A stretch of 64,000 nucleotides of DNA from an uncultured Alphaproteobacteria bacterium. GTDB lineage: Bacteria; Pseudomonadota; Alphaproteobacteria; Rs-D84. Under the pieces are notes generated by a model, which saw nothing but the letters and a program-made list of their open reading frames with translations, was not told the DNA's origin and did no database searches. The translations under genes were made by a program, and so were the position numbers. Shown here piece by piece: positions 1 to 64,000 of this stretch. Location of the stretch: positions 2,413 to 66,412 of the forward strand of contig CALXLG010000004.1 in NCBI GenBank assembly GCA_944389135.1, given 5' to 3'. Every line of letters begins with the position of its first letter. The first letter of the stretch is position 1.

Positions 1-501
1 GCTGATAAAATATACGATTTTATAAGTGCGGCACAATGCAATGAAAACATAACTGCAAACGAGGCTGTATCGGCACCATTATTAGAACGTTATAAAATGT
101 TAATGAGTTCTGCAAATGCTTGTTGCACAGACGGTATGGCATATTCATTAAAGCAAGCAGGTGCCACTGACGGTCTGATATATAAATTCTTGGCAGATGA
201 CGCCAACTTTTATGGGCTTGGCGCGCGTTGCTTAATGATGACAGACCAAGACTTAGATAAAAAATACCCAAATACAGCAACCGCGGCAGTCGTAGCAGAC
301 GTAAGAAACGGTTGCCTATGTCGTGGCCGTCAATGGTTTGAAGCAATGCTGGCACCATTTAAAGACGTATATAAAGCCATGCCAGAATTCAAAGATTATA
401 AGTTCTATTATACTTATACAGACGGCCTGCAGCGTGAAATAACAGTATCTGTAAATAACGATGTGCAGAACGTGTTAAATCAGCTGGCATTGTGCCCATA
501 A
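1..501 (+). CDS. Cys-rich hypothetical protein (5' end lies outside the window)
   Basis: Frame 1 is open from nt 1 with no stop until TAA at 499-501. The product is Cys-rich and a terminator hairpin follows. Confidence 0.45.
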   Translation, partial: ADKIYDFISAAQCNENITANEAVSAPLLERYKMLMSSANACCTDGMAYSLKQAGATDGLIYKFLADDANFYGLGARCLMMTDQDLDKKYPNTATAAVVADVRNGCLCRGRQWFEAMLAPFKDVYKAMPEFKDYKFYYTYTDGLQREITVSVNNDVQNVLNQLALCP

Positions 502-520
502 AAATATACCTATAAAAAAA

Positions 521-545
521 GCTCCGCATGTGCGGAGTTTTTTTA
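521..545 (+). terminator. rho-independent terminator
   Basis: Stem ctccgca/tgcggag followed by a T-run. Confidence 0.6.
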
Positions 546-570
546 TAACAATAAAACACCACAAAAATAA

Positions 571-600
571 AAAAGCCATTATTTACAATGGCTTTTTTAT
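571..600. terminator. bidirectional rho-independent terminator
   Basis: Hairpin agccatt-loop-aatggct with A-run and T-run flanks, sitting between convergent genes. Confidence 0.55.
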
Positions 601-1374
601 TTAATATCTCATCTGATTATATCCATAAGAAGTATTCTGTCTTTGCAAGTTTTCTAAATTACGCGTAACCACAACACGCATATAATCAATACAACGATTT
701 AAATCTTGACGATTTGAGCCTGCTTCCGTACATTCATTATATGCAGTATTGAATGCATCACTAACTTTAACTTTACTGTCTTTTAAATCTACATTTTTTT
801 CTAAATTATCATATAAACGCATAGTTTCCAAATCTGTTTGAATCTGCTGTTTTGCGGCACCAATGTCAGAATTGTTAATTGCTGATAAAGTTCTATCCAG
901 ATTACGTGATAAACAATTCATAACATCAGAAGTATAACCTGTGCGGCAATTTTCAGCCCCAGAAACACCGTTTTCAGCAATTCCGGCTATTCCGCCAGAA
1001 GAAGAACCGGATGATGCACCTGCTGCTTCAAGATTCGTTGTTAAAACAGCTTTCTGCAATTGCGTCTTTAAACGTTTAATAGTGGCTTCTAAGAAATCGT
1101 ACTGCTTTTCCATTTGTTGCGTTATGATTGTGGTCTTTAAAGCAACAACGTCACGTATTAATTGTTTATCTGCCTCGCTACTGGGATTAGTCGTTTTTCC
1201 TATGTTATATACATGAGTGCTACAAAGTGCCAACTCAGGATTAATTCTATCGTTTCTGCTAAGATCAGAACAACCATTATCGTCAGCATAAACAGGTAAC
1301 GCAACCACGAAAAGGCTAAGTCCCAAAAAGGTACAATTTCTTAAAACTTTAAAAATTTTCTTTTCTTTATTCAT
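601..1374 (-). CDS. secreted hypothetical protein
   Basis: N-terminal signal peptide (hydrophobic stretch ending VYADD). Contains a Gly/Ser-rich segment, coiled-coil-like regions and a few Cys residues. Confidence 0.55.
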   Translation of the reverse strand: MNKEKKIFKVLRNCTFLGLSLFVVALPVYADDNGCSDLSRNDRINPELALCSTHVYNIGKTTNPSSEADKQLIRDVVALKTTIITQQMEKQYDFLEATIKRLKTQLQKAVLTTNLEAAGASSGSSSGGIAGIAENGVSGAENCRTGYTSDVMNCLSRNLDRTLSAINNSDIGAAKQQIQTDLETMRLYDNLEKNVDLKDSKVKVSDAFNTAYNECTEAGSNRQDLNRCIDYMRVVVTRNLENLQRQNTSYGYNQMRY

Positions 1375-1384
1375 TTCTTTTTTA

Positions 1385-3334
1385 TTAGAGCATAATTAGA
1401 TAAGGTGCGCTTCTCAAACAGTCTAACTTTTTAGTCGTATCCGTAATAGCATCACAACTACACTCTACCTTGATTATGGATTTTTTTACTTCTCCACCTG
1501 CTGCTTGGCATTCTGAATCAAATGTTTCCAGCCGTTTGTATTTCTCTTTATCATATGCTTCTTCCAACTTTTTATCCGCGCGGCTTTTTCCTGTACTATC
1601 CAAGCAAGCACCACGGTCTATATCAAACACTGTATAAACATCACCACTGCATACACACGTTTTTTCCTTATCATCCCAGCGCATATAATTTTTATCTACC
1701 CCATTATTGCAAACGCATTTATCATATTCATAATTTGCGTTACTTAATGAACCACATTTCATCACTACACCATCTGCTGCAGATGAATCAGATACCAGCA
1801 ATCCATCGCTGTTAACTAATGCTTCCAACCTAGAATCAGGAACACAAACAGATGACGGTAATGTTTTTAACGAAACACTTTTCTGCAAATCTTGATATGT
1901 TGTTGCATTAACCGCACAATATTTTACAGGATTAATTGTTGTTTTTGTACCAAATGCAGAACTGCTAAATGTCGCAGGCGCATCTTGTTCAATCATTCGT
2001 TGCAAGGTTTCTATATCAATAGAAGTATCTCTCTTAAGATTACGGAACAATGCCGAATTATCCAATGCATCAGACATACAACCAATACGAATTGTGACGC
2101 CTTCCTTACTTCCATCTGGTGGATATAACCAGTTTGCATAAATTTCATCTTTTGAAGACAAGGTTTTAATCGGCTGACAGCCGCCGTCAGACATTGGAAC
2201 AATTCCACCTGGCGTACACTGCGCATTACCATATACAGTGCCTTCTGCTGTCGTAATTGCTACAGAACGCCCGTTTACACAATTTAGAGTATTATAAGTC
2301 ATCACTTGCCCGGGTCCACACAAATACTGCCCCCAGACATTACATGAATCATTTAACATTAAATAAATATCTGTAATATCAACACCAACAGTTTGTGCCA
2401 ACATCAAGGCATCATATATATCATTTAACACAGCATTATATGGGTCAAAGAACTCCATTGCCTTTTGTTTAAAGGTCTTAACACGCTTTGGCCCTGTGCA
2501 GTTATTACCAGAAGAATCGCATCCTGCATAATCATAAAGAGTATTTAGAACTGTTTTTAGTTTTTTTAATGAAACCTCTGCATTTTCTATTTCTGTTAAA
2601 ATTTCCCCTGAAATCTGCTGACGCGCCAAAACGTCTGCAGAAACACCAGCAGATGCTGCAACTGTCTGCGCCTGTGTCAAAGCCCCAGAATTTGCTGTTG
2701 TTGTAGCAGCACTGGTCGTTGCAGCCGATGCGCTTTGTTGTGCGCTATTGGCCTGTGCAATCGCCTGCGCGGTTAATTGTTTCTGTTCTTCTAATGCAGC
2801 CTGCAATTGAGCCGTCGTTTCCGCATTCTGCTGTTGCATCTGCGCCTGCATTTGTTGCATCTGGCTTTGCATTTGCTGTAATTGTTGTGCACTTTGTGCC
2901 GCTGCGGCTTGCGCTGCCGCAACCTGTGCGTCTGCCGCCTGTTGATTTGATTTTGCAGTAGAACTTGCCACAATTTGTGCAGAAATATATTCTATTAAAT
3001 CATCACCATATTGTTTACAAGAAGCATTGCTTTCAACGCACCCTGCAACAATTGGCCTTGCCACATCCATGGTCGTACAGCCACCAGAAGAACACTTTGG
3101 TTGCGCACACCTTAATATCAAAGAATTACAATTACCAAAATCTGCAACTGGTGCACTACTGCCTGCACTGGTTCTGTTGTTCATTAATGTATTCCAATTC
3201 GCATTATTAACAGCACCAGAAGTTTGATTATAAGCCGTTAAATTACTGCCAGCCGTCGTAGATACAGGCGTTCCAAACGCATCTACTGAAACTAAAGCCA
3301 ACGCAAAAACTAAAAATCTGGATATACTTTTCAT
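1385..3334 (-). CDS. secreted Gln/Ala-rich, Cys-rich repeat protein
   Basis: Start placed at MKSISRF (ATG preceded by aagagag). Has a signal peptide, a long Q/A low-complexity tract, and a Cys6 module with spacing C-x6-C-x4-C-x4-C-x12-C-x6-C. Confidence 0.55.
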   Translation of the reverse strand: MKSISRFLVFALALVSVDAFGTPVSTTAGSNLTAYNQTSGAVNNANWNTLMNNRTSAGSSAPVADFGNCNSLILRCAQPKCSSGGCTTMDVARPIVAGCVESNASCKQYGDDLIEYISAQIVASSTAKSNQQAADAQVAAAQAAAAQSAQQLQQMQSQMQQMQAQMQQQNAETTAQLQAALEEQKQLTAQAIAQANSAQQSASAATTSAATTTANSGALTQAQTVAASAGVSADVLARQQISGEILTEIENAEVSLKKLKTVLNTLYDYAGCDSSGNNCTGPKRVKTFKQKAMEFFDPYNAVLNDIYDALMLAQTVGVDITDIYLMLNDSCNVWGQYLCGPGQVMTYNTLNCVNGRSVAITTAEGTVYGNAQCTPGGIVPMSDGGCQPIKTLSSKDEIYANWLYPPDGSKEGVTIRIGCMSDALDNSALFRNLKRDTSIDIETLQRMIEQDAPATFSSSAFGTKTTINPVKYCAVNATTYQDLQKSVSLKTLPSSVCVPDSRLEALVNSDGLLVSDSSAADGVVMKCGSLSNANYEYDKCVCNNGVDKNYMRWDDKEKTCVCSGDVYTVFDIDRGACLDSTGKSRADKKLEEAYDKEKYKRLETFDSECQAAGGEVKKSIIKVECSCDAITDTTKKLDCLRSAPYLIML

Positions 3335-3422
3335 ATTCTCTCTTAAGTTTGATTTTAACATAAAAAAAATGTTATGAAAAGACAAAAAAGCACAACCCTA
3401 TAAAAAAACACCAACAAATATA

Positions 3423-5264
3423 TTGACAAATATTTATTTTGTGATAAATATTATACCAATGGTTATACAAGATGGAAAACTTTTATTTGTTGACGAAACA
3501 GACCTTGATTCACAGGGTGCCTTATACATCCCCGAAGGTGTAATTAGTCTAGACAAGAACGTAGGAAACGCAACATTAGGTCTGCGCGCAGTATATTTTC
3601 CAAACAGCCTTAAAAAAATTGATACGCCTGTTTTTTGGGATAACCCTTATCTAGAAAAAATACATTTTGGCGATGAAACCGCAGAAATAAAAGTTGACGC
3701 TTTTTGGTGTTGCCCTAAAATCAAACATCTTCGCATCCCAGAAAAATGGGAAAATCTTGGATTTTTTTTCGAACTTAATTGTTCAAATCTAAATACCGTA
3801 ATTAGACACACCAAGTCTGGCGAAGAAGTCTATAAAATAAAAACACTTGATGGCAAACAATATTATGAAAAAGCCAACAAAACTATATTTGGATACCAGG
3901 TATTAACCTTACACCCTTTACGTTTTCATAACAGCGGCACTAATGATTATTTTGCAATTTGCACAAATAAAAACCATTTTATTTCAAAATCTCTAAGCAA
4001 CACCATACAACAAGCAAAAACATATAAAATAGAGCAAGCTTTTTCTGCCGCTTTACGTATATATGAATGCAAACACCCAGAAGCTGGCGATATATACGAA
4101 ATAAAAAAATTAATATTGATGGCTTTGCACAGAACCTTGATTCATATATCTCGGATAAACTATAAGCAAAAACGTATGTTGGCACAATATTGCAAAAACA
4201 TACCGCTATACGTAACACAGCTTCAAGAAATTTTAAGCAAATATCCACGTGCAAGGAATGATTTTTACGAATTACAAGAAATATCATTAGAAGACTTGGC
4301 AGATATAATCACGCCTCGTACAGTTGATGACATAAAAAATAAAAAATGCACCAAAAAGCTAAAGAACAAACCTGTTTCGCAAGATGAAATGACCAGAATG
4401 GTACAAGAAGGCTATAAAAACCCAGGTGCGTTTCCTTATGCATGGATAAAGCAAATCGCACCGTATCGTCGTGGGGCAGCAACGGAAAAACTACATAACG
4501 CTATTCGTAAAGCTGCAATCAAGATGTATAGCCCAGATAATTATTCTGTTGCAGGGTTAGAAAAACCGATTAGCAAACTACAAAAAGAACTAAGCAAGAT
4601 AACTCATCAACCCGTCAAAGTAGAGTTTTTATCTGCTGGTAACTTTGGAAAAACCTTTACAATTCAAATTGCAGACAGCAAAAAAGACGTTCTAAAGATA
4701 TACCACAGTAATCGTTCTTATAATTATGTACACAATTGGGGTCACGATACCGAATTACAAAACTCGTTTTTATTATCTGGAAAAAAATATAAAGGCAATA
4801 TAAAATTTAGAAAAATATCTACTGCAGGTATCAGCAACCAACGTGGTGAAAGATATTTGGTATATCCTTTTATTGATGCCCCAGAATCAGAAACCACATT
4901 TGATAAAAACACATGTTTTAAACGTATTTCATTATACGATTTTAATTCATCTGAAAATTTATTAGGCAACACAATAATAGATGCCGGTGCAATACAAATA
5001 AATAAAGATATATGGAACCTTGATAAAAATACGACAAAAATATTAAGAACCGTACTATATCAATCGTGGGATGATTTAGGTTTTGTTTTAAACAACTATA
5101 CAAACGAAGAAATAAAAACAGTAACCGATTTAATAATAAACAAATTAAAAGAAAGAATGCCAGGGAATCCAAAAACCGACAAGCAGGCTTTTAGAAATTA
5201 TAAGCAACTTAAAGCCAAGGCAGATTTTCTAAGGAATAAATTATACTCACGTGGATGCAGATAA
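3423..5264 (+). CDS. hypothetical protein with BspA-type leucine-rich-repeat-like N-terminus
   Basis: The N-terminus has repeated IPEGVxSL / IPEKWENL segments of about 23 aa, resembling BspA-type LRRs. The rest has no recognisable motif. Confidence 0.5.
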   Translation: MTNIYFVINIIPMVIQDGKLLFVDETDLDSQGALYIPEGVISLDKNVGNATLGLRAVYFPNSLKKIDTPVFWDNPYLEKIHFGDETAEIKVDAFWCCPKIKHLRIPEKWENLGFFFELNCSNLNTVIRHTKSGEEVYKIKTLDGKQYYEKANKTIFGYQVLTLHPLRFHNSGTNDYFAICTNKNHFISKSLSNTIQQAKTYKIEQAFSAALRIYECKHPEAGDIYEIKKLILMALHRTLIHISRINYKQKRMLAQYCKNIPLYVTQLQEILSKYPRARNDFYELQEISLEDLADIITPRTVDDIKNKKCTKKLKNKPVSQDEMTRMVQEGYKNPGAFPYAWIKQIAPYRRGAATEKLHNAIRKAAIKMYSPDNYSVAGLEKPISKLQKELSKITHQPVKVEFLSAGNFGKTFTIQIADSKKDVLKIYHSNRSYNYVHNWGHDTELQNSFLLSGKKYKGNIKFRKISTAGISNQRGERYLVYPFIDAPESETTFDKNTCFKRISLYDFNSSENLLGNTIIDAGAIQINKDIWNLDKNTTKILRTVLYQSWDDLGFVLNNYTNEEIKTVTDLIINKLKERMPGNPKTDKQAFRNYKQLKAKADFLRNKLYSRGCR

Positions 5265-5283
5265 TAAAAATAAGTAAGACAAA

Positions 5284-5310
5284 ATAAAACGCCCAAACGG
5301 GCGTTTTATT
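5284..5310. terminator. bidirectional terminator
   Basis: Hairpin acgccc-aaac-gggcgt with T-run flanks. Confidence 0.6.
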
Positions 5311-8300
5311 TTATTCCATGCTGGTGGTAATAACATCACCATATACACCGAACTGTTCAGAACCGATATAACACTGCAGATGCTTACCAACTTCGTTCAT
5401 CCATTCGTCAATGGCTTCACGTTCTGCTTTATCCAACTGAGCATCCTGTACACTTTTTGTTATGTAATAGGTCAACAACCCACCACCAACACCGCCAACG
5501 ACAGAGCTAACACCTGTTGCGATTGCACGTCTTTTTGTTTCATTTTTATCCACAGTAGTCGTGGCTGTAGAATAAGCTTCATCTCTACATGCATCTGCTA
5601 ATTTATCTAATTCGGTCTTTGCTTTCGTCCTAGCTTTTGTCAGTTGATCATCTGTAACAGAACTACTATTGCTCCTTTTTTGGTCTTCAAGAGTTTTTAA
5701 AGCTGTCATTGCGTCATTGACCGTATTAATAATTGTATAAGAAACATTCAGCTCCTCTGCAACTTTGATAGCATTATCTGAATATTGCTTAGCTGTTGCA
5801 TAATTGCTATCTATATTATTTCTTGCGCTACTAGCAAGACCCGCACAATTTCCTGCACGCGCACCTAATTGTCCACTTGCAGTGTTAGCTTTTTTATTTG
5901 ATTGTAAACCGGTTAATCCACCAAAGATGTCACCTGTTGCAACAGCGTCACCAAAGAAACCGCCACCAACGCCACCACCCAGTACACCCAGTGCGGTCAT
6001 CCAACCTGCAATCTTTGGCTGCGCCTCTTTTGCGTCCTCACGGGCAGCACTGCCAACATTTGCAGAGATTTCTTCCAATACACTGGATGGTATCCAGCTG
6101 CCACATGTAAATGTATCGCCCGCTGCATAATACGCTGTTGCCCAATCGGCACCCGAACGTATCGCATCTTGGATATATTTGTCGTCTGACTGAATGTTTA
6201 TACGGATACGGCAGAACGAACCATACAAATCATTACTTGCAACGAAATCATTTGCCTGCAACCCAGATACAGTATAATTAGACGGTACCTTGTTGTTTTT
6301 CAACTTTACCCACAAGAATGTACTGCCCATATCTTTATTACCCATGATACCACCAGAATTGCTGGACATACACATATTCTGTTGTTTTGTAAGCTTTGCG
6401 TTATATTTCGCTTGTGCTTCCATTTCCAAATCTGCAATCAAATCTGTAAATATTTGCGCTTGGGCTTTGCTCTCTGCCAACTGGTCTTTTGTTACCATTT
6501 TTGCAAACATATACATACCACTTGCGTCATCACAACGCCCAGATGCACCAGAACCGTTTTGTGTTGTACACAACAAATTCCCATCTACGTCTTGGTCTTG
6601 AACCATTGTCGCAGTTGTAGATACGTTATATGTACCAGCATCTAACCAACCTTGGCGAACACTGCCGGAACTGCCCCAAGAACTTGCCGAACTTGCATTA
6701 CCAGCCTGTGCACGAGCCATTTCAGCCTTGATATGTTCTGCACAATTTGGATCGGCTTGGACTGTATTTATACACAAACCTAAAATAATTGTATGATCCA
6801 AAACACCACCGACCTTATTCATACTGGCATTAAACGCATCATCGTTCGTATTGGTCAATGATGAATATATGTCTGTACGGTTACGATAACAATTCTGATA
6901 ATCTGTACCACACTGCACTTTAACACAGTTTGTCGCAGTTAATTTGCAATTTTGTTCCATCTGGTCTAATGCACTTTGACTATAAGAAGACGCCAATCTT
7001 GCATTCAAAGATGCAACAACACCAACTGGGTCACCACCGTTATCTGCAGATGTAAACAAACGATCAAACAAGCTGTTGCCATTATTAAATATGTTGATTG
7101 TTATCGCACTACCTTCGGTTGCGTCTAATTTTGCACCAGCATATTGACATGCAATATCATTATTAACAACAGCTTCGCACTCTGATTTTATTGTTTCCAA
7201 AGTACTTGGGTTCGTAACACCTTTTACTGTATTTGAATTGTTAAAAGCAGATGCATAACACGCAGCCCCGCTACCTTCGCCACATGCCAACATTGCACAT
7301 GAAGAAATAGTTTCAGAACAACGCTTCTTCGCTTCTTCATCAAACTGTACAATCAAATCGTCAATCTTTACGCTTAATGATGCATTCATACGTTTTTCAT
7401 ATGCTTCAGAAAACATTTCTGTATGATTATCAGGATCTTGCAACTGAGATGCACTTGGCATAGCACCATTTCCAATTAACGTCGCATAACAGTACTGATT
7501 TGTACCAATAGTATCCATACACTCGTTGCTTAAAAAGTCTTTTACAGAACTTTTTGTTGTTGTCGTCGCACCGCCATTATCAGATGCGCTTTTTTCCTGC
7601 ATTTTATCTGCGGCATCTGCCAATGCAGTTGCGCTTCCTTCTTTACATCTATATGGATTGCTGGCACATGCGTTTAAGAAACATTGGTCAATAACTTTAT
7701 AACATGTAGAAACCGCGTTAACTGCCGCCAATGCCCTACCTTCAGAAATTAAAATACCAACACGACTGTCTGCCGTTGGGTTTGCAGACGTGTTTGTTGT
7801 ACCAAACAATTCTTTGATACCATCACTTTGGCAACGCGCCAAGGTTGATTCACAGAATAATTTTTGCTTCTTGAATTCGGTATCGCTTGTACACAATTCA
7901 AAATCAGAACCACAAACGTCTGATTTCTGCAAACAACTTGTATATTTCTTTACACAGTCGCTTGTATCATAACGATTGCTTATTTCAGCCGCAGAAATTA
8001 ACTGTCCCAAGACACTGCCTGCCGTTGGGTAAGTATATTCACCACTTGAATTCTTTGTTGCCAATGCGGTTTGACTGCTTGTACCAAACAAAGAGTTTAT
8101 ACCAGAAGCATTACACATTGCCAACGTACCAGAACATACCGCCTTTCTAGAAAAGAACAGCGTGTTATTTGTACATTCTTCAAAATTACTGCCACAAGCA
8201 TCGCTTCCTTTCAAGCATTCTGTGTATGCATCAATACACTCGGAGTTTTCTAATAAACTTGACGTGGTCGCCGTCGTTCCTGTTGAACTAGAAACATATG

Positions 8301-8433
8301 CGGTCATCGTCGGCATACGAGATATAGCAGTACCAACAACACTTGGACGCGCAGTCAAGGCATACGCCACAGGAACAATGCTAAAAACCGCCATAAAACC
8401 AATTGTTTTTTTAAGAAGATTCATTAGACTCAC
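5311..8433 (-). CDS. large secreted Cys-rich surface protein (1040 aa)
   Basis: Signal peptide present. Two tandem Cys6 modules (aa ~66-107 and ~160-201) with identical spacing. Gly-zipper-like segments near the C-terminus. Confidence 0.55.
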   Translation of the reverse strand: MSLMNLLKKTIGFMAVFSIVPVAYALTARPSVVGTAISRMPTMTAYVSSSTGTTATTSSLLENSECIDAYTECLKGSDACGSNFEECTNNTLFFSRKAVCSGTLAMCNASGINSLFGTSSQTALATKNSSGEYTYPTAGSVLGQLISAAEISNRYDTSDCVKKYTSCLQKSDVCGSDFELCTSDTEFKKQKLFCESTLARCQSDGIKELFGTTNTSANPTADSRVGILISEGRALAAVNAVSTCYKVIDQCFLNACASNPYRCKEGSATALADAADKMQEKSASDNGGATTTTKSSVKDFLSNECMDTIGTNQYCYATLIGNGAMPSASQLQDPDNHTEMFSEAYEKRMNASLSVKIDDLIVQFDEEAKKRCSETISSCAMLACGEGSGAACYASAFNNSNTVKGVTNPSTLETIKSECEAVVNNDIACQYAGAKLDATEGSAITINIFNNGNSLFDRLFTSADNGGDPVGVVASLNARLASSYSQSALDQMEQNCKLTATNCVKVQCGTDYQNCYRNRTDIYSSLTNTNDDAFNASMNKVGGVLDHTIILGLCINTVQADPNCAEHIKAEMARAQAGNASSASSWGSSGSVRQGWLDAGTYNVSTTATMVQDQDVDGNLLCTTQNGSGASGRCDDASGMYMFAKMVTKDQLAESKAQAQIFTDLIADLEMEAQAKYNAKLTKQQNMCMSSNSGGIMGNKDMGSTFLWVKLKNNKVPSNYTVSGLQANDFVASNDLYGSFCRIRINIQSDDKYIQDAIRSGADWATAYYAAGDTFTCGSWIPSSVLEEISANVGSAAREDAKEAQPKIAGWMTALGVLGGGVGGGFFGDAVATGDIFGGLTGLQSNKKANTASGQLGARAGNCAGLASSARNNIDSNYATAKQYSDNAIKVAEELNVSYTIINTVNDAMTALKTLEDQKRSNSSSVTDDQLTKARTKAKTELDKLADACRDEAYSTATTTVDKNETKRRAIATGVSSVVGGVGGGLLTYYITKSVQDAQLDKAEREAIDEWMNEVGKHLQCYIGSEQFGVYGDVITTSME

Positions 8434-8538
8434 TCCATACTTATTGTTTCAGTATAACATACTTTTATCATTTGATAAAGAAAAAATATTCAATATTTCA
8501 AAACTTTAAAAATAAAAAATAGGGTAAAACCCTATTTC

Positions 8539-9498
8539 CTACCCTATATCATCTAAGATACTTTTTAGCTCTTGCATATCATCAGGCATTCGTGCCTTAA
8601 AGTGCATCTCTTGTCCTGTAACGGGGTGCTTGAAATCTAAAATTTCCGCATGCAGCATCTGACCGTCATGTGTTTTTAAGAACTCTAACAATTCTTCATT
8701 TTTCACACTGCCTAATCTGCTGGCACCACGCCCATAAATCGGGTCGCACAAAACAGGAAAACCATGCGATGATAAATGAACCCTTATCTGATGTGTACGC
8801 CCTGTTAATAAATTGCACCTGAACAAAGAAACCCCTGCACGCGTCCAAGCATCCGACACAACAACCTCGGTATGTGCAGGTTTACCCCCAGACTTTACCA
8901 TTGTCATCTTCTGACGATTTCTTGAAGACCGGGCAATATTACCCGTAATATCAGCACTTTCCCAATTTGGCACCCCCCAAACAAACGCCAAGTACTTTCT
9001 GGTCAAGTCGTGTTCCGAAAATGTTTTGACCAATCCACGAAAAGCCGCATCAGACTTAGCAAACACCATAACACCACTGGTATCTTTGTCCAAGCGATGC
9101 ACAACCCCAGGTCTAACCGCCCCACCCAGCGCAGACAAATGGGTATAAGCCAAAATATTTTGAACTAGCGTTCCTGTTTTATTCCCTGCAGACGGGTACA
9201 TCACCACACCACGGGGCTTGTTAATCACGATAATATCATCATCTTCATATAAAATATCTAAATCAAAATCTGAAGATATATTTTCAGCTGCAACATCCGT
9301 TTCTCTTTCAGGCACAAAAACATCTATACAATCGCCAGGACGTAAACGCTGAGAAAATTTTACGTCATTTCCATTTAATAAAACACAAAACTTTTGAATC
9401 TCGCTGCGTGAAAAATCACCCATTTTACTTACTAAAAATTTATCTAAACGATTGCCAGACTCTTCTTCGGGCACAACAAACTGAATTTTCTTTTCCAT
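8539..9498 (-). CDS. rluD: 23S rRNA pseudouridine synthase, RluA/RluD family
   Basis: HRLDKDTSGVMVFAK catalytic motif and an S4-like N-terminus. Confidence 0.85.
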   Translation of the reverse strand: MEKKIQFVVPEEESGNRLDKFLVSKMGDFSRSEIQKFCVLLNGNDVKFSQRLRPGDCIDVFVPERETDVAAENISSDFDLDILYEDDDIIVINKPRGVVMYPSAGNKTGTLVQNILAYTHLSALGGAVRPGVVHRLDKDTSGVMVFAKSDAAFRGLVKTFSEHDLTRKYLAFVWGVPNWESADITGNIARSSRNRQKMTMVKSGGKPAHTEVVVSDAWTRAGVSLFRCNLLTGRTHQIRVHLSSHGFPVLCDPIYGRGASRLGSVKNEELLEFLKTHDGQMLHAEILDFKHPVTGQEMHFKARMPDDMQELKSILDDIG

Positions 9499-9505
9499 AT
9501 AAAAC

Positions 9506-10000
9506 CTACTTATATTCTTCCCAGTCCTTTCCTTTTTTGCAATCGGATAATTTTATTGTTAGTTCGCGCCCGTTTGCTTCTACTGGGCATGTTAACAATC
9601 CTGTACTAACGGCTTCGTCTGCATCCCTTGTTGCATTACGCCAAGTAAAATTTATTTCTTCTGGTGGATAAAGACATGCAATACGTAACTCGCCATCATG
9701 CTTATCATTTGGTCCCAACCATATACGAACACCTTCACCAAGTCCATAACAAGGAAAACCGTCCAAATAATACAAAACCAACCCTTTGCCTATCATATTA
9801 GAAGACAAAGAAGTGAATTTCCCACGATATTCATAATAAAGCATACCCGTAAGTCCTTGCCAATCTGTACTGGTAGAAAAAATACTTACACGTGGCAAAG
9901 GTTGCTGCTGAGGCGGAGTATCCGTATTTGTACCAGAATCTGCCGCAAAAGAATTAAAACCGAAAGAAATTAAAAATAATACAAGTAATATTTGTTTCAT
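9506..10000 (-). CDS. small secreted 4-Cys protein
   Basis: Start at MKQILL, preceded by an agggggg ribosome-binding site. Signal peptide ...NSFAADS. Overlaps the upstream gene, suggesting coupling. Confidence 0.5.
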   Translation of the reverse strand: MKQILLVLFLISFGFNSFAADSGTNTDTPPQQQPLPRVSIFSTSTDWQGLTGMLYYEYRGKFTSLSSNMIGKGLVLYYLDGFPCYGLGEGVRIWLGPNDKHDGELRIACLYPPEEINFTWRNATRDADEAVSTGLLTCPVEANGRELTIKLSDCKKGKDWEEYK

Positions 10001-10013
10001 TTCGTCCCCCCTA

Positions 10014-10526
10014 TCATTTTTCCAATTCAACAGCTATCTTCTTTACACCCTGAACAGGAACGGACAACACATGTAAAAAATTTGCATCTGCCCCAGAATC
10101 TAATAAAGTTGCAGGCGGTAAAAACTTCTGTCTATCCAGAATTTTATCGTTTTCATCATAAGATATAATTATTACCCCAGGAACACCGTATATTTGTTCT
10201 GACCTATTATGAACACTGCCACTTACCACAAAGTGAACGATGCCGTTATCATCTGTAATTGTTTCTATTTCGGAAATTTCTGCCACCAATGGATTTTCAC
10301 GAATTTCTTTTATCTGATGCTGTGCCATAACCGCAACTGCAAACACAACTGCAGACAACAAAGCACATATAGCAGCAATAAAAGTTAACCACACGTTTTT
10401 ACGTGGAGGCTTTTGAACAACCCACACATTTCCGCACACAGCGCACTTAACAGGCGCCTTTGGCACATTGTCCAAATTATATTCTGTTTTACAAAAATCA
10501 CATACTGTTTTCATACGACGATTCAT
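10014..10526 (-). CDS. zinc-ribbon (CxxC...CxxC) plus DUF3426-like single-pass membrane protein
   Basis: N-terminal CDFC...CAVC zinc ribbon, then one TM helix, then a C-terminal beta-rich domain. Confidence 0.5.
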   Translation of the reverse strand: MNRRMKTVCDFCKTEYNLDNVPKAPVKCAVCGNVWVVQKPPRKNVWLTFIAAICALLSAVVFAVAVMAQHQIKEIRENPLVAEISEIETITDDNGIVHFVVSGSVHNRSEQIYGVPGVIIISYDENDKILDRQKFLPPATLLDSGADANFLHVLSVPVQGVKKIAVELEK

Positions 10527-10534
10527 AGCATATT

Positions 10535-11851
10535 TTATTCCAATTTCAACATCCGATATTTTGCCCTGACTTTATTTTGTATTTCTTGCAACGCATTCAT
10601 ATAATCAGATACTGTCGCATTTTTATTAGACGATACCGCACCAAATATTTTACCGCTTTCTGTATCCGAAGCATTTTCCATATAAACAGCCAAAGACGCT
10701 AATCTGTTTAATTCTTCAAAAATAATATCTTGCATATTTGCAACACCAGACACAACATCCCAATAATATGCGGGGTTAACAGAATCTTGTATCAAGCTGC
10801 GCACAACTAAACGTGGTGTAATAGAACCAGTAAAACCAACAGTGACATACAAAGCATCGACGCTGCCAAAGGTCATATCTATATTTCTATTAACTTTCAG
10901 TATCGTAGGGTCATCTTCGTTATAAACAGAAAGACCACCCAATGTCATATTGTTAACCCACAAATCCCCCGTAGTAAAACTGCTAAATTTTGCAGTATCT
11001 GCCAAGCTAAGAGTTCCGTAAACCTCCATTGTTCTAGAATCCGATGTAAGTATTCCAGAGACTGTTGCACTTGCACTTTCAAATGGTTGATCCAGCGTTA
11101 TCCTGTTTTCAAATATAACATTGTCTGCGACTGCAACCCCCATTGTCAAAGTCTCGTCAAACTGCGCCGCCTGCGCATTGAAAAAAGCAGCATTATTTAT
11201 ATTATGCCCACCAAGATTTAAACCGGAAAGCATCGTTGCATCTGCAGAATCTTTTGACGGAACACGCCATAAATATAACGCGTTATCACGATTTACAGAT
11301 GTTGTTTCTACAATACCACCAGAAACATTTACACCTAAATCGACCGCGTCTGTATGCCATGCGCCAAAACTTCCATATGCACGATTACCTTCTATAAATC
11401 CCATTGAATCACCACCTAATGCAACGATTTCACGTGTCCGCATAGGCGTTATCTCTTCTGATGAAAAAACTATTACCCCTTGCAAAGTTGCCTTACCGTC
11501 TAAATCATTTGACTTCAAAATACGCAACTGATAATCATCTCCTGCACTTAAGACCAAATCAGGTGAAACACCATAATCTTGCAATTGTGCCATTTCTACA
11601 CGTGTAATATTTCTGCCGACAGTATTTAATAAAGTTTCTCTATTATCCAAAATATACCGTTCAAGCGCATCTTGGATGCTTTCCATCTGACGCGTTATCG
11701 CAATATTTTCTGCACGCATAGCCGCATTTTGTTGGTACTTAAAAATAAAAGGCATTATTATCGCGGCCAGCGCAATGCTCATCAACAATTCTATCAGCAT
11801 ACTTCCTTTCTGCGTACCATAAAAAATTTTACTTTTAAAACGCATTTTCAA
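10535..11851 (-). CDS. large prepilin-like (pseudopilin-like) protein, paralog 3
   Basis: Class III signal: basic leader, Gly, then SMLIE with Glu at +5 and a ~20 aa hydrophobic helix. 438 aa in total. Shares the LxGLNLGGxxINN motif with its two neighbours. Confidence 0.6.
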   Translation of the reverse strand: MKMRFKSKIFYGTQKGSMLIELLMSIALAAIIMPFIFKYQQNAAMRAENIAITRQMESIQDALERYILDNRETLLNTVGRNITRVEMAQLQDYGVSPDLVLSAGDDYQLRILKSNDLDGKATLQGVIVFSSEEITPMRTREIVALGGDSMGFIEGNRAYGSFGAWHTDAVDLGVNVSGGIVETTSVNRDNALYLWRVPSKDSADATMLSGLNLGGHNINNAAFFNAQAAQFDETLTMGVAVADNVIFENRITLDQPFESASATVSGILTSDSRTMEVYGTLSLADTAKFSSFTTGDLWVNNMTLGGLSVYNEDDPTILKVNRNIDMTFGSVDALYVTVGFTGSITPRLVVRSLIQDSVNPAYYWDVVSGVANMQDIIFEELNRLASLAVYMENASDTESGKIFGAVSSNKNATVSDYMNALQEIQNKVRAKYRMLKLE

Positions 11852-13046
11852 TTTCCTTTGGTTGCGCAGCCTGCCAGCCCTTTGACATTATGACAGAAAA
11901 TTCTTCATTTATCGGCGCAGCAGGAACAGACGCACGCGATAAATTTAATTCTGCAAACCGAGGCGGTGTCAAAGAAGGAAAAGACCAACTACCTAATCTT
12001 ATCGGCACAGTTGTAGACATCAATAATTCACCAGATACAGTTAACCCAAAGTTATCATAAAAAGTTATTTCTTCTGCAGATATATATGATGTAGTTAAAC
12101 TATGTGCAGTAACCCCCGTAAAACCACTAATTGTACGAATAGAATCTGATTTTAAGACTAAATTATTTGCGACGTTTACAGAGTTTAACACAGTTGCTCT
12201 ATCAGTTATTATGCGACCATTTGTTGTATACTTTTCACCGTTTAATTTGTCAGCATAAATATTACGAAAACCGGAAACATCATCAGAAATTCGCATCGAA
12301 CCAAATGTAGCCTGATCTGCATCTAAGTTAGCACCCGATGAAAAATAAATTACATTTGACAGTATGCTACCCGTTTCAATAAAAGAAGACGAAATATTTT
12401 GCACCTCGGCAGACTTTGCAACAACACCACCAACATCATATACTTTATTTTTCCCAAGATTTAAATCTCTTAACATAACATTTAAATCGTCTTCACCCAT
12501 TTTTGTACGATGCAAATATTTTGTTTTATCTTCACCATTTATATCACGCGATATTTTATAAATTAAATTACCTGGTTTAAAATCTGGTGCAGAAACCGCC
12601 CACAAATCACCATATGCAATTCCATCACTGCCAACAACAGCCGCATCTGAACCAATGTGCTTTGCCACCTGCGAAGTACGCAGTAAACTATTATCTAAAT
12701 CAAACGCTAGGTAAACATCAGTAATTGTTGCACCGTTTACAGCATATTTATCTATAAACCCAGCAACAGGAAACTCAGAAATATTATCCAGTTCTTCATC
12801 AGCTAACCTTATCTGTGCAATATCTGGCCAAGAAGCTTGATTTAATCTTATGAAGTTTAGTACAGAATCCCTTAGCTCTACTATTTTATTAGCAGTTGCC
12901 ATATCACGCAATTCATTATTAGTTTCAGATATCTGACTATATAAAATAGGCGTAGCCAAGGCAACAACCGCCATTGATAAAATGACCTCAAGAATACTAG
13001 AACCCTTAGATTCATCAGAAAAAATTCTATAATTACATACAGCCAC
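11835..13046 (-). CDS. large prepilin-like protein, paralog 2
   Basis: Leader ...SKG, then SSILE with Glu at +5 and a hydrophobic helix. 403 aa. Overlaps the downstream gene by 17 nt. Confidence 0.6.
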   Translation of the reverse strand: MAVCNYRIFSDESKGSSILEVILSMAVVALATPILYSQISETNNELRDMATANKIVELRDSVLNFIRLNQASWPDIAQIRLADEELDNISEFPVAGFIDKYAVNGATITDVYLAFDLDNSLLRTSQVAKHIGSDAAVVGSDGIAYGDLWAVSAPDFKPGNLIYKISRDINGEDKTKYLHRTKMGEDDLNVMLRDLNLGKNKVYDVGGVVAKSAEVQNISSSFIETGSILSNVIYFSSGANLDADQATFGSMRISDDVSGFRNIYADKLNGEKYTTNGRIITDRATVLNSVNVANNLVLKSDSIRTISGFTGVTAHSLTTSYISAEEITFYDNFGLTVSGELLMSTTVPIRLGSWSFPSLTPPRFAELNLSRASVPAAPINEEFSVIMSKGWQAAQPKEIENAF

Positions 13047-14409
13047 TTTTACCTTCCAACAAGCATCTTTTTATATCTATTCTTTTTTCTAGTCTTTGCC
13101 AAAATACATACTGACACAATATATATTGCGACAAAGATTTTTGATTGTAGCGCCCCTCTAATTCATTAACTATAGACCTGCAATCAACAGTCTTTGATTC
13201 ATCTGAGGCTGGGTCATCAATTATTTTAAAAACGCTATTATCAATAGAGTCTAACAAAGCATCAGGCAAAACAGAAGTCCCCGCAGGACGTATATCTAAA
13301 ACAACCGCCCCGGTTTCACCTTCGTTCAATGCACTTGATGTCTGATCACGCATTGTTATATTTGATGCAATCATAGTGTTTGTTTCTATACCACTACGCG
13401 TATTATATTCTAATTCATCTGGATCTATAAAAACATCCTGACCACGTGAAGCGTTAATATACGAATTCAATTCTAAACGTTCTACACTTAAATTAATATT
13501 ATCCGTAATAACATCACCTGCAACATACCAATCTGTCGGACCAGAAAAACTTGTTCTGCCCGCAGTCATTGCGAAATCATACACAGATGCGCTGTTTGAA
13601 GTAAAATTACCAGTATCCCCAAATTTAGAAATTGTTTTTGTATTTACATTACCAACACTTAATGTACCACGTGTAACAGACAAAGCCGCCTCACCCGAAT
13701 AACTTTGAAAAACGGCTTTTTCTGACGCCATAACTTCAATGCTATTTCTAACCTTTCTGCCATTTTCTTCACCGAATAAACTCAAAGTATTAAATTGCCC
13801 TGTTTCAAATTCGCCACGTCTTGCAAAAATCTCGCCTATATTGTTTATAGAAAAACCACCCATATCTAAATCTGTCAGAAAAGCACTGTTTTCTAAATTA
13901 GTTTCATTTCTTTTTACAACATCAGAATAAACATCATCCAGCGCAAGCCCAACAACTATATTTTTCCCGTCAACAGCTGCGTAAAAACCTATTCTGCGTG
14001 CTAGTTCAGCCAACTGTAATTCTGTTAAATCACCACCAGAAAGTTGCAGATACGCACTTACCTCGGTTGCAGACTTATTTATTACCAAAGAAATATTTTG
14101 TCCCAAGGCAGTACGTGGAACAAAACCAAGTGGCAAACCATAAGACTCCAATAAATCAGAAAAAGCGTTTCCAGATAAGACCGTTTGATTATATGGTAAA
14201 TTATTTGCCTGCTCGCGCACAAAAATTCGGGCCGCAGTTTGTGCAAGCTCTACCTTCCTAGTAGAAGAATACATCTGGGCATCCATATCTCTTACGGCAA
14301 GTCTTTGTGCAAAAAACGGAATAAAAGCAAATATCAGCGTAAACGCCAGCAAAGCTTGCAATAAAAAATTTCCACTCTGCTTTTGCAAAAAGGCACCTCC
14401 TACACGCAC
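13033..14409 (-). CDS. large prepilin-like protein, paralog 1 (Gln at +5)
   Basis: Leader ...KQSG, then NFLLQ followed by a 21 aa hydrophobic segment. 458 aa, with a C-terminal Cys cluster. Overlaps the next gene by 14 nt. Confidence 0.5.
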   Translation of the reverse strand: MRVGGAFLQKQSGNFLLQALLAFTLIFAFIPFFAQRLAVRDMDAQMYSSTRKVELAQTAARIFVREQANNLPYNQTVLSGNAFSDLLESYGLPLGFVPRTALGQNISLVINKSATEVSAYLQLSGGDLTELQLAELARRIGFYAAVDGKNIVVGLALDDVYSDVVKRNETNLENSAFLTDLDMGGFSINNIGEIFARRGEFETGQFNTLSLFGEENGRKVRNSIEVMASEKAVFQSYSGEAALSVTRGTLSVGNVNTKTISKFGDTGNFTSNSASVYDFAMTAGRTSFSGPTDWYVAGDVITDNINLSVERLELNSYINASRGQDVFIDPDELEYNTRSGIETNTMIASNITMRDQTSSALNEGETGAVVLDIRPAGTSVLPDALLDSIDNSVFKIIDDPASDESKTVDCRSIVNELEGRYNQKSLSQYILCQYVFWQRLEKRIDIKRCLLEGKSGCM

Positions 14410-14530
14410 AGAATAGCAATCAAAAAAAAATATTGCAATCAGTTTTAAGATACTTTATCATTCAAATCGTTGAAGAACGATAACGAGAGAAAACGTTATT
14501 TAAATATTTCCTTATTAACAAAGAAAAAAA

Positions 14531-14848
14531 ATGCAAAACAAAAAAAATCAATCATCTGTTGGAATGATGATTCAACGTTGCCATAAGTGGCGCCAAAAAA
14601 GAAAACAGTATATGGACCAAGCGCGTCAAACAAGTGACGAAATAGAACGTGAACGCTTAATGCAAGCCGCAGAACACTATGGTCGCATCGTTAATGCAGA
14701 ACAAGGTAAAATAGATTCTACGCGCGACCCAAAAGAAAAAGTTCCTTCTATTGACGAAGCATTGGAAACATCTGAAATAACAGATAACGTTGATGCAACA
14801 GATGAAGAAGAAGCTGCTTTCCCTGATTTTATAACAGACTTAAAATAA
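14531..14848 (+). CDS. DUF4167-like small protein with acidic C-terminus
   Basis: The AAEHYGRI motif resembles the conserved AEHYxRI of alphaproteobacterial DUF4167 proteins. Confidence 0.4.
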   Translation: MQNKKNQSSVGMMIQRCHKWRQKRKQYMDQARQTSDEIERERLMQAAEHYGRIVNAEQGKIDSTRDPKEKVPSIDEALETSEITDNVDATDEEEAAFPDFITDLK

Positions 14849-14925
14849 CAGCATAAAAAATTAACGCTTTTAATTGTTGAAATTTATACCCTTTTTGCTA
14901 TTCTTTCACTAAAGGAAGATTTAGC

Positions 14926-16464
14926 ATGAGTGATAATTATACAGTTTTAGCGCGAAAATATCGCAGTCAAGATTTTCAAACTCTTATTGGTCAAGATGTT
15001 TTAGTAAAAACTTTAACTACTGCTATTAATACAGGGCGAATTGCTCATGCTTATATTTTTACGGGTATTCGTGGAACAGGTAAAACAAGTACCGCCAGAA
15101 TTTTAGCAAAAGCATTAAACTGCTTATCTTCTGACGGTCCAACTGCAACACCTTGTGGAAAATGCGAAAATTGTCGCGCCATTGCAGCAGGTCAACACAT
15201 TGACGTTCTTGAAATTGACGCGGCGTCGCACACAGGTGTTGATAATATGCGTGATATCTTAGACGCTGCCCAATACAGACCAACAAACGGCAGATATAAA
15301 GTATATATAATTGACGAAGTACACATGTTATCTACAAGTGCTTTTAATGCATTGTTAAAGACGCTCGAAGAACCACCTGCACATGTAATTTTTATCTTGG
15401 CAACGACAGAAATACGAAAAGTTCCTGTAACTATTTTATCACGTTGCCAACGCTTTGACTTGGTTCGCGTTCCTGTAGAAACACTAAAAAAGCACTTTGC
15501 ATGGATTGCAGAACAAGAACACATAGAATTATCTGATGCAGCAAATGAATTGTTAGCGCGTGCAGCAGACGGCTCTGTCCGTGATGGTTTGTCTTTATTA
15601 GACCAAGCAATTGCGCAAACTGGCGGACACGTTGATGAAAAGTCTGTACTTGATATGTTAAAGCGTGCAGACAGGGGCGTGGTTGTTGAATTTATGAAAA
15701 CTTTATTATCAGGCAATACTGCTGCTGCCCTTGAAAAAGTTGACGAGATTTATACAAACGGTGCAGACCTTTCCATGTTATTAAACGATATGATGGAATG
15801 GACTCATTGGGCAACGCGTATGCACCCTGCTTTACACGCTGGTGAAACAAATAGCTCACCTTATACCGCGGACCAACGCGAACAAATTTATGAAATAGAC
15901 AACAAAGTTTCTATTAATACTTTATCCAGAATCTGGCAGGTTATGGTCGCGTCAGTTTCCGAAATGCAGGCTGCGGGAAATCAAAAACAATGCTTTGATA
16001 TGTTGGTAATAAGATTAATGCATATTGCTGACATGCCTTCTGTGCCAGAAATATTAAAGCAGCAAGCGTCAAAACCATCTGCACCAATTACAGAAAAGCA
16101 ATCTCAGACAGAAACCAAAAATGATAAAATAAAAATTTCTTCTGCAGAAGATTTAGCGAACGCGTTACAGAAAGCCAAAGAAATTTTATTATATTCTTAT
16201 TACAGCAGTAATATAGAAATTGTAGAATTCAGCGAAGGAAAAATAAAATACTTTGACCGTAAGGGCGATGCAGATTTTGCACCAAAACTTTCTGCTTGGT
16301 TGTGCGATAAAACTGGATGCACTTGGGTATTAGAACGTGCACAAGAATCTTTGCACACGCATACTGTGACAGAAAAGAAACAAGAAGAACTGGAAGCAGA
16401 CCCAATGGTTGCCAGCGCAATGAGTCTTTTTGAAGACGCAGAAATTGTTGGCGTATCTAAATAA
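14926..16464 (+). CDS. dnaX: DNA polymerase III subunit gamma/tau
   Basis: GIRGTGKTS Walker A motif, the zinc motif CGKCENC, and clamp-loader boxes. Confidence 0.9.
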   Translation: MSDNYTVLARKYRSQDFQTLIGQDVLVKTLTTAINTGRIAHAYIFTGIRGTGKTSTARILAKALNCLSSDGPTATPCGKCENCRAIAAGQHIDVLEIDAASHTGVDNMRDILDAAQYRPTNGRYKVYIIDEVHMLSTSAFNALLKTLEEPPAHVIFILATTEIRKVPVTILSRCQRFDLVRVPVETLKKHFAWIAEQEHIELSDAANELLARAADGSVRDGLSLLDQAIAQTGGHVDEKSVLDMLKRADRGVVVEFMKTLLSGNTAAALEKVDEIYTNGADLSMLLNDMMEWTHWATRMHPALHAGETNSSPYTADQREQIYEIDNKVSINTLSRIWQVMVASVSEMQAAGNQKQCFDMLVIRLMHIADMPSVPEILKQQASKPSAPITEKQSQTETKNDKIKISSAEDLANALQKAKEILLYSYYSSNIEIVEFSEGKIKYFDRKGDADFAPKLSAWLCDKTGCTWVLERAQESLHTHTVTEKKQEELEADPMVASAMSLFEDAEIVGVSK

Positions 16465-16477
16465 AGGCAATAAAAAT

Positions 16478-16936
16478 ATGAGACAAGAATCTGGACGTTC
16501 TTTAATTGAAATTATGGGGGTTTTGGCAATTGCTGGCTTAATGAGCGCCAGTGCAATCGGCGTTTATAACGTTATTAGAAATAACCAAATTAGAAAGATT
16601 GCATCTATGGAAATAGAGCAGATTGTAAAAAACACAAAATTACTAATGGAAATGCGTGGTGATTATACTGGTTTGTCCGTTGATTACTTAATCTCTGCGG
16701 GTGCATTAAAAACTAACAAAGCGCCAATTGGTGCATCTAATTGGTCAGTAGAACCTATTAATAATGGTGCTGGTTTTTCTATTAATTTAACAGGTTTAAC
16801 ATCTGGCGAATGTCAATATTTTTCAGCAACAAAACCAAAATGGGCCACATCTATCATAGTAAACGGTATTGAAACAGATATTAATACAAACTGTTTTTCA
16901 ACTAACACTAACCAAATTTCTTTTACGGTTGAATGA
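16478..16936 (+). CDS. type IV pilin-like protein
   Basis: ATG at 16478 preceded by aagg. Prepilin motif G/RSLIE with Glu at +5, about 150 aa, and a C-terminal Cys pair. Confidence 0.6.
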   Translation: MRQESGRSLIEIMGVLAIAGLMSASAIGVYNVIRNNQIRKIASMEIEQIVKNTKLLMEMRGDYTGLSVDYLISAGALKTNKAPIGASNWSVEPINNGAGFSINLTGLTSGECQYFSATKPKWATSIIVNGIETDINTNCFSTNTNQISFTVE

Positions 16937-17613
16937 AAAGTATAAATAAAGGTCTTTTATTTTTAGGTTCTTTAATTCTTGCAGGCTGCATGCAATATCA
17001 CAGTCCTGACCGTAATACATGGGCTTACTATCTAAACGGTGCCAGCTTTACAGACATGACAGAAATGTCACGCATTGCAAAAAGACCTGTTTATTTGGGG
17101 GCTGGTGGAAAATTAGTAACAGAACAAAACACGTCCCCACAAATGGATTATGGTGATAAAACCACAAACGATAATGCAGTCAGTGTACAATATATGGCAG
17201 AGCTGGAATATACGCTATATGATGCTTTACGCAAGCCAGGAATTTCTGTTCAACGTGCGGGAACTGATGTTGTTGTAATACTTGTCCGAGACGCGCTGAT
17301 GGAATTAAATGTTGCAGATATTTCAGAAACAGGTGCAGATACGCTTAAAACGATTTCAAAGATACTAAAAGAATATGATGCAACATTTATTGAAATTGCA
17401 GGATATACCGACGCCATGAAAAATCAACAGGCTGCAAACGCTTTATCTTTAGACATGGCGCAACGTGTTGGCGTTTATCTGTCCCAACACGGAATAAATA
17501 CGGCACGAATGTTTATTGTAGGTCGCGGTTCCACACGCCCCATTGCCGCCCAAGATGATATTGGCAGATTAACAAATAGACGCGTTGAAATACGTATTGT
17601 GCCCGCAAGATAA
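16933..17613 (+). CDS. OmpA-family lipoprotein
   Basis: ATGA start/stop overlap with the pilin gene. Lipobox LILAGC. C-terminal OmpA-like peptidoglycan-binding domain (GYTD...RRVEI). Confidence 0.7.
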   Translation: MKSINKGLLFLGSLILAGCMQYHSPDRNTWAYYLNGASFTDMTEMSRIAKRPVYLGAGGKLVTEQNTSPQMDYGDKTTNDNAVSVQYMAELEYTLYDALRKPGISVQRAGTDVVVILVRDALMELNVADISETGADTLKTISKILKEYDATFIEIAGYTDAMKNQQAANALSLDMAQRVGVYLSQHGINTARMFIVGRGSTRPIAAQDDIGRLTNRRVEIRIVPAR

Positions 17614-17689
17614 ATAGGACAAGTTTCTCTTTTAATTTTATTATTTTATTGCTATACTCCAACCAGAAAACAAAACAAAGGGGAAAAAC

Positions 17690-18352
17690 ATGGTTAAAAA
17701 ATCCGACAATCCAGCAATTAAGAAATATACTAAAACAGGTATCATTGCAGCAATTGTTGTCGTTATCGCAGCTCTTGGTGCATGGGGCATCAGCGCTTTG
17801 CGTAATGGGGGCGGCGCATCTATAGAAGAAGCAATGGAAGTTGTATCTGAAGATGCAGCAAAAGCTTCTGAATTAAGCATTGCTGTAATTCGCATGGACG
17901 CAATACAAAACGAAGCAGATGCTTTAAAAGATTTGCGTAAACAAAAAGAATCTTATGAAAATAAACTACGTGATGAACTGGAAAGCAGACAGAAAGAATT
18001 AGAAAAAGAAAAAGCAGAAATTGAAAAATCTCAGGACGTATTATCTCGTGATGCTTTGCAACGTCGTGTTGTTGATTATCAAAACCGCGTAACAGAATTA
18101 CAACGCGATTTAACAGAACGCGCACAAAGCTTAGAAGTTGCTTATCAAAAGGCCTTGAATGACATTCAAACGAAACACCTTGACCCTGTCATTGAAGGTA
18201 TAATTGCAAAAAAGAATTTGTCTTTGGTAATTGATGGACGCTTTGCACGCACAGGTAAAGATGCAGAAAAATTAGATATAACAAACGAAGTTATTTCTGC
18301 ATTGAACAAGAAAGTATCCAGTGTAAAAATGGAAAAGCCACAAGGTTTTTAA
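17690..18352 (+). CDS. skp: periplasmic chaperone Skp/OmpH
   Basis: Signal-anchor followed by a coiled-coil. Sits immediately upstream of lpxD-fabZ, as in many Gram-negatives. Confidence 0.7.
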   Translation: MVKKSDNPAIKKYTKTGIIAAIVVVIAALGAWGISALRNGGGASIEEAMEVVSEDAAKASELSIAVIRMDAIQNEADALKDLRKQKESYENKLRDELESRQKELEKEKAEIEKSQDVLSRDALQRRVVDYQNRVTELQRDLTERAQSLEVAYQKALNDIQTKHLDPVIEGIIAKKNLSLVIDGRFARTGKDAEKLDITNEVISALNKKVSSVKMEKPQGF

Positions 18353-18367
18353 TTAAATACTTAAAAT

Positions 18368-18392
18368 AAAAACCGCCGCTTTGGCGGTTTTT
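18368..18392. terminator. rho-independent terminator
   Basis: Hairpin aaaccgccgc-tt-tggcggtttttt. Confidence 0.6.
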
Positions 18393-18444
18393 TATTAGTT
18401 AATATTCTGCTTTTAATTTCAAAAAAATTGGGTATAATCGCGAC

Positions 18445-19488
18445 ATGTTAAGCAAAATAAAATCTTTGTTGGCACCAGCAGCAACAAAAACAACTGCTGG
18501 ACAGTTGGCCGAAAAATTCGGCTTGGAATTACGTGGTAATCCAGAAACAGTAGTGTGCGGGGTTGCACCTATTGCAGATGCGAAACCTGGTCAGTTGGCG
18601 TTTTATTCTACGGAACAAAATAGCGCAGCGTTTAAAATTCTGCCGATTGAAGTATTAAAAAATACGCGTGCTAGTGTAATTCTGGTTCAACCAGAACAAG
18701 CAAAAAATGCGCCCAAAGGTGCGACTTTGCTGATAACAGAAACACCACGTGGCAATATTGTTAAGATACTTGGGGAAATTTATCGCGAGAAACCACGCTA
18801 TGGAATTAGTAAAAAAGCAACCGTTGAACGTGGTGTATTTTTTAGAAAGCGCAAAACGGTATACGTTGGTCAATATGCAACCATTGAACAGGGTGCAATT
18901 ATTGAAGAAGATGTAAAAATATATCCTGGGGCATTTATAGGCAGAAATGTGACAATTGGTAAAGGAACAATTATTCAAACTGGTGCACATATAGAAAATG
19001 CAACAATCGGCGCAGAATGTGTTATAAATGCTGGGGCGGTAATTGGTAAAGACGGCTTTGGATATACACGTCAAAATGGGCATAATGTTTTTATTCCACA
19101 TGTTGGTCGTGTAATAATTGGCAATCGCGTTTCTGTTGGTGCAAATACTTGCATTGACCGCGGTGCAATGACTGATACTCAGGTTGGTGACGGAACAAAA
19201 ATTGATAATTTATGTCAGATTGCTCATGGCGTTGTTATTGGTAAAGAATGCTTTTTGGCATCTGGCGTTGGCTTGGCAGGTGGCGTAGTTGTTGGCGACC
19301 GCGCTTTGCTGGCCGGTCAAGTTGGTATCGCAAATGGCGTAAAAATTGGCAATGATGCAGAAGTTGGTGCACATAGCGGTGTATTTAGAAGTGTGCCAGA
19401 CGGGCAAAAGCACATGGGATATCCTGCAGGTCCAGGAACAGAATTTATGCGCCATTATGCATGGGTAAAGAAACAATTAAAGGGTTAA
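18445..19488 (+). CDS. lpxD: UDP-3-O-acylglucosamine N-acyltransferase
   Basis: Left-handed beta-helix hexapeptide repeats; the N-terminus aligns with LpxD. Confidence 0.9.
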   Translation: MLSKIKSLLAPAATKTTAGQLAEKFGLELRGNPETVVCGVAPIADAKPGQLAFYSTEQNSAAFKILPIEVLKNTRASVILVQPEQAKNAPKGATLLITETPRGNIVKILGEIYREKPRYGISKKATVERGVFFRKRKTVYVGQYATIEQGAIIEEDVKIYPGAFIGRNVTIGKGTIIQTGAHIENATIGAECVINAGAVIGKDGFGYTRQNGHNVFIPHVGRVIIGNRVSVGANTCIDRGAMTDTQVGDGTKIDNLCQIAHGVVIGKECFLASGVGLAGGVVVGDRALLAGQVGIANGVKIGNDAEVGAHSGVFRSVPDGQKHMGYPAGPGTEFMRHYAWVKKQLKG

Positions 19489-19501
19489 ATAGGAGAAAGG
19501 T

Positions 19502-19939
19502 ATGATTGACGCAAAAGGTATTGAAAATGTAATTCCTCATCGTGGTGCAATGCGCTTGGTTGATGAAATTCGTGAATATAATGAAACCAGCGGGGTTGGC
19601 ATTAAATATGTTCGTGATGATGAATTTTGGTGTGCAGGGCACTTTCCTGGCCACCCCATTATGCCAGGGGTATTACAAATAGAGGCTTTGGCACAAACAG
19701 CATGCTTTATTGCTTTATCAAATATGGGAATAACAGGTGGTAAGACATTGGGATATTTTACCACAATGGAAAAAATAAAATTCTCGCACATGGTTATGCC
19801 AGGTGATGTTCTGGAACTGCACGTGGAATTGGTTATGTCAAAAATGAGATTATATAAATTTCACGGTATCGCAATGGTAAGCGGTAAAAAAGTGGCAGAA
19901 GCAACATTTACTGCTATTATTGACCCAACAAAAGAATAA
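19502..19939 (+). CDS. fabZ: 3-hydroxyacyl-ACP dehydratase
   Basis: HFPGHPIMPGVL hotdog motif. Confidence 0.9.
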   Translation: MIDAKGIENVIPHRGAMRLVDEIREYNETSGVGIKYVRDDEFWCAGHFPGHPIMPGVLQIEALAQTACFIALSNMGITGGKTLGYFTTMEKIKFSHMVMPGDVLELHVELVMSKMRLYKFHGIAMVSGKKVAEATFTAIIDPTKE

Positions 19940-19958
19940 AAACAAAAAACAATATTTA

Positions 19959-19986
19959 AAAATGCCCAAATGGGCATTTTTTATTT
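19959..19986. terminator. bidirectional terminator
   Basis: Hairpin aaatgccc-aaat-gggcattt. Confidence 0.6.
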
Positions 19987-22200
19987 GATTGGTTCTAGTA
20001 CTTTTATCTCTTTCGTTTGCGGTATATATATCTTTGGAACGCCCGAATAACCCAACGCAGCGTGATGAGACGGTATTAAAAACTCTGGCAACGGACTGCA
20101 TTCACCCATCGCCATATAACTTGCCAGGCGCGGGTCATTAAATGCGTATTGTTTGTCCGCTTCTATTGGTCTGTGATACCACCCTTGGAATATTACAAGC
20201 TGTTTTTTATCATCCAATTTCATGATATCCATAGGCGAATAAAGCAATTCTTCACTGGTTTCTTCTTTATCTTTACCGTCTGGACCTTTGACAGTTTTTA
20301 CCTTCATCTTATACCCCATCATTTCAGAAAAGCGTTTTGCTGTATCTGGGTCGTTTTGACGCAAAACTATCTTTGCCGCAGTCGTAGATATAATTGTTGC
20401 AGCCGCATCCGCACCATATTTTTCCTGTATCTGATGTAAGTCCTGACCAATAATCAAATAAGATATCTTTTGACCACGTCCCAAATCAGGTCCTTGGATA
20501 ACTGCCTGCAACTTTTGCATTTTTGGCATTTCATCTAAAACAAATAGTACAGGATATGGTCCTAACTTATGTCCATTATTTATTGCCTCTGGTTTATTCG
20601 CCAACAAGAAATTACTCATCAATTCAATAAATATACCTGTTATCGGATTTAACGCCTGTGCATCAACCATATTTATTGATAGGTAAACTGTTACAGGTTT
20701 TATCTTGCCATCGCGTGGGTCTTTTAGACCACGCAAATCTTCAAAGTGAAAATCGGAATGGCTTGTTCTGTTACGAACGGCCGCATTGCGGAATATGCCA
20801 AGCCCCGCCATAATCGTTGATAAAATAGAACCACGTTCTTTATCAGGCGTGTTCGCCAGTTGCGTTAATTCAAGGATTGCACGATGCGCATATGCATAAC
20901 GACGCGCCTCGTCCACAGCATTTGTAAACAAATCTTTCATTGGGTCTGCCATCATGACCATTTGGTCACCTTGGCGACGACGCTCTTCTAATTCTTGCCC
21001 AATACTTATTTGGCTGGCATTTAACCAATCTAAAATCATTGATAAAGACGCCTCTTTACCAACCCATGCAGGTGGTATATGTTCCCATGTACCAATATGA
21101 ACATAGTTTGTTTCATTTAATTCCCCACGTTGTAATAATGCATGTGCAGCATATGCATTTGGGTCTGTCATCATTGATAAATAATAATCAGATAAAACAG
21201 CAGCATCTTCTTCGTCAAACGTACCTGACTTTATACGCGCATAGAAATAGTCATCTGCACGCGCACGTTCTACTTTTGAAACCATAAACTGAATTAAACC
21301 AGACAAACCAGCACGACCAGAAATAGTCCAGTGCGGGTCAGCAGAAGAACCGGCCGCATCAGGCACTAAAACATTACAAATTGAATCAATATACAAATCA
21401 CGTTGTTCTTGATTAAATGGTACATGTTCTGGTGACAATGGATTCCAAGACGGGTAATAAATGCCACGTTCTGGGTCATCCTGCCCAGCCCAATTCATAA
21501 TAAACACCGGACCAATTGTTGAACGATATGCAGACGATATCTGTTTAAGTTCAGGTTTTGGGTCATTAATAATCATTGATACTGTATTACAGTCAAAAAT
21601 TGTCGGCAAAACAACTCCATATGTTTTACCAGTTCCTGGGGGGGCAACACACAGCGCAGACAAGCATTCGTTCATCATAAGTGGCTTTTTCTTAAAGTAG
21701 CCAAGCACCATCATAAAGCCCTTAAACAATCCCATTTTTTCAATATCTTCTTTCGTCGCTTTATTAGACGATTTTTCTGCAAATTTATCGTTACCATATG
21801 GATTGAACTCTTTAACCAATGTGCTGTCCGCCATAAAATAATATGCAATTATCGGCAAAAGTGGTGTTATACACGCCAAGTCCGTTCGCATTACTGTACG
21901 TGTCATCCATGCAGGAATTTCTGCCAAGACAGAAAGCCCCCCACTGTACAACATATTTTGCAAATAAATACTGGTCCACTTTGCAGATGCCGGCGACCAA
22001 CCATATCGCCATATATGCTCTATGATAAAAGACAAAGCAAAAGCCAGCGCACAAACCAGCCATATTCCAATTGCCCAACGCAAAGACCAAAACAGCGATG
22101 CCATCGGCGTTCGCATATTTTCTTTATATGCGCTGGACTTGAATATATTCAAGCCTTTGGAGCTGCCACCTGCGGATAAAATCTTGAACTTCTCGACCAT
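19981..22200 (-). CDS. type IV secretion coupling protein (TraG/VirD4/DotL family ATPase)
   Basis: N-terminal TM segments, Walker A APPGTGKT, a DPKPEL box, Walker B LFVLDEMP, and a GQDLHQIQEKYG box typical of T4CPs. Confidence 0.65.
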   Translation of the reverse strand: MVEKFKILSAGGSSKGLNIFKSSAYKENMRTPMASLFWSLRWAIGIWLVCALAFALSFIIEHIWRYGWSPASAKWTSIYLQNMLYSGGLSVLAEIPAWMTRTVMRTDLACITPLLPIIAYYFMADSTLVKEFNPYGNDKFAEKSSNKATKEDIEKMGLFKGFMMVLGYFKKKPLMMNECLSALCVAPPGTGKTYGVVLPTIFDCNTVSMIINDPKPELKQISSAYRSTIGPVFIMNWAGQDDPERGIYYPSWNPLSPEHVPFNQEQRDLYIDSICNVLVPDAAGSSADPHWTISGRAGLSGLIQFMVSKVERARADDYFYARIKSGTFDEEDAAVLSDYYLSMMTDPNAYAAHALLQRGELNETNYVHIGTWEHIPPAWVGKEASLSMILDWLNASQISIGQELEERRRQGDQMVMMADPMKDLFTNAVDEARRYAYAHRAILELTQLANTPDKERGSILSTIMAGLGIFRNAAVRNRTSHSDFHFEDLRGLKDPRDGKIKPVTVYLSINMVDAQALNPITGIFIELMSNFLLANKPEAINNGHKLGPYPVLFVLDEMPKMQKLQAVIQGPDLGRGQKISYLIIGQDLHQIQEKYGADAAATIISTTAAKIVLRQNDPDTAKRFSEMMGYKMKVKTVKGPDGKDKEETSEELLYSPMDIMKLDDKKQLVIFQGWYHRPIEADKQYAFNDPRLASYMAMGECSPLPEFLIPSHHAALGYSGVPKIYIPQTKEIKVLEPIK

Positions 22201-22256
22201 TGTGTTATATTATAACAGAAAAATATTAAATTATAAATCAGGAAATAATAAAACTT

Positions 22257-22913
22257 GTGAAAAATATCCCACGAATCTTTATAGAACAAAATTTACAAGC
22301 CGGAATCAAAATTCCAGTTGAAAAAGACACCTCTCATTACTTAAAACACGTAATGCGCAGAAATGATTGCTTATGCTTTAATAACGGGAATGAATTTACT
22401 GCCACATTATCAGATGACGGTAAAAGCCTGTTGGTCGGTGATAAGACAAACCATTTAGACCCATCAAACGAAATTACTTTATATTTTTCACCAATAAAAC
22501 GGCTGGATGATTTATTAAATATGGCAACGCAAATGGGCGTAAAAACTTTACAACCAGTAATTACAGAGCGTACCACAGCACAACACATCAACTGGGACAG
22601 AATGAAAAAAATAATAATTGAAGCCGCTGAACAATCAAACCGCAATAGCGTACCAAGCTTGTTACCACCAAAGAAGTTTTCTGAAATTAATTTATCTGAA
22701 ATTGTTTTTGCAGACGAACGTGCAGCATACGGCAAAGCAACCGCAAATATACCCGAAGGTGTAAAAAATATTCTTGTTGGCCCAGAAGGTGGTTTTTCGG
22801 ATGCAGAATTTGATAAACTCGATAAAGCGGGCGCTATTGGAATAAGCCTTGGGCAAACAATTCTGCGGGCAGAACTGGCCGCAGCCATAGCACTTAGTAA
22901 AGTATTAAAATGA
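22257..22913 (+). CDS. rsmE: 16S rRNA (uracil1498-N3)-methyltransferase
   Basis: GTG start. GPEGGFS motif of the RsmE family. Confidence 0.8.
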   Translation: MKNIPRIFIEQNLQAGIKIPVEKDTSHYLKHVMRRNDCLCFNNGNEFTATLSDDGKSLLVGDKTNHLDPSNEITLYFSPIKRLDDLLNMATQMGVKTLQPVITERTTAQHINWDRMKKIIIEAAEQSNRNSVPSLLPPKKFSEINLSEIVFADERAAYGKATANIPEGVKNILVGPEGGFSDAEFDKLDKAGAIGISLGQTILRAELAAAIALSKVLK

Positions 22914-23608
22914 AAACACGTATTGCTAAATTTATTGCAGATGCTGGTATTGCTTCTAGACGTAAAGCCGAAGAGCTTATTGAACAGGGCGCTGTTAGCG
23001 TTAATGGCGCCATAATTAATACCCCTGTATATTTTATTGACGATAATGATGAAGTAAAAGTAAATGGTGTCAATGTATCAAAAAGAACTTCTTCCGAATT
23101 ATATGCTTTTCACAAACCTATAAATACAATGACCACGACCAGCGACCCTAACGGACGTAAAACAATTTATGACTGTTTACCTGATGAATATAAAAATCTA
23201 AAGTATGTTGGCAGATTAGACTATAAAACAACTGGACTGTTATTATTAACAAATGATGGTGCACTTGCAAAAAAATTAACGTTGCCATCTTCACATATAC
23301 CGCGTGTATATATTGCAATCGTTAATAAAATTAATTTACAAGGTTTAGAAAAAGCCAAATCTGGCATTACCGTTGACGGAATATCATATCGCCCGATGAA
23401 AATAGATGTCGTAAGCGAAGATACCATACGTGTAGAAGTCACAGAAGGAAAGAAAAATGAAGTACGAATTGTCTTACGCGCATGTGGATGTCCTGTTAGA
23501 AAATTACACCGAATATCTTTTGGAAATATAGAACTAGGAAATTTGTCGGTTGGAAAAATTCGTAAAATTTCACAGAAAACAATTGACGCAATGATAAAAA
23601 CTCTCTAA
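22910..23608 (+). CDS. pseudouridine synthase, RsuA/RluB family
   Basis: S4 domain and the GRLDYKTTGLLLLTNDG motif. Confidence 0.75.
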   Translation: MKTRIAKFIADAGIASRRKAEELIEQGAVSVNGAIINTPVYFIDDNDEVKVNGVNVSKRTSSELYAFHKPINTMTTTSDPNGRKTIYDCLPDEYKNLKYVGRLDYKTTGLLLLTNDGALAKKLTLPSSHIPRVYIAIVNKINLQGLEKAKSGITVDGISYRPMKIDVVSEDTIRVEVTEGKKNEVRIVLRACGCPVRKLHRISFGNIELGNLSVGKIRKISQKTIDAMIKTL

Positions 23609-23635
23609 TATTTAATCTAAGGAAGGGAGTTTCAT

Positions 23636-24634
23636 ATGAAAAAAAATATCTCTAAGAAAAATTCTGCTGCAAAGAAACAGGTAAAACAAATTACAAAACC
23701 TGAAATTCGTGCAAAAGAAGCAAAGCAACCATGCACAAGTTCTTGGTCTGCATCTGTTTACATTTACTGGTTTATCATTTTATTTTTCATCGCGGCAACA
23801 TTTTATATTCTAGGTCGCAGTCATGGTTCTTTTGTTGACACACAACCAACACAAAATGTTGAAATAACAGAAGAAGCACTATTGCAACCATCTGATTACT
23901 ATGAAAGTGGTAAAACAAAATTATTGGCTGGGAATATCGATGAAGCAATTACAGATTTAACTGTTGCTATTGATTCTGGAAACGCCAACGTTGATACTTA
24001 TATTTTACGTGGCGAAGCATACATGCAATCTGCAAATTACAGAAAAGCATTAGAAGATTTTAATACAGCAATTGAAAAAGACCCTGTAAATGCAATTGCA
24101 TATTATGATCGTGCATTGTTAAATATTCGTTTGGAAGATTATACCACTGCATTAAACGATATAAATAATGCTTTGGCTGCACAAACAGCAAACCCAACAC
24201 AAATTTTACAACTACGTGATTTGTATGCTAAACGTGGTCAGTTAAATCTATGGTTAAAAAATTGGGAAGGTGCAATTGCTGACTATACAAATTCTTTATC
24301 CCGTCCTGATGGTATAGTTAGCCCTTCCGTTTATGCAGAACGCGCAGAAGCGTACACTGCATTAAATAACTATACAGAAGCAATTAATGACTACACTTCT
24401 GCAATTCGCGTAATTTCAGAACAAATACAAGGTGCAACAACTGCAGAACAACGTGAATCTTTGTCCAGCAGTGCAATGTCTTACTTTGAAAAGTCAGCGG
24501 CATTAAATTTGGCATTGAATAATATTGATGCTGCTCGTTCTGATTTGGAATCTGCGTACACAATTGCGGCTGCGTTAACAGATACAGCCAGCATGGAAAG
24601 ATTGCAAGGTTTGATAAATGACCTGCAACAATAA
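23636..24634 (+). CDS. TPR-repeat membrane-anchored protein
   Basis: Basic N-terminus, one TM helix, then TPR-like repeats. Confidence 0.45.
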   Translation: MKKNISKKNSAAKKQVKQITKPEIRAKEAKQPCTSSWSASVYIYWFIILFFIAATFYILGRSHGSFVDTQPTQNVEITEEALLQPSDYYESGKTKLLAGNIDEAITDLTVAIDSGNANVDTYILRGEAYMQSANYRKALEDFNTAIEKDPVNAIAYYDRALLNIRLEDYTTALNDINNALAAQTANPTQILQLRDLYAKRGQLNLWLKNWEGAIADYTNSLSRPDGIVSPSVYAERAEAYTALNNYTEAINDYTSAIRVISEQIQGATTAEQRESLSSSAMSYFEKSAALNLALNNIDAARSDLESAYTIAAALTDTASMERLQGLINDLQQ

Positions 24635-24648
24635 TAAAAAAAAAACAA

Positions 24649-24679
24649 AAAAGAACCGCATTTTCGCGGTTCTTTTTTT
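24649..24679. terminator. bidirectional terminator
   Basis: Hairpin aagaaccgc-atttt-cgcggttctt with T-run. Confidence 0.6.
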
Positions 24680-24694
24680 ATTACTCTTTATGCA

Positions 24695-25723
24695 TTAAAA
24701 AGTTAAACGCATACCGACCGCTAAGAAAGGCGTATCCGTTGTCAAACCAATTGACGTCCAACCATCTAAATACTCACTGTACTTATATCTAAAAGAAGCA
24801 ATAACCGTGTGATCCATATAATCTTTGACATCACGGTTCCAAACACCTGTATCAGAAAAGATATAAGTCAAAGAAATACTATATTTCAAAAGGTCATAAC
24901 TTACCCCTGTACCAACTGCCAAACCGTCCGACACAGGTCCAACCGGCTTTTCATCATAAATTAAACGCGCCGACAGTCCCCATATCCAACTGTTATATTG
25001 TAAATTCATACCACCTGAAATTTGTGCACGCCAATCTGCGTTTACCAAAGGAGTATAAGAATCTGTACGATAATTATCAGGCGAATCCATAAAAGACGCC
25101 CCGAAAGAAAACGCCGTTTTTATTTTGCCGTTTGGCTGTCTAATTTTTAATCCGGCATCTATCGCATATTTATAATCATCTGTAATACCAGCTAAAGACA
25201 GCCCATATTGCACCCCATTTGTCGGCACGGTTGCCAAATTCATACGCAATGCACTGCGTCCTGTTGTTAATATCGTATCTGAAATAACAGGCCCGTTTGG
25301 TGATATTTTTTTATAAAACAGTGGCTTATCATTTACCCGCAGTCCCCCAACATCAGGCAGCCCAACACCTAATTTACGTGCAATAGAATCTGTAAAACCA
25401 AGTTCTATACGTCCCAGCTCCCTATGTTCCCAGAAAGTAAATGCTTCTCTAAAAAATTTATCTTCATCAATAGCGGCTGCATCTATAGCATATACTAACC
25501 CTAATGTCTGCCCAGAATATACTGCATAATTCATCTGCCCGCGCACACGCCAATCGCCAATAAATTCTGGTGTATCAAATTCTGGTTCTAACAAACCAGC
25601 TGTGCCATAACCGTTTAACTTAAACGCAAAGCGTCCATTGTTATATTGCAACGCCTGGGCAGTGCTTGAAAACACACCAACCGACGCAACTGCTGCCAAA
25701 GCTGTTTTAAAAATCCGGTTCAT
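24695..25723 (-). CDS. outer-membrane beta-barrel protein (porin-like)
   Basis: Signal peptide. Alternating amphipathic beta-strands. C-terminal aromatic residue (ends RLTF). Confidence 0.55.
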   Translation of the reverse strand: MNRIFKTALAAVASVGVFSSTAQALQYNNGRFAFKLNGYGTAGLLEPEFDTPEFIGDWRVRGQMNYAVYSGQTLGLVYAIDAAAIDEDKFFREAFTFWEHRELGRIELGFTDSIARKLGVGLPDVGGLRVNDKPLFYKKISPNGPVISDTILTTGRSALRMNLATVPTNGVQYGLSLAGITDDYKYAIDAGLKIRQPNGKIKTAFSFGASFMDSPDNYRTDSYTPLVNADWRAQISGGMNLQYNSWIWGLSARLIYDEKPVGPVSDGLAVGTGVSYDLLKYSISLTYIFSDTGVWNRDVKDYMDHTVIASFRYKYSEYLDGWTSIGLTTDTPFLAVGMRLTF

Positions 25724-25728
25724 ATAAA

Positions 25729-26637
25729 CTATCCTTGCGTTTCTTTTAAAATTGCATCACGTAATTTATTAAACGCCCTTTCTTCAATCTGTCTTACTCG
25801 TTCACGAGATATACCATATTTTTGTGATAAAGACTCTAATGTTGCGACAGGTTCAGACAACCGACGCGCACGGAGAATTTCTCTATCTCGTTCAGGCAAA
25901 AGTTCTAAATTTCTACGTAACAAATCGTATCCCTTGCGACGCAGTTCCATTTGTTCTATCGTATCTTCAACACTTACTTTTTCATCTGGCATATTTGATA
26001 ATACATCGCGACTATCCGAATCAGCATGTGCCGGTGCATTTAAAGAAACATCCCTAGCAGAAATTCGCGTAGACATACGTTTTACATCGTTTTCAGGAAC
26101 ATTCAAATAATTTGCAATTTGTTTGGTTTGTTCATCGGAAAGATTGTTGTCAATTATCCCCAACGCCCTTTTTGCACGCGCCAAGTTAAAAAACACTCTT
26201 TTTTGATTCGCTGACGTACCTATTTTAACAATTGACCAATTGTTTAAAATTGTTTCGTATATTTCTGCTTTTATCCAAAACATTGCGTATGTAGAAAAGC
26301 GAAACCCTTTTTCTGGGTCAAATTTTTGCAGTGCCTGCATCAAACCCATATTACCACTGGCTATTAATTCCGAAACAGGAACACCGTAATTTCTAAAATC
26401 ATACGCAACAGATACGACCAGCCTTAAATGACTGGCTAATAATTTTTCAGCCGCGTCTTTATCTTGATTTTGTACCCATTTGTTCGCATATTCATATTCC
26501 TGTTCTGCCGTTAAAATTGGGAACTTTTGTATAGTATTTATATATTGTGCCAACCCAGCCTCGTCGCTGACGCCACGGGCAGCAACCAAGCTTTGATTTT
26601 GTGGTACAGGTAAAGCTTTCTTGATTTGCTTTTTCAT
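25729..26637 (-). CDS. rpoH: RNA polymerase sigma-32 (heat shock) factor
   Basis: Sigma-70 regions 2 and 4 plus the RpoH box QKRVFFNLARAKRAL. Confidence 0.85.
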   Translation of the reverse strand: MKKQIKKALPVPQNQSLVAARGVSDEAGLAQYINTIQKFPILTAEQEYEYANKWVQNQDKDAAEKLLASHLRLVVSVAYDFRNYGVPVSELIASGNMGLMQALQKFDPEKGFRFSTYAMFWIKAEIYETILNNWSIVKIGTSANQKRVFFNLARAKRALGIIDNNLSDEQTKQIANYLNVPENDVKRMSTRISARDVSLNAPAHADSDSRDVLSNMPDEKVSVEDTIEQMELRRKGYDLLRRNLELLPERDREILRARRLSEPVATLESLSQKYGISRERVRQIEERAFNKLRDAILKETQG

Positions 26638-26702
26638 AACTTTTATAGTATACCAATAAAATAAGAATTATCAAGGCACCAATAAATACAGGAGATTTTT
26701 CC

Positions 26703-27353
26703 ATGGCATCAATTTTGGAAAGAAATAAAAACGTAAAACCAAAGAAAAAGACTCAAGAAGAATACGCAGAAGACGCATTATATCGCGAAGTCTGGGAAGA
26801 AGTTAATAATGAAAAGACACAGGCTTTTATCAAGAAATATTCCAAGCATTTAATTGCGGGTGCCTTGGCAATATTAATTATCGCAACGGCTATTCAAATT
26901 GGCGTTCAAACACACAGAAACAACAAAATCGCCATTGCAACAAACTATGAAAATGCAATTGAAAATGTTGACGCAAATGCGCTGGCTGCAATGTCAGAAA
27001 ATGCTTCAGGGGCAACTGCTGATTTGGCTTTGTTCCAAGCTTACTTACTAGACAACGATACGGCAAAAATTGAAAAGCTTGCAAACGAGGGAAATACTCG
27101 TGACTTTAGAGACCTTGCAAAAATACATGTCATAGGTATAAAAGGCGATGATATGACTGCCGAAGAAGTTGAAAAATATCTGGAATCATTGAATACAGAC
27201 AAATCACCTTTTTATTATACCAGTCGTTTGCTTGTTGCTAAAAAATATCTAAGTGCAGGAAACTCAGATAAAGGTAATAAAATTTTAGATGAAATCATAA
27301 ATGATAAAGATGCTCCGGCTGTAATATCTGCAAACGCCCAAGCATTAAAATAA
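26703..27353 (+). CDS. YfgM-like tetratricopeptide membrane protein
   Basis: N-terminal cytoplasmic segment and one TM helix. Conserved position upstream of bamB-der. Confidence 0.5.
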   Translation: MASILERNKNVKPKKKTQEEYAEDALYREVWEEVNNEKTQAFIKKYSKHLIAGALAILIIATAIQIGVQTHRNNKIAIATNYENAIENVDANALAAMSENASGATADLALFQAYLLDNDTAKIEKLANEGNTRDFRDLAKIHVIGIKGDDMTAEEVEKYLESLNTDKSPFYYTSRLLVAKKYLSAGNSDKGNKILDEIINDKDAPAVISANAQALK

Positions 27354-27362
27354 GGTAAACAA

Positions 27363-28097
27363 ATGCAAAAGAAAATAGCTTTTCTATGTTGCTTATTGGG
27401 TGTGCTATCTGCTTGTTCAGAACATGACCCAATATTACCTGGAACACGTACAGCAATATTTGATGACACTAATTTGAAGGTATTAAATCAGGACGTTCCT
27501 GATTTGCCAGAACAAATTACAGCAGAAATACAAACAGAATGCCCGTACACACAAGATTCTTCTAATGTTATCTGGAAAGGGGACAGAAAAATATTTAGTG
27601 GGTTCCCAACCAGTAATTCCGTGAAAAGCAATCAAAGCCCAGTATGCAGCAATGGATATGTTTATGCAGGCTTAACAACTGGTGAACTGGTAAAAGTAAA
27701 TCCGACAAACAGAAAAATTATATGGATTGCGGACATATATAAAACTAGCAATATGACAGGTGGTGCGTCTATCTTAGACATAATTGCACCAGTTGTCATA
27801 AAAGGAAATTATGTTTATGCAGGCGGTCTGGGCGATGCTTTCTGTAAAATAAACGCGTCTTCTGGTGATAAAAAATGGTGCTTACCCATAGGGGTTGCTG
27901 TTCCATTTATTACAACAGATAAAGTTTCTTTTGTTGTCGCAACAGACAATCAGCTATATGCAATAAGAAACTCTGATGGGGCAATATATTGGCATACAGC
28001 AATAGAAAAGCAAACTGCGCCAACATATACTGAAAAAACAATAACTGTTGGACGGCAAAAAATAAATGCAGAAACAGGAAAAATAATAACAAAATAA
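27363..28097 (+). CDS. BamB-like PQQ-repeat lipoprotein (short, 244 aa)
   Basis: Lipobox LSACS. About three PQQ/WD-like blades (YVYAG...KW repeats). Too short for a full 8-blade BamB. Confidence 0.5.
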   Translation: MQKKIAFLCCLLGVLSACSEHDPILPGTRTAIFDDTNLKVLNQDVPDLPEQITAEIQTECPYTQDSSNVIWKGDRKIFSGFPTSNSVKSNQSPVCSNGYVYAGLTTGELVKVNPTNRKIIWIADIYKTSNMTGGASILDIIAPVVIKGNYVYAGGLGDAFCKINASSGDKKWCLPIGVAVPFITTDKVSFVVATDNQLYAIRNSDGAIYWHTAIEKQTAPTYTEKTITVGRQKINAETGKIITK

Positions 28098-28134
28098 AAA
28101 CCCACATTTGTGGGCTTTTATTTTTATTCATTCT

Positions 28135-28728
28135 TTATAGCAAGCACGCTAATGTTGCACTTGTGTTTTTCAGCATAAACCAACCTATACGATAGTCTGT
28201 TGCATAAACTGTTGCCAAGAACAACGCAAGAATACCGATAACGATAATAACATTTGCTTTCTTACCACGCATACAATACAAAGCAATATTATAAAACAAG
28301 AATAAAATATACACATCAACCAACAAACTAATAATCCACATAGATGTGCAATTAAAAGCCAGTGCATTTAAAACCAATATAACCGGATAAATAAAGAATA
28401 CTGATGCCAAACCTTTTATAGCAATTTCCCAGTCCCTTTCGCCGCCTGTAATTTCAGACACCAGCATTAACAAACCACCCATAACGAACAATAACGCAAC
28501 CGCCAAAACAGGTACAATTACTATTGCAGTAAATACGGCACTGATTGTGATTGTTGCCCCACCGATTAATCTTAATAGCAATACCAACACGCCGCCTAAC
28601 AAGCCATATATAAAGGCCTTAAACATTGCTTCTTCCATATTACCGTCAGCAACAATCTTTGTAAAATAACGTTTCGGGTTAATCAAAATATCTTTAATAT
28701 GTATTAATGTCTTTTTTATTTTCTTCAT
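28135..28728 (-). CDS. Yip1-domain integral membrane protein
   Basis: Five predicted TM helices and a Yip1-like N-terminus. Confidence 0.5.
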   Translation of the reverse strand: MKKIKKTLIHIKDILINPKRYFTKIVADGNMEEAMFKAFIYGLLGGVLVLLLRLIGGATITISAVFTAIVIVPVLAVALLFVMGGLLMLVSEITGGERDWEIAIKGLASVFFIYPVILVLNALAFNCTSMWIISLLVDVYILFLFYNIALYCMRGKKANVIIVIGILALFLATVYATDYRIGWFMLKNTSATLACLL

Positions 28729-28794
28729 AAAATCACCCCCATTGATTATTTATATTTTTGCTTTATAATAAAAAAAAATCAATGGAAAAAAGAT

Positions 28795-30126
28795 ATGTTT
28801 AGAATAACTATTGCAGGACGCCCAAACACAGGTAAGTCCACTTTATTTAACGGCTTAACAGGTACGCGCGATGCGTTGGTGCACGACCGTCCTGGTGTTA
28901 CACGTGATACAATCGGTGGCAATATGCGCGAGCGCCCATATGAAATATTTGATACAGCAGGTCTGGAAAACGCTAAATCAGGCATTGCCTTAGATTCTAC
29001 GAATATGGCAATCGAAGCTATTGTAAATGCGAACGCAGTTTTATTCGTTGTAGATGGGCGAACAGGGCTTACGAACGAAGACTTAGATTGGGCGCGCCTG
29101 GTCAGACGAAAAACCAAAGCGCCTGTATTGCTGCTTGTAAACAAAGCTGAATCTGGTAAACGTTTGGGAGATACTCATGAGTTTTATAAACTTGGTTTCG
29201 GTGAACCTGTATTAATTTCTGCAGAGCATAAAAAGGGCTTTGATGAAATATATGAATTCCTAGATAAAATTGCTGGCAACGCCGAAGCTATTAAACCAGC
29301 GCACCCCGCACAACAAAAATTAAAAGTTGCGGTACTTGGGCAACCTAATGTGGGAAAATCTACACTTGTGAACCGCGTTCTTGGTGAAAAAAGACAAATC
29401 GTAATGGACGCCCCTGGAATAACCAGAGATACTGTAAAAATTCCAACTAATTTTTACGGGCGAAATATAATAATTATGGATACAGCCGGTCTACGTAGAA
29501 AAGCGGGTGTTAAAGATGATGTTGAAACTTTATCAGCATTAAAGTCTTTGGATGCAATAGACAAGGCAGACGTTGTCATATTGGTTGTAGACGCAACAAA
29601 AAACATTGAAAATCAGGCTTTAGGAATTGCGGCACGTGTATATGACGCAGGTAAAATATTATGTGTTGCACTGAACAAGTGGGATTTAGTTGATGCAACA
29701 GAACGCGATGAAAAGTTATTAAAGTTAAAGCATCAATTTACAAACTCGTTTCATCAAATAATAAAACCACTAATTCTAGCTATATCTGCAGAAACAGGGA
29801 CAGGCGTACAAAATATGTTTCGCAGAATATATGAACAATGGGATATATCTAACAGTGATGCCCCAACAAGTTTGATTAATAGAATTGTTGAAAAATTAAT
29901 AGAAACCAGACAACCACCTATGTCTAGACTTAAACGTCCAATGAAAATAAAATTTGCTCGTCAAACAGGGCGTCACCCGATGAAGATAACAATAAATGTC
30001 GGGGGCGCATCGGACATACCGGAATCTTATACAAGATACCTTCGTCGTGGTCTGGCAGAGGCATTAAAATGGGAACACTTGCCTATTGTAATTGAGTATA
30101 AAAAAGAAGATAATCCATTTGATTGA
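28795..30126 (+). CDS. der: ribosome biogenesis GTPase Der (EngA)
   Basis: Two tandem GTPase domains (GRPNTGKST and GQPNVGKST) plus a KH-like C-terminus. Confidence 0.9.
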   Translation: MFRITIAGRPNTGKSTLFNGLTGTRDALVHDRPGVTRDTIGGNMRERPYEIFDTAGLENAKSGIALDSTNMAIEAIVNANAVLFVVDGRTGLTNEDLDWARLVRRKTKAPVLLLVNKAESGKRLGDTHEFYKLGFGEPVLISAEHKKGFDEIYEFLDKIAGNAEAIKPAHPAQQKLKVAVLGQPNVGKSTLVNRVLGEKRQIVMDAPGITRDTVKIPTNFYGRNIIIMDTAGLRRKAGVKDDVETLSALKSLDAIDKADVVILVVDATKNIENQALGIAARVYDAGKILCVALNKWDLVDATERDEKLLKLKHQFTNSFHQIIKPLILAISAETGTGVQNMFRRIYEQWDISNSDAPTSLINRIVEKLIETRQPPMSRLKRPMKIKFARQTGRHPMKITINVGGASDIPESYTRYLRRGLAEALKWEHLPIVIEYKKEDNPFD

Positions 30127-30212
30127 TAAACAATCAATCTGTACCGACATAGTAACGACCTGTTATCCGCAGGTCGTTTTGCCTTATAAAAAGACGCCCC
30201 GAAGGGCGCTTC

Positions 30213-32618
30213 TTATAGTTTTGCACGAACTTCTTCTACTTCATAGCATTCAACTCTGTCGCCTTCTTTTAAGTCATTATACTTATCAAAAGACATACCG
30301 AATTCAACACCAGCGCCAGAAACTTCTTTTACTTCATTCTTTTCACGACGCAGTTCACCGATTTTCCCATCGTATATAACAACATTATTACGCAACAAAC
30401 GAACAAAAGCATCTTTCTTTATAACGCCTTCTGAAACACGGCACCCCGCAACACGAACGCCTTTGCCAACCGTAAACAACGCAATAACGTCCGCATATCC
30501 AATAAAGTTCTCTTTCTTTTCTGGTGCAAGTTTACCAGATAAAATTTCTTTAATTTCATCCGTTATACGATATACAACACTGTGATATCTGATATCAACC
30601 CCATTAGAACGTGCCATATCACGAACCATACTATCTGCACGAACGTTAAACGCAATTATGACCGCACCAGATGCAGACGCCAGACGTATATCACCTTCAG
30701 TAATCTGACCAACACCAGAAGACAAGATTTCGACACCAACTTTATCAGTATTGATATCTTTCAACATATCTGTAATGGCTTCCACACTGCCCTGCACGTC
30801 TGCGCGCAAAACAATTGGTAAAATCAGCTTTTTGTTTTCATCACGCTTTGCAAATAATTCTTCCAAAGAAGAACGTTTTACAGTATTTGCTTTATCTTTT
30901 GCTTTCTGTGCACGATATGCTGCAACTTCGCGAGCCTGCGCTTCTGTTTCCATAACACGCAATTCATCACCGGCACTTGGCACGCTATTAAACCCAAGCA
31001 CAACCGCAGGTTGTCCAGGTTTAACAGATTTTACACGTTCACCAGCTGAATTAATTAAACCGCGTACACGACCAAAAGTTTCACCTGCCACAAAAACATC
31101 ACCTATGGATAATGTTCCTTGACGCATTAAAACAGTTGCAACCGCACCCAAGCCCTTTTCCATTTTTGCTTCAACGACATATGCAACCGCAGGCATATCT
31201 GGGTCTGCTTTTAAATCCATAAGCTCGGCTTGTAAAAGAATCGCTTCTTCTAACTTATCCAACCCGATACGTTTAGTCGCAGAAATTTCAACACACTGAA
31301 CATCACCGCCCATTTCTTCTACTTGCACTTCTTGCTGTAATAAGTCTGTCTTAACACGCTGTGGATTGGCTTCTGGTAAATCAATCTTGTTAATAGCAAC
31401 GATGAAAGGCACTTTCGCTGCACGAATATGATTAATCGCTTCAATTGTCTGTGGCATTATAGAGTCATTTGCCGCAACAACCAAAACAACTATATCCGCC
31501 ATTTGCGCACCACGTGCACGCATCGCTGTAAAAGTTTCGTGTCCAGGGGTATCCAAGAACGTAATCATCTGACCAGATTTTGATTTAACCTCATACGCAG
31601 AAACATGTTGTGTAATACCACCTGCTTCACGTGCCGCAACATTTGAATTACGAAAAGCATCTAACAAAGATGTCTTACCGTGGTCAACGTGACCAACAAC
31701 AGTTACAACAGGCGCACGTGGTTTTAAGTTTTCTGGATTAGGTTCACGTTCCAACTGATCAGAATAAGGCTTTACATCAACACGCTTTACCTTTGCCCCG
31801 AACTCAGTTGCAATAAGTTCGGCCGTATCAGCATCAATAGACTGGTTCTGTGAAGCCATCATACCCATTTCCATCAGCTTCTTTATAACATTACCAACCT
31901 TTTCTGCCATTGCTGCAGCCAAATCTTTAACCGTAATTGTATCACCCAAAGAAACAACATGTTCCACTTTTTGTGGTGCAGAAAATACTGCACGTGCTTT
32001 TTCACGGAAACGTTTTAACGAAGCTTCTGAACGACGACGATTTGCCCCACGCAAACCAATTTCATCATCGTCATCGTCTTCACCCCCAATTACGATATCA
32101 TGCAAAGAAATTTTACCTGATTTTTTAAAGTCTTTTTTATTATTGAATTTAGATGGTCTGTCATCGTCTTCATCGCGAGATGACTTTCCACCTTTAGAAG
32201 CAAACTGTCCTGCAGGTTGAGAATATTGTTTTTTTGGCGACACTTTTTCTGCAGGTGCTGGTTTTTCTTCGTCTTCTTGAACATTAACAGCATTATTTTC
32301 ACGTGCGGCTAATTGTTCTTTTACCTGTTCATATTCACGATTTTCACGTGCAATTTCTGCTTCACGAGCTTTACGAGCTGCTTCTTCTTCAGCTTCACGT
32401 TTTTTACGTTCTTCTTCCCTTGCACGTGCAGCCTCTAAAACAGCACGCAATTTTTCATCCGCCGCATTTTTTGGGGCAGCTGGTGCAACAGGTTCTTCAC
32501 GCAATTCTTTGCTGCCAGGTGCAACAACACGACGACGGCGTTCTACAAATACCGCATCGCCTTTTTTGCTTTGAACAGCATCTACTGTCACAGATTTTCC
32601 AAGTGTTAGTGTCGCCAT
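30213..32618 (-). CDS. infB: translation initiation factor IF-2
   Basis: [13 protein letters not shown]-domain and a charged N-terminal region. Confidence 0.95.
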
Positions 32619-32649
32619 ATTTTAACCTTTATCTGTAATTAATATATCT

Positions 32650-34188
32650 TTATTCTTCGCCCTGAGTAATTCCATAAGCTAATTCACGTGATTTCATTAT
32701 AACACGCCCCGCCAAACGTGGACTAATGTTATCTTCGCCAACAATCTCTATCAATTCGTCAGAAGACAAATCAGCCAAATCTTCCAATGATTTTATACCA
32801 GCTTTACCAAGTTGCATTATCATTGGACGCTTTATAAAGTCAAAGTTCAATAAATCGTCTGACATACCTAACTTATGCCCTTCTTCTTTATAATCTTCTT
32901 CTTGTTTGGTCAGATAAGCTTTTGCACGATTTTGTAATTCTGTCGCCAGCTCTGCATTAAAGCCTTCGATGCTTTCAAGTTCGCTTAAATCAACAAATGC
33001 TATTTCTTCTATTGTTCTGAAACCTTCTGTTATCAGCAAATGAGCTAACATTTCATCAACGTCCAGACCACGTATAAACAATTCTGTCTTTTCTTTTACT
33101 TCTTTTGCACGACGTTCTTGTTCTTCGGCTTCATTCATAACATCAATATTCCAACCTGTTAATTGTGTTGCCAAACGAACATTCTGACCACGACGCCCAA
33201 TCGCCAAAGACTGCTGATCTTCTGTAACAACAACTGCAGCACTGCGAGTGTCTTCATCAACAATGATTTTTGCAACTTTTGCAGGTTGCATTGCATTAAC
33301 AATAAATACTGCAGGGTCTTCGGAATACAAAATAACGTCTATTTTTTCACCATGACATTCATTAATAACTGGTTGTATTCTTGTTCCTTTGATACCAACT
33401 GTCATACCAACTGCATCAATAGATGGGTCTTGTGTTTCAACAGCAATCTTTGCATGTGAACCCGGCGCACGTGCAACAGACTTTATTTTGATTATTCCTT
33501 CATAAATTTCCGGAACTTCTTGTACAAACAACTTTTCCATAAACATTGGATGGGTACGCGTCAAGAATATCTGTGGACCAGAATTAGAACGTGCAACGTC
33601 CATAATCAATGCGCGAACACGATCACCTACTGCTAAACGTTCACCAGGTATCAGTTCTGAATTCTTTATATACCCTTCTGCTTTTCCATTAATATCAACA
33701 AAAACATTACCGAACTCAATACGTTTTACAACACCACTAACGATATCACCAATATTGTCTTTGAATTCTTCATACTGACGCCCTTTTTCTGCATCACGAA
33801 CACGTGCCGTCATTATCTGACGCGCTGTCTGGAACGCCATACGTCCAAATTCTGGTTCTGGTAACGGATCTTCAACAATATCACCAACCTGCGGATTTTT
33901 AGCGTACTTTTTCGCCTGTTCAACCGTCAGCATTGTGTTTGCATCATAATCTTCGCCTTTTGATTCAGGAGATTCAATGACTTCAAACAAACGTTTTACA
34001 TAAATCGCACCATTTTTACGGTCAATCTGCGCTGTAATGTTAAATTCTTCACCATATTTATGTTTTGCAATTTTTGCAATGGCCGCCTCTAGTGATTCTA
34101 TAACAATATCACGTTCTATCTGTTTTTCCTGCGCCAACGAGTCAATTGCTAGCAATAAATCTTGGCGTGGCATAGAGACAAAAGACAT
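32650..34188 (-). CDS. nusA: transcription termination/antitermination factor NusA
   Basis: S1 domain, two KH domains, and a C-terminal duplicated HhH region. Confidence 0.95.
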   Translation of the reverse strand: MSFVSMPRQDLLLAIDSLAQEKQIERDIVIESLEAAIAKIAKHKYGEEFNITAQIDRKNGAIYVKRLFEVIESPESKGEDYDANTMLTVEQAKKYAKNPQVGDIVEDPLPEPEFGRMAFQTARQIMTARVRDAEKGRQYEEFKDNIGDIVSGVVKRIEFGNVFVDINGKAEGYIKNSELIPGERLAVGDRVRALIMDVARSNSGPQIFLTRTHPMFMEKLFVQEVPEIYEGIIKIKSVARAPGSHAKIAVETQDPSIDAVGMTVGIKGTRIQPVINECHGEKIDVILYSEDPAVFIVNAMQPAKVAKIIVDEDTRSAAVVVTEDQQSLAIGRRGQNVRLATQLTGWNIDVMNEAEEQERRAKEVKEKTELFIRGLDVDEMLAHLLITEGFRTIEEIAFVDLSELESIEGFNAELATELQNRAKAYLTKQEEDYKEEGHKLGMSDDLLNFDFIKRPMIMQLGKAGIKSLEDLADLSSDELIEIVGEDNISPRLAGRVIMKSRELAYGITQGEE

Positions 34189-34356
34189 TCGGTTTCTCCT
34201 TGTTTTTGTTTGTATTTTACTGAAAGAGCGGGGCTTTTCAACCCCGCTCTTAAAAAACTTTTAAGAACTTAGTGTTAAGTATAACAACGAATCGCAAAAA
34301 CGCAAGAATTTTCTACAAAAAATCCCCCAAACTCATGATTTTTTTACTAAATATAT

Positions 34357-34385
34357 TTGACGCTAAGTCTTTTGGGCTTTATACT
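34357..34385 (+). promoter_or_regulatory. candidate sigma-70 promoter (TTGACG-17-TATACT) for lptF/G
   Basis: Near-consensus -35 and -10 hexamers with 17 nt spacing. The -10 ends 7 nt before the ATG at 34393, so the transcript may be leaderless. Confidence 0.3.
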
Positions 34386-34392
34386 GCGCAAT

Positions 34393-35451
34393 ATGAAGAT
34401 AATCAATAAATATTTCTTGCGTCAATTAATTGGCATTTTCATTATGCTGTTGCTTGTACTTACCGGCCTTGCCTGGATGGTACAATTGATGTCTATGATG
34501 AAATTTTTATTAAACTATGGTATAGACTTAACTAGTTTTCTGGGTTTAACCTCATTAATGATTCCTTTTATAGTCTCTATCATCATACCTTTCGTAACGT
34601 TTATCACAATAATTTTTGTTTATAACAAGCTAATCACAGACAATGAAATTACTGTAATGGCGGCATCTGGGCTTTCCCCGAAACAAATTGCAAGACCAGC
34701 TTTGATTGTTGCAACAGTCTTGGCAATTCTACACTTTATATTAAATATATGGATTGTGCCTATATCTCAGGCTAAGTTTTATAGCACACAATGGAACCTG
34801 CGTTATGGTCTGGCCCATATGAAACTGCAAGAATCTGCATTTACACAACTGGCAGATGGGCTGGTGGTATATGTTGATAAAGTATCCGGACATGATTTAT
34901 CACAAGTAATGCTATCTGATATGCGCGATGATGGCACACCAATAATTATATTTGCAGAAAAAGGAAAGCTTGTTGCGACACCACGCGGTCTATCAATTGT
35001 AATGTCTAATGGTTCTTTGCAAACAACAGGTAATGCGATAACTACGGGTACATTTAATACTTTTGATATGGATTTAAATGTTGCTGATAAAGAAGGCGAT
35101 TCTGCTTTTAAAGTTCGTCGCGTTTCAACATCTTTATTACTTCAATCTATATTTGATTCTCCTTCACAAAAACAACACAAAATGGTTCTTACAGAACTTG
35201 CAACTAGATTTTTTGGACCTTTAATGAATATCTTTTTAGCCGTTTTATGTACATTGATTTTATTAAAAAGCTCATTATTACGCAGGCGCGCAAGTATGGC
35301 CCCAGCTGTTGCAGTTGCAGCAATGGCTGTTGCAATGTCTTTGTTTATGTCCGCTTCTAATATGATTGGTAGTTTAACAGAATTCGTGTTAATGGCTTTT
35401 GTCTTGCTATTAACATTGGGGTTATTATTATTCTTATTGTTTAGGAAATGA
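34393..35451 (+). CDS. LPS export permease, LptF/LptG family
   Basis: YjgP/YjgQ-type TM topology. MKIINKYFLRQL N-terminus. Confidence 0.75.
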   Translation: MKIINKYFLRQLIGIFIMLLLVLTGLAWMVQLMSMMKFLLNYGIDLTSFLGLTSLMIPFIVSIIIPFVTFITIIFVYNKLITDNEITVMAASGLSPKQIARPALIVATVLAILHFILNIWIVPISQAKFYSTQWNLRYGLAHMKLQESAFTQLADGLVVYVDKVSGHDLSQVMLSDMRDDGTPIIIFAEKGKLVATPRGLSIVMSNGSLQTTGNAITTGTFNTFDMDLNVADKEGDSAFKVRRVSTSLLLQSIFDSPSQKQHKMVLTELATRFFGPLMNIFLAVLCTLILLKSSLLRRRASMAPAVAVAAMAVAMSLFMSASNMIGSLTEFVLMAFVLLLTLGLLLFLLFRK

Positions 35452-37463
35452 AAAAAATAATTTTTGCATCTTTGTTGTGTTTTCTAAACGTTATTGCATA
35501 CGGCGCTACTTCCATTGATATAAATACACCGAAAACGATTACTGCCGATAAAATTGAATACGATTTAAATACAGACACAATAAAAACATCTGGCGAAACA
35601 GAAATAACAAATACATCTGGTCAAAGAATGACTTTAACAGATTCTTATATAACAAAAGACGGTTCTAGTCTATCAGGTAATGATATACAATTATGGTTAG
35701 GCAATCATGTTTATATAGAATCTGACAACATTACACGTGAAGGTGCCGATACGATTGCTCTTGATGCAACATTTACCGCCTGCGATAATTGTGATGCATA
35801 TGGCGATGCATGGAAAATTTCAACAACTAAAATAATTCACGATATGGATCGCAGGATGTTAAGTTTCTATAACCCTGTGCTATGGACTTATGACATACCT
35901 GTATTTTGGTTGCCTGTATTTGAAATGCCTGACCCTGGTATAAAATATAAAACGGGTTTTTTAATGCCTGATTTTGAATCAACTAATAACATGGGGACTC
36001 AAATAAATATACCGCTTTATATATCTATATCAGACACCCATGACATTACTTTTACAACATCATATATTACGCAAGAAAACCCTTTGTTTCAAATAGAACA
36101 CAGGTTAAATATGCCTCATTCTGAATATAGGACAAGTGGTGCCTTTACTCATAACAAGGAAGGCGAAAACCGCTGGTATATATTTAATAACGACGTCATA
36201 GAACTGGGTGAATACGCACGTGCAACAATCTTCTTGGAAAGAGCATCCGATAAAACATTTTTACAAAAGTACGGCTTTTATGATGACCAACCATACTTAG
36301 ATTCTGGTGCAACCTTAGAATTATTTGGGCAATCTGGTTATGTTGTTGCAGATGCACATATCTTCCAAGAACTGCGTAGCGCAACAGGCATTTATTCTGC
36401 ACCTTCAGGAAACATATTACCGAACATACGTGGCGTTTATCAAACAGCCCCAATATATAAAGAAACTTATGCGACATTTAGCACGGATATATTAGGAATT
36501 TCTGGGGACGGAACATCTTCGCAACGATTGGTTGGCGATGCCAGAATTACTTCACCATGGACACTATGGGGCGGGAACCGTTTAACAGCAAGTGTGTCTG
36601 CCCGATATGATGTATATAATTTTGACAAAACACAAATGGTTAATATGCAGGAATTTTCTGGTTTAAAAGACCGCTTTTTACCTAGTGGTTATTTAGAATG
36701 GGGTTTGCCTTTATTCAAACCAGGGAACAACTGGACGCAAGTAATTGAACCAAAAGCAAGACTGACAGTTATGCGCACAACAGAAGAAGACCAATTGGCA
36801 TTAAACAATGATTCGGCTGGTGCCTTCTTATCTGACACAACATTATTTTCAGATAACAGATTTGCAGGTTTAGACTTGTGGGAGAACGGTACGTATGCCG
36901 ATTATGGTGTTCGCTGGGCAGCGTTTAACCCAAACGGGAAATCTTTTGAATTATTCTTAGGGCAAACATATGATTTTGAAGAACGTGCTTCAACTGACCC
37001 AAACAGTGGTTTTCATAATGGTGCATCAGACTATGTCGGTCGCATAAAGTATAATAATATGAAATGGGTTAACTTTGCCAGTCGCTTCAGACTGTCCCAA
37101 GAAGATTTGTCCTTAAGTCATATGGAAACCTCTGCTATTATTGGGAACTCTAATAATTTTATTAATATTGGTCATATTTGGTCACAACGTTTTATAGATT
37201 CTCAGACACTTGCGGATGATATAAACGAAATAACCGCAGGTGTTGGAATTAAGTTATCAAATCGTTGGTCTATACGATTTAATGCAATTTACAATATGAC
37301 TTTTGATAAGTTTCAAAGACATTCTGGTGGTATATTCTATAATCACCCATGTTATTATTTATCTGCGGAATATCGTCATGATAACGCAGTTAAAGAAGAT
37401 TATGTCGGTACAACAACTTTCCAATTCAGATTTGGAATGAGCATTGATGGACAAAGATATTAA
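35448..37463 (+). CDS. lptD: LPS-assembly outer membrane protein LptD
   Basis: OstA-like N-terminal domain and a large beta-barrel. Sits downstream of lptF/G. Confidence 0.85.
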   Translation: MKKIIFASLLCFLNVIAYGATSIDINTPKTITADKIEYDLNTDTIKTSGETEITNTSGQRMTLTDSYITKDGSSLSGNDIQLWLGNHVYIESDNITREGADTIALDATFTACDNCDAYGDAWKISTTKIIHDMDRRMLSFYNPVLWTYDIPVFWLPVFEMPDPGIKYKTGFLMPDFESTNNMGTQINIPLYISISDTHDITFTTSYITQENPLFQIEHRLNMPHSEYRTSGAFTHNKEGENRWYIFNNDVIELGEYARATIFLERASDKTFLQKYGFYDDQPYLDSGATLELFGQSGYVVADAHIFQELRSATGIYSAPSGNILPNIRGVYQTAPIYKETYATFSTDILGISGDGTSSQRLVGDARITSPWTLWGGNRLTASVSARYDVYNFDKTQMVNMQEFSGLKDRFLPSGYLEWGLPLFKPGNNWTQVIEPKARLTVMRTTEEDQLALNNDSAGAFLSDTTLFSDNRFAGLDLWENGTYADYGVRWAAFNPNGKSFELFLGQTYDFEERASTDPNSGFHNGASDYVGRIKYNNMKWVNFASRFRLSQEDLSLSHMETSAIIGNSNNFINIGHIWSQRFIDSQTLADDINEITAGVGIKLSNRWSIRFNAIYNMTFDKFQRHSGGIFYNHPCYYLSAEYRHDNAVKEDYVGTTTFQFRFGMSIDGQRY

Positions 37464-37474
37464 AGGATAGAGAG

Positions 37475-38299
37475 ATGAAGCGTTCTTTTTTAACATTTTT
37501 ATCTTGCTGTTTTCTAACCTTGCCTGCTTTTTCTGCAAGCGTGGTTGCCAGCGTAAATGGAACACCAATTACCGACACAGACATTACAGCCCGAACAACT
37601 CTTATGAATAAACAAGGCAAAACGTCAACAGACAATCGAAAACAAGCACTACAAAACATAATTGATGATAATGTCAAACTAACTTATGCGTCAAATTTTG
37701 GTGCGGTGCCTGATGACGAAGATGTTGAAAAAGAACTAAAAAAATTAAATCTGGGCGATTTGTCCGCTTCAGAAAAAGCAATGGCAAAATCCGCAATGAA
37801 GGCAGATATTGCATGGCAGATAGTTGTTGCAAGAACAGTTCTGCCAACAATAGAAGTATCTAAAGAAGACATAGCCGCAGAAAAATCAGAACTTGCACGT
37901 GAACATGGATTGCCTATTGAAATGACTATTGTCAGACTTGTTGATATACCAGCAGACGTTGCAACAAAATTAACAAAGCCGAAAAGTTGCGATGCCGCAA
38001 TAAAAATGGCCGAAGATTTAGGTGGCGTGCCACAAAAATTCACGGCAGTTCAATATGAACTATCCGAAGACATTCGAAAACGAGTTGTAGACCTGCCAAA
38101 GTTGACGTGGTCTCCAGTTGTTGACCGTTCGGTATTACTTGTGTGCAGTACTAAAAAAACAGACGAGTATGGAAAATTAGACGAGATAATCAAGCAAAAT
38201 GCTATGTATAAGCAAGCTATGTTTATCGCAGACCAACAACTAAAACAACTACGTCGCAAAGCGGTTATTGTAATAAATGATGATAGGTATGAATTATGA
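37475..38299 (+). CDS. SurA N-terminal-domain-like periplasmic chaperone
   Basis: Signal peptide. Conserved position after lptD. No obvious PPIase domain. Confidence 0.5.
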   Translation: MKRSFLTFLSCCFLTLPAFSASVVASVNGTPITDTDITARTTLMNKQGKTSTDNRKQALQNIIDDNVKLTYASNFGAVPDDEDVEKELKKLNLGDLSASEKAMAKSAMKADIAWQIVVARTVLPTIEVSKEDIAAEKSELAREHGLPIEMTIVRLVDIPADVATKLTKPKSCDAAIKMAEDLGGVPQKFTAVQYELSEDIRKRVVDLPKLTWSPVVDRSVLLVCSTKKTDEYGKLDEIIKQNAMYKQAMFIADQQLKQLRRKAVIVINDDRYEL

Positions 38300-39396
38300 A
38301 GCCGGTATTATTTAACTTTTCTGATGCGGAATTAACAGACTTTATTGAAAAACTGGGGCAACCTAAGTTTCGTGCTAAGCAAATTCGTGAATGGTTATTG
38401 CGTGGCGCACCAGATTTTGCGTCTATGAAGAATTTGCCAGAAAAATTGCGTAAAGAATTAGATGAAACTGCACAAACACTGCCTGTGAAAATTGTAAAAA
38501 AATTAGAATCATCCGATGGTCAAACTACTAAGTTCTTATTAGAACTAAATGATTGCGAACAAATAGAATGCGTTTTAATGCGAACAAGTTATGGCAATAG
38601 CGTATGTGTAAGTTCTCAGGCTGGTTGCGCAATGGGTTGTAAATTCTGTGCCAGTACCCTTTTAGGCTTAAAACGTAATCTGACAGTAAATGAAATATTC
38701 TCGCAAATTCTGATTGCACAATGGGAATTACGAAACGATAAAAATTCAGAACGTTCAATTCATCCAAATGGTGACGCTAATAATGGCGATGTGTCTCATA
38801 TTGTTGTTATGGGAACGGGGGAACCTTTGCAAAACACAGAAAATGTTATTGGTTTTATAGAACGCGCAAATAAAGATATGGGTATAGGCTGGCGCAAGAT
38901 AACAGTTTCTACTTGTGGCATTGTACCTGGAATTAAAGATTTAACAGCATGGGGCAGACCTATAAACCTTGCAATATCCCTGCATGCACCAACAGATGAA
39001 TTACGCAGTCAAATTATGCCGATTAATAATAAATACAAATTATCAGAAGTTTTGGACGCAGCTTTTGAATTTTCAGACCTGCATAATCGCCAACTGATGA
39101 TAGAGTATATATTACTTGGTAAAAAGAACGATAAAGGCGAAACAGAACTGTTTAACTGCGATACAGAATATGCAGAAAAGTTGTCTGAATTATTAAAAGA
39201 CAAAAATTGTATGGTAAACTTAATTCCTTGGAATGCTGTTGATGAACGTGATTTTGCATCACCTTCGGGAAATGCGGTTCATAGGTTCCAAGATATTTTA
39301 ATAAAAAATGGGATTCACACCAGAATAAGACGCGAACGCGGGCAGGATATAGGGAGTGCTTGTGGGCAATTGCGTCTAAACAACAAAAAGATATAA
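38296..39396 (+). CDS. rlmN: 23S rRNA (adenine2503-C2)-methyltransferase RlmN
   Basis: Radical-SAM CAMGCKFC motif. The N- and C-termini align with RlmN. Confidence 0.9.
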   Translation: MKPVLFNFSDAELTDFIEKLGQPKFRAKQIREWLLRGAPDFASMKNLPEKLRKELDETAQTLPVKIVKKLESSDGQTTKFLLELNDCEQIECVLMRTSYGNSVCVSSQAGCAMGCKFCASTLLGLKRNLTVNEIFSQILIAQWELRNDKNSERSIHPNGDANNGDVSHIVVMGTGEPLQNTENVIGFIERANKDMGIGWRKITVSTCGIVPGIKDLTAWGRPINLAISLHAPTDELRSQIMPINNKYKLSEVLDAAFEFSDLHNRQLMIEYILLGKKNDKGETELFNCDTEYAEKLSELLKDKNCMVNLIPWNAVDERDFASPSGNAVHRFQDILIKNGIHTRIRRERGQDIGSACGQLRLNNKKI

Positions 39397-39397
39397 A

Positions 39398-40144
39398 ATG
39401 CAACTACGTTATATAACCTGCTCTGACCCACGTGAAGACACCCCTATTAAAGATATCTTGCGCCTGTCGCAAATTTTGCCAAATGTAGAAATCGCGGTGC
39501 AAGCCCACCCATCAAAAATGTCTTTTGATATGCCTAGGCGCAAATGGTTTGAAACACTTTTGAAAGAATCTTTATCCATGCCAACAGCACCAAATCTTGC
39601 CGTGCATGTAAACTTAGACTGGTGTGATAAATTCTGTCAGGGAAATCTAGCACCGGAATTAATAGACTTTTTCTTTTTACTTCGTAAAGATGGTATGCCT
39701 GCGATTCGTCGTTGGCAAATAAATATACACGGCAGTAAAACAAAATTATTTAAAACAGAAAACATTGGTAAATTAATGAAAAATTATCCTAATCGTGAAT
39801 TTATTTTTCAATATGGAGCATCTGAATACCACAGAATGCAAAGGCTTGATAAAAACGCCGCAAACTTCTCGTTATTATATGACACATCAGGTGGTGCGGG
39901 CAAACTGACAAAGAACTGGCGCGCACCTTTATTTGAGAAACATCCACAAGGTTATGCAGGTGGCCTGTCACCAGAAAATGTGGTACAAAACCTTGATAAA
40001 ATTTCAAAAGTTGCAGGCAGTCGCACAGATATATGGATTGATGCAGAAGGGAAATTAAAAACACCAGGGACAAAAACATTTGATATAAATCGTGCAAAAC
40101 AATATATAAATGCCGCCGTACGCTGGCAACAAAAACAAAAATAA
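39398..40144 (+). CDS. phosphoribosylanthranilate isomerase (TrpF)-like TIM-barrel protein
   Basis: DTSGGAGKLTKNW...GYAGGLSPENV...IWIDAEG resembles the TrpF C-terminal phosphate-binding motifs. Confidence 0.35.
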   Translation: MQLRYITCSDPREDTPIKDILRLSQILPNVEIAVQAHPSKMSFDMPRRKWFETLLKESLSMPTAPNLAVHVNLDWCDKFCQGNLAPELIDFFFLLRKDGMPAIRRWQINIHGSKTKLFKTENIGKLMKNYPNREFIFQYGASEYHRMQRLDKNAANFSLLYDTSGGAGKLTKNWRAPLFEKHPQGYAGGLSPENVVQNLDKISKVAGSRTDIWIDAEGKLKTPGTKTFDINRAKQYINAAVRWQQKQK

Positions 40145-40174
40145 AGAACCCGCAAATGCGGGTTTTACTTTTTT
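40143..40174. terminator. bidirectional terminator (acccgcaaatgcgggt hairpin)
   Basis: Perfect hairpin with a T-run. A near-identical copy lies at 40815-40846. Confidence 0.6.
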
Positions 40175-40782
40175 ACTACTTCAGGGTCTTTTTTACGCCC
40201 CCTTGTATGGGTTTTCTGATAAGCGCGTCGTTGTTTTGTTATCTCGTATAAAACAATCCCTGTCGACGTTGCTAAATTTAAACTTTCAATTATCCCATAC
40301 ATCTCTATACTAACACACGCAGCACTGCGAGAAACAGCCAAATCGCTAATACCACGCGCCTCGTTCCCGAACCATACTGCCAAACGTTTTTGCGTAAAAT
40401 CACCGTTTTGTAATATCACATTTGTTTTTCCCTTTATATGAGGCGATGTTACAATAGATACATATTTATTTTTCTCTAAGTGATTTAAGCAATCTTGCGT
40501 TGATTTAAACTTTTTAACAAAAGTCCACTTTATCGCAGAAACAGACGTCTTTAATAAAGTTTTATTATTTCTCATATTTTCCCACTCTGCAGGAATACGA
40601 TTATAGGGGTCCACAATATATAATTTCTCAACCCCCAGCGCATTAATATTTCTTATAACTGTACCAATATTTTTTAAATCACTGGGTTCTTCTAAAACAG
40701 CTATCAAATTCTTACATCTGCCGGTTTTAGCATAATTGGCTTTTTGTCTTAATCCGAATAACATACATAATCCCCTTTGCAC
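40165..40782 (-). CDS. SpoU/TrmH-family RNA 2'-O-methyltransferase
   Basis: SPOUT motifs (NIGTVIRN...LGVEKLYIV). Confidence 0.7.
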   Translation of the reverse strand: MQRGLCMLFGLRQKANYAKTGRCKNLIAVLEEPSDLKNIGTVIRNINALGVEKLYIVDPYNRIPAEWENMRNNKTLLKTSVSAIKWTFVKKFKSTQDCLNHLEKNKYVSIVTSPHIKGKTNVILQNGDFTQKRLAVWFGNEARGISDLAVSRSAACVSIEMYGIIESLNLATSTGIVLYEITKQRRAYQKTHTRGRKKDPEVVKK

Positions 40783-40814
40783 GAATCATATCAGCTAATA
40801 TAAACAAGTAAAGA

Positions 40815-40846
40815 AAAACCCGCAAATGCGGGTTTTGTTTTATTTA
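40815..40846. terminator. bidirectional terminator (second copy of the same hairpin)
   Basis: aaaaacccgcaaatgcgggttttgtttt. Confidence 0.6.
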
Positions 40847-41487
40847 TTTGGAATAATTTTTATTTCAACACGACGATTTTGCTGGCGCCCCTCGGCCGTT
40901 GAATTAGAAGCTATTGGATTAGATGACCCCAGCCCCATAATTTCAAATCTGGACGCCTTTACACCCTGCCCTTGCAAATATGCCGCAACCGCACTTGCGC
41001 GTTGTTGCGACAAAGTCTGATTGTATTGTGCTGTACCTGTGCTGTCTGTATAGCCCAATACCATTACAGTAGAGTTATCATATTTATTCAATACTTTTGC
41101 AACAGAATTTAATGTCGCATAAAAACTTGCGTTTATATCTGACGAATCTGTCTTAAAAGTAATATTACCTGGCATAATCAAACGAATACTGTCATTATCA
41201 CGAACAACACTTACACCGGTTGAAGCCAGTTCCTGACGTAATTCAGCCTCTTGTACATCCAAATAATAACCAACACCACCACCAAGTGCAGCACCAGCCA
41301 ATCCACCAACCAATGCGCCTTTACCACTATTACCAGCAACCAAAGCCCCTGTAGCTGCACCAGTTGCAGCACCAATTGCAGTTCCCCATACTGCTTTAGA
41401 GGTTTGTGCCTCCCCCGTATAAGGATTTACTGTCGCGCATGCACTTAGCATAGAAGCAATCATTAAACCTGCTAATAATTTTTTCAT
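40840..41487 (-). CDS. OmpA-family lipoprotein with glycine-zipper region
   Basis: Lipobox MLSAC. GxxxG-rich segment. C-terminal OmpA domain (GYTDSTG...RRVEIKI). Confidence 0.7.
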   Translation of the reverse strand: MKKLLAGLMIASMLSACATVNPYTGEAQTSKAVWGTAIGAATGAATGALVAGNSGKGALVGGLAGAALGGGVGYYLDVQEAELRQELASTGVSVVRDNDSIRLIMPGNITFKTDSSDINASFYATLNSVAKVLNKYDNSTVMVLGYTDSTGTAQYNQTLSQQRASAVAAYLQGQGVKASRFEIMGLGSSNPIASNSTAEGRQQNRRVEIKIIPNK

Positions 41488-41960
41488 AAATCATTCTCCT
41501 TTCTTTTGACCATACTATTGTAATCATAATATTTAAAAATTTCAAAAAATATTATAAAAAAAGGAATCCATCCAAATAATTTACATTTTATCGTTAATGT
41601 ATAGTATCCATAATCAACACATGTATGATTCCGTTGTCTTTGGTTATACCTGTTTTATAACTTCATTATCCGCACAAATAGCAAAATCAGCAAATTATAT
41701 GATGTTATCGGAAGATTTGTACAAACACATTTTAGATGTTTTATATCTATAATTTACATTTCTGTAAATATTACAACCTATTCACAAGAATCAAGACGAT
41801 TACTCTTTAATCAGTTTACCCCCATATTATTGCTTGATTTTTTTGATATATTTATTCATACTTTTACATAGAGTCCACATGGGAAATGGGTTCGGGTCCT
41901 TCAAAAAGATCATAGTTTGTAGCAATGTGATTCTCATATTGCAATCCCGCACGGTAAAGT

Positions 41961-41982
41961 GGCGCGGAAGCGCCTTTTTATT
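41961..41982 (+). terminator. rho-independent terminator (ggcgc-GGAA-gcgcc plus U5)
   Basis: Perfect 5 bp GC stem with a GNRA-like loop and a T-run. Located inside the leader of the lipoprotein operon. Confidence 0.5.
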
Positions 41983-41986
41983 GATT

Positions 41987-42115
41987 CCCCGCCTTTGGTC
42001 GGGGAGCCGTCGGTTATAAAACAGGGCTTGCCCGAAAACTGGCGGGGTCATTTTACAAACTATGATTTTTTGAACTCCCCGACCGTCAAATTCCATTGGC
42101 GGTCTTATGTTTTTT
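41987..42115 (+). promoter_or_regulatory. candidate attenuator/riboswitch-like leader
   Basis: Terminator hairpin 42081-42104 plus U-run lies just before the ribosome-binding site. An alternative 8 bp pairing (41997-42004 ggtcgggg with 42077-42084 ccccgacc) and a local hairpin (41987-42003) give mutually exclusive structures. Confidence 0.35.
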
Positions 42116-42133
42116 AAGAAAGGAGTCGGTAAG

Positions 42134-43504
42134 ATGCAAAAATTTATGCTTTTGACTAGTATTTTAGTTTTATCTGCATGTGGAGGAGGCTCAGGTGGTA
42201 GCTCTGCCAATAGCACAACGCCACCTACTAATCCAGAAATCCCCACTGGGACAATATGGCAAGAACCAACTGTATCAGAGGATGTCGCCAACAGTAATAA
42301 GCAAATTACAAGTATGCGATCTGCAATTAGCAATTCAACCAAAGTTGTTGCATATGTAGAAGAACAACTTGAATCATTTATAGAAACAGCTTCTGTATCC
42401 CAACCTACATCGTTAAATACTACTAATCGTGCAGCTTTTACATGGATGGCACCAAGTACAGGCAACAACTTATCAAAAGATGAACAAGCACTGGAAATCT
42501 CTAAATTAAGTGAATGGTTGCTATTAGATACAACTACAGAAGAAGATATCGTAGCAGTTTTTAATCACGACAAACAAAAGTTGCATAAAGCGATGCATGT
42601 TTTAAGTAAAGGTAACAATCCATGCTTTATTGGCGGAAGTGCAACTGAAACCGCTGCTTGCTTTAAAAATACCTGGGTACAAAATAACAGCTCTGCAATT
42701 GAAGAATTTGAATCAAACGGAAAATTAGAAACGTTTAATTTAAATGATATAGATTTCAAAATGATAGAAGGTAACAAAACAGAGACTTTTGAAATAGTCG
42801 TTAACGAAAACGGAAAAATTACGGGATTGCATTTTAGAGACAAAAACAGGGAACGTATTGGTGATTCAAATGATTTTGATTTTGTTGAAATGTTAGGACC
42901 TGATGATGCCAAAGTTGAAGTTCAAGCAAAATTGTCTTATGAAAGTCACGGTAAAAACATAGGAACAAGCGGTTTAAAATATGCGGATTTTGGTTTGTTA
43001 CGTTTTAATTCCGAACAACCGGGGTTTGAATTTGAAGAAATTATGCCATATGCCGGTGGCTATGAGGCCAAACGAATAGATAAATCTGACATTGAAAATA
43101 CAGTAACATTTAATGGTCACGCAATTGGACAGGCGGGTAATACAGAATTGGCTGACGACAGCGCAACGTTGGTATTTGATAAAGCCAGTGGTGACGAGAC
43201 ATTTTCAGCTTCATTTGATAACTGGTACGACATCAATGTAGTAAAGAATGATACAGGAATCATATTTACATTCACAGGCGACGCCAAAGATGGACCAACT
43301 TTATCTACCCCGACAATAAGTACACCTGGTGGAACCAATGGTGATATAGAAATCATTGGATTTGAAACGGCATACTATGGTGATTCCAAATCTCCATCAG
43401 AAGCTACTGCGTTATTTAATTATTCACAGGATGTAAATGGTCTTGGTGGCGAAAACGCCGACTATACACATGTCAATATTAGCTTTGGTGGCAAGGCAGA
43501 ATAA
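42134..43504 (+). CDS. surface-lipoprotein candidate (TbpB/fHbp-like)
   Basis: aggag ribosome-binding site 8 nt upstream. Lipobox LSAC followed by a GGGSGGSS flexible linker. C-terminal beta-rich domain. Confidence 0.5.
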   Translation: MQKFMLLTSILVLSACGGGSGGSSANSTTPPTNPEIPTGTIWQEPTVSEDVANSNKQITSMRSAISNSTKVVAYVEEQLESFIETASVSQPTSLNTTNRAAFTWMAPSTGNNLSKDEQALEISKLSEWLLLDTTTEEDIVAVFNHDKQKLHKAMHVLSKGNNPCFIGGSATETAACFKNTWVQNNSSAIEEFESNGKLETFNLNDIDFKMIEGNKTETFEIVVNENGKITGLHFRDKNRERIGDSNDFDFVEMLGPDDAKVEVQAKLSYESHGKNIGTSGLKYADFGLLRFNSEQPGFEFEEIMPYAGGYEAKRIDKSDIENTVTFNGHAIGQAGNTELADDSATLVFDKASGDETFSASFDNWYDINVVKNDTGIIFTFTGDAKDGPTLSTPTISTPGGTNGDIEIIGFETAYYGDSKSPSEATALFNYSQDVNGLGGENADYTHVNISFGGKAE

Positions 43505-44845
43505 TTGAAACGCGGTCTTTTAATATTAATCATACTAATTCTGCCCAATGTTGTTTGGGCAGAATTAAATAAAGAAAAAGAATTTATAGTCTCCGCATTG
43601 GATGCGGTAAAACTGGCGGGAAAATTCGTTGAACATGGCGATTATGGTAATGCTTTGCAAATTCTGAACAAAATGCCCCCATTACAAAACGCCTCACTAG
43701 AAATAGAACGTTGGTTTTTATTGGCACAAATAGCATCACGAAAAAATGATTTTGATACTGCAATAGACATCTATAAAAAAATCTTAAACGCTCAACCAAA
43801 CTTAGCAAGAGTCCGTTTTGATTTAGCTGTATGTTATATGAAAATAGGTCAATGGTCGCGTGCAGATTATCATTTGCGATTGGCAATGTCAGGAAAAGAT
43901 TTACCAAACAACATCAAAAATTTGATGAATTACTATCGCTATATAATTCGTCAAAATAAAAATTGGAATATTTGGTTTAATTTCGGGGCCGCACCAGATA
44001 ATAATATAAACTCATCTGTTGGTGGCGAAGAGTGCGTGATGACGATGTTCGGAAAAATGTGTCGCCAATTACCCGATCCTGTTTCTGCAATAGGGTTTAA
44101 CTTTTCTGGTGGCGGAGATTATGAATTTAAACTATCTGACCAATGGCGATGGAAATCAAATACCGATATTTATACAAATGTATATAATCAACACAATTTC
44201 GATGACTTATATCTATCTTTTGGCACGGGGCTACGATACATATGGTCGCGAGGTGATGTGGGGCTGACTACAATCGGTGCAAGGCGATGGTATGGTTGGG
44301 AAGAATATAATTGGTCTTTGGGGGCAAAATTAGATACGAATTATGATTTCAATCGCAAGTTATCGGGTAGTTTGCATTTTAGATTTATGAATAATTTCTA
44401 CGATGATTTCGGCGAATATCTAGATGGGCAGACATATAGCGCAACAGCTAGATTATTTTATTCTCTGAATTCATCTATGTATCTATCACTACGTAGCGGA
44501 ATTGAACGCGAAACTACTAAAATTTCTTTGTATTCTAATTGGCGTCCCAGTGCAGCAATTGGATTTGGTGCCGAATTACCATACGGGATACATATTTATT
44601 TAGAGCCGAGTATCTACATGGCATTCTATGATGCGCCAAGGTGGACTATACAAAACGACAAATTTTCACAAATTATAGAACATAGTTATACAACTCGATA
44701 TGCGATATCTATATCAAATAATAAATTAGATATATGGGGTTTTGTTCCAACGTTGACGTTCAGTTATACAAAACGAGAATCTAATATATGGCAAAGGGAA
44801 TACAATAAAACCGCCATTGAATTTAGTATGCAACAGCGGTTTTAA
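43505..44845 (+). CDS. TPR plus C-terminal beta-barrel outer-membrane protein (Slam/DUF560-like)
   Basis: TTG start immediately after the upstream stop. Signal peptide, then an N-terminal TPR region, then a beta-barrel ending ...MQQRF. Confidence 0.5.
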   Translation: MKRGLLILIILILPNVVWAELNKEKEFIVSALDAVKLAGKFVEHGDYGNALQILNKMPPLQNASLEIERWFLLAQIASRKNDFDTAIDIYKKILNAQPNLARVRFDLAVCYMKIGQWSRADYHLRLAMSGKDLPNNIKNLMNYYRYIIRQNKNWNIWFNFGAAPDNNINSSVGGEECVMTMFGKMCRQLPDPVSAIGFNFSGGGDYEFKLSDQWRWKSNTDIYTNVYNQHNFDDLYLSFGTGLRYIWSRGDVGLTTIGARRWYGWEEYNWSLGAKLDTNYDFNRKLSGSLHFRFMNNFYDDFGEYLDGQTYSATARLFYSLNSSMYLSLRSGIERETTKISLYSNWRPSAAIGFGAELPYGIHIYLEPSIYMAFYDAPRWTIQNDKFSQIIEHSYTTRYAISISNNKLDIWGFVPTLTFSYTKRESNIWQREYNKTAIEFSMQQRF

Positions 44846-45370
44846 TGTTGTTTTAATACCCTTTACCTAAAATTATAGGGTGCTGCAGAAATCTCCCTTG
44901 CGACCAGTTATATAAACTACAGCCCTAGAAATATTTGGGAAAAACTTAAACAGGTTTCACATTTTCATTGGCGCTAATATGCGATAGAACATCACAAAAC
45001 GATTCTTGCATATGAACCATTTGCTATGATATTTAACATCTTACAAATAGTTTTCTGTTATTTTGCGTTTTCTTTCATCTTGATTGTTTGTATCATACGA
45101 AATCAATAACTATCATATACAGTACGACAATAATGCATCTATCAAATGGTCGTGAAAAACCGGTCTTAACAAAAAAAAACACGAAAACTCTAAGTTCTGA
45201 TAAAAACATGGGTATATAGATGGAAATATAAACATAATTACGAAAATAGCATCAGCCCAAAAATCATAGCAAGCAACAAAGAACTATATAAGACATACGA
45301 ACAATATACAAATATCTCAACTTGGCGTACCTGTCTGCACGAAACATAGTTTATTGCCACATACCATAGT

Positions 45371-45393
45371 CAATGCATCAAAAAAGCCCACAG
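45371..45393 (-). terminator. rho-independent terminator on the minus strand
   Basis: Hairpin gcccgc-tgtctgt-gggc followed by a T-run on the minus strand. Confidence 0.45.
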
Positions 45394-45459
45394 ACAGCGG
45401 GCTTTGTATGGTATACCTTAATCATACCGTAATTCTGGTGGATGCCATGGGACTGCTGC

Positions 45460-45645
45460 GCCACCTTGCAAAATCGCCCGTTGGGCGTATTTATGCGGTG
45501 CGGCTCCCTCGCACGGCGTTGTCACGCCGGCTGCGGGGCATTCCTGACGGCTCGATTACGCTTGACGCTTATCTCGCCTAGTCATTGTCAAACCCCTTAC
45601 TTCGGGGGTTTTCGTCCCACATCCCCATGCACAAAATAAAATCGC
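45460..45645. repeat. GC-rich hairpin cluster with an exact 18-nt duplicated hairpin (aaaatcgcccgttgggcg)
   Basis: Copies at 45460-45477 and 45628-45645. A further hairpin (aaacccc-ttacttc-gggggttt) lies at 45589-45610. GC content is far above the surrounding DNA. Confidence 0.5.
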
Positions 45646-45666
45646 CCGTTGGGCGATTGTATTTTG

Positions 45667-45743
45667 TGGTGGATGTTGAGGGACTCAAACCCCCGACCCT
45701 CTCGGTGTAAACGAGATGCTCTAATCAACTGAGCTAAACATCC
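45667..45743 (-). tRNA. tRNA-Val (anticodon UAC), CCA-encoded
   Basis: Cloverleaf folds by hand: acceptor GGATGTT/AACATCC, D-stem GCTC/GAGC, anticodon loop TTTACAC, T-stem GGGGG/CCCTC, 3' ACCA. Confidence 0.9.
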
Positions 45744-45791
45744 GAAACAGTGGCCTAATAATAAACCATTTTTTTTCGTTTGTCCAGTTTT

Positions 45792-46091
45792 TTATTCAGG
45801 CATCGGCATACCTGCTGTTGCTTCACCCATAACCTCGTCTATCTTCGCATCAGCTTTTGCTTTGGCATCACGGTATGCCGCCACTACAAGCTCTGCCACA
45901 GCCGCCGCACCACGAGCCATAACATCATCACGAATTTTCAAATCAAATAAATCATATTTCCCAGATATATCTATTATACACGCCCCGTCTTCTGCAATAC
46001 CCTTTATATGCATACCACCTAATTTTTCTTGGGCTGCAGAAACTTTCTCTTGCAAAGCACTTGCTTGTGCCATCAATGCTTCCATATCCAT
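45792..46091 (-). CDS. ybaB: nucleoid-associated protein YbaB/EbfC
   Basis: Typical YbaB length, with an N-terminal ALMAQASALQEK helix and GGAAAV motif. Confidence 0.8.
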   Translation of the reverse strand: MDMEALMAQASALQEKVSAAQEKLGGMHIKGIAEDGACIIDISGKYDLFDLKIRDDVMARGAAAVAELVVAAYRDAKAKADAKIDEVMGEATAGMPMPE

Positions 46092-46141
46092 ACGAATCTC
46101 CTTTGACAATATTTCACCCCGCAACCGCGGGGTGATATATA

Positions 46142-48310
46142 TTATTTTTCTATTTCTTTACCTGTTTTCTGGTCAATACCAACCATAGACATACGTGTTT
46201 TTCCACGTTTGTCTGCACCAAGGTATCTTACGAAAACTTTATCGCCTTCTTTGATTTTGGTGTCTTCTATCTTTGCGATTCTTTCACCTGTTATTTCAGA
46301 GATATGAACCATAGATTCAAAACCATTCAAGATTTTTACAAACAGACCAAAATCTTTGATACCAGATACTGTACCTTCATAAATTACACCAACTTCTGGT
46401 TCAGCAACAATGTCTTTGATGCGCTTGATTGCTTCATCTGCCTCTTCTTTAGAAGTTGCCATAATTTTTATTGTACCATCATCAGATAAATCAATCTGTG
46501 TATTCGTTTCACGTGTTAAGGCCTGTATAACAGAACCACCCTTTCCGATAACGTCGCGAACTTTATCTGGATTGATTTTCATGGTATAAGCCTGAGGGGC
46601 AAATTCAGAGACGTGTTTACGTGGTGCTTTGATTGCTTTTTCAATCTTGCCCAAGATGTGCATACGCCCTTCTTTCGCTTGCGCCAAAGCTTTTTCCATA
46701 ATTTCAAATGTAATTGATGTGATTTTAATATCCATCTGCAAAGCAGTGATACCGTCTTTTGTACCAGTTACCTTAAAGTCCATATCACCAAGATGATCTT
46801 CATCACCTAAGATATCTGTCAAAATAGCGTAATCATCACCTTCTTTAATCAACCCCATTGCGATACCTGCAACTGGACGCTTTAGTGGTACACCACCATC
46901 CATCATGGCAAGTGTTGCACCGCATGTTGTTGCCATAGATGAAGAACCGTTTGATTCCAAAATATCAGATACAACGCGAATAACATAATCAAATTCGCTG
47001 CGGCTTGGAACCATTGGATGAACTGCACGCCATGCCAAGTTTCCATGACCTATTTCACGACGACCCGGTGATTTCAAACCTTTGGCTTCACCAACAGAAT
47101 AGCCTGGGAAGTTGTAATTCAAGATGAAATCACGTTCTTCTTCACCATCCAAAGATTCTATTGGCAATGCATCTTTGCCACCACCAAGCGTCAAAGAAAC
47201 CAAAGCCTGTGTTTCACCACGTGTAAACAACGCAGAACCGTGTGCACGTGGCAATACACCCAATTCAATTTCAATTGGACGAACCGTCTTATTATCACGA
47301 CCGTCAATACGTGGTTTCCCTGCTAAGATATTGCCACGCATAATACGAGCCGTCAAATTTTCAACAATTTCATCTGCCCAAGATTCCAATGTAGATGTAG
47401 CGGTTGTTGTTTCTGGGAATAATTCTGGGATACGTGCTTTTGCTTCTGCATGAATATTACCCAAAGTTTCCAAACGAACCAACTTTTCTTTTATCTGCAA
47501 TGCGGCTTCTATTTCACCAGCAAAAGATTCAAAATCTTTTTGCATTGCAACATATTCTGCTGATAATTCTGGTGTTGCCCAGCGTTCTTTACCCGCTGTT
47601 TCAGCTAATTCGTTAATAGCTTTAATAACTGCTTGTTGTGCATCAAAACCGAATTTAACCGCACCAAGCGTTGTTGCTTCGTCCAATTCACCGATTTCTG
47701 ATTCAACCATCAAAACACCGTCTTTTGTTGCAGCAACAACCAAATCCATTTCTGAATCTTCGGTTTCTTTCTTTGATGGGTTTAATAAATACTTACCGTC
47801 TTTATAGCCAACACGCGCTGCACCAATTGGTCCTTGGAAAGGAACACCTGATAAAGCCAACGCTGCAGAAGACGCAATCATCGCCAAAATATCTGGTTGA
47901 TTTTTCTTATCATAAGAAAATACCTGAGCAATTATTTGAACTTTGTTTTTGAAAGTTTCTGGGAACAGCGGACGAATAGGTCTATCAATTAAACGTGCAA
48001 TTAAAGTTTCTGCAGTTGACGCCTTACCTTCACGTCTATCACGAGAACCTGGGATACGACCCGCAGATGCAAATTTTTCTTGATAATCAACAGTTAACGG
48101 GAAGAAATCTTGCCCTTCGACAGCCGTTTTTTCAGCACAAACCGTTGCCAGAACCATTGTGCCACCCATTGTTGCAAGCACTGAACCATTAGCCTGCTTT
48201 GCCATACGACCTGTTTCCAGGCGCAATGTTTCATCACCATATTTTATTTCAACCGCAACTGGATTATTCAGATGCGTTTTTTCGTCTTTATTAAATAAAC
48301 CAAATAACAT
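46142..48310 (-). CDS. pnp: polynucleotide phosphorylase
   Basis: Two RNase PH domains, a KH domain and an S1 domain; the N-terminus aligns with PNPase. Confidence 0.95.
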   Translation of the reverse strand: MLFGLFNKDEKTHLNNPVAVEIKYGDETLRLETGRMAKQANGSVLATMGGTMVLATVCAEKTAVEGQDFFPLTVDYQEKFASAGRIPGSRDRREGKASTAETLIARLIDRPIRPLFPETFKNKVQIIAQVFSYDKKNQPDILAMIASSAALALSGVPFQGPIGAARVGYKDGKYLLNPSKKETEDSEMDLVVAATKDGVLMVESEIGELDEATTLGAVKFGFDAQQAVIKAINELAETAGKERWATPELSAEYVAMQKDFESFAGEIEAALQIKEKLVRLETLGNIHAEAKARIPELFPETTTATSTLESWADEIVENLTARIMRGNILAGKPRIDGRDNKTVRPIEIELGVLPRAHGSALFTRGETQALVSLTLGGGKDALPIESLDGEEERDFILNYNFPGYSVGEAKGLKSPGRREIGHGNLAWRAVHPMVPSRSEFDYVIRVVSDILESNGSSSMATTCGATLAMMDGGVPLKRPVAGIAMGLIKEGDDYAILTDILGDEDHLGDMDFKVTGTKDGITALQMDIKITSITFEIMEKALAQAKEGRMHILGKIEKAIKAPRKHVSEFAPQAYTMKINPDKVRDVIGKGGSVIQALTRETNTQIDLSDDGTIKIMATSKEEADEAIKRIKDIVAEPEVGVIYEGTVSGIKDFGLFVKILNGFESMVHISEITGERIAKIEDTKIKEGDKVFVRYLGADKRGKTRMSMVGIDQKTGKEIEK

Positions 48311-48505
48311 TTATTTCTCCATTTTTTAAGTTTAATAAACGCGAAGAAAAATTATTCGTTTTTGCACTCTGACAAAGCGCAAGAAAGAACAATTTCCCCT
48401 TCGCAAATTCAATTATAAAAGATATTTACCTGTTTGCAAATAATTTAATGGATATTGTATATATTATTGTAATATAATAGTGATATAAGAACGGAATTAA
48501 ATAAA

Positions 48506-48871
48506 ATGAAAAAAATAAAAAAGTTATTGTCCGCATTTATCATTTGCAGCATATGTACAAGCTATTCTTATGCCGCTAATTTAACTTGTAATAACTTAAG
48601 CCTTTGTCGAGTAAAATGCTTAACAACTTTTCCGGACGGATATTGCTGTACAGCTTTAGGAAATCAAGGAACTAGTACCACATGTCCAACAGGCTGGTCT
48701 CTTAATTACCAAGGCATATGTTCTAGGAATCCAACGGAAGAGGCTGATTCTATTGGATACTATACACAAACATATTCATCTTGTAGTCCTACAACCACTT
48801 ACTATGATTGTTACTACAACCAACCTAACAGTGTTATTGGAGAGACTTGCGTAAAATGCGGGCATATGTAA
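48506..48871 (+). CDS. small secreted Cys-rich protein (12 Cys)
   Basis: Signal peptide. Many Cys with YY motifs. Confidence 0.5.
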   Translation: MKKIKKLLSAFIICSICTSYSYAANLTCNNLSLCRVKCLTTFPDGYCCTALGNQGTSTTCPTGWSLNYQGICSRNPTEEADSIGYYTQTYSSCSPTTTYYDCYYNQPNSVIGETCVKCGHM

Positions 48872-49153
48872 ATGAAAAAAATTATACTTTTACTTTTTAT
48901 TGTATTTAGTGTTACATCTGCATTTGGTGCATGTGCGCCCCTTTCAAAAACATATACTGCATGCAAACCTGGTTATTATTTAGAAAACGGACAATGTAAA
49001 AGATGTCCTGATGTTAACGGGGTTTACGGAACAACAGTTGATAGAAATACAGGTGATATAAACTCTTGTTATTTGCCAAACGGCACAACAGGAAGTAATA
49101 CTTACGGCAGTTATGATATAGTAGGAAGTTGCTATATATATCCGCAGCAATAA
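48872..49153 (+). CDS. small secreted Cys-rich protein, likely a paralog of the upstream gene
   Basis: ATG immediately after the upstream stop. Signal peptide. CKPGYY...CKRC pattern. Confidence 0.5.
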   Translation: MKKIILLLFIVFSVTSAFGACAPLSKTYTACKPGYYLENGQCKRCPDVNGVYGTTVDRNTGDINSCYLPNGTTGSNTYGSYDIVGSCYIYPQQ

Positions 49154-49183
49154 AAAAACCGGCATTTGCCGGTTTTTTATTTA
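49153..49183. terminator. bidirectional terminator
   Basis: aaaaaaaccggc-attt-gccggtttttt. Confidence 0.6.
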
Positions 49184-49449
49184 CGTAGACCTAATTTCTT
49201 AATCAGTTCTTCGTATTCCGCTGGATTACGTTTCTTTATGTAAGCCAACAGTTTCTTACGACGATTAACCATTAACAACAAACCACGTTTTGAATGTTCG
49301 TCTTTGTGGTTATCTTTCATATGTTTTGTTAAATTGCGAATACGTTCAGTTAAAACGGCAACTTGTGCTTCAACGGAACCACCATTGTCTTTTTCACTTG
49401 ATTTAAACGCATTAATCAATTCTGTCTTTTTTTCTTTTGTAATGGACAT
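49177..49449 (-). CDS. rpsO: 30S ribosomal protein S15
   Basis: Full-length alignment to S15 (LTERIRNLTKHMKDNHKDEHSKRGLLLMV). Confidence 0.95.
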   Translation of the reverse strand: MSITKEKKTELINAFKSSEKDNGGSVEAQVAVLTERIRNLTKHMKDNHKDEHSKRGLLLMVNRRKKLLAYIKKRNPAEYEELIKKLGLRK

Positions 49450-49467
49450 TACTTTTTCCTTTTTTAT

Positions 49468-50379
49468 TTAAATTGTTCGTTTAGGACGTAAAAATCCGCC
49501 TTGAACCACACCTATCCCAACAAAGTCTTCGTTGCTGTAAACACGACGTAGCCCATCGTTCACATCCGTTTTGATAAAACCACCGTTTCTATAAAACTGC
49601 GCGCTTTTATCGTCCAGATTTTGAACCGGAATGTCCCCCAGCCCAAAATCAATTGGTTTCAAGTATTCCTTGAAATCTGCCTTATTATTAAACAGATTTT
49701 CTAAAAAATCAAGTTTTACCGCACTTTTGATATCAACCCCATTTGTCCGAACTCTTCGTATCATATTTACAGTCGCAATCGTTCCGCACTTTTTTGCTAT
49801 ATCACGTGCCAGCGCACGAATATATGTTCCACGACTGCACACAACACGAAAAGTCCAAGTATCATCCGTTTTTTCAATAAAATCTAATGAATAAATAAAT
49901 ACACGACGTGCCGGAATTTCTATTTCTTTCCCGCTACGTGCCAAGTCATACGCCCGCTGTCCGTCAATATGCACAGCACTAAAAGCTGGTGGCACCTGCT
50001 CTATTTCACCAACAAAAGATTTAGTGGCACTAACAACTTGTTCTGTATCTGGAATTATATCTGTACGCGCAATTTCCGCCCCTGTTATATCAAGGCTATC
50101 TGTTTCAAACCCAAATTGCAGTGAAAACAAATATTCTTTTTTACCGTCAGAAACATCTTCTATAAAAGGTATCATCTTTGTGGCACTGCCCAGCGCAATT
50201 GGCAAGACACCCGATGCCATTGGATCAAGTGTACCAATATGTCCAAAAGTTTTTGCACCAAAAATATGTGCAATGCGCCCGCCTGCACTGCGACTAAACA
50301 TACCCGAAGGTTTATCTAAAATTATCCAACCAGAAGACAATTTAACGCACCTTAAGAACCATTTTTTGATTGCTGACAA
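49468..50379 (-). CDS. truB: tRNA pseudouridine(55) synthase TruB
   Basis: GHIGTLDPMASGVLPIALGSATK motif. The start codon is non-ATG; an alternative TTG at 50340 lies 1 nt after the upstream stop. Confidence 0.85.
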   Translation of the reverse strand: MSAIKKWFLRCVKLSSGWIILDKPSGMFSRSAGGRIAHIFGAKTFGHIGTLDPMASGVLPIALGSATKMIPFIEDVSDGKKEYLFSLQFGFETDSLDITGAEIARTDIIPDTEQVVSATKSFVGEIEQVPPAFSAVHIDGQRAYDLARSGKEIEIPARRVFIYSLDFIEKTDDTWTFRVVCSRGTYIRALARDIAKKCGTIATVNMIRRVRTNGVDIKSAVKLDFLENLFNNKADFKEYLKPIDFGLGDIPVQNLDDKSAQFYRNGGFIKTDVNDGLRRVYSNEDFVGIGVVQGGFLRPKRTI

Positions 50380-50845
50380 ATTCTAAAAATTCATCAATCT
50401 TTGTTTTACCATTAACAACAGCAGGTGTTTCTTGACTCAAAGTCTTTGGATTGATAACTATTATTTCTTCGTTTTTAGGTACAGAAAATCTGTGTGTAAT
50501 ATAAGAATTACGACGTAAGAAAGGCACTTCTAAGTTATAAACATCGTGCTTTGGTAATTCCACAATTTTTTCAACATTGCGCCCAACCCATATTGTTGGT
50601 CCCCAGATAATTTCTGTTTTCGCTTTGTGCCCTTCTATATCAAAAACAAATCTATACCCTAATTTGAAAACAGGAGGATTTGCATTTATAGAAACATTTG
50701 CTGTTATTGGTTTGCCTGTTGAAGAATATATTTTTGTAAAATTAAACTGTTCTATGAATTTTTTTACTTCTTCTGAATTTGAAAACTCTTTATAAATAGT
50801 ATTATATAAATTCGTTTCAAAAACAAAACTTGGTTTTATTTTCAT
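50342..50845 (-). CDS. hypothetical protein, tandem paralog A
   Basis: Shares an N-terminal FxFxTxxYNxxYKEF pattern and an IxWGP motif with the adjacent ORF. Confidence 0.5.
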   Translation of the reverse strand: MKIKPSFVFETNLYNTIYKEFSNSEEVKKFIEQFNFTKIYSSTGKPITANVSINANPPVFKLGYRFVFDIEGHKAKTEIIWGPTIWVGRNVEKIVELPKHDVYNLEVPFLRRNSYITHRFSVPKNEEIIVINPKTLSQETPAVVNGKTKIDEFLEFVSNQKMVLKVR

Positions 50846-50856
50846 TTTATAACCTT

Positions 50857-51351
50857 TTATCTATATTTTAACTTATAGCTTTCTTTAGCCGCATGTACCA
50901 GAAACTTAACAAGTTCGGTCTTTGGTTTTTTGCGCTTTGGCCATATCTGTCGCATAGAAACAAGGTCTATTATGGCGTCTGCCATATTTTTATTAAATCT
51001 TATTTCTTGATACTCACGATAAACAACACTAGAAACATCAGATGTTTCTTTTTTATCCATAGGTACTTTTACAAAAATTCTGCCTTTTGCATCTTCTCTA
51101 ACCTCAGACCCAACGATAAACCTTGGCCCCCACTTTATATTAGATTTACAAAAGTCGCCATTTACATGCACCCCAAAACAACACCCCAACTGAAACTCGG
51201 GTAGTCCCGTTGGAACATTGCTAATTGCATGAGATTGCATAAAATCAAAACTATGTAAAAAATTTTTTAACTCATCAGAGCTATAAAACTCTTTATACTG
51301 CGGATTATAGAACGGTGTTTTAAATATGAACAAAGTCTTTATACGCACCAC
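50857..51351 (-). CDS. hypothetical protein, tandem paralog B
   Basis: Paralog of 50342-50845, similar in length with shared motifs. Confidence 0.5.
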   Translation of the reverse strand: MVRIKTLFIFKTPFYNPQYKEFYSSDELKNFLHSFDFMQSHAISNVPTGLPEFQLGCCFGVHVNGDFCKSNIKWGPRFIVGSEVREDAKGRIFVKVPMDKKETSDVSSVVYREYQEIRFNKNMADAIIDLVSMRQIWPKRKKPKTELVKFLVHAAKESYKLKYR

Positions 51352-51361
51352 TTATTTTCCT

Positions 51362-53893
51362 TTATCCGAATAAGTTTAACTGTTTTTTTGCCTCTGGTTG
51401 CGAAACTTTCGTTTGCGCATGCGTCTTTTTTACCGGTTTTTCCGGCAAATCTTGACACAATGTTGCATTATGCTCCTCCAACCCGGCTAGAACGTTTTCA
51501 GCACGTAAAACGACCGATTCGGGCATTCCCGCCATTTTTGCCACATGTATACCATAAGACCGATTCGCAACACCTGCAACAATTTTATGCATAAATATTA
51601 TTTCATTATTATGTTCACGTACATCAATCGTCAAACAAGAAACATTTTGCAGTTGCCCTTTTTCACACCCAACCAATGTCGTCAATTCATGATAATGCGT
51701 TGCAAACAAAGTTCTTGGTTGCAGGTCATTTAGATATTCTAAGACCGCCTGTGCAATTGCCATACCGTCATAAGTTGCTGTACCGCGCCCTATTTCATCA
51801 AAAATTATAAAAGATTCTTTTGTTGCACGGCGTAGAATATTTGCAGTCTCGCTCATTTCCACCATAAATGTAGATTGTCCTGCTGCCAAATTATCTGATG
51901 CACCCACGCGACTAAATAGCTGGTCACAAATACCAATTGTTGCACGCGTTGCCGGAACAAAAGACCCCATATGCGCCAAGACAACTAACAGCGCATTCTG
52001 TCGCAAATACGTTGATTTACCAGCCATATTTGGCCCAGTTAATAAAGCAATTGATTTCAAATTTAAATTACAATCATTCTTTACAAAATTATCACCACGT
52101 CCTCGTAGAACAAACTCTATAACAGGATGTCGCCCGCCAACAACATCAAAAGCTGTATCTTCTGTAATTGCCGGCCTTACCCATGAATATTTGTCTGCAA
52201 CAACAGCCAGCGAATACCAAACATCTAAATCAGCCAACAATTCTGCCGTTGATAATAAATCGTCTGACGCAGCGCGTATTTTATTAATTAATTCTGAAAT
52301 TATATCAGCTTCTATTGCGGCAGACTTTTCAGCAGCACTTCGAACATCATTATCTAAATCTATCAATTTAGCAGTGGTAAAGCGCACATTCCCTGCCATC
52401 GTTTGACGATGAATAAAACCAGATTCTGGTTTCATTAGGCTATCTGCCCTAGCACTTGGTACTTCTATAAAATACCCTAAAATATTATTGTATTTTATCT
52501 TTAAAGTATGAACACCCGTTATTGTTGCATACTCTGCCTGCATACTAGCAATCGTTTCTTTTGCGCCATGTGCCAGCCCACGCATATGATCCAAAGAAAT
52601 ATTAAAACCACTTCTTATAACGCCACCATCACGAAAGAATGTCGGTAATTCATCTGCCAGTGCAGAACTTAACTCTGCCGCCAAATTATCATGCGTTTTA
52701 ATTTCAGAAAACCTAGCAGCAAAATTAGCGTCCAAGCGGGTCGCCAGCATTTTTGCATTCGGTAATTCTATTAAAAAGTCTGCAATATGACGCATATCAC
52801 GTGGTGTACCGCGCCCTGCTAATAATCTTGATAAACTGCGCCCAACGTCTGGAACAGATGACAACATAGCAGCGACACTAGTCATCACATCTGGATTTAT
52901 CAAAAAGTGCCCGATATGTTCTTGACGGCGCTGTATCTCGCCAATATCACCAGACAATGTACGCAAATAAGAACGTAATTTTCTAGCACCTGCCGCTGTT
53001 TTTGTATTATCCAAAACATCTATCAAACAAGTTCCACCGTCATTAATTGGCGCATCTATTTCTAAACTTTTCCAAGTCGCAGAATCTATTAACAGTTGTC
53101 GGCCAGATTTATAAACATATGGTGCACGAAAAGCAATTGATGCGCCACGCTGTGTATTAAACAAATACCCCGCAAGCAATGCCACTGCACTTTGAGAATT
53201 TTGTATATCATCGTCTGTCCGAACCGTGCCACCAAAAACCTTTGAAACAATCTGTCCGATATCAGCACGTCTATATAACTTTTCATAAACAGGGGTTGTT
53301 TTGAAAACATCACGCAGATGCATTATTGTTTTTTCTTCCGCCAAAGCTTCTGGATAAATAACTTCTGCAGGATTAATTCGAACCAAATCATCCAAAACAT
53401 CTGCAGTTTGCCCAACAAAGAACTCACCCGTTGAAATATCGCACCCTGCAATATCAAATTTTCCGTCCAGCAAAGCAACAACAGATACCAAGAAATTTGA
53501 GTTCTTTGGCGTTAATAAATTCTCATCTGTCAACGTACCTGGCGTTAATACACGAATTACTTTTCGTTCAATAAATTTATGACCACGCGCCTTGGCTTCG
53601 GCCGGCGTTTCCATTTGTTCTACCAGTGCAACCCTGAACCCTGCCCTGACAAGACGTCCAAAATAATTATCCGCTGCATGCCAAGGAATACCACACATTG
53701 GTATATTTTCACCGTCACCGTCCGTACCACGTTGAGTTAAAACTAAACCTAAATTTTCGCTTATTATTTTAGCATCTTCAAAAAATGCCTCATAAAAATC
53801 ACCCAAGCGGAACATTAACAACGCATCCGGATTTTCCGCTTTCATATCAACATATTGTTGCATTACTGGGGTTAATTTACTTTTATCCGCCAC
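51362..53893 (-). CDS. mutS: DNA mismatch repair protein MutS
   Basis: Walker A GPNMAGKST, the MutS domains, and an FATHYHELT motif. Confidence 0.95.
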   Translation of the reverse strand: MADKSKLTPVMQQYVDMKAENPDALLMFRLGDFYEAFFEDAKIISENLGLVLTQRGTDGDGENIPMCGIPWHAADNYFGRLVRAGFRVALVEQMETPAEAKARGHKFIERKVIRVLTPGTLTDENLLTPKNSNFLVSVVALLDGKFDIAGCDISTGEFFVGQTADVLDDLVRINPAEVIYPEALAEEKTIMHLRDVFKTTPVYEKLYRRADIGQIVSKVFGGTVRTDDDIQNSQSAVALLAGYLFNTQRGASIAFRAPYVYKSGRQLLIDSATWKSLEIDAPINDGGTCLIDVLDNTKTAAGARKLRSYLRTLSGDIGEIQRRQEHIGHFLINPDVMTSVAAMLSSVPDVGRSLSRLLAGRGTPRDMRHIADFLIELPNAKMLATRLDANFAARFSEIKTHDNLAAELSSALADELPTFFRDGGVIRSGFNISLDHMRGLAHGAKETIASMQAEYATITGVHTLKIKYNNILGYFIEVPSARADSLMKPESGFIHRQTMAGNVRFTTAKLIDLDNDVRSAAEKSAAIEADIISELINKIRAASDDLLSTAELLADLDVWYSLAVVADKYSWVRPAITEDTAFDVVGGRHPVIEFVLRGRGDNFVKNDCNLNLKSIALLTGPNMAGKSTYLRQNALLVVLAHMGSFVPATRATIGICDQLFSRVGASDNLAAGQSTFMVEMSETANILRRATKESFIIFDEIGRGTATYDGMAIAQAVLEYLNDLQPRTLFATHYHELTTLVGCEKGQLQNVSCLTIDVREHNNEIIFMHKIVAGVANRSYGIHVAKMAGMPESVVLRAENVLAGLEEHNATLCQDLPEKPVKKTHAQTKVSQPEAKKQLNLFG

Positions 53894-53905
53894 GACAAAT
53901 TCCGT

Positions 53906-54106
53906 TTATGCTTGTGTACTTACCTTCAACGTTTCTATTTTTAACTCTGCTTCTTTTAACAACTGCTCACAATAAGCTTTTAATTTTATGCCCTGCTCAT
54001 ACGCAGCAACAGAATCAGCCAAAGACAACTCCCCTGCTTCCATTTTTTTTACAAGTTCTGTTAATTGTTTATACGCTTCTTCAAAAGATAACTTTTTATC
54101 GTCCAT
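53906..54106 (-). CDS. xseB: exodeoxyribonuclease VII small subunit
   Basis: LSFEEAYKQLTELVKKMEAGELSL matches the XseB helix-hairpin. Confidence 0.6.
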   Translation of the reverse strand: MDDKKLSFEEAYKQLTELVKKMEAGELSLADSVAAYEQGIKLKAYCEQLLKEAELKIETLKVSTQA

Positions 54107-54197
54107 AACACGTCCCTTTTTCTTATTAGAGAACATACAAAATTAAAATAAAAAACGCAAATGAAATAAAAAAAATTCCCGTATAAAACGGGGATTT

Positions 54198-54710
54198 TTA
54201 TTTTGCCGGTGCAATCAATATAGACTTTGTTCTTTCGTCTGGTTTTGACTTAGTTTCCAATGTCCCTTTATCACCGACTAACTCTAATATTCTGGCAAAC
54301 AATTCAGGAATTGCATCTTTTCCACGCGCCAAAACTTTTTTTGACCCACGCGTCATAACAGAAATTTTTACCTTATTGCCTTCGCCTAAGAATTCAAAAA
54401 CTTTTTTTAACTTTATGTTCAAGTCATTTTCTTCAATAAAAGGTTTTACCCAAACTTCTTTGACTTCAACTGTCTTCTGATTTTTTCTGGCTTCACTGGC
54501 ACGCTTTTTTTGTTCGTACTTAAACTTGCCGTAATCCATTATCTTAACAATAGGTGCATCTGCATTTGCATTTAGTTCTACTAAATCCAACCCTTCATCT
54601 GCAGCCAACTGTAAAGCCTGCGCTGTTGGCATAACACCCAAATTCTGACCAGTTGCACTAATTACTTGCACCGCTTTTGCAAATATACGATTGTTTATAC
54701 GTGGTCCCAT
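54198..54710 (-). CDS. infC: translation initiation factor IF-3
   Basis: The N- and C-domains align with IF-3 (IVKIMDYGKFKYEQ). Confidence 0.85.
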   Translation of the reverse strand: MGPRINNRIFAKAVQVISATGQNLGVMPTAQALQLAADEGLDLVELNANADAPIVKIMDYGKFKYEQKKRASEARKNQKTVEVKEVWVKPFIEENDLNIKLKKVFEFLGEGNKVKISVMTRGSKKVLARGKDAIPELFARILELVGDKGTLETKSKPDERTKSILIAPAK

Positions 54711-54785
54711 GTCCCGACGATTATCACGGTTAAATGTTGGTTTAATGGTATACTCCTTTTTGATTTATGCGGAAATTATTAACTA

Positions 54786-55559
54786 TTAATCAAAACTTTT
54801 CAACAAATTTTGCACTGTTTGCAATGCTGTCCATGCATCTCTTTTTGCTGTTGGTTTTAACATCAAATAATTTGGATGAAATATTGGAACACAAACCGCA
54901 CCAGAATCTAAGCTTATAACCTCGCCATGACTTTTAGGCAAAGCCACACCAGCAATTTCTATTGCCGCCAAAGTACCTAACGTTAATAAAACATGCGGAT
55001 TTAAAAGATTTAGTGCTTTTTTAACAAACGGTTTTGCTAAATCTAATTCACTTCTATTAGGCGTTCTTCCACCAGGTGTTCGCCAAAATATCAACGGCAA
55101 AATAGACACATTTTCACGCGTCATACCAATTGCCATCAGCATTTTGTCTAACAAATCACCTGCCCCACCAGACAAAATCTTACCACTTGCATCATCTTCG
55201 CTGCTGGGTACATCTGTGATTATAACCAAACCATTAGGGTTACTTGCGACATGTGGTAAAACAACATTCGTTGCCCCCGCACGTAACGGATGGTTAAATT
55301 CAGCAATCATTCTATTAAGTGCCGCCATATCATTTGGGCGTGCCGCCATAGCCGCCGCAGTATCTACAGACATAGGCGCAATTGGCATAACAGGTGGCAC
55401 AATAGACGTTTGTGTTCTGGTAGACAAAGCAATATCTATATTCTTTTTATCGCCATTTGCATCAGATAAAACATTTTGTGTTTTAACCATAAACGAATTA
55501 TCTGTCAATTCCCAACGTACACCAGCCAGAACTAAATCTTGTAAATCAACATTACTCAC
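54786..55559 (-). CDS. uracil-DNA glycosylase superfamily (family-4-like) protein, divergent
   Basis: GKILSGGAGDLLDKML matches the family-4 UDG motif B region. The GEGPG catalytic motif and the Fe-S Cys ligands are absent. Confidence 0.45.
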   Translation of the reverse strand: MSNVDLQDLVLAGVRWELTDNSFMVKTQNVLSDANGDKKNIDIALSTRTQTSIVPPVMPIAPMSVDTAAAMAARPNDMAALNRMIAEFNHPLRAGATNVVLPHVASNPNGLVIITDVPSSEDDASGKILSGGAGDLLDKMLMAIGMTRENVSILPLIFWRTPGGRTPNRSELDLAKPFVKKALNLLNPHVLLTLGTLAAIEIAGVALPKSHGEVISLDSGAVCVPIFHPNYLMLKPTAKRDAWTALQTVQNLLKSFD

Positions 55560-55636
55560 TTTTGATTTCCCTTGATTTTTTCAACCTTTTATTATAGACT
55601 AAAACACGAGCAACAAAAACTCAAGGGAGTATTTTC

Positions 55637-56053
55637 ATGAAAATTAAAAACTTTGCTTTGTTGGCTGGTGTTGCAGGTATGTTGGCCGCTTGTGGTGGTT
55701 CTAGCATTGTTGAACCAGCTGATTTGAACGATCAACGCGTTTTCTTCGCGTTTAACTCATCTGAAATATCAGAAGACGCACAGAATAATCTGTTGGGTCA
55801 ATCTTTGTATATGAAGAGCCACCCAGAAACAAAAATCCAAATTGCTGGTAATTGCGACGAACGTGGTTCAACAGAATATAACTTAGCTTTGGGCGCACGC
55901 CGTGCAAATGCTGCAAAGAAAGTTTTGGTAGAAGACGGTATTGATTCTAAACGTATTTCTACAATTTCTTACGGTAAAGAACGTCCATTAGTAAAAGGTA
56001 CAGGCGAAGAAGTCTGGAAATGGAACCGTAATGCTACAACAACAGTAAAATAA
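55637..56053 (+). CDS. pal: peptidoglycan-associated lipoprotein
   Basis: Lipobox LAAC. OmpA-like domain with NCDERGSTEYNLALGARRA. Confidence 0.8.
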   Translation: MKIKNFALLAGVAGMLAACGGSSIVEPADLNDQRVFFAFNSSEISEDAQNNLLGQSLYMKSHPETKIQIAGNCDERGSTEYNLALGARRANAAKKVLVEDGIDSKRISTISYGKERPLVKGTGEEVWKWNRNATTTVK

Positions 56054-56076
56054 TTGTTGTATAAAAAACATAATAA

Positions 56077-56106
56077 AAACACCGGTAAATACCGGTGTTT
56101 TTATTT
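56077..56106. terminator. bidirectional terminator
   Basis: acaccggtaaataccggtgt flanked by A- and T-runs. Confidence 0.6.
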
Positions 56107-56976
56107 GGTTAACTTTTCAATTAATTCTTGCATTTGCATGCGCGTTGCAAACGAAAGAACTATTTGCCCTGCCCCACCACGCTTTTCTTGAAGTTTAACA
56201 GGCACACCTAATACGGACTTTATTCTGTTTTCTATATCCTTTACAGTATCCGCATCTATTGTATTTGAACTATGCGCACGACTTTTTACTGACCTAGCAG
56301 ATATTTTTACCTTTTTTTCGGTTTCTGCGACAGACATCTTATTCGCAATAATTTCATGCGCCAACGCAACGGGATTTTCTGCAACCGCAATCGTTCTAGC
56401 ATGAGATGCCGATATCTTCCCCTGCTCTACCATTTCTTTTACCTCTGCCGGTAATGCAATCAAACGCAAAGAATTTCTTATATAACTTTCTGATTTGCCA
56501 ATAAGCCTTGAAACATCCGCTAATTCATAGCCACATTTATCCATCAGGTTTTCATACGCAGCCGCTTCTTCTATTGGATTCAAGTTTTCACGTTGAACGT
56601 TTTCTATCAACGCAATTTCCATTGCGTTTTCATTCGTTATATTTTTTATTAATGCAGGTATTTCATTCAAACCAGCCATTTTACTGGCACGAAAACGCCG
56701 TTCACCTGCAACAATTTCATACATATACGGTCGTCCTGTTACAGAACGTAATAATATTGGTTGCAGTACACCTTTTTCTTTTATTGATGCCGCCAATTCG
56801 GCTAATTCAGAATCAGAAAAAGTTTTACGTGGCTGGTCGGGATTTGCCCCAATTTGCACCAATGGAATTTGTTTAACAACCACACGTTCACTGCCAGTTA
56901 AAATTGAAATATCTGGAACACTTCCCATTTCTTCTTTTAAATCTGCCAAGCCACGTCCTAATCCAAACTTTGACAT
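56101..56976 (-). CDS. parB: chromosome partitioning protein ParB
   Basis: ParB box GERRFRA and a helix-turn-helix. Confidence 0.9.
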   Translation of the reverse strand: MSKFGLGRGLADLKEEMGSVPDISILTGSERVVVKQIPLVQIGANPDQPRKTFSDSELAELAASIKEKGVLQPILLRSVTGRPYMYEIVAGERRFRASKMAGLNEIPALIKNITNENAMEIALIENVQRENLNPIEEAAAYENLMDKCGYELADVSRLIGKSESYIRNSLRLIALPAEVKEMVEQGKISASHARTIAVAENPVALAHEIIANKMSVAETEKKVKISARSVKSRAHSSNTIDADTVKDIENRIKSVLGVPVKLQEKRGGAGQIVLSFATRMQMQELIEKLTK

Positions 56977-57752
56977 TACTGAACCTCTTTTTCAATTTTT
57001 TGAACAACTTCTGTTGCAACACGTAAATAAGCCTGTGCACCCGAAGAATTAAAATCATAAAACAAGGCCGGCTTTCCATGACTTGGCGCCTCTGACACAC
57101 GAACATTTCTTGGAACAACAGTCTTAAAAACCTTATCACCGAAAGTACTTCTAACATCATCTTCTACAGCGCGCGTCAACCCATATCTTTTATCATACAT
57201 CGTCAACAACACACCTAAAATATCCAATTCTGGATTCCATTTATTTTTTATTTCTTTAATAGAATTTATCAGATGACTTATACCTTCCAATGCATAGAAC
57301 TCGCACTGCAACGGAATAATTACATGATTTGCCGTTGTTAAAGCATTCAAAGTCAAGAAACCTAACGCAGGTGGACAATCTAACAATATATAATCATAAT
57401 GTTCCATTATAGGTCTTAACGCATCACGCAATCTGTATTCACGATTTTCAATATCCAACAAATCAACTTCTGCACCGGCCAAAGCCATAGAAGACGGTAA
57501 AATATGCAATCCTTGCACCGCAGTAGACAATATATTATCTGCCGCATTTGCAGTCCCCATTATAACGCCATAAACACTCTGACGATGTGAAGCACGAACA
57601 AAGCCAAGTCCTGTTCCGGCATTTCCCTGTGGGTCTAAATCTATTAAAAGAACTCTTTTTTTAATTGCTGCCAATGACGCGGCTATATTAATCGCAGTTG
57701 TTGTTTTCCCAACACCACCTTTTTGATTTGCAAAAGCTATTATTTTCGTCAT
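56976..57752 (-). CDS. parA: chromosome partitioning ATPase ParA/Soj
   Basis: Deviant Walker A KGGVGKTT. Confidence 0.9.
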   Translation of the reverse strand: MTKIIAFANQKGGVGKTTTAINIAASLAAIKKRVLLIDLDPQGNAGTGLGFVRASHRQSVYGVIMGTANAADNILSTAVQGLHILPSSMALAGAEVDLLDIENREYRLRDALRPIMEHYDYILLDCPPALGFLTLNALTTANHVIIPLQCEFYALEGISHLINSIKEIKNKWNPELDILGVLLTMYDKRYGLTRAVEDDVRSTFGDKVFKTVVPRNVRVSEAPSHGKPALFYDFNSSGAQAYLRVATEVVQKIEKEVQ

Positions 57753-57876
57753 ACTTTCCTTCCAAACAAGTATTAAAAATTTCTAACAAAAATAGAATAT
57801 AAAAAACACACCACACACGTCAAGAAAATTATATTTAAAAAAATAAAAATATACTTAAAACAATACATTATCCAAA

Positions 57877-57987
57877 ATTTCATATGAAATAAAAACATTA
57901 TTACATAACATAATAAAAGTACAAAAACCGGCATTTTAATAAAAAACAGCTAAAAGCAATAAGTTATATTTTGTTTCATATGAAATT
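57877..57987. promoter_or_regulatory. two parS-like palindromes (TTTCATATGAAA core)
   Basis: Exact 13-nt repeat tttcatatgaaat at 57878-57890 and 57974-57986. Copy 2 (tGTTTCAtaTGAAAtt) resembles the parS consensus tGTTTCACGTGAAACa. A DnaA-box-like ttatccaaa lies at 57868-57876. Confidence 0.35.
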
Positions 57988-58546
57988 ACTGCACATTTTC
58001 AATAATTATTATAAACCCATCGCCGGTTTTTGACGGAATCAATTTATAATCAAACTTATACTTTTTTTGTGCCGTATCAATTTCTGTTTTTATTTCCCGG
58101 CCTTTTAATAAAAAAAGCCGGCATTTTGTTTTAGCAACATAATCTAAAATTTTTACCAATGGTGCAAACGCACGCGCCGTAAACACAATATTTTTATTTT
58201 TTCGGGGCAGGGCAGCCACATAATTTTCCACGCGTCCATTATAAATCGTCAAATTATCCAACGACAAAGACATTTTAACCGCATTTAAAAACGCCGCTTT
58301 TTTACCGATAGATTCTATACAAACAACATTCCATCCAAGTATTGCAAGTACAACCCCAGGAAAGCCCGCACCACTGCCCAAATCTATAACATTAACATCT
58401 TTAGGCAAGACGTCAGCAAGCTGCGCCGAATCAGCAAAATGCCTGTTTTCAATGTCATTTAAAGTGCTGGGGGCGACCAAGTTTATTCGTTTTGACCATT
58501 CGCGCAGCAATTGTGCATATAAAATAAATTTCTCTTTATTATTCAT
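57986..58546 (-). CDS. rsmG: 16S rRNA (guanine527-N7)-methyltransferase RsmG/GidB
   Basis: SAM-binding DLGSGAGFPG motif. Adjacent to parA as in many genomes. Confidence 0.85.
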   Translation of the reverse strand: MNNKEKFILYAQLLREWSKRINLVAPSTLNDIENRHFADSAQLADVLPKDVNVIDLGSGAGFPGVVLAILGWNVVCIESIGKKAAFLNAVKMSLSLDNLTIYNGRVENYVAALPRKNKNIVFTARAFAPLVKILDYVAKTKCRLFLLKGREIKTEIDTAQKKYKFDYKLIPSKTGDGFIIIIENVQ

Positions 58547-58572
58547 AAAGATTATTGTAGCATAACTTTCAC

Positions 58573-60189
58573 ATGAAAAAAGCAGAATCTTTATTTACAG
58601 GCATTGCATTGGTTGCCGTTATTGCAGTAATGGGGGGTGCCTTATGGTACCACAACCAAAAAGACAATGCATCGATTAACAATATTTATCCAACAACTAA
58701 GTATGGTGCATTTCTTGCCGCACAGCATGCTATTTATGTCAATGACTTTGAAAATGCTGCTAAATTCTCGGCAGAATTAAAAGACGTTAACTATACAATT
58801 GTACAAAATACTAAGTTTATTTCAGAATTTCTTAGCGGCAAAATGCCAGAAGAGGTAGAAATTCTAAAAGACGAAAAAGCGACAGCTTCTCGTCTTATTT
58901 ATGATGCTTACCTTCTGACTAAAGACAATTGGAAAGAATTGTATAATCGTCATAAAAAAGATGAGTCAGCACTTGCCGCACCACTAAGAATTTGGTCTTC
59001 TGTTGCGACAGAGCACGAAAAAGACGCATTAAAATTTATAGACGATTTGCCTACAAATAACTCTTGGAAAGATTTTGTGCGTGGTCAAATCTATGCAGAA
59101 AAAGGCGATGCAGAAAAAGCAGCAGAATATTTTGCCAAAGTTCATGTAGATTTTATGAATATTAACGACTACTTATATGTAATGTCGTTTTACCGCCACA
59201 ATAATATGACAGACGCAGAAAACGCATTACGCGACAGTTTTATTGCGCGCCCAGGTGGTATGTTCATGTCAGATTATAACAATGTACCAGATTGGTCTTT
59301 ATATTCTGGTTATAAGAACGCGCTGGCGTTTAGTTTAATTCAGAACGTTTCGCACACACAAATAATGATGTATTCTGACTTGGCAATATTATTACTACGC
59401 TTTGCACAAATTACAGGCCCCAGTTTTGACGCAGAAAATGATGCAATAAATTATTATCTAGGACAATTCTTTTATAATAATGCAGGTGATTACAAAAAGC
59501 ATTTTAAGCAACTTGAACCAGAAAGCCCTTTCTATTTGTTTTCTGTTCTACGCATTGCAGAAAAAAACGGGGACATTCGCACTTTGGAACGTGCTGTAAA
59601 AAAGAATCCGCTTTTTGTTCCTGCAGTAAATAAATTAATCGCTTATCATATACAAAACGGCAATAAGCGCCATGCTTTAAAAATTATAAATATGGCATTG
59701 GAACACGAAAATTTGAACGAAATAGGGCGTGCTTTTTTCTTAAAGAGCAGGGCACAAATATATTACGTTTTTGACGATTTAGATAAAGCGCAAGCAGACC
59801 TACACGAAGCGTCCGTTGTTTTACCTTTAGATAGTGAAATACTATCTTTACAGGCAAAAATATGGGCAGCGCAAAACCGTGAAATAGAAAACGCATACGA
59901 TTACGCAATGATGCTTGTGAAGCAAAATCCGACAGATATTTTTGCATGGGATACCCTTGGATACGTTGTTGCAGTAAGGGAAAGCCCCGAAGAAGCACTT
60001 AGCTTATTATCACGCGTTGGTGAAATTGCTATGACTTGTTCATCTTTGTTTGAACAGTTGGGCGATTTATATATGAAAACAGGAAATAAAAAACTTGCAC
60101 GAGATGCCTATATTCGTGCAATTGAATTATCAGACGATGGTTTAACAATTGTTCCAGAACTTAAAAAGAAACTAAGGAAAGTAAAATGA
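58573..60189 (+). CDS. TPR-like membrane-anchored protein
   Basis: One N-terminal TM helix. Helical repeats. Confidence 0.45.
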   Translation: MKKAESLFTGIALVAVIAVMGGALWYHNQKDNASINNIYPTTKYGAFLAAQHAIYVNDFENAAKFSAELKDVNYTIVQNTKFISEFLSGKMPEEVEILKDEKATASRLIYDAYLLTKDNWKELYNRHKKDESALAAPLRIWSSVATEHEKDALKFIDDLPTNNSWKDFVRGQIYAEKGDAEKAAEYFAKVHVDFMNINDYLYVMSFYRHNNMTDAENALRDSFIARPGGMFMSDYNNVPDWSLYSGYKNALAFSLIQNVSHTQIMMYSDLAILLLRFAQITGPSFDAENDAINYYLGQFFYNNAGDYKKHFKQLEPESPFYLFSVLRIAEKNGDIRTLERAVKKNPLFVPAVNKLIAYHIQNGNKRHALKIINMALEHENLNEIGRAFFLKSRAQIYYVFDDLDKAQADLHEASVVLPLDSEILSLQAKIWAAQNREIENAYDYAMMLVKQNPTDIFAWDTLGYVVAVRESPEEALSLLSRVGEIAMTCSSLFEQLGDLYMKTGNKKLARDAYIRAIELSDDGLTIVPELKKKLRKVK

Positions 60190-61049
60190 AAGTCGGTATA
60201 ATAGGGGCAGGGGCGTGGGGAACTGCGTTATCTTTTATCTCAGCACGTGGTGGCGCAGATGTTATATTATGGTCTTATGACGGTGAATATAAAAATTTTG
60301 ATGGTGTTGAAAAACCTAATAACTGGTCTGTTACATCAAATTTATCTGATTTACAAGATTGTGATGCATGGTTAATTGTTACACCTGCCGCATATTTTCG
60401 CGAAACAATTAAAAAAGCAGCGGCTTTTTATAACAATCAGCCAATAATTATTTGCACCAAGGGTGCGGAAAGTTCTACTGGCGATTTTATGTCAGAAATA
60501 ATAAAAAAAGAACTGCCTGCTGCTGTTAATTTTGGCGTATTATCAGGTCCACAATTTGCGGCAGAAGTTGCACGTGGTGTTCCAACGGGCTCTACACTGG
60601 CGGGAACAGAAATCGCAATCAATGCAGGCAAACAAATATTAAATAAATTACATTTAACCACCAGCAACGATGTAATAGGTGCAGAAGTATGTGGCGTTGG
60701 AAAAAATGCTGTTGCCCTTATTTGTGGGTATAACTCTGTAGCATCTGGCGGTGAAAACGAACGTGCAATGATATTTACTCTTGCATGGAACGAAGTTATG
60801 AACATAGGATTAGCAAGTGGCGCACAGATGAAAACGTTCTTAGATTTGTGCGGAATAGGCGACTTGTTTTTATCAGCGACATCCGCAACCAGCAGAAACT
60901 TTGCTGGTGGCATGGCAATAGCACGCGGTGAAAAGCCAGAAGGAACAGTAGAAGGGATATTTGCGCTGCATGGTCTTATAAGACGAGCAGGGGCATTAAA
61001 TGTTGATACACCTATATTAAAAGAAATGTTAAAAAAATTAAATATATAA
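60186..61049 (+). CDS. gpsA: glycerol-3-phosphate dehydrogenase [NAD(P)+] (short form)
   Basis: KVGIIGAGAWGTALS Rossmann motif. Confidence 0.8.
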   Translation: MKVGIIGAGAWGTALSFISARGGADVILWSYDGEYKNFDGVEKPNNWSVTSNLSDLQDCDAWLIVTPAAYFRETIKKAAAFYNNQPIIICTKGAESSTGDFMSEIIKKELPAAVNFGVLSGPQFAAEVARGVPTGSTLAGTEIAINAGKQILNKLHLTTSNDVIGAEVCGVGKNAVALICGYNSVASGGENERAMIFTLAWNEVMNIGLASGAQMKTFLDLCGIGDLFLSATSATSRNFAGGMAIARGEKPEGTVEGIFALHGLIRRAGALNVDTPILKEMLKKLNI

Positions 61050-61078
61050 AAAACCGGCAAAAGCCGGTTTTTTTTTAC
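61048..61078. terminator. bidirectional terminator
   Basis: aaaaccggc-aaaa-gccggtttttttt. Confidence 0.6.
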
Positions 61079-62292
61079 TCATGTCTCAGACTATCTATTG
61101 GGTTTAATTTAGCCGCTTTTCTAGCTGGCACAACGCCAGATGCAAGACCAACAACAACCGCAACCCCCACAGAAACAACTACTGGCCACGCACTAAACGG
61201 AACAGAATATCCAAGAACGAATCTACCGATTCCTTGTGATAAACCAACACCTAATAGCATACCTGCAATAGAACCGATAAACGAAATCAATATAGATTCG
61301 GACAAGAATTGCGTTATTATATGTCTTTCACGTGCCCCGATTGCTTTACGTATACCTATTTCATGCGTACGTTCTGCAACAGATACAAGCATCATGTTCA
61401 TAATACCAATTGAACCGACCAATAAAGATACTGCGGCAATTGCAATCAATAACATTGTCATATAGCCAGTAACGGTATTCATTGCCTCCATAACCTGCTT
61501 CATATCCATAATTTGAAAATCATCTTCTTCATCATCTGCCAGTTTATGTCTTTCTCTTAGCAAAGCAGTCATTTGCTCGATTGCAAGGTTGTTATCCGCA
61601 TCTGCATAAAGTTTCAACGTAATCATATTTACAGAATTAGGAAAACGACTACCTTGCAAACGTTTCTTTAATGTCGTTATAGGTATTATAACCATGTCGT
61701 CTTGGCTGCCCATAGCAGAATCACCGCGCTCTTTGGTAACCCCTATAATCACAAAAGGCATGTTCTGAATACGAATTACCTCGCCAACAGGGTTCTCTGG
61801 CATTTGCAATTCTTCTGCTGTTTGTGGTCCAATTACAGCGTATGTAGATGCATTACGAACTGCCGACTGATCAAAAAACGTTCCGTACTTCATTTCCAAA
61901 TTCTGAACAGTCGCATAACCTGGATACGCCCCGACCATAGAAGAGGACCAGTTTTGGTTACCATAAATTACCTGCGCTGCTGCATTTTGTACGGGGCTGG
62001 CCGCCGCAACATCTGGTAATTGCGCAATAAATTCTGAGTCTTGAATCGTTAATGTTTGACGATTTCCTGTTCTAACGCCGGCACTTTGTGCTGCACCAGC
62101 ACGTATCATTATGGTATTTGTACCCAGCGAAGAAAACTGGTCATTTATCTGCTTGGATACAGTTTCACCAACAGCGACCATTATAACAACCGCCATAACA
62201 CCGATAACAATACCAAGAACTGTTAAAAACGAACGAATCTTATTTCCACTGATGGACAACCAAGATTCTTTTAAAATGTCATTAAATGTCAT
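61075..62292 (-). CDS. ABC transporter permease, FtsX/MacB-LolC family
   Basis: N-terminal TM helix, a periplasmic domain, and three C-terminal TM helices of FtsX type. Confidence 0.8.
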   Translation of the reverse strand: MTFNDILKESWLSISGNKIRSFLTVLGIVIGVMAVVIMVAVGETVSKQINDQFSSLGTNTIMIRAGAAQSAGVRTGNRQTLTIQDSEFIAQLPDVAAASPVQNAAAQVIYGNQNWSSSMVGAYPGYATVQNLEMKYGTFFDQSAVRNASTYAVIGPQTAEELQMPENPVGEVIRIQNMPFVIIGVTKERGDSAMGSQDDMVIIPITTLKKRLQGSRFPNSVNMITLKLYADADNNLAIEQMTALLRERHKLADDEEDDFQIMDMKQVMEAMNTVTGYMTMLLIAIAAVSLLVGSIGIMNMMLVSVAERTHEIGIRKAIGARERHIITQFLSESILISFIGSIAGMLLGVGLSQGIGRFVLGYSVPFSAWPVVVSVGVAVVVGLASGVVPARKAAKLNPIDSLRHE

Positions 62293-62300
62293 GTTTATAC

Positions 62301-63047
62301 CTATTTTCCTGTATGTTTTAATAATACTTTTTCATCTTTTGGGACTTTGCCATCGTATGTTATTCTGCCGTCATAAATATGTATTAAACGGTTAGAGTAT
62401 TGCGCAATTTCAAATTCATGAGTAATCATTACAATCGTTATACCCATTTCTTCGTTTAATTTCTTGAAAAAAGTCAGAATTTCATTACCCATTTTACTAT
62501 CCAAAGCCCCCGTTGGTTCGTCCGCCAAAATTAACTTTGGATTACCCGCCAATGCACGTGCAATTGCCACACGTTGCTTCATACCACCAGATAATTGCGT
62601 AGGTAAATAAGATTCAAAATTTTCTAACCCTACACGCTTTAACATTTCGCGTGCACGATGCAATCTTTCTTCCATAGGTAGCCCACGATACATCAATGGC
62701 AACATTACATTGTCTAAAACACTTCGCTTTGAAAGCAAATTAAACTGCTGAAATACGAAACCAACATATTCATTTCTAACTATGGCTAATTCGTCCGCAG
62801 AAAGATGTGTCACATCTTTACCATACAGTTTATATGTACCACTTGTCGGAGTATCTAATGCACCAATTATATTCATACACGTAGATTTGCCACTGCCAGA
62901 TGGTCCCATAATAGAAACGAATTCACCTTGATTTACATCAAATGTGATATCAAATAAAACCTGTTGTTCGCCCCCCATTTCAACAGGAAAACTTTTACAG
63001 ATTTTGTCCATTGATATTATGTTTATTTGTTCTTTATTTTTCTTCAT
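62301..63047 (-). CDS. ABC transporter ATP-binding protein (MacB/LolD-like)
   Basis: Walker A GPSGSGKST, signature LSGGMKQRVAIARAL, and Walker B ILADEPT. Confidence 0.85.
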   Translation of the reverse strand: MKKNKEQINIISMDKICKSFPVEMGGEQQVLFDITFDVNQGEFVSIMGPSGSGKSTCMNIIGALDTPTSGTYKLYGKDVTHLSADELAIVRNEYVGFVFQQFNLLSKRSVLDNVMLPLMYRGLPMEERLHRAREMLKRVGLENFESYLPTQLSGGMKQRVAIARALAGNPKLILADEPTGALDSKMGNEILTFFKKLNEEMGITIVMITHEFEIAQYSNRLIHIYDGRITYDGKVPKDEKVLLKHTGK

Positions 63048-63140
63048 AAACCACTCTCTCTTTACGAAAAGATTATATCATTTGAAACAAAAATTTTTAT
63101 AAAAAATAATTAAAAACCGGTTTTCACCGGTTTTTTGTTT

Positions 63141-64000
63141 TTACCTTGGTGGACCCATACGTACACTTGACGAAGACGAAGAAGTTTGACCATATCTGCC
63201 AATAATGACTCTATCCCCTTCTTGTATATCATCAGAAATAATTTCTGTTTCTGTCGCTGTAACCAGTCCTTTTTCATATGGCACCAGTACGACCGTCTGA
63301 ACACCGTTTACATCACGCAGAATTGCTAAATGAGTTTTTGGTGTTGCTTCACCTGCATCCTCGACAATACCGTCAAAGCTGCGTAAAATAAGAGCAGAAT
63401 TCTGAACTTTCCAGATATCATCCTTTTCTGATATCAATATTGTAACAAAAGCAGTCATACCAGGTTTTAAACGCAAATCGCTGTTATCTACATCAATAAC
63501 AACCGTATAAACAACAACGTTTGATGTAATTGTTGGCGACAAACGAATCTGGCGAACTTCACCTTCAAAAGTTTGTGTTGGATATGCATCAACAGTAAAT
63601 GTTACTTTCTGACCTTCGGTTATCATACCAATATCAGCCTCTGATACAGCTGTTTCAATTTGCATTTTTGATAAATCTTCCGCAATTGCGAATAAATCAG
63701 GTGTCTGGAAAGACGCCGCAACAGTCTGTCCAACGTCAACCTGACGTGAAATTACCGTACCGTCAACAGGTGAAGTAATTGTAGCATAGCCTAAATTCGT
63801 AACGGCTCTATCATACTGAGATTTCATACGATTTACGGTCTGCTCCGCCTGTTCATATGTTGTTTGAGATTGTTCTAATTCCGCACGTGCAATAAAACCG
63901 TCATCAAACAAAATCTTATTACGTTCATATTCACTTTTTGCATAATTGCGTTGGGATTCGGCGCTTACTAAAGAAGCATAAGCTTCATCAACAGACGCTT
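63141..64000 (-). CDS. periplasmic adaptor (HlyD/MacA family), N-terminus beyond the window
   Basis: C-terminal beta-barrel/MP domains of a membrane-fusion protein. The frame is open to the window end. Confidence 0.7.
   Translation of the reverse strand, partial: ASVDEAYASLVSAESQRNYAKSEYERNKILFDDGFIARAELEQSQTTYEQAEQTVNRMKSQYDRAVTNLGYATITSPVDGTVISRQVDVGQTVAASFQTPDLFAIAEDLSKMQIETAVSEADIGMITEGQKVTFTVDAYPTQTFEGEVRQIRLSPTITSNVVVYTVVIDVDNSDLRLKPGMTAFVTILISEKDDIWKVQNSALILRSFDGIVEDAGEATPKTHLAILRDVNGVQTVVLVPYEKGLVTATETEIISDDIQEGDRVIIGRYGQTSSSSSSVRMGPPR

Follow-up and report, generated by a model that had tools for sequence, protein, structure and literature searches.

Gene content and distribution

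Two cysteine-rich exported proteins are encoded on the reverse strand of the window, the 64-kb stretch of DNA analysed here. They are 1040 aa and 666 aa in length, as predicted by the first-pass annotation, and are designated A1040 and B666. Sec-type signal peptides were found in line with the secretion proposed earlier. Searches of Pfam, NCBIfam, and PDB returned neither sequence nor fold matches, which upholds the earlier placement of these proteins in a restricted lineage and outside known families. Pfam finds nothing in any of the at least 781 A1040 homologs, and those few that carry a name are called hypothetical. The A1040 gene or a relative is present in at least 268 GTDB species representatives. 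A1040 and B666 are single-copy, syntenic core genes of Rs-D84/'Candidatus Enterousia'-like gut Alphaproteobacteria. This lineage is reported to have genomes of <1 Mb, to lack standard transporters, and, presumably, to live in dependence on partners (PMC12306168). The presence of LptD/F/G, LpxD, and OmpH marks the bacterium as a diderm. Feature coordinates are reported in Table 1.

Synteny was compared in the 80 loci retained, each from a different assembly. Every locus carries one copy, with no copy-number variation among the relatives. A1040 lies in the order p458-p403-p438-p170-p174-rluD-gene in about 70 of the 80 species loci. The locus had also been called an island, a description that does not hold: GC content is flat (0.35–0.42), no tRNA or mobile genes were found near the cluster, and gene order is kept across species. 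The upstream block encodes three large pilin-like proteins (458, 403, and 438 aa), a Zn-ribbon/TM protein (170 aa), a small secreted protein (174 aa), and RluD, which was confirmed by TIGR00005. Prepilin-like N-termini read G/SMLIE, G/SSILE, and G/NFLLQ. The pilin-like profile weakly matches Geobacter PilA-N (E 0.004), and Pfam Shufflon_N was detected on one homolog.

The LRR gene between A1040 and B666 is present in 17 of 80 loci, at 34–42% identity. Its product was correctly recognized as LRR-like in the first pass and is BspA-type, with N-terminal repeats (Pfam LRR_5, E 9e-9) followed by a conserved C-terminal domain; the PDB profile match (E 7e-39) covers the LRR part only. The reading frame at 1–501 encodes secreted, Cys-containing sequence as described but is not complete, since ORF 97–501 is the C-terminal part of D454. 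The full D454 gene is seen in locus L003 (18998–20362). D454 is the most conserved protein of the set (59–91% identity across species, 71–91% except one) and has zero Pfam hits.

Table 1. Coordinates and properties of features at the A1040-B666 locus
Feature	Position	Strand	Details
D454 3′ part	1..501	+	Secreted Cys-containing protein, 454 aa; starts left of window
C257 gene	601..1374	-	Exported helical protein, 257 aa; B666 partner; signal peptide
B666 gene	1385..3385	-	Cys-rich exported protein, 666 aa; at least 1359 homologs
B666 C-terminal tail	1388..1825	-	aa 521-666; variable; C-x(n)-CxC units
B666 central Cys-rich domain	1844..2521	-	aa 289-514; conserved; 10 invariant Cys
B666 long helix	2525..3016	-	aa 124-287; Q/A/M-rich; predicted helices 121-184, 188-221, 250-287
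B666 Cys6 module	3017..3130	-	aa 86-123; C-x6-C-x4-C-x4-C-x12-C-x6-C; predicted helical hairpin
LRR gene	3423..5264	+	No signal peptide; variable insertion between A1040 and B666
Terminator-like hairpin	5279..5314	-	Strong; 16 bp stem; between convergent A1040 and LRR genes
A1040 gene	5311..8433	-	Cys-rich exported protein, 1040 aa; ORF; at least 781 homologs
A1040 C-terminal tail	5314..5463	-	aa 991-1040; conserved; invariant Cys1021 and terminal beta-hairpin
A1040 glycine-zipper-like segment 2	5464..5526	-	aa 970-990; AIATGVSSVVGGVGGGLLT
A1040 four-helix-bundle cassette	5539..5883	-	aa 851-965; hypervariable
A1040 glycine-zipper-like segment 1	5905..6012	-	aa 808-843; IAGWMTALGVLGGGVGGGFFG...
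A1040 mixed alpha/beta domain	6019..6618	-	aa 606-805; highly conserved
A1040 type-II Cys6 module 3	6742..6948	-	aa 496-564; C-x6-C-x4-C-x6-C-x38-C-x9-C
A1040 type-II Cys6 module 2	7147..7320	-	aa 372-429; C-x6-C-x4-C-x7-C-x26-C-x9-C
A1040 type-II Cys6 module 1	7489..7704	-	aa 244-315; C-x6-C-x4-C-x6-C-x41-C-x9-C
A1040 type-I Cys6 module copy 2	7831..7956	-	aa 160-201; repeat unit ~aa 146-223
A1040 type-I Cys6 module copy 1	8113..8238	-	aa 66-107; C-x6-C-x6-C-x6-C-x12-C-x6-C
A1040 post-signal motif	8296..8355	-	aa 27-46; T-A-R-P-S-V..G-T-A..R-M-P-T-M-T; conserved
A1040 signal peptide	8359..8433	-	aa 1-25 (...VPVAYA/LT); hydrophobic N-terminus, KD 1.8
Upstream block travelling with A1040	8539..14409	-	Synteny in about 70/80 loci

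Cysteine-rich modules

A1040 seems to be transcribed on its own and is likely translated from the ATG at 8424. Terminator-like hairpins flank the gene just upstream (8519–8547) and just downstream (Table 1), and a promoter-like site lies upstream at 8451–8478. The signal peptide consensus across the family is MSxLKKTIGFxAVxxVxPAAFA, with the cleavage site in A1040 set by eye. A [ST][AGS]RP[SAT] motif occurs inside the first 120 aa of 143 of 186 full-length A1040 family members, the most distant included, and in 0 of 120 B666 homologs.

The claimed Cys6 spacing matches both type-I modules of A1040 and the single module of B666. A1040 encodes five Cys6 modules in total, two type-I and three type-II (general spacing C-x6-C-x4-C-x6/7-C-x26-41-C-x9-C), which is three beyond those first described. 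Type-I copy 1 lies in a repeat unit of ~aa 52-129 and is predicted to fold as helix-loop-helix (H58-75, H90-105; pLDDT 75–82). The internal tandem repeat is real. The two copies share 22 of 42 core residues, 43% identity over 90 aa, and 52% identity at the nucleotide level; their local alignment scores 183, where shuffled sequences score 30 ± 5.7, and the family sub-alignments match in hhalign with 99.5% probability (E 9e-23). In distant relatives the type-I module occurs once. The pair is an ancient duplication fixed in the clade. Type-II module 3 weakly resembles the type-I modules in the same register (hhalign E about 1e-3).

Cysteine makes up 3.7% of A1040 and 3.9% of B666, whereas the median for 48 other window genes is 0.72%. 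Adjacent Cx6C pairs number 13 in A1040, where 1.1 are expected and the maximum over 5000 randomisations is 6. Recurrence of the pattern was borne out in about 50 homologs per protein. The first 30 Cys of A1040 (53 homologs) and 22 Cys of B666 (48 homologs) are 100% conserved at about 50–60% identity, except for one Cys among both sets at 98%. Module spacing in A1040 is kept down to relatives at about 24% identity. Omega in these modules is 0.01–0.15, mostly ≤0.1. The modules are under strong purifying selection, which does not fit an exposed adhesin tip. Both proteins are very Cys-rich, have invariant spacing, and are exported; from their sequences, they are therefore almost certainly disulfide-bonded outside the cytoplasm. 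The pairing within modules is a predicted one.

The two proteins had been assigned to one gene family on the basis of a common module. The spacing is common to both, but homology was not detected by whole-profile hhalign (E 0.21) or by hhalign of the B666 module against every A1040 module (E ≥ 0.02). A tblastn search with the B666 module matched no Cys module in the A1040 gene; its one match, 14 residues near aa 748 (E 8), is due to chance. By these comparisons A1040 and B666 have no detectable homology and have only the Cx6C helical-hairpin spacing in common. The likeness probably reflects a shared structural solution, with common ancestry not demonstrable. That solution may be a helical hairpin built on twin Cx6C motifs, whose small apex is closed by a disulfide.

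C-terminal half of A1040

The alpha/beta domain has many invariant residues, omega of 0.01–0.18, and DSSP strands and helices at pLDDT 64–89. PDB and Pfam searches with this domain gave zero matches. Both Gly-rich segments reported in the first pass are present, as is the Q/A/M-rich tract of B666. Segment 1 has a GxxxGxxxGxxxG pattern with about 6.6 Gly per 19-mer, low AF2 confidence, and a family mean Kyte-Doolittle (KD) value of 1.16. Segment 2 has a KD of 1.43 in the window and 1.48 as a family average. No strongly hydrophobic segment lies downstream of the signal peptides in A1040 or B666, and the window value of segment 2 is the highest. Pfam Gly-zipper models did not match A1040. In the same genome, a bona fide Gly-zipper domain is found in a member of the OmpA family (40840–41487). 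The AF2 models are of only moderate confidence (pLDDT 70 and 63; pTM 0.42 and 0.28).

Median identity among A1040 homologs is 0.62 in the core and 0.17 in the bundle. Pairs with core identity of 0.97–0.99 have bundle identity of merely 0.34–0.36, and bundle length varies from 49 to 244 aa. Breakpoints fall exactly at the Gly-rich flanks. The converse swap is seen in L021 and L027, which have near-identical bundles and a dS of about 0.75 in the remainder of the gene. On this evidence the bundle is evidently a hypervariable cassette replaced by recombination among close relatives, and the swapped cassette points to an exposed recognition surface. Omega in the bundle is 0.1–1.0, reaching 1 in one pair only, and its variability could reflect relaxed constraint and recombination instead of diversifying selection. 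Cassette exchange was seen between strains or species.

B666 and its partner C257

B666 likely starts at the ATG at 3334 (Met18), and its family consensus opens with MKxISRFLL. Helices are predicted around its module at residues 83-98, 106-118, and 121 onward. The long helix has Leu/Met at 3-4-3-4 spacing, with heptads read by eye, and is consistent with a coiled-coil stalk. Residues Q168, M172, Q173, Q175, and M176 are invariant. The tail has column conservation of 0.28–0.45. Across 23 species, CxC units number 0–4 and Cys 20–30. C257 is present in 27 of 28 loci with B666, and a terminator-like hairpin lies near it at 522–537. Six species (L022, L023, L026, L061, L065, and L075) encode B666 and C257 as one fused ORF. 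The fusion proteins keep the central Cys-rich domain of B666 and lack its C-terminal tail.

Proposed function and alternatives

We tentatively propose that the gene products form an apparatus of the envelope or cell surface, locked by disulfides, in which a conserved scaffold carries exposed variable parts. They would belong to the core envelope proteins of an alphaproteobacterial lineage that is gut-associated and genome-reduced (order Rs-D84, 'Candidatus Enterousia'-like). A1040 would be exported by its Sec signal peptide, and roughly its first 520 residues would form five disulfide-locked helical modules, followed by the alpha/beta domain. This scaffold is most likely periplasmic or envelope-located and would touch conserved partners. 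The two weakly hydrophobic glycine-zipper segments may keep the four-helix bundle at or within a membrane, and the bundle may be the exposed part that partner cells, the host, phages, or immunity would encounter. The adhesin and host-interaction role suggested in the first pass may hold; its indirect support comes only from two parts not noted there, this recombining cassette and the variable CxC tail of B666. Outer-membrane anchoring by alpha-helices is rare. B666 and C257 would work as one two-subunit protein, fused in some species. Its parts would be a head locked by Cys, a coiled-coil stalk rich in Gln and Met, a conserved domain rich in Cys, and a variable tail of CxC repeats. We infer from these features where A1040 and B666 lie in the membrane, that they are exposed at the surface, and what they do.

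A1040 could instead be exported N-terminus first and serve as an inner-membrane-anchored periplasmic scaffold of a type IV filament-like machine, with the Gly-rich segments as TM helices and a cytoplasmic, weakly constrained bundle. The conserved order with three pilin-like genes and their pilin-like N-termini agree with this unlikely arrangement, as do Lys/Arg-rich bundle-side flanks in the window (KK...R after segment 1, KRR before segment 2). Cys parity also fits, with 35 before segment 1 and Cys1021 making 36 on one side and 2 in the bundle, and a bundle between two hydrophobic segments recalls chemoreceptor sensor domains. However, across the family K+R at segment 1 is higher upstream (3.3) than downstream (1.5), which runs against the positive-inside rule if the protein sits N-out in the inner membrane, and both segments, at 1.16 and 1.48, fall short of the hydrophobicity usual for inner-membrane helices. 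Cassette-like replacement and the wide length range would be unusual for a cytoplasmic domain. A terminator-like hairpin parts A1040 from the pilin-like operon, one distant relative (L088) lacks the pilin-like neighbours, and PilB, PilC, PilD, and secretin genes were not found in the window. Glycine zippers are frequent in channel-forming proteins, and the GxxxGxxxGxxxG motifs of A1040 raise the quite improbable idea of a pore. Here glycine-zipper and alpha-pore-forming-toxin-like helices would oligomerise in the cell's own outer membrane or a partner membrane and move metabolites, in a lineage without standard transporters that presumably draws metabolites from other cells (PMC12306168). The match of A1040 aa 868-1011 to XaxA/YaxA (E 0.012–0.1) is below significance and driven by coiled-coil and Gly-rich composition; an adjacent partner B-subunit gene is absent, and roughly 780 aa of conserved Cys-rich scaffold would be left unexplained.

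One B666 homolog (P0237, Ca. Enterousia avicola) is labelled 'IncF plasmid conjugative transfer protein TraN' in UniRef, although NCBI names the same protein hypothetical. TraN is superficially similar in size, signal peptide, and Cys number to B666 homologs (about 600–730 aa, 22–31 Cys), and a gene for a coupling protein of VirD4 type is found at 19981–22200. That B666 is a divergent TraN of F-type conjugation, and the cluster part of a type IV secretion system, is very improbable and effectively refuted by the searches made here, with no sequence, profile, fold, or tra-context support. Pfam and NCBIfam gave no TraN hits at E ≤ 0.1, TraN was not among matches of the B666 family profile to PDB sequences at E ≤ 10, and B666 has no PDB fold match (best E 1.1). 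A tblastn search over 72,556 plasmids returned nothing at E ≤ 1, and further F-type tra genes were not found in the window. The probability that the ORFs are spurious or decaying fast, and the Cys pattern in them accidental, is negligible. That origin is refuted by hundreds of full-length homologs with identical Cys spacing, by strong purifying selection, and by the excess of Cx6C pairs over randomisation.

Comparison with known systems

B666 resembles TraN in being secreted, about 600 aa, and having >20 conserved Cys, but differs in its long coiled coil and separate partner subunit C257. A1040 resembles PilY1/PilC-type proteins in size (about 1000 aa), signal peptide, and proximity to pilin-like genes. 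Unlike them, it is all-helical and Cys-rich with no beta-propeller, has no PilY1/PilC domain matches in Pfam or NCBIfam, and is separated from the pilin-like block by rluD and the terminator-like hairpin. The A1040 bundle shares a generic fold and 6–14% identity with chemoreceptor and histidine kinase sensor domains (PcaY_PP, Tar, NarX). Unlike those domains, it is hypervariable, lies behind a 780 aa exported scaffold, and is followed by just a 50 aa tail with no HAMP, kinase, or signalling domain. The GxxxGxxxG runs and low hydrophobicity are like those of Gly-zipper_Omp, Gly-zipper_YMGG, Rick_17kDa_Anti, and SlyB/Pcp-type lipoproteins, but the A1040 segments do not make up a single hairpin: they lie about 130 aa from each other, with a helical bundle between them, and a lipobox is absent.

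CHCH proteins and small Tims are found in the mitochondrial intermembrane space and are oxidised outside the cytosol. Like their twin-CX9C/twin-CX3C hairpins, the A1040 type-I and B666 modules have Cys pairs on two antiparallel helices, with equal outer gaps (6 and 6) and C1+C6 equal to C2+C5, as a twin motif requires. They match no CHCH or small Tim in sequence or fold and differ in Cx6C spacing, a third disulfide-capable pair at the hairpin apex, and up to five module repeats in one bacterial protein that is exported and about 1000 aa long. In the variable surface antigens Anaplasma Msp2/P44 and Borrelia Vsp/OspC, conserved flanks enclose a central region that is swapped, and OspC is among the weak helical-bundle matches of A1040. 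The architecture of A1040 is unlike that of Msp2 (beta-barrel) or OspC (lipoprotein), and a search of the 64 kb window for silent donor cassettes gave none, but A1040 is like these antigens in joining a conserved framework to a sharply bounded, recombining hypervariable segment.

Gene block and genomic setting

The Cys-rich exported proteins A1040 and B666, the B666 partner C257 and the secreted protein D454 lie with an LRR gene in positions 1-8433 (see table). Sec-type signal peptides are present on the minus-strand proteins A1040, B666 and C257 and on D454. None of the four has a strongly hydrophobic segment past the signal peptide, the maximum being a glycine-rich one (KD 1.43). The first-pass annotation listed two further secreted ORFs; both C257 and D454 carry signal peptides, but the ORF at 1-501 proved to be only the 3′ end of the longer D454.

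Features of the 64,000-nt window and their positions
Feature	Position	Strand	Description
D454	1-501	+	Secreted, 454 aa in full; 3′ end only
Hairpin	522-537		Terminator-like, after C257
C257	601-1374	-	257 aa, partner of B666
B666	1385-3385	-	666 aa, Cys-rich, exported
LRR gene	3423-5264	+	613 aa
Hairpin	5279-5314		Terminator-like, beside A1040
A1040	5311-8433	-	1040 aa, Cys-rich, exported
Hairpin	8519-8547		Terminator-like, beside A1040
p174	9506-10030	-	Small secreted protein
p170	10014-10526	-	Zn-ribbon and single TM
p438, p403, p458	10535-14409	-	Unusually large (438, 403, 458 aa), prepilin-type N-termini
VirD4/TraG-type gene	19981-22200	-	Coupling protein
OmpA-family gene	40840-41487	-	Glycine-zipper domain
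Slam gene and preceding ORF	42107-44845	+	Pfam SlipAM, E 2e-32

The window is chromosomal and encodes IF2, NusA, PNPase, MutS, DnaX, ParAB and other housekeeping proteins. LptD/F/G, LpxD and OmpH are encoded in it, and the organism is diderm. A1040 relatives are present in at least 268 GTDB species representatives, from which the best 80 loci were used to count synteny. Bar two differently labelled records, these 80 come from gut MAGs of Alphaproteobacteria, many of them under the name Candidatus Enterousia; one locus is a closed 958 kb chromosome. The gene order p458-p403-p438-p170-p174-rluD-A1040 is kept in ~70 of the 80 species loci. B666 and C257 follow A1040 in 28, and the LRR gene, the fastest-evolving of the block (34-42% identity), lies between A1040 and B666 in just 17. 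GC is flat along the block and no tRNA is nearby (composition, tRNA scan), which together with the conserved synteny rejects the proposed genomic island. A plasmid origin of A1040 and B666 was rejected, as tblastn against plasmids matched neither protein (for B666, nothing at E ≤ 1 among 72,556 plasmids). Terminator-like hairpins lie on either side of A1040 and after C257; the transcription units are probably the pilin-like block with rluD, A1040 alone, and B666-C257.

D454 has CC and CxC motifs and no Pfam match (full gene in related locus L003, 18998-20362). Identity of its C-terminal domain between species is 59-91% (71-91% bar one), above DnaX in some pairs. A few kb beyond D454, ~5 kb without called protein genes was seen in three related loci (L089 15273-20940, L090 14470-19315, L001 17886-22610); the stretch would lie to the left of where the window begins and is possibly an rRNA operon.

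Cysteine modules

Cysteine content is 3.7% in A1040 and 3.9% in B666 versus a median of 0.72% in 48 other window genes, and A1040 has 13 adjacent Cx6C pairs where 1.1 are expected. The Cys6 pattern first described, C-x6-C-x(4-6)-C-x(4-6)-C-x12-C-x6-C, is found twice in A1040 (aa 66-107 and 160-201) and once in B666 (aa 86-123). Three extra six-Cys modules in A1040 (aa 244-315, 372-429 and 496-564) have the spacing 6-4-6/7-(26-41)-9, and 30 of its 38 Cys fall within the five modules of two types, I and II. Database homologs number at least 781 for A1040 and at least 1359 for B666. No relevant Pfam domain was found among them, and four B666 homologs show a low-complexity TFIIA match only. Cys gaps are the same in every compared homolog of either protein at 50-60% identity. 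In A1040 none of the first 30 Cys varies (53 aligned sequences); in B666 the same holds for 21 of the first 22, with the other kept at 98% (48 sequences). The spacing thus recurs in homologs and is not a chance pattern. The post-signal motif T-A-R-P-S...RMPTMT of A1040 occurs in 143 of 186 family members.

The tandem duplication reported within A1040 was confirmed. Modules 1 and 2 align without gaps over 77 aa (score 183 versus 30 ± 5.7 for shuffles), with 22 of 42 core residues and 52% of nucleotides identical. Alignment of their family sub-alignments with hhalign gave 99.5% probability and E 9e-23. An A1040 family profile had 266 matches at E ≤ 1e-3 among 1.84 billion representative proteins, and the 150 matches listed are all full-length A1040 relatives or fragments covering part of the profile. 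The most distant full-length relatives (830-1140 aa, ~24% identity) come from 'Rickettsiales/Alphaproteobacteria bacterium' MAGs and contain a single type-I module followed by three type-II modules. The duplication is thus derived, old and fixed in the window's clade, and is not copy-number variation. In one distant relative (L088, 8168-12793, ~24% identity), the A1040-like gene comes directly after ftsQ and an ftsA-like gene, in the usual ftsZ slot, and the conserved A1040 gene context is not kept.

The module was also claimed to be shared by A1040 and B666. Its spacing pattern does occur in both, but homology could not be demonstrated: whole-profile hhalign gave E 0.21, out of register, and module-only comparison of B666 with each A1040 module gave E ≥ 0.02. 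By tblastn the B666 module matched no A1040 Cys module, its sole match in the gene being a chance 14 residues (E 8, ~aa 748). Modules of both proteins are predicted to be helix-loop-helix in AF2 models. The first and last Cys gaps are 6 in both, hence C1+C6 = C2+C5, as is expected of a twin-CxnC hairpin whose apex carries the third Cys pair. We read the common pattern as a shared structural solution, though remote common ancestry is conceivable.

Variable cassette, Gly-rich segments and the B666-C257 pair

Column conservation in A1040 falls to 0.27 at aa 841-960 versus 0.6-0.86 elsewhere. The variable region is a four-helix bundle of 49-244 aa across the family, with sharp breakpoints (~aa 850 and 965) exactly between two Gly-rich segments. 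Among 3031 pairs, the core (aa 60-800) has a median identity of 0.62 and the bundle 0.17; where the core is 0.97-0.99 identical, the bundle is at just 0.34-0.36. The converse mosaic, a near-identical bundle within diverged backgrounds, is found too. These breakpoints, identity contrasts and mosaics show cassette replacement by recombination. For 18 independent pairs, omega ranged over 0.01-0.15 within the Cys modules (mostly ≤ 0.1), compared with 0.1-1.0 for the bundle. No silent copies of the bundle were found within the 64 kb window.

The Gly-zipper-like segments noted near the C-terminus (LGVLGGGVGGGFFG and VVGGVGGGLL) do contain a GxxxGxxxG motif within a weakly hydrophobic stretch, with 5-7 Gly per 19-mer and family-wide KD of 1.16 and 1.48. 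The Pfam glycine-zipper models PF13488, PF13441 and PF05433 did not match A1040 at E ≤ 0.1. A genuine glycine-zipper domain (Gly-zipper_Omp of Pfam, E 1e-8) occurs in the OmpA-family protein, so the organism uses Gly-zipper envelope proteins.

B666 and C257 form one functional unit: 27 of 28 loci have both, and in six species one fused ORF encodes the two. The fused form lacks the C257 signal peptide and the B666 tail, which is variable (0-4 CxC units, low column conservation).

Neighboring genes

The N-termini of p438, p403 and p458 are of the class III signal type, with Gly at -1, a hydrophobic helix and Glu at +5 (G/SMLIE, G/SSILE); the exception is p458, with Gln at +5 (G/NFLLQ). Pilin models match weakly (NCBIfam ComGE/GspG, E ~0.05; Geobacter PilA-N profile, E 0.004), and one of 120 homologs carries Pfam Shufflon_N. 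Type IV pili are not reported for the Rs-D84/Enterousia lineage. p170, with a faint DUF3426 match in a relative, and p174 always sit between the pilin-like genes and rluD.

The LRR protein has no signal peptide and a BspA-type LRR N-terminus. Its conserved C-terminal domain (~aa 300-600) has no Pfam or PDB match; by eye, some of its motifs resemble those of kinases (SGNFxKT...K.YH, D..N, IDxG). It could be an effector. Directly 5′ of the Slam gene, a 465 aa ORF without Pfam match may encode a Slam-dependent surface lipoprotein. The VirD4/TraG-type gene stands alone amid rsmE, fabZ and lpxD, and no other type IV secretion genes lie within the 64 kb window. A lone VirD4 amid housekeeping genes resembles the scattered Rickettsiales arrangement.

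Known families and alternative readings

Pfam and NCBIfam scans of all proteins, distant homologs and one fusion protein returned nothing relevant, only low-complexity matches such as TFIIA and TolA. Foldseek of the AF2 models (pLDDT 70 for A1040, 63 for B666) against PDB gave nothing below E 0.28 (best for B666, E 1.1). Family profiles of A1040, B666, C257 and p438 against PDB sequences gave coiled-coil noise and weak XaxA/YaxA and PilA-N matches.

Named homologs of A1040 and B666 are few and all 'hypothetical' bar one B666 homolog labeled 'IncF TraN' in UniRef. That B666 is TraN of an F-type T4SS is extremely improbable, as none of profile, fold, plasmid tblastn or gene context bears the label out. 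TraN models of Pfam and NCBIfam did not match B666 at E ≤ 0.1, and its profile against PDB gave coiled-coil noise only, with no TraN similarity. None of traU, traW, trbC, traF, traH and traG lies around B666, whose neighbors are housekeeping and uncharacterized genes; the nearest T4SS-type gene is one VirD4-type coupling protein ~12 kb away. Across these searches, A1040 and B666 therefore matched no known family. A pore- or channel-forming A1040 would fit the weak profile match of aa 868-1011 to XaxA/YaxA (ClyA-type alpha pore-forming toxins, E 0.012), but a B-component gene of that type does not adjoin A1040, whose neighbors are rluD and the LRR gene, and we regard this role as very unlikely. 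A1040 as a scaffold of the inner membrane, linked to the pilin-like genes, is somewhat easier to entertain, though still unlikely: for an N-out topology in that membrane, the Gly-rich segments break the positive-inside rule. Positive-inside analysis of A1040 gave no clear topology.

Searches for a described function or cultured representative yielded metagenomic descriptions only. Databases already list A1040 and B666 as 'hypothetical', and the families, two module types, fusion and cassette appear undescribed in the family libraries and literature searched.

Interpretation

Enterousia is placed in order Rs-D84, a lineage common in animal and human guts, whose genomes are <1 Mb and without most biosynthesis or standard transporters; partner-cell dependence is presumed (PMC12306168). 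We tentatively favor A1040, B666 and C257 as an apparatus of the envelope or cell surface whose variable parts are exposed. Strong purifying selection on the conserved, disulfide-rich scaffold speaks for a structural or partner-binding function within the envelope, and the swapped bundle and variable B666 tail speak for parts that face a changing exterior. Gly-rich segments that are weakly hydrophobic and off the positive-inside rule would let the chain through Sec and would fit outer-membrane or peripheral association. In an extended form of this apparatus, a combination that we consider doubtful, A1040, B666-C257 and possibly the giant pilin-like proteins would make up an undescribed Rs-D84 envelope apparatus. 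A disulfide-stapled helical scaffold would cross the periplasm, glycine-zipper helices would insert in the outer membrane, and the recombining hypervariable four-helix-bundle cassette would be displayed on the surface, deciding which partner cell or host structure is used for attachment or for drawing metabolites.

Large genes that so tiny a genome retains across all species, in fixed places and with all their Cys conserved, are strong candidates for lifestyle machinery. Testable targets are two uncharacterized families whose Cys6 helical modules are new, and a two-subunit protein linked by gene fusion. The sharply bounded variable cassette might be used to mark strains and to probe partner or host specificity, and a misleading 'TraN' label in public databases is removed. 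The block, of putative function, is a solid and testable lead to the way in which this widespread gut lineage, uncultured and presumably dependent on partners, interacts with its surroundings; if the functional reading is wrong, well-defined new domain families still remain for annotation.

Several known systems are partly alike. PilY1/PilC proteins have a C-terminal beta-propeller, whereas the A1040 model is helical and has no Pfam or NCBIfam match to that domain. Like A1040, the 4HB sensors of chemoreceptors and histidine kinases place a four-helix bundle between two hydrophobic segments, but they continue into HAMP, MA or HisKA, whereas A1040 has only 50 aa past segment 2, with no Pfam match. 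CHCH/twin-CX9C proteins carry CX9C (or CX3C) pairs on antiparallel helices with nested C1-C4 and C2-C3 disulfides; here CX6C occurs in every module, and the gap arithmetic of A1040 and B666 (C1+C6 = C2+C5) is consistent with nested pairing. A conserved scaffold, a recombining segment that would be exposed, and putative disulfide-stapled helical hairpins resemble known principles, apparently built from unrecognized domains.

Follow-up and report, generated by a model that had tools for sequence, protein, structure and literature searches.

What function is served by three consecutive, unusually large prepilin-like genes in Candidatus Enterousia (order Rs-D84, gut Alphaproteobacteria)? These genes, termed A, B and C below, lie within a 64-kb window, which is the whole stretch of DNA analysed herein. 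Rs-D84 genomes span only 0.75–1.0 Mb and encode no flagella, no respiration and no standard transporters; these bacteria have been proposed to live in dependence on a partner (PMC12306168). That approximately 4 kb of conserved pilin genes should be retained in so reduced a genome therefore points to an important function.

Gene structure and prepilin signals

All three genes are located on the minus strand, and ORF calling agrees with the lengths (458, 403 and 438 aa) and the overlaps between neighbours (14 nt for A/B and 17 nt for B/C) given in the initial annotation. For gene A, the longest ORF extends over 13033..14409 (458 aa) from a GTG start at 14409. A GGAGGT Shine–Dalgarno sequence is, however, found 6 nt upstream of a TTG at 14388, and most orthologues are 451 aa in length, starting MQxQxG|NFLLQ. 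Because of these two features the start is placed at TTG 14388, such that the product of gene A (13033..14388) is most likely a protein of 451 aa with a 6-residue leader (MQKQSG) followed by NFLLQ. Gene B (11835..13046) encodes 403 aa, with a 15-aa leader preceding G|SSILE, and gene C (10535..11851) encodes 438 aa (or 436 aa), with a leader of 14–16 aa before G|SMLIE. Four C-terminal cysteines are invariant in A; the mature product of gene C contains no cysteines, and its C-terminus is predicted to be helical.

Each protein displays a Gly at −1, four residues, a Glu or Gln at +5, and then approximately 20 hydrophobic residues. Prepilin cleavage and filament assembly depend on Gly(−1) and Glu(+5). 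Across 23–26 orthologues per protein, G(−1) and Pro(+18) are invariant throughout, as are E(+5) in B and C and Q(+5) in A; the corresponding positions are G15, E20 and P33 in B, and G16, E21 and P34 in C. The class III start claimed for all three genes is thus confirmed, and their description as large prepilin-like proteins is supported. The Gln at +5 of the first gene was also read accurately and is invariant within Enterousia, whilst the counterpart of A in a distantly related triplet (L087, see below) carries Glu, not Gln, at this position. A regular-expression scan for the prepilin signature over all six frames of the window returned only four genuine ORFs: the three genes of interest and that of a 152-aa pilin (16478..16936). 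A fifth match proved to be a false positive, originating from a lipoprotein signal. The proteins display the fold of the type IV pilin superfamily, i.e. an α1 helix of approximately 50 residues on an antiparallel β-sheet. AF2 models are poor (pLDDT 45–50) and leave residues ~160 to ~385, the region of the putative adhesive domain, unmodelled.

Relationship of A, B and C to each other and to PilV

The three genes had been proposed to be paralogues on the basis of a shared internal motif. This motif, L-x-x-L-(D/N)-(L/M)-G-G-x-x-I-N-N, is real, and aligns in all profile–profile comparisons among A, B and C. It is also visible in the DNA as a 35-nt direct repeat family (D1; copies 66–71 % identical) on the minus strand, with copies in C (11188..11222, encoding L-N-L-G-G-H-N-I-N-N), in B (12431–12465) and in A (13836–13870). 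With regard to the proteins as a whole, paralogy of at least a distant kind is supported: that of C and B is solid at the level of sequence profiles (hhalign, 96.9 %, E 1.6e-10), but that of A to its neighbours is weaker (83 % and 75 %, E about 1e-5). Upon removal of the N-terminal helix the A–B match becomes marginal (E 5e-4) and the A–C match is not significant. Gene A is tied to the family mainly via its position, the motif, the pilin fold and the A-position gene of the distant lineage L087. This lineage possesses its own A-B-C triplet in a different housekeeping context; its second and third genes have the B and C profiles as their best matches, and of the three its first gives the best match to the A profile, although that gene's scores with the C and B profiles are higher still. 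Beyond approximately residue 250, A, B and C are completely different from one another.

As to what family these proteins belong to, the initial annotation held that few large minor pilins are described (TcpB, CofB, GspK) and that this arrangement was undescribed. This is overstated, as it missed PilV, to which C and B are demonstrably homologous by profile comparison. PilV is the 430–475-aa adhesin minor pilin of the thin type IVb pili of IncI plasmids (R64, TP114). A search of 1.84 billion representatives with the gene C profile returned just 314 matches. These include proteins that pass the gathering threshold of PF04917 (Shufflon_N), i.e. P0498 (3.8e-74), P0507 (4e-69), P0464 (2.3e-45), P0469 (3e-25), P0439 and P0470, for which library-wide E-values in the gene C search range from 9e-21 to 3e-8. 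Direct alignment of C to PilV proteins spans 258 columns (hhalign, 99.2 %, E 6.6e-20), and persists without the N-terminal helix (98.5 %, E 1.9e-15). The equivalent values for B against Shufflon_N proteins are 97.1 % (E 7e-11) and, without the helix, 90.5 % (E 1.3e-6). The shared motif is the counterpart of the PilV signature LYR..P.LN.M.T.iDMG.NN.NN, as its columns align with PilV profiles. A tblastn search of 72,556 plasmids with C lists 15 records, all under genes annotated 'pilus tip adhesin PilV' (best E 3e-5); for B, pilV is the top match, yet with an E-value of 0.3, and nothing was found with A. In keeping with its standing as the most divergent PilV-like paralogue, A aligns to PilV at 77.8 % (E 1.9e-5), and not significantly after trimming of the N-terminus, and its link depends mostly on the N-terminal helix, the motif and position. 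No Pfam or NCBIfam threshold is reached directly by A, B or C, with no Shufflon_N match by Pfam hmmscan at E≤1 or in NCBIfam, and no Pfam match to TadE or Tad_N at E≤1.

Taken together, it is reasonably probable that A, B and C represent PilV paralogues of ancient and divergent origin, which serve in adhesion as minor pilins of a type IVb pilus. Of the functions previously suggested, that of a pilus-tip adhesin is the best reading, with A-B-C probably forming the adhesive end of a pilus by which a partner-dependent bacterium attaches to other cells. That the three combine in one heteromeric tip complex is a more tentative proposal, for which we would claim somewhat less than an even chance.

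Conservation, genomic setting and assembly machinery

Conservation was assessed in 83 A-B-C loci and in 80 species-level genomes of the Enterousia clade. The three genes occur together and in the same order in every locus with a contig of sufficient length, and in all 80 genomes fetched A-B-C are succeeded, in this order, by a ZitP-like gene, the gene of a small secreted protein, and rluD. This retained order, alongside the overlaps, bears out the earlier view of A-B-C as a single, tightly coupled operon. Conservation is even over the full length of each protein, with no hypervariability of the C-termini across species. Such constancy bears on an arrangement in which the PilV-like paralogues would cap or decorate pili singly, each with its own receptor, as a hard-wired equivalent of the shufflon repertoire. 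The dissimilarity of A, B and C past residue ~250 is consistent with this, as is the observation that plasmid PilV variants with differing C-terminal segments confer different recipient specificities (PMC9045228). Despite this, the arrangement is considered unlikely, in that every genome checked keeps all three genes with their order unchanged, and a triplet recurs in a distant lineage. Copy number is usually variable in repertoires of alternatives. Furthermore, the C-terminal regions are conserved as much as the pilin domains, translational coupling suggests a fixed stoichiometry, and the invariant loss of Glu(+5) in A suggests a distinct structural position.

The fourth gene of the operon (10014..10526, minus strand) follows C in 83/83 loci, and encodes a ZitP-like protein with an MJ0042-type zinc ribbon (CxxC-x15-CxxCGxxW), one transmembrane helix and a periplasmic domain. 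All of its Pfam matches are below threshold (Zn_ribbon_4, 5e-5; Zn_ribbon_5, 0.05; DUF3426, 0.17); its match to TIGR02098 has a value of 0.017, and its profile has the AgmX and 2nb9 zinc ribbons as top matches in the PDB (E 0.01). The fifth gene (9506..10030, minus strand), likewise present in 83/83 loci, encodes a small protein (~164–174 aa) that begins with a Sec-type signal peptide, contains four cysteines and matches no family in Pfam or NCBIfam. The sixth (8539..9498, minus strand) encodes an RluD-type pseudouridine synthase (Pfam PseudoU_synth_2, 2.5e-29), and a terminator scan places a terminator-like hairpin after it at 8547–8519; rluD is co-transcribed with the operon, but is a housekeeping gene. 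Just downstream of the operon a conserved, large, secreted Cys-rich protein of 1040 aa is encoded, and a VirD4-like coupling protein gene lies 6 kb away.

The 152-aa type IV pilin (16478..16936, plus strand) is situated 2 kb from A-B-C and is conserved in 73/83 loci. It possesses a leader of M(R/K)QESG followed by RSLIE, as well as a C-terminal Cys pair. Its Pfam matches are to PilS (0.0024) and N_methyl (0.013), both below threshold, and its profile matches only pilins in the PDB (geopilin, 0.004; TcpA, 0.16). This PilS-like protein is likely the major pilin of the same pilus as A-B-C. Translationally coupled to it, and adjoining it in 73/83 loci, is a gene for an OmpA-domain lipoprotein (16933..17613, plus strand; Pfam OmpA, 1.5e-14), which may serve as a peptidoglycan-anchoring partner.

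The R64-type pil machinery comprises PilL–PilU, among them a secretin (PilN), an ATPase (PilQ), a platform protein (PilR) and a peptidase (PilU). None of its genes is found inside the window; components were, however, found elsewhere in the clade. A metagenome-assembled Enterousia contig (L066), the only one with machinery physically linked to A-B-C, carries genes for OmpH, OmpA, the pilin, dnaX and A-B-C, followed directly by a PAP_PilO protein (PF06864, 32 bits against a cutoff of 26.7), a 233-aa protein and a GspE/PilB-type ATPase (T2SSE, 8e-54) with 32 % identity to plasmid PilQ. The order PilO, 233-aa protein, PilQ, PilR (GspF) is conserved in metagenome contigs of sufficient length and is identical to that of an R64-type operon (L092), although the assignment of the 233-aa protein, which occupies the PilP position, as PilP is tentative. 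PilO was found in 66/80 and PilR in 64/80 PilQ loci, and the PilQ ATPase is 73–91 % identical across the 80 contigs. Searches for an A24-family prepilin peptidase (tblastn and a GxGDxK motif scan of the window and ~170 fetched flanks) and for a secretin (the window, 83 A-B-C loci and 80 PilQ loci) found neither in the sequence covered, which amounts to <10 % of the genome. PilN, PilU, PilL and PilM were likewise not found in the window, the A-B-C loci or the flanks of the PilQ loci.

The initial annotation had offered a pseudopilus-based secretion module as a further option, and this finds no support, since the components found in the clade belong to a type IVb machinery like that of R64 (PAP_PilO-family PilO, PilQ-like ATPase, PilR-like platform). 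In such a periplasmic pseudopilus (endopilus), A-B-C would form a GspK-I-J-like cap pushing out substrates such as the 1040-aa protein. A three-protein set with one member devoid of Glu(+5) does parallel the GspK-I-J tip complex, a large secreted protein is conserved beside the operon, no PilN-type secretin was found in the DNA searched, and sub-threshold NCBIfam matches to GspG (0.048) and XpsI (0.064) exist, confined to the N-terminal helix. Nevertheless, this is highly improbable, as A-B-C match none of the GspH, I, J and K families in Pfam or, above threshold, in NCBIfam, their demonstrable homology is to PilV of type IVb pili, the machinery found has PAP_PilO and the R64 gene order, and close by lies the gene of an ordinary major pilin containing a disulfide pair. 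Least probable of all is that no filament is made, pilus export having been lost and A-B-C persisting as bitopic inner-membrane/periplasmic proteins with an ancestral pilin-like anchor, e.g. as envelope or polarity factors alongside the ZitP-like protein: the peptidase and secretin not located in the DNA searched, the polarity-type gene and rluD within the operon, the housekeeping genes around it, and a published survey reporting type IV pili for another lineage and not for Rs-D84 (PMC12306168) would accord with this, but Gly(−1) and Glu(+5), invariant over many species, are hard to explain for a simple anchor, and the major pilin and a highly conserved PilQ ATPase and PilR platform protein persist in the clade.

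A possible tip complex and its comparison with known systems

Returning to the pilus-tip reading, each protein would enter the inner membrane via its class III signal, with prepilin peptidase cutting after the invariant Gly, as the invariance of G(−1) and E(+5) suggests. Assembly would be carried out by the R64-type machinery (PilO, the PilP-position protein, the PilQ ATPase and the PilR platform), observed in the clade and presumably encoded elsewhere in a scattered genome. A, B and C would then sit on a fibre of the 152-aa PilS-like pilin and act jointly as a tip or priming complex, with A, which has no Glu(+5), incorporated first, at the apex, and B and C following. The ~200-aa regions past the pilin/Shufflon_N-like domain could form the adhesive end, by which the bacterium would attach to surfaces or to the cells of a partner or host, with three fixed subunits in place of the PilV variants generated by plasmid shufflons. 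Going by its architecture, the ZitP-like protein may position or license assembly at the pole. In its fullest and most speculative form, which we regard as unlikely as a whole, an IncI-plasmid-type type IVb thin pilus would have been domesticated in Rs-D84 as a scattered chromosomal core system with a hetero-oligomeric tip of three giant PilV-like pilins and the Glu5-less A at its apex, capturing a partner or host cell, possibly together with the type IV secretion system of this lineage (cf. the VirD4-like coupling protein above). If true, what served for 'mating-pair stabilisation' would have become an apparatus for symbiosis or parasitism.

ZitP of Caulobacter crescentus, a polar regulator of Cpa pilus biogenesis, combines a zinc ribbon, a transmembrane helix and a periplasmic DUF3426 domain (PMC5182063, PMC5182065). 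The protein encoded by the fourth gene of the operon shows a matching three-part architecture, with a CxxC...CxxCGxxW zinc ribbon, although all domain matches are below threshold; it is much shorter (~166 against 311 aa), and the pilus on which ZitP acts, via CpaM, is of the Tad (type IVc) kind. With respect to the tip itself, GspK-GspI-GspJ form the pseudopilus tip complex of type II secretion, the apical member of which has no Glu(+5). Three different pilin-like proteins forming one cap is what is proposed here, with A resembling that apical member, but GspI and GspJ are small, A-B-C match none of the Gsp minor pseudopilin families, and the assembly genes found here are those of type IVb pili; the parallel is one of logic, not ancestry. 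TcpB of Vibrio cholerae and CofB of ETEC, large minor pilins of type IVb pili, assemble into initiator trimers at the pilus tip. They have no detectable sequence homology to A-B-C, and are homotrimers from single genes; in the present case each of the three subunits could come from a different gene.

The closest comparison is to PilV, found in IncI1/IncI2 plasmids, where it is shufflon-encoded, as well as in PAPI-1 and the Salmonella Typhi pil operon. Plasmid PilV and A-B-C have in common the class III signal, their size (about 400–470 aa) and a homologous N-terminal region of ~250 aa that includes an LYR...DMG.N.I.N-type motif; a PilS-like pilin and PilO-PilP-PilQ-PilR-type machinery in the same gene order are also present in the clade. 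Where plasmids possess one gene with invertible C-terminal cassettes, however, three fixed and very divergent tandem paralogues are found here, with conserved, not variable, C-termini. A shufflon consists of sfx inverted repeats together with the Rci recombinase; here only short, chance-level inverted repeats occur within 9400–14600, there are no shufflon repeats, and no recombinase, Rci included, is encoded in the 64-kb window. PilV genes reside in the pil-tra region of plasmids or islands, whilst A-B-C form a chromosomal core operon amid housekeeping genes, with pilin and machinery genes scattered, all three proteins below the Pfam threshold and gene A bearing Gln at +5. Because C and B are homologous to PilV, the protein family itself is already known, and what is new here is its fixed triplication, its chromosomal core location and its host lineage.

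The operon and its conservation

The three overlapping genes for large PilV-like prepilins lie on the minus strand in the order A (13033..14409 as the longest ORF), B (11835..13046) and C (10535..11851); both the coordinates and the overlaps of 14 and 17 nt described in the initial annotation are exact. The true start of gene A is probably TTG 14388, because GGAGGT is found 6 nt 5′ of this codon and orthologues are mostly 451 aa, starting MQxQxG/NFLLQ (the slash marking the class III cleavage site). Three further genes follow C on the same strand, with gaps of only 7–8 nt or overlaps between them: 10014..10526 encodes a 170-aa zinc-ribbon protein that also has a TM helix, 9506..10030 a 174-aa product carrying a Sec-type signal, and 8539..9498 an RluD-type pseudouridine synthase. 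Given this tight spacing, and a terminator-like hairpin located 3′ of rluD, A, B and C form a six-gene operon with these downstream genes. Its neighbours are ordinary chromosomal housekeeping genes (dnaX, lpxD, fabZ, infB, nusA, pnp, mutS and parAB, amongst others), and the G+C content is approximately 38 %. A gene for a small DUF4167-like protein (14531-14848, plus strand; sub-threshold, 3e-4) is divergent from gene A, and stays beside it even in L033, a locus in which the dnaX side is rearranged. The gene directly after the operon, conserved there in 74 of 83 loci, encodes a 1040-aa secreted protein (5311-8433, minus strand) in which Cys-rich motifs recur and the hydrophobic C-terminal region is rich in Gly; no Pfam or NCBIfam match was found for it.

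With regard to conservation, scanning GTDB at one genome per species gave 80 loci, every one from a gut or rumen MAG labelled Candidatus Enterousia, 'Alphaproteobacteria bacterium' or 'uncultured Rickettsiales'; gene counts are given over 83 loci. Every one of the 83 has B and C, the genes for the zinc-ribbon and 174-aa proteins, and rluD, with their order unchanged, including in the rearranged L033. Gene A is found in 79, and in the remaining four the contig ends inside or just before B. As regards the initial question of whether homologues come in triplets, A, B and C occur together wherever the contig reaches far enough. Conservation is even along each protein, with no hypervariable C-terminus. 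A much more distant locus, L087 (JGI metagenome, G+C 35 %), harbours a tight triplet of 469, 455 and 489 aa (7220-11470) between ksgA and recO/parC. Its third gene has C as best match (2e-35) and its second has B (6e-22); the first, which has Glu at +5, matches the A profile at 1.6e-8, about equal to the 1.8e-8 of the third gene, and its scores with the C and B profiles are higher. From this distant example, the triplet is old, with its order kept.

Candidatus Enterousia and Rs-D84 are uncultured and widespread in human, livestock and poultry guts. Enterousia, within the order Rs-D84, has genomes of 0.75–1.0 Mb without flagella, the TCA cycle, respiration or standard transporters; it has been proposed that Rs-D84 bacteria depend on a partner, and type IV pili are mentioned only for another lineage, not Rs-D84 (PMC12306168). 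Elsewhere in the window, a 613-aa BspA-type leucine-rich-repeat protein (3423-5264, plus strand; LRR_5 9e-9), present in only 19/83 related loci, is likely another surface or adhesion protein. In addition, a gene for a 465-aa lipoprotein without family match is directly followed by one for Slam, the surface lipoprotein assembly modulator (42107-44845 for the two, plus strand; PF04575 1.6e-32), and these may be a Slam/substrate pair for surface lipoprotein display.

Prepilin features and relationship to PilV

The class III signals initially noted at the start of A, B and C are genuine. Alignments of 23–26 orthologues per protein (55–99 % identity) reveal invariant Gly at -1, Glu at +5 (Gln in A) and Pro at +18, with leaders of 6 aa in A, 15 aa in B and 14–16 aa in C. 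The signature is also rare, with a six-frame regex scan of the window finding it in A, B, C and only one other genuine gene. This encodes a 152-aa PilS-like pilin (16478..16936, plus strand), with a leader M(R/K)QESG followed by RSLIE, and a C-terminal Cys pair. The pilin gene begins 14 nt past dnaX and overlaps a gene for an OmpA-domain lipoprotein (window 16478-17613, plus strand), and the trio of dnaX, pilin and OmpA is kept in 73/83 loci.

The three proteins had also been proposed to be paralogues on the basis of a common internal motif. This motif, which at the DNA level is a 35-nt repeat in three copies, is aligned in all three profile–profile pairs (C–B 96.9 %, E 1.6e-10; C–A 83 %, E 8.6e-6; B–A 75 %, E 2.6e-5). 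Pairwise BLASTP yielded a B–C match (E 5e-6) plus a short A–C N-terminal match. Upon trimming of the leader plus the initial ~45 residues of alpha1, C–B and A–B each fall to E 5e-4, and the A–C match is gone. On these comparisons, the proposal holds clearly for B and C, with A as the outlier.

The AF2 models of C (pLDDT 45) and A (pLDDT 50) are of poor overall quality as a result of shallow alignments; for both proteins they display an N-terminal helix of ~55 residues and then beta-strands, with residues ~160 to ~385 unmodelled. A pilin fold is modelled for A, in which residues 11-157 reach pLDDT 62–88. In relatives, the ~160-385 region sometimes matches bactofilin/FapA beta-solenoid or phage tail-collar models, which hints, via these relatives rather than A, B and C themselves, at a beta-helical stalk. 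Profile searches of the PDB with A, B, C and PilV proteins yielded nothing beyond weak N-terminal matches to geopilin or PilA, and no PilV-family structure is detectable there by sequence.

Family scans with Pfam and NCBIfam detected nothing above threshold for A, B or C. Each has ~900–1100 homologues, nameless in a 5.8-billion-protein set; the named homologues all come from gut or rumen MAGs of Alphaproteobacteria and are labelled 'hypothetical protein'. The C profile matched only 314 proteins amongst 1.84 billion cluster representatives, and those beyond the orthologues are of 400–650 aa and 900–1240 aa, nearly all starting with G/xMLxE-type signals. Among 64 such relatives, nine have a Shufflon_N (PF04917) match with E <= 0.001, with six exceeding the gathering threshold (P0498 3.8e-74, P0507 4e-69, P0464 2.3e-45, P0469 3e-25, P0439 and P0470). 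Shufflon_N represents the constant region of PilV, which serves as minor pilin and adhesin in the thin type IVb pili of IncI plasmids. The 900–1240-aa metagenomic family (P0446, P0456, P0460, P0465-P0468, P0470 and others; loci L086 and L090), encoded on short contigs, combines a class III signal (QKGSMMVEALAMLGL...) with a PilV-like N-terminal region of ~250 aa, and one member has a bactofilin-like beta-helix.

C and B are homologous to PilV. Using hhalign with an alignment of four proteins passing the PF04917 threshold, C scores 99.2 % (E 6.6e-20, 258 columns) at full length and 98.5 % (E 1.9e-15) with its N-terminus trimmed; the corresponding values for B are 97.1 % (E 7e-11) and 90.5 % (E 1.3e-6). 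A scores 77.8 % (E 1.9e-5) at full length and is not significant once trimmed. The motif common to the three proteins matches the PilV signature LYR..PGRPDLN.M.T.IDMG.NNLNN. As an independent check, tblastn against 72,556 plasmids returned 368 records for C (best E 3e-5, 26 % identity, residues 14-264); the 15 of these 368 matches that were listed all fall under 'shufflon system plasmid conjugative transfer pilus tip adhesin PilV' genes. The top match for B is also pilV (E 0.3), and A had no match in these plasmids.

Pilus machinery in Candidatus Enterousia

Five Pfam scans of the 64-kb window detected no pilus machinery. The query for a wider search was the complete R64-type pil operon of a Pantoea plasmid (L092), which contains genes for TcpQ/PilL, PilM, PilN, PilO2, PilP, an ATPase, a GspF-family protein, a major pilin, a transglycosylase, a prepilin peptidase and PilV. 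Comparison of these proteins by tblastn with the window and all fetched loci gave one strong match, a PilQ homologue in L066, a Candidatus Enterousia MAG contig that also has A-B-C; the only other match was to PilR. Three machinery genes in L066 directly adjoin the syntenic ompH (L066 1-3384), and encode a 434-aa PAP_PilO protein that passes the Pfam threshold (32 bits vs 26.7), in the PilP position a coiled-coil protein of 233 aa that has a signal peptide, and a GspE/PilB-type ATPase (T2SSE 8e-54; 32 % identical to plasmid PilQ) with a CPYC motif.

A metagenome scan with the L066 ATPase returned 80 contigs at 73–92 % identity, with PilR present in 64 and PilO in 66 of these loci. The clade PilR belongs to the GspF family (E 1e-30 to 1e-36 vs plasmid PilR), and the order PilO, 233-aa protein, PilQ, PilR in the ten long loci inspected is that of the plasmid operon. 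These metagenome clusters have lpxK, lpxC and a gyrB/parE-like gene as neighbours, and pilin genes are absent from their vicinity; in L100 (4777-12664) the cluster comes after lpxK, lpxC and a gene for a small 137-aa lipoprotein, and before the gyrB/parE-like gene. Only in L066 does it adjoin the ompH, pilin and A-B-C region. Genes of the pilus system are therefore scattered round the chromosome. No PilN-type secretin or prepilin peptidase was found by tblastn or a GxGDxK scan in the DNA examined, which is a small fraction of one genome. Separately, the window encodes, on its own, a coupling protein for type IV secretion of the VirD4/TraG type (19981-22200, minus strand; T4SS-DNA_transf 9e-49), whose position among housekeeping genes suggests a scattered Rickettsiales-style T4SS in a reduced genome.

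The zinc-ribbon protein encoded by the fourth operon gene combines CxxC-x15-CxxCGxxW with a single TM helix and a periplasmic domain. Its family matches are all sub-threshold (Zn_ribbon_4 5e-5, MJ0042 0.017, DUF3426 0.17), and in the PDB its family profile ranks the AgmX and 2nb9 zinc ribbons first (E 0.01). The same architecture is seen in Caulobacter ZitP; biogenesis of Cpa pili requires the periplasmic DUF3426 domain of that protein (PMC5182063; PMC5182065). The resemblance is taken as a lead, rather than an orthology call.

Proposed role of the triplet

Type II secretion and Tad identities were rejected for want of family matches in Pfam and NCBIfam. A shufflon was likewise rejected, as sfx-like repeat sets are absent and the window has no recombinase. 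The evidence best supports a reading of A, B and C as three divergent minor pilins of the PilV family, belonging to a chromosomal type IVb pilus of the R64 type whose fibre is made of the neighbouring PilS-like pilin. The proteins would be cleaved by a prepilin peptidase and assembled extracellularly, acting together at the tip as a complex topped by A, which lacks Glu5; the models for this are GspK-I-J and the trimeric tips of TcpB and CofB. The pilus may then serve adhesion towards a partner cell, and the ZitP-like protein may take part. The main rival holds that A, B and C are alternative adhesins rather than one complex, but this is disfavoured by a copy number and an order that do not vary, and by the conservation of the C-termini.

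Both the protein family and the pilus type are known, and PilV had been overlooked in the initial annotation. Four features are new: very divergent PilV paralogues stand as a fixed triplet instead of a shufflon; the triplet is a core operon on the chromosome of a genome-reduced gut lineage of Alphaproteobacteria without a reported pilus; the machinery is scattered; and the operon is shared with a gene for a ZitP-like protein. As it universally retains a PilS-like pilin, three large PilV-like pilins and, at least partly, an R64-type assembly machinery, this lineage has a concrete and testable candidate for an attachment organelle, and some 3,000 'hypothetical' proteins in public databases gain an annotation. 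For pilus biology, receptor-binding diversity or tip architecture would come from three fixed paralogues, not DNA shuffling. The tips formed by TcpB and CofB are homotrimeric, and A-B-C would be a possible heteromeric counterpart.

Follow-up and report, generated by a model that had tools for sequence, protein, structure and literature searches.

A lone VirD4-type coupling protein gene of Candidatus Enterousia as a probable part of a scattered chromosomal type IV secretion system

A type IV coupling protein (T4CP) encoded among housekeeping genes of an uncultured alphaproteobacterium most likely acts as both substrate receptor and feeder for a chromosomal type IV secretion system (T4SS) of the VirB/D4 kind (P-type), whose genes are scattered over a reduced genome. 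The same explanation holds that the gene probably encodes a functional, membrane-anchored VirD4-type coupling ATPase and is a vertically inherited core gene. The window, that is, the whole stretch of DNA analyzed here (64,000 nucleotides), belongs to Candidatus Enterousia (order Rs-D84), a gut alphaproteobacterium with a genome of less than 1 Mb. These bacteria occur widely in the guts of humans, poultry, and ruminants and are assumed to depend on a partner; Rs-D84 genomes are reported to be smaller than 1 Mb and to lack many biosynthetic pathways, nucleotide biosynthesis included, and their owners are presumed to be obligate symbionts or parasites. Judging by its gene content, Enterousia is a diderm, and the window carries the diderm-type genes lpxD, LptD/F, OmpH, and a BamB-like gene.

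RESULTS

The T4CP gene stands alone between fabZ and rsmE

The gene and its immediate surroundings comprise the following features:

19981..22200, minus strand: gene of the VirD4-type T4CP, a 739-aa ORF with an ATG start
19502-19939, plus strand: fabZ, flanking the T4CP gene and scoring above the NCBIfam cut-off
22257-22913, plus strand: rsmE, coding for an RsmE-family methyltransferase, the other flank, also above the NCBIfam cut-off
22209..22237, minus strand: putative sigma-70-like promoter closely preceding the T4CP start, with 10 of 12 consensus positions and an extended TG (a consensus match only)
19958..19981, predicted on both strands: hairpin resembling a bidirectional terminator, located where fabZ and the T4CP gene converge, AAAAATGCCCAAATGGGCATTTTT

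The T4CP gene is monocistronic, with the terminator-like hairpin on one side and the divergent rsmE on the other. The putative promoter sits in the 56-nt divergent spacer common to both genes; the count of sigma-70-like sites near the T4CP start is not above the shuffled expectation. A sequence-only reading of this DNA had described the gene as alone between fabZ and rsmE, with no relaxase, VirB, or Dot/Icm gene in the 64 kb, and on both points it was right: the flanks are supported by NCBIfam, Pfam scans, which took in 40 ORFs of no obvious identity, gave no relaxase, VirB, or Dot/Icm gene within the window, and phmmer probes for VirB3, VirB4, VirB8, VirB9, VirB10, and VirB11 against all stop-to-stop ORFs of the window matched solely the T4CP itself. 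A complete conjugative element just outside the window, which that reading had considered, was not found either; the window is nearly the whole 66-kb contig, and only housekeeping genes occur within ±10 kb of the T4CP gene in 80 related genomes.

Family and fold assignment

The protein matched the Pfam families PF02534 (167 bits, E=8.7e-49; gathering score, 20.1), PF12696 (72 bits, E=5.6e-20; gathering score, 22), and PF10412 (64 bits, E=1.3e-17; gathering score, 20.5), scores that put it in the VirD4/TraG/TrwB family far beyond chance. We also compared it with the NCBIfam subfamilies VirD4 (PRK13897/PRK13850), IncP/Ti TraG, F/SXT TraD, CD1115, and MobC. The scores were 132 bits for CD1115 (cut-off, 250), 110 for IncP TraG (674), 99 for VirD4 (728), and 36 for TraD (521), and by these models the T4CP lies outside all of the curated subfamilies compared.

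Comparison with solved structures by phmmer required a profile, the single sequence giving no match in the PDB. The profile search found Helicobacter pylori Cag-beta (E=7e-13), and TrwB (E=1e-3) and DotL (E=7e-3) as marginal matches. When the AF2 model (pLDDT 84) was submitted to Foldseek, Cag-beta was again the best match (E=4e-19) and TrwB reached a target TM-score of 0.66-0.76, the next folds being DndH, HerA, and VirB4 at an E value of ~6e-7 or weaker. As seen in the model, a RecA-like nucleotide-binding domain carries an inserted all-alpha domain, a fold like that of TrwB and Cag-beta. Pfam, PDB profile, and fold searches thus agree with the TraG/VirD4-type identity first proposed for the ORF. 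They rule out an FtsK/SpoIIIE or generic AAA+ identity, which had been named as the refuting alternative, with no FtsK_SpoIIIE Pfam match at E values up to 0.1 and no FtsK chain among the 50 best fold matches listed. DotL, which had been included in the original family call, is retained at the level of the superfamily; a Dot/Icm affiliation is ruled out by the DotL value of 7e-3 against 7e-13 for Cag-beta, and no DotL-type NCBIfam match was obtained.

Motifs, membrane anchor, and domains of the protein

Within the ORF, we located the following elements, all on the minus strand:

21622..21645: Walker A motif APPGTGKT, aa 186-193
20524..20547: Walker B motif LFVLDEMP, aa 552-559
22015..22089: transmembrane (TM) helix 1, aa ~38-62, with a Kyte-Doolittle 19-residue mean of up to 2.4, inside the model's helix 32-66
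21817..21879: putative TM2, a weaker hydrophobic segment, aa ~108-128, LACITPLLPIIAYYFMADSTLV (model helix 112-131)
20761..21411: enlarged all-alpha domain that separates the two Walker motifs, aa ~264-480; the AF2 model has helices only at residues 264-478
19984..20130: short, charge-neutral C-terminal tail, aa 691-739, without an acidic extension in the sequence

Both Walker motifs are intact. In an alignment of 23 T4CP relatives, down to 25% identity, K192 of the GTGKT stretch (residues 189-193) is invariant, the conservation of G189, G191, and T193 is 90% or higher, and D556 of VLDE (residues 554-557) is invariant as well. Together with the DPKPEL box at aa 213-218 and the GQDLHQIQEKYG box at aa 585-596, all four boxes that had been read in the 739-aa ORF at 19981-22200 were recovered. 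Hydropathy gave one strong TM segment and one weaker one, which matches the two-TM anchor of VirD4; of the two to three N-terminal helices originally suggested, hydropathy and the model support two and not three. By analogy with the topology of VirD4 and TrwB, the loop of ~45 residues between the helices would face the periplasm. The all-alpha domain spans ~215 residues in the AF2 model, and that of TrwB roughly 115 (1E9R). The check for an acidic effector-binding tail at the C terminus was negative, the final 60 residues containing 7 D/E and 6 K/R; unlike this protein, the aligned relatives P0127, P0137, and P0138 bear long D/E-rich tails.

The T4CP is conserved throughout Candidatus Enterousia

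Relatives of the T4CP were observed in 313 species-level genomes, the best 80 of which encode full-length proteins of 73-91% identity. Across these best 80 genomes, the mean identity of the T4CP is 81%, compared with 83% for dnaX, 82% for der, 86% for infB, 63% for rsmE, and 68% for rluB. Every region of the protein, the TM anchor and the periplasmic loop included, is conserved at 0.70-0.89 in the 80 species, a pattern of strong purifying conservation over the whole sequence. Linkage to rsmE-rluB-TPR is kept in 73-78 of the 80 loci; in the window, a TPR protein is encoded at 23636-24634. These sequence comparisons indicate that Candidatus Enterousia inherits the T4CP gene vertically, as part of its core genome.

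A virB3-virB4 island accompanies the T4CP in related genomes

The contig that holds the window is 66 kb long, and the evidence for VirB4 comes from related species. At one locus (L037), VirB3 and VirB4 are encoded at a distance of 5.6 kb from a T4CP sharing 83% identity with that of the window, and in five further cases VirB4 and a T4CP were found on contigs of identical length (201,727, 418,380, 344,892, 117,175, and 117,257 bp). In abundance and in conservation (78-96% identity), the Enterousia VirB4 family matches the T4CP, and it retains Walker A and Walker B. The virB3-virB4 mini-island lies among housekeeping genes (ychF, dnaG, topA, lpxK/C, and infB-nusA) and is followed downstream by genes for a 205-aa HExxH protein and a 219-aa two-TM protein, neither of which had a Pfam or PDB match. 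Given the virB3-virB4 pair in related Enterousia genomes, the T4CP is an orphan in the window only; the designation as an orphan, correct for the window, probably does not extend to the genome.

VirB6, VirB8, VirB9, VirB10, and VirB11 were searched for with tblastn and phmmer, using probes taken from L082 and from L109, the closer of the two, and with an HMM of 107 VirB9 sequences, and none was found in the redundant Enterousia DNA, ~1.9 Mb in all, that surrounds the T4CP and virB4 genes. Against 5.8 billion proteins, the VirB9 profile, whose sensitivity drops below ~35-40% identity, gave 107 matches and no Enterousia-like sequence. In another related locus (L115), the ORFs that follow a VirB7-like lipoprotein had VirB8 as their best match, at a nonsignificant level, and no Pfam match. 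For the Enterousia T4CP itself, no substrate, effector, or relaxase was identified; Enterousia proteomes do include many large secreted proteins with no assigned function, in the window for example those at 1385-3385 and 5311-8433.

Descent from virB/D4 operons and an insert-bearing subfamily

T4CP relatives of 48% and 39% identity, the former being the closest that is embedded in an operon, sit in virB4...virB8-9-10-11-T4CP clusters. The virB8-9-10-11-T4CP arrangement was observed only in the relatives L082 and L109, whose operons harbor a secretin-domain gene between virB9 and virB10. The nearest plasmid relatives belong to canonical conjugative virB2-virB11/virD4 operons with MobA/MobL relaxases. 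The sequence relationships thus show descent of the T4CP from operon-encoded virB/D4 systems and assign the Enterousia VirB4 and T4CP to an MPF-T ancestry. The sequence-only reading had envisaged a dispersed Dot/Icm-like or rvh-like T4SS, as in obligate intracellular bacteria. Since the similarity to DotL is marginal and virB8-9-10-11-D4 operons are where the closest relatives are encoded, the rvh-like (VirB/D4) form is supported and the Dot/Icm form is rejected; of the proposed setting, what stands is a reduced-genome, presumably partner-dependent bacterium.

The all-alpha domain contains one further element:

21091..21264, minus strand: clade-specific insert of ~57 residues, aa 313-370, with the motif 'A(N/D)DYF...YY..M...NY.(P)IG.W'

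In the alignment, this insert is present in Enterousia and in 16 other relatives and absent from every operon-embedded, plasmid-borne, or classical VirD4-like sequence compared; among the 80 species it is conserved at 0.80. By this comparison, the 57-residue insert marks a T4CP subfamily, and in 6 of the 6 non-Enterousia members examined the T4CP is encoded apart from virB genes. Monophyly of the insert-bearing proteins is suggested by the shared insert and not by the neighbor-joining tree, where they do not form one clean clade. In this subfamily, the genes linked to the T4CP code either for pilins or for pentapeptide-repeat (DNA-mimic-like) proteins; no pentapeptide-repeat partner was found in the Enterousia DNA examined.

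Pilin genes near the T4CP

Two further features of the window are related to pilins:

16430..16936, plus strand: PilS-like type IV prepilin gene with a probable start at 16478, cleavage region MRQESG/RSLIEIMGVLAIAG, and a weak Pfam PilS match (E=0.0024)
10014..14409, minus strand: three large prepilin-like ORFs (403-458 aa), recognized by their N termini and with no Pfam domain, and a Zn-ribbon protein

In the Enterousia sub-clade, a PilS-like pilin gene is a recurrent neighbor of the T4CP gene and lies within 10 kb of it in 31 of 80 loci. Homologous pilin genes adjoin solitary T4CPs in L084 and L110, and these two lineages and Enterousia, three deep lineages in all, have PilS-like pilins within 3 kb of a solitary T4CP and no other neighbors in common. 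The linkage has been lost in more than half of the Enterousia species and is absent in L081, L083, L113, and L115. Among the large prepilin-like ORFs, two of three exhibit a canonical G/xxxxE site, and the third lacks the Glu at +5. This cluster is the pilin-like system that the sequence-only reading placed 6 kb away. In relatives, it extends into genes for PAP_PilO, a T2SSE ATPase, and a T2SSF platform protein, and on this gene content the 10014..14409 cluster is part of a type IVb-like pilus and not of the T4SS proper. In 8 of 22 loci, we also observed a distance of 6-9 kb between the virB3-virB4 island and PilO-T2SSE-T2SSF. Gene proximity suggests that the PilS-like prepilin is possibly linked in function to the T4CP. 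The initial hint at the pilin system is strengthened by the homologous pilins beside solitary T4CPs in two other lineages; recruitment of the coupling ATPase to that system as a replacement for a T4SS is unsupported, because a T2SSE ATPase and a T2SSF platform already belong to the pilus.

DISCUSSION

In the preferred explanation, two N-terminal TM helices would anchor a T4CP hexamer in the inner membrane beside the VirB3/VirB4 complex, to which it would be physically coupled. Because an acidic C-terminal tail is absent, we propose that the enlarged all-alpha domain, together with the 57-residue insert in it, would recognize the substrates. ATP hydrolysis, through K192 of Walker A and D556 of Walker B, would then hand the substrates to the channel, whose remaining parts we infer. 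Contact between cells would probably be made by the type IVb-like pilus that is partly encoded nearby, and the cargo would most likely be protein that is passed to the cell, partner or host, that Enterousia depends on.

The literature offers precedents both for T4SS loci that are scattered and for T4CP genes at a distance from virB4. Against the preferred explanation stand the failure to find VirB6, VirB8, VirB9, VirB10, and VirB11 in the Enterousia DNA examined and a report that the T4CP was dispensable for epibiotic growth in one Patescibacteria strain. Among known systems, the rvh T4SS with RvhD4 is similar in being a chromosomal, relaxase-less VirB/D4-type system of a reduced-genome alphaproteobacterium, divided into several islands among housekeeping genes, one of them formed by virB3-virB4. 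The rvh system differs in that the Enterousia virD4 is monocistronic, that virB3-virB4 precede the HExxH and two-TM proteins, and that VirB6, VirB8, VirB9, VirB10, and VirB11 were not found in the Enterousia DNA examined. Rickettsiales keep virD4 within a virB8-9-10-11-D4 operon, and virB6 paralogues follow virB3-virB4; we propose, by this comparison, that the scatter in Enterousia is the more extreme. Classical-looking VirD4 representatives of 550-590 aa, which we guess to be of the Rickettsiales type, are ~33-36% identical to the T4CP and lack the insert. The VirB/VirD4 systems of Agrobacterium and plasmids (P-type, MPF-T) and IncP TraG share the Pfam families, TM anchor, Walker motifs, and all-alpha domain. 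VirD4-like and IncP TraG models are among the leading NCBIfam models for the T4CP, yet far below their cut-offs; plasmid T4CPs reach at most 33% identity, and the Enterousia protein differs by its 57-residue insert and core-genome context and by having neither an acidic tail nor a relaxase.

By sequence profile and fold, the closest solved structure is Cag-beta (Cag5; PDB 8DOL) of H. pylori, the T4CP of the effector-translocating Cag T4SS, which serves protein and not DNA translocation and whose all-alpha domain binds the regulator CagZ, according to the title of the PDB entry. It differs, however, in its 13-15% identity in the structural alignment and in the location of its gene inside the cag island. 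TrwB of R388 (PDB 1E9R/1GKI) shares the hexameric-ATPase fold, but it is only a marginal profile match, is conjugative and relaxase dependent, and has a far smaller all-alpha domain. DotL (IcmO) of the Legionella Dot/Icm type IVB system is a distant member of the same superfamily; compared with it, the Enterousia T4CP lacks the long C-terminal adaptor-binding extension, and there are no Dot/Icm genes in the window. The T4SS of epibiotic Patescibacteria resembles that proposed for Enterousia in being chromosomal, in a reduced-genome, partner-dependent bacterium, with a T4CP usually unlinked from virB4 and a peptidase downstream of virB4, whereas it is of the monoderm MPF-FATA type and Enterousia is a diderm with MPF-T ancestry. 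The IncI1 plasmid R64, with its thin pilus (PilO/Q/R/S/V), also combines a type IVb pilus with a T4SS, and a PilS-like pilin, PilV-like large prepilins, PAP_PilO, a T2SSE ATPase, and a T2SSF platform are common to both; the R64 T4SS is, however, of the I type (Dot/Icm-like) and plasmid borne, whereas the Enterousia ATPases are chromosomal and of the VirB/D4 type. From gene proximity only, we infer that pilus and T4SS may cooperate in Enterousia.

The T4CP, perhaps with VirB3/VirB4, might instead have been re-purposed for the type IVb-like pilus or another envelope conduit that replaces the VirB7/9/10 channel, such as one exporting substrates through a secretin or acquiring DNA or nucleotides, which we consider unlikely. 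This would fit the pilins beside solitary T4CPs in three lineages, the proximity of virB3-virB4 to PilO-T2SSE-T2SSF, the failure to find VirB9, VirB10, and VirB11 in the Enterousia DNA examined, and the secretin-domain gene in the L082 and L109 operons; exaptation of a T4CP has also been suggested in Patescibacteria. However, the pilus owns a dedicated ATPase and platform, the pilin linkage is lost in more than half of the Enterousia species and absent in L081, L083, L113, and L115, the VirB9/10/11 result comes from incomplete sampling, and the R64 thin pilus, which aids a T4SS, offers a precedent for cooperation rather than fusion. We know of no T4CP that powers a type IV pilus. The pilin linkage, the secretin gene in related virB operons, and the negative searches for VirB9/10/11 are also compatible with a stripped-down hybrid, in which VirB3/VirB4 and the insert-bearing VirD4 of Enterousia and its closest relatives would feed substrates through, or act obligately together with, an envelope apparatus of type IVb-pilus or secretin type and not a canonical VirB7/9/10 core. 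To this we give only a slight chance; the insert in the all-alpha domain would then be an adaptation to a new partner.

It is very improbable that the T4CP remains from, or acts in trans for, an ICE or mobilizable island relying on the T4SS of another element, and so reflects horizontal transfer rather than host biology. The family does descend from conjugative systems, its nearest plasmid relatives occur with MobA/MobL relaxases, and mobilizable elements may, according to the literature, carry a T4CP without a T4SS. Nevertheless, the gene is no mobile-element remnant, because it occurs lineage-wide in the 313 species-level genomes, full length, with translation-factor-like conservation and stable rsmE-rluB synteny. 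Distribution, synteny, composition, and the lack of mobility genes all oppose such an origin: no relaxase, integrase, or repeat boundary was found in the window or its flanks, the sole tRNA gene is 23 kb away, the GC content at the gene is unremarkable and the same as in its surroundings, and neither an att/tRNA boundary nor a patchy distribution was observed. Hardly any weight goes to a stand-alone DNA translocase with an FtsK- or HerA-like role in chromosome handling or DNA uptake, independent of a channel. T4CPs are akin to FtsK/HerA-type proteins, HerA and VirB4 are distant fold matches, and DNA import would be useful since Rs-D84 bacteria lack nucleotide biosynthesis. Against this, T4CPs lead the sequence and fold matches by many orders of magnitude, conservation includes the periplasmic loop and TM anchor, the parts that contact the channel in T4CPs, and the conserved VirB3/VirB4 pair co-occurs in the lineage.

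Two publications, PMC12306168 and PMC13558222, contain no mention of a secretion system in Rs-D84/Enterousia. The presence of a T4CP and VirB3/VirB4 with translation-factor-like conservation makes type IV secretion a candidate core interaction device of Enterousia, in parallel with Saccharibacteria, where a T4SS is essential for epibiosis. The T4CP, VirB4, and the pilin are concrete targets for work on partners, localization, and effectors and for metatranscriptomics. For the T4CP family, the conserved insert in the substrate-binding all-alpha domain defines a subfamily that is habitually encoded apart from virB, and it raises the testable question of how substrate recognition or regulation has changed. 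For the organism, the proposed scattered secretion system may underlie its partner-dependent lifestyle.

A divergent type IV coupling protein among housekeeping genes

The gene between fabZ and that of an RsmE-family methyltransferase encodes a member of the type IV coupling protein (T4CP) family, with the features listed here.

Features of the window T4CP
19981-22200, minus strand: T4CP ORF, 739 residues
Residues 186-193: Walker A, APPGTGKT
Residues 213-218: DPKPEL box
Residues 552-559: Walker B, LFVLDEMP
Residues 585-596: GQDLHQIQEKYG box

Both the flanking genes and the four boxes are as the sequence-only reading had described them. That reading also proposed two to three N-terminal transmembrane (TM) helices; hydropathy supports two, a strong segment at residues 38-62 and a weaker one at about 108-128, which is the usual VirD4 anchor, and no third helix. 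Pfam matches were far over the gathering scores (PF02534, E=8.7e-49; PF12696, 5.6e-20; PF10412, 1.3e-17). The protein scored far under every cut-off of the NCBIfam subfamilies VirD4, IncP/Ti TraG, F/SXT TraD, CD1115 and MobC, indicating a divergent family member. When a profile of 23 relatives was compared with solved structures, Helicobacter pylori Cag-beta was the best match (E=7e-13), ahead of TrwB (1e-3) and DotL (7e-3). The AlphaFold model was confident (pLDDT 84, pTM 0.74), and its closest folds were again Cag-beta (E=4e-19) and TrwB (target TM-score ≤0.76); HerA, VirB4 and DndH were much weaker matches, and no FtsK chain was among the 50 best fold matches listed. Pfam, profile and fold evidence therefore agree on the proposed T4CP assignment, and since T4CPs are best by both profile and fold, an FtsK/SpoIIIE or other AAA+ identity was rejected. 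The protein has no acidic C-terminal tail (7 D/E versus 6 K/R in the last 60 residues); long D/E-rich tails are present in several T4CP relatives.

Nearby genes recognized by NCBIfam or Pfam include those for DnaX, OmpH/Skp, LpxD, a pseudouridine synthase, sigma-32, Der and IF-2. Consensus matches place a promoter-like site for the T4CP in the 56 nt between it and the divergent rsmE and a bidirectional terminator-like hairpin at its 3' end, shared with the convergent fabZ, so that the gene looks monocistronic. Its GC content (0.41) is inside the window's range, and the sole tRNA gene of the window lies 23 kb away. As first read, the 64 kb hold no relaxase, VirB or Dot/Icm structural gene: Pfam detected none in 40 ORFs without obvious identity, and VirB3/4/8/9/10/11 probes found no VirB gene in any stop-to-stop window ORF.

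The T4CP is a core gene of the Enterousia lineage

We scanned one genome per species and recovered T4CP relatives from 313 species-level genomes. Of these relatives, the best 80 are full length and 73 to 91% identical, and come from 'Candidatus Enterousia' and unnamed gut Alphaproteobacteria or 'Rickettsiales' metagenome-assembled genomes (MAGs); the hosts are humans, poultry, ruminants, horses and rodents, and closed genomes of 958,618 bp and 716,531 bp are among the 80. NCBI taxonomy lists Enterousia as Alphaproteobacteria incertae sedis; the literature assigns it to order Rs-D84 and reports genomes of 0.67-1.0 Mb that lack respiration and the synthesis of amino acids and nucleotides, with glycolysis incomplete and life as an obligate symbiont or parasite presumed. 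Two loci bearing the alphaproteobacterial T4CP region are labelled 'Bacteroides fragilis' (L043, CAVGNU010000002.1) and 'uncultured Muribaculaceae' (L045, OZ246409.1, 716,531 bp), probably through database binning or labelling errors.

Mean amino-acid identity of the T4CP was 81% (best 80 of 313 loci), similar to dnaX (83), der (82), infB (86) and lpxD (86) in the same loci and well over the adjoining rsmE (63) and rluB (68). This conservation spans the full protein, from the TM anchor and periplasmic loop (0.70-0.78) to the all-alpha domain (0.77-0.83). The gene adjoins rsmE-rluB-TPR in 73-78 of the 80 loci; on the fabZ side, over half are rearranged. The T4CP thus belongs to the vertically inherited core genome, and purifying selection on it is strong; a mobile-element remnant is rejected on its conservation, lineage-wide spread and rsmE-rluB-TPR linkage. 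Two further window genes are also conserved.

23636-24634, plus strand: membrane-anchored TPR protein, 332 aa; retained as part of the rsmE-rluB-TPR unit, which runs divergently to the T4CP, in 73/80 genomes, 71% identity
28135-28728, minus strand: 197-aa protein without a Pfam family; mean 85% identity over 46 species, about that of IF-2

A conserved virB3-virB4 pair accompanies the T4CP in related genomes

The T4CP had been called an orphan, which does not hold at the level of the lineage, where a conserved virB3-virB4 pair co-occurs with it. In the Enterousia-group MAG L037, where T4CP identity to the window protein is 83%, genes for a VirB3-like protein and VirB4 have come to lie no more than 5.6 kb from the T4CP through a rearrangement. 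Over 772 residues this VirB4 shares 37% identity with a bona fide VirB4 (E=3e-159); its Pfam CagE_TrbE_VirB score is over threshold, and both Walker A (GPTGGGKT) and Walker B (LIMIDE) are retained. As a query it returned 1,462 homologues, the best 120 being 78-96% identical; the family therefore matches that of the T4CP in abundance and conservation. The longest contigs of five VirB4 matches are the same size as T4CP-bearing contigs (201,727, 418,380, 344,892, 117,175 and 117,257 bp).

In 24 further loci, virB3-virB4 stands apart as a mini-island with housekeeping neighbours (ychF, a SufBD-like gene, dnaG, topA, ABC-F, lpxK, lpxC, infB-nusA). Downstream come a secreted 205-aa protein in which an HExxH motif and four cysteines are invariant (15 loci) and a 219-aa protein with a TM helix at each end (9 loci), neither with a Pfam or PDB match. 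The HExxH protein recalls the essential peptidase downstream of virB4 in a Saccharibacteria epibiont.

Examples of virB4-linked genes
L085, 12419-13036: 205-aa HExxH protein
L037, 5032-5691: 219-aa protein with two TM helices

VirB6, VirB8, VirB9, VirB10 and VirB11 were not found in the Enterousia DNA searched. Neither tblastn and phmmer with probes from the operon-bearing loci L082 and L109 nor a 107-sequence VirB9 HMM gave any match in about 1.9 Mb of redundant Enterousia DNA around the T4CP and virB4. Among 5.8 billion proteins, the VirB9 profile had 107 matches (Holosporales, Rhodospirillaceae-like and others), none on Enterousia contigs, in a search that relies on shared 5-residue words and weakens under about 35-40% identity. 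Enterousia is a diderm, as lpxD, LptF/G, OmpH and BamB-like genes of the window show, so an outer-membrane conduit of some sort is required.

Relatives point to descent from a virB operon

An exhaustive HMMER search of 1.84 billion representatives gave 219 T4CPs at E<1e-30, with full-length relatives 30-50% identical. The closest operon-borne relative, P0128 (48% identity), lies in L109 in the order virB4-538aa-339aa-VirB7-like-virB8-virB9-417aa-virB10-virB11-T4CP. The chromosomal L082, with a 39% relative, has virB10-virB11-T4CP with virB4, virB8 and virB9 divergent alongside. The nearest plasmid relatives (30-33%) belong to canonical virB2-virB11/virD4 operons of Sphingomonadales megaplasmids, which also bear a MobA/MobL relaxase, topoisomerase III and primase. 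Judging from these gene orders, the Enterousia T4CP is a VirB/D4 (P-type) coupling protein parted from its operon. The L082 and L109 operons both carry a further gene; to our knowledge, a secretin within a VirB-type operon is unusual.

L082, 13410-14741, minus strand: lipoprotein gene with Secretin domain PF00263 (39.7 bits versus GA 27.5), between virB9 and virB10 of the chromosomal type IV secretion system (T4SS) operon
L109, 6011-7264, plus strand: distant homologue of it (22% identity), same position

An insert marks habitually solitary T4CPs

The alignment of relatives revealed an insert of about 57 residues (313-370 of the window T4CP) inside the all-alpha domain, with conserved elements A(N/D)DYF, YY..M and NY.PIG.W. 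All Enterousia sequences and 16 further relatives carry it; no operon-embedded (L082, L109, P0139), plasmid-borne (L111, L112) or classical VirD4-like representative compared does. In the predicted structure it forms helices of an enlarged all-alpha domain (residues ~264-480). In TrwB, VirD4 and Cag-beta the all-alpha domain is the one to which substrates or regulators bind. A crude neighbour-joining tree did not unite the insert-bearing T4CPs in one clade, and the case for their single origin is the insert itself.

The six insert-bearing T4CPs from outside Enterousia with readable context (L081, L083, L084, L110, L113, L115) are all solitary among housekeeping genes. In three, a homologous pentapeptide-repeat gene immediately upstream abuts or overlaps the T4CP start; its product could be a DNA-mimic-type regulator or a substrate, and no homologue was found in the Enterousia DNA searched.

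Pentapeptide-repeat genes (330-441 aa, 30-37% identical)
L081, 9006-9998
L083, 8772-10001
L113, 8672-9997

In L115, a VirB7-like lipoprotein gene lies 3.3 kb from the solitary T4CP (E=3.5e-7 to those of the L082 and L109 operons, 'SPCAC' in common), a sign of dispersed T4SS parts in the insert-bearing clade. After this 49-aa lipoprotein come two proteins, of 248 and 212 aa, each with a single TM segment (L115, 15501-17049); the region may be a scattered virB7-virB8-like island, the VirB8 homology not being significant.

Pilin genes recur beside the T4CP, and the predicted pilus has its own motor

The 'pilin-like system' of the sequence-only reading is real: four ORFs have prepilin-like N-termini, three with the canonical G|xxxxE site and one, of 458 aa, without Glu+5.

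Pilus genes
10014-14409, minus strand: pilus gene cluster, including a Zn-ribbon protein
10535-14409, minus strand: three large prepilin-like ORFs, 403-458 aa, two with the canonical site
16478-16936 (ORF 16430-16936), plus strand: PilS-like pilin, 152 aa, canonical site
L071, 14061-21368, and L085, 19163-22415: pilus genes in relatives

The large ORFs call to mind the PilV adhesins of R64, and this pilus gene set is kept in a genome under 1 Mb. Relatives extend the cluster with genes for PAP_PilO, a 229-aa protein, a 545-aa T2SSE ATPase and a T2SSF platform. The mSphere paper on Rs-D84 describes type IV pili in another lineage alone.

The sequence-only reading had suggested that the T4CP might be recruited to this system. 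The type IVb-like pilus predicted from the cluster has its own motor, the T2SSE ATPase and T2SSF platform, and so does not need a T4CP. Unexpectedly, genes homologous to the PilS-like pilin are direct neighbours of the solitary T4CP in the two lineages closest to Enterousia: L084 has one 43 nt upstream, on the T4CP strand, and L110 has two copies 1.2-2 kb downstream; these and Enterousia have no other T4CP neighbours in common. A pilin HMM had no match in operon-type, plasmid or pentapeptide-linked loci. The linkage survives in 31/80 Enterousia species, and virB3-virB4 lies 6-9 kb from PilO-T2SSE-T2SSF in 8/22 loci. A hybrid machine, combining the T4SS ATPases with the type IVb pilus and lacking VirB7/9/10, would fit the linkage, the secretin gene of the related virB operons and the failed VirB9, VirB10 and VirB11 searches in Enterousia; we regard it as very improbable. 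The simplest reading is functional cooperation, in which the pilus would contact a cell and the T4SS deliver, as the R64 thin pilus cooperates with a T4SS.

Proposed role and significance

We consider it likely that the T4CP is a hexameric inner-membrane ATPase of a gene-dispersed VirB/D4 T4SS. It would dock on the VirB3/VirB4 complex, recognize cargo through its enlarged, insert-bearing all-alpha domain and pass it into the channel. The cargo is probably protein, because in over 100 loci no T4SS gene has a relaxase nearby. What the data establish is the family and fold, the intact motifs, the selection on the gene, its place in the core genome, its co-occurrence with VirB3/VirB4 in the lineage and its descent from virB operons; the contacts, further parts, cargo and biological role proposed here are inferences. 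Other window genes encode putative surface or unassigned proteins.

601-8433: large predicted secreted/surface proteins with scant annotation (257 aa, 666 aa, 613-aa BspA-type LRR, 1040 aa without Pfam match); candidate adhesins or T4SS substrates
42107-44845, plus strand: 465-aa lipoprotein without Pfam domain, then a SLAM outer-membrane protein (PF04575, E=1.6e-32), suggesting surface display of a lipoprotein in a reduced genome
50342-51351, minus strand: tandem paralogous ORFs (167 and 164 aa) with similar N-termini and no Pfam match, between truB and mutS

Scattered T4SS loci are known in Rickettsiales, and T4CP genes distant from virB4 are 'not uncommon', so the basic arrangement is already known. 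New are the T4SS genes in Enterousia/Rs-D84, judged against PMC12306168 and PMC13558222, where no secretion system is mentioned for the lineage; the extreme fragmentation, in which virD4 is monocistronic and virB3-virB4 lacks virB6; the insert as mark of a habitually solitary T4CP subfamily; and the recurrent link of that subfamily to pilin or pentapeptide-repeat genes. The T4CP would hold little surprise for a T4SS specialist; it gives a tangible starting point for learning how a common gut lineage lives.
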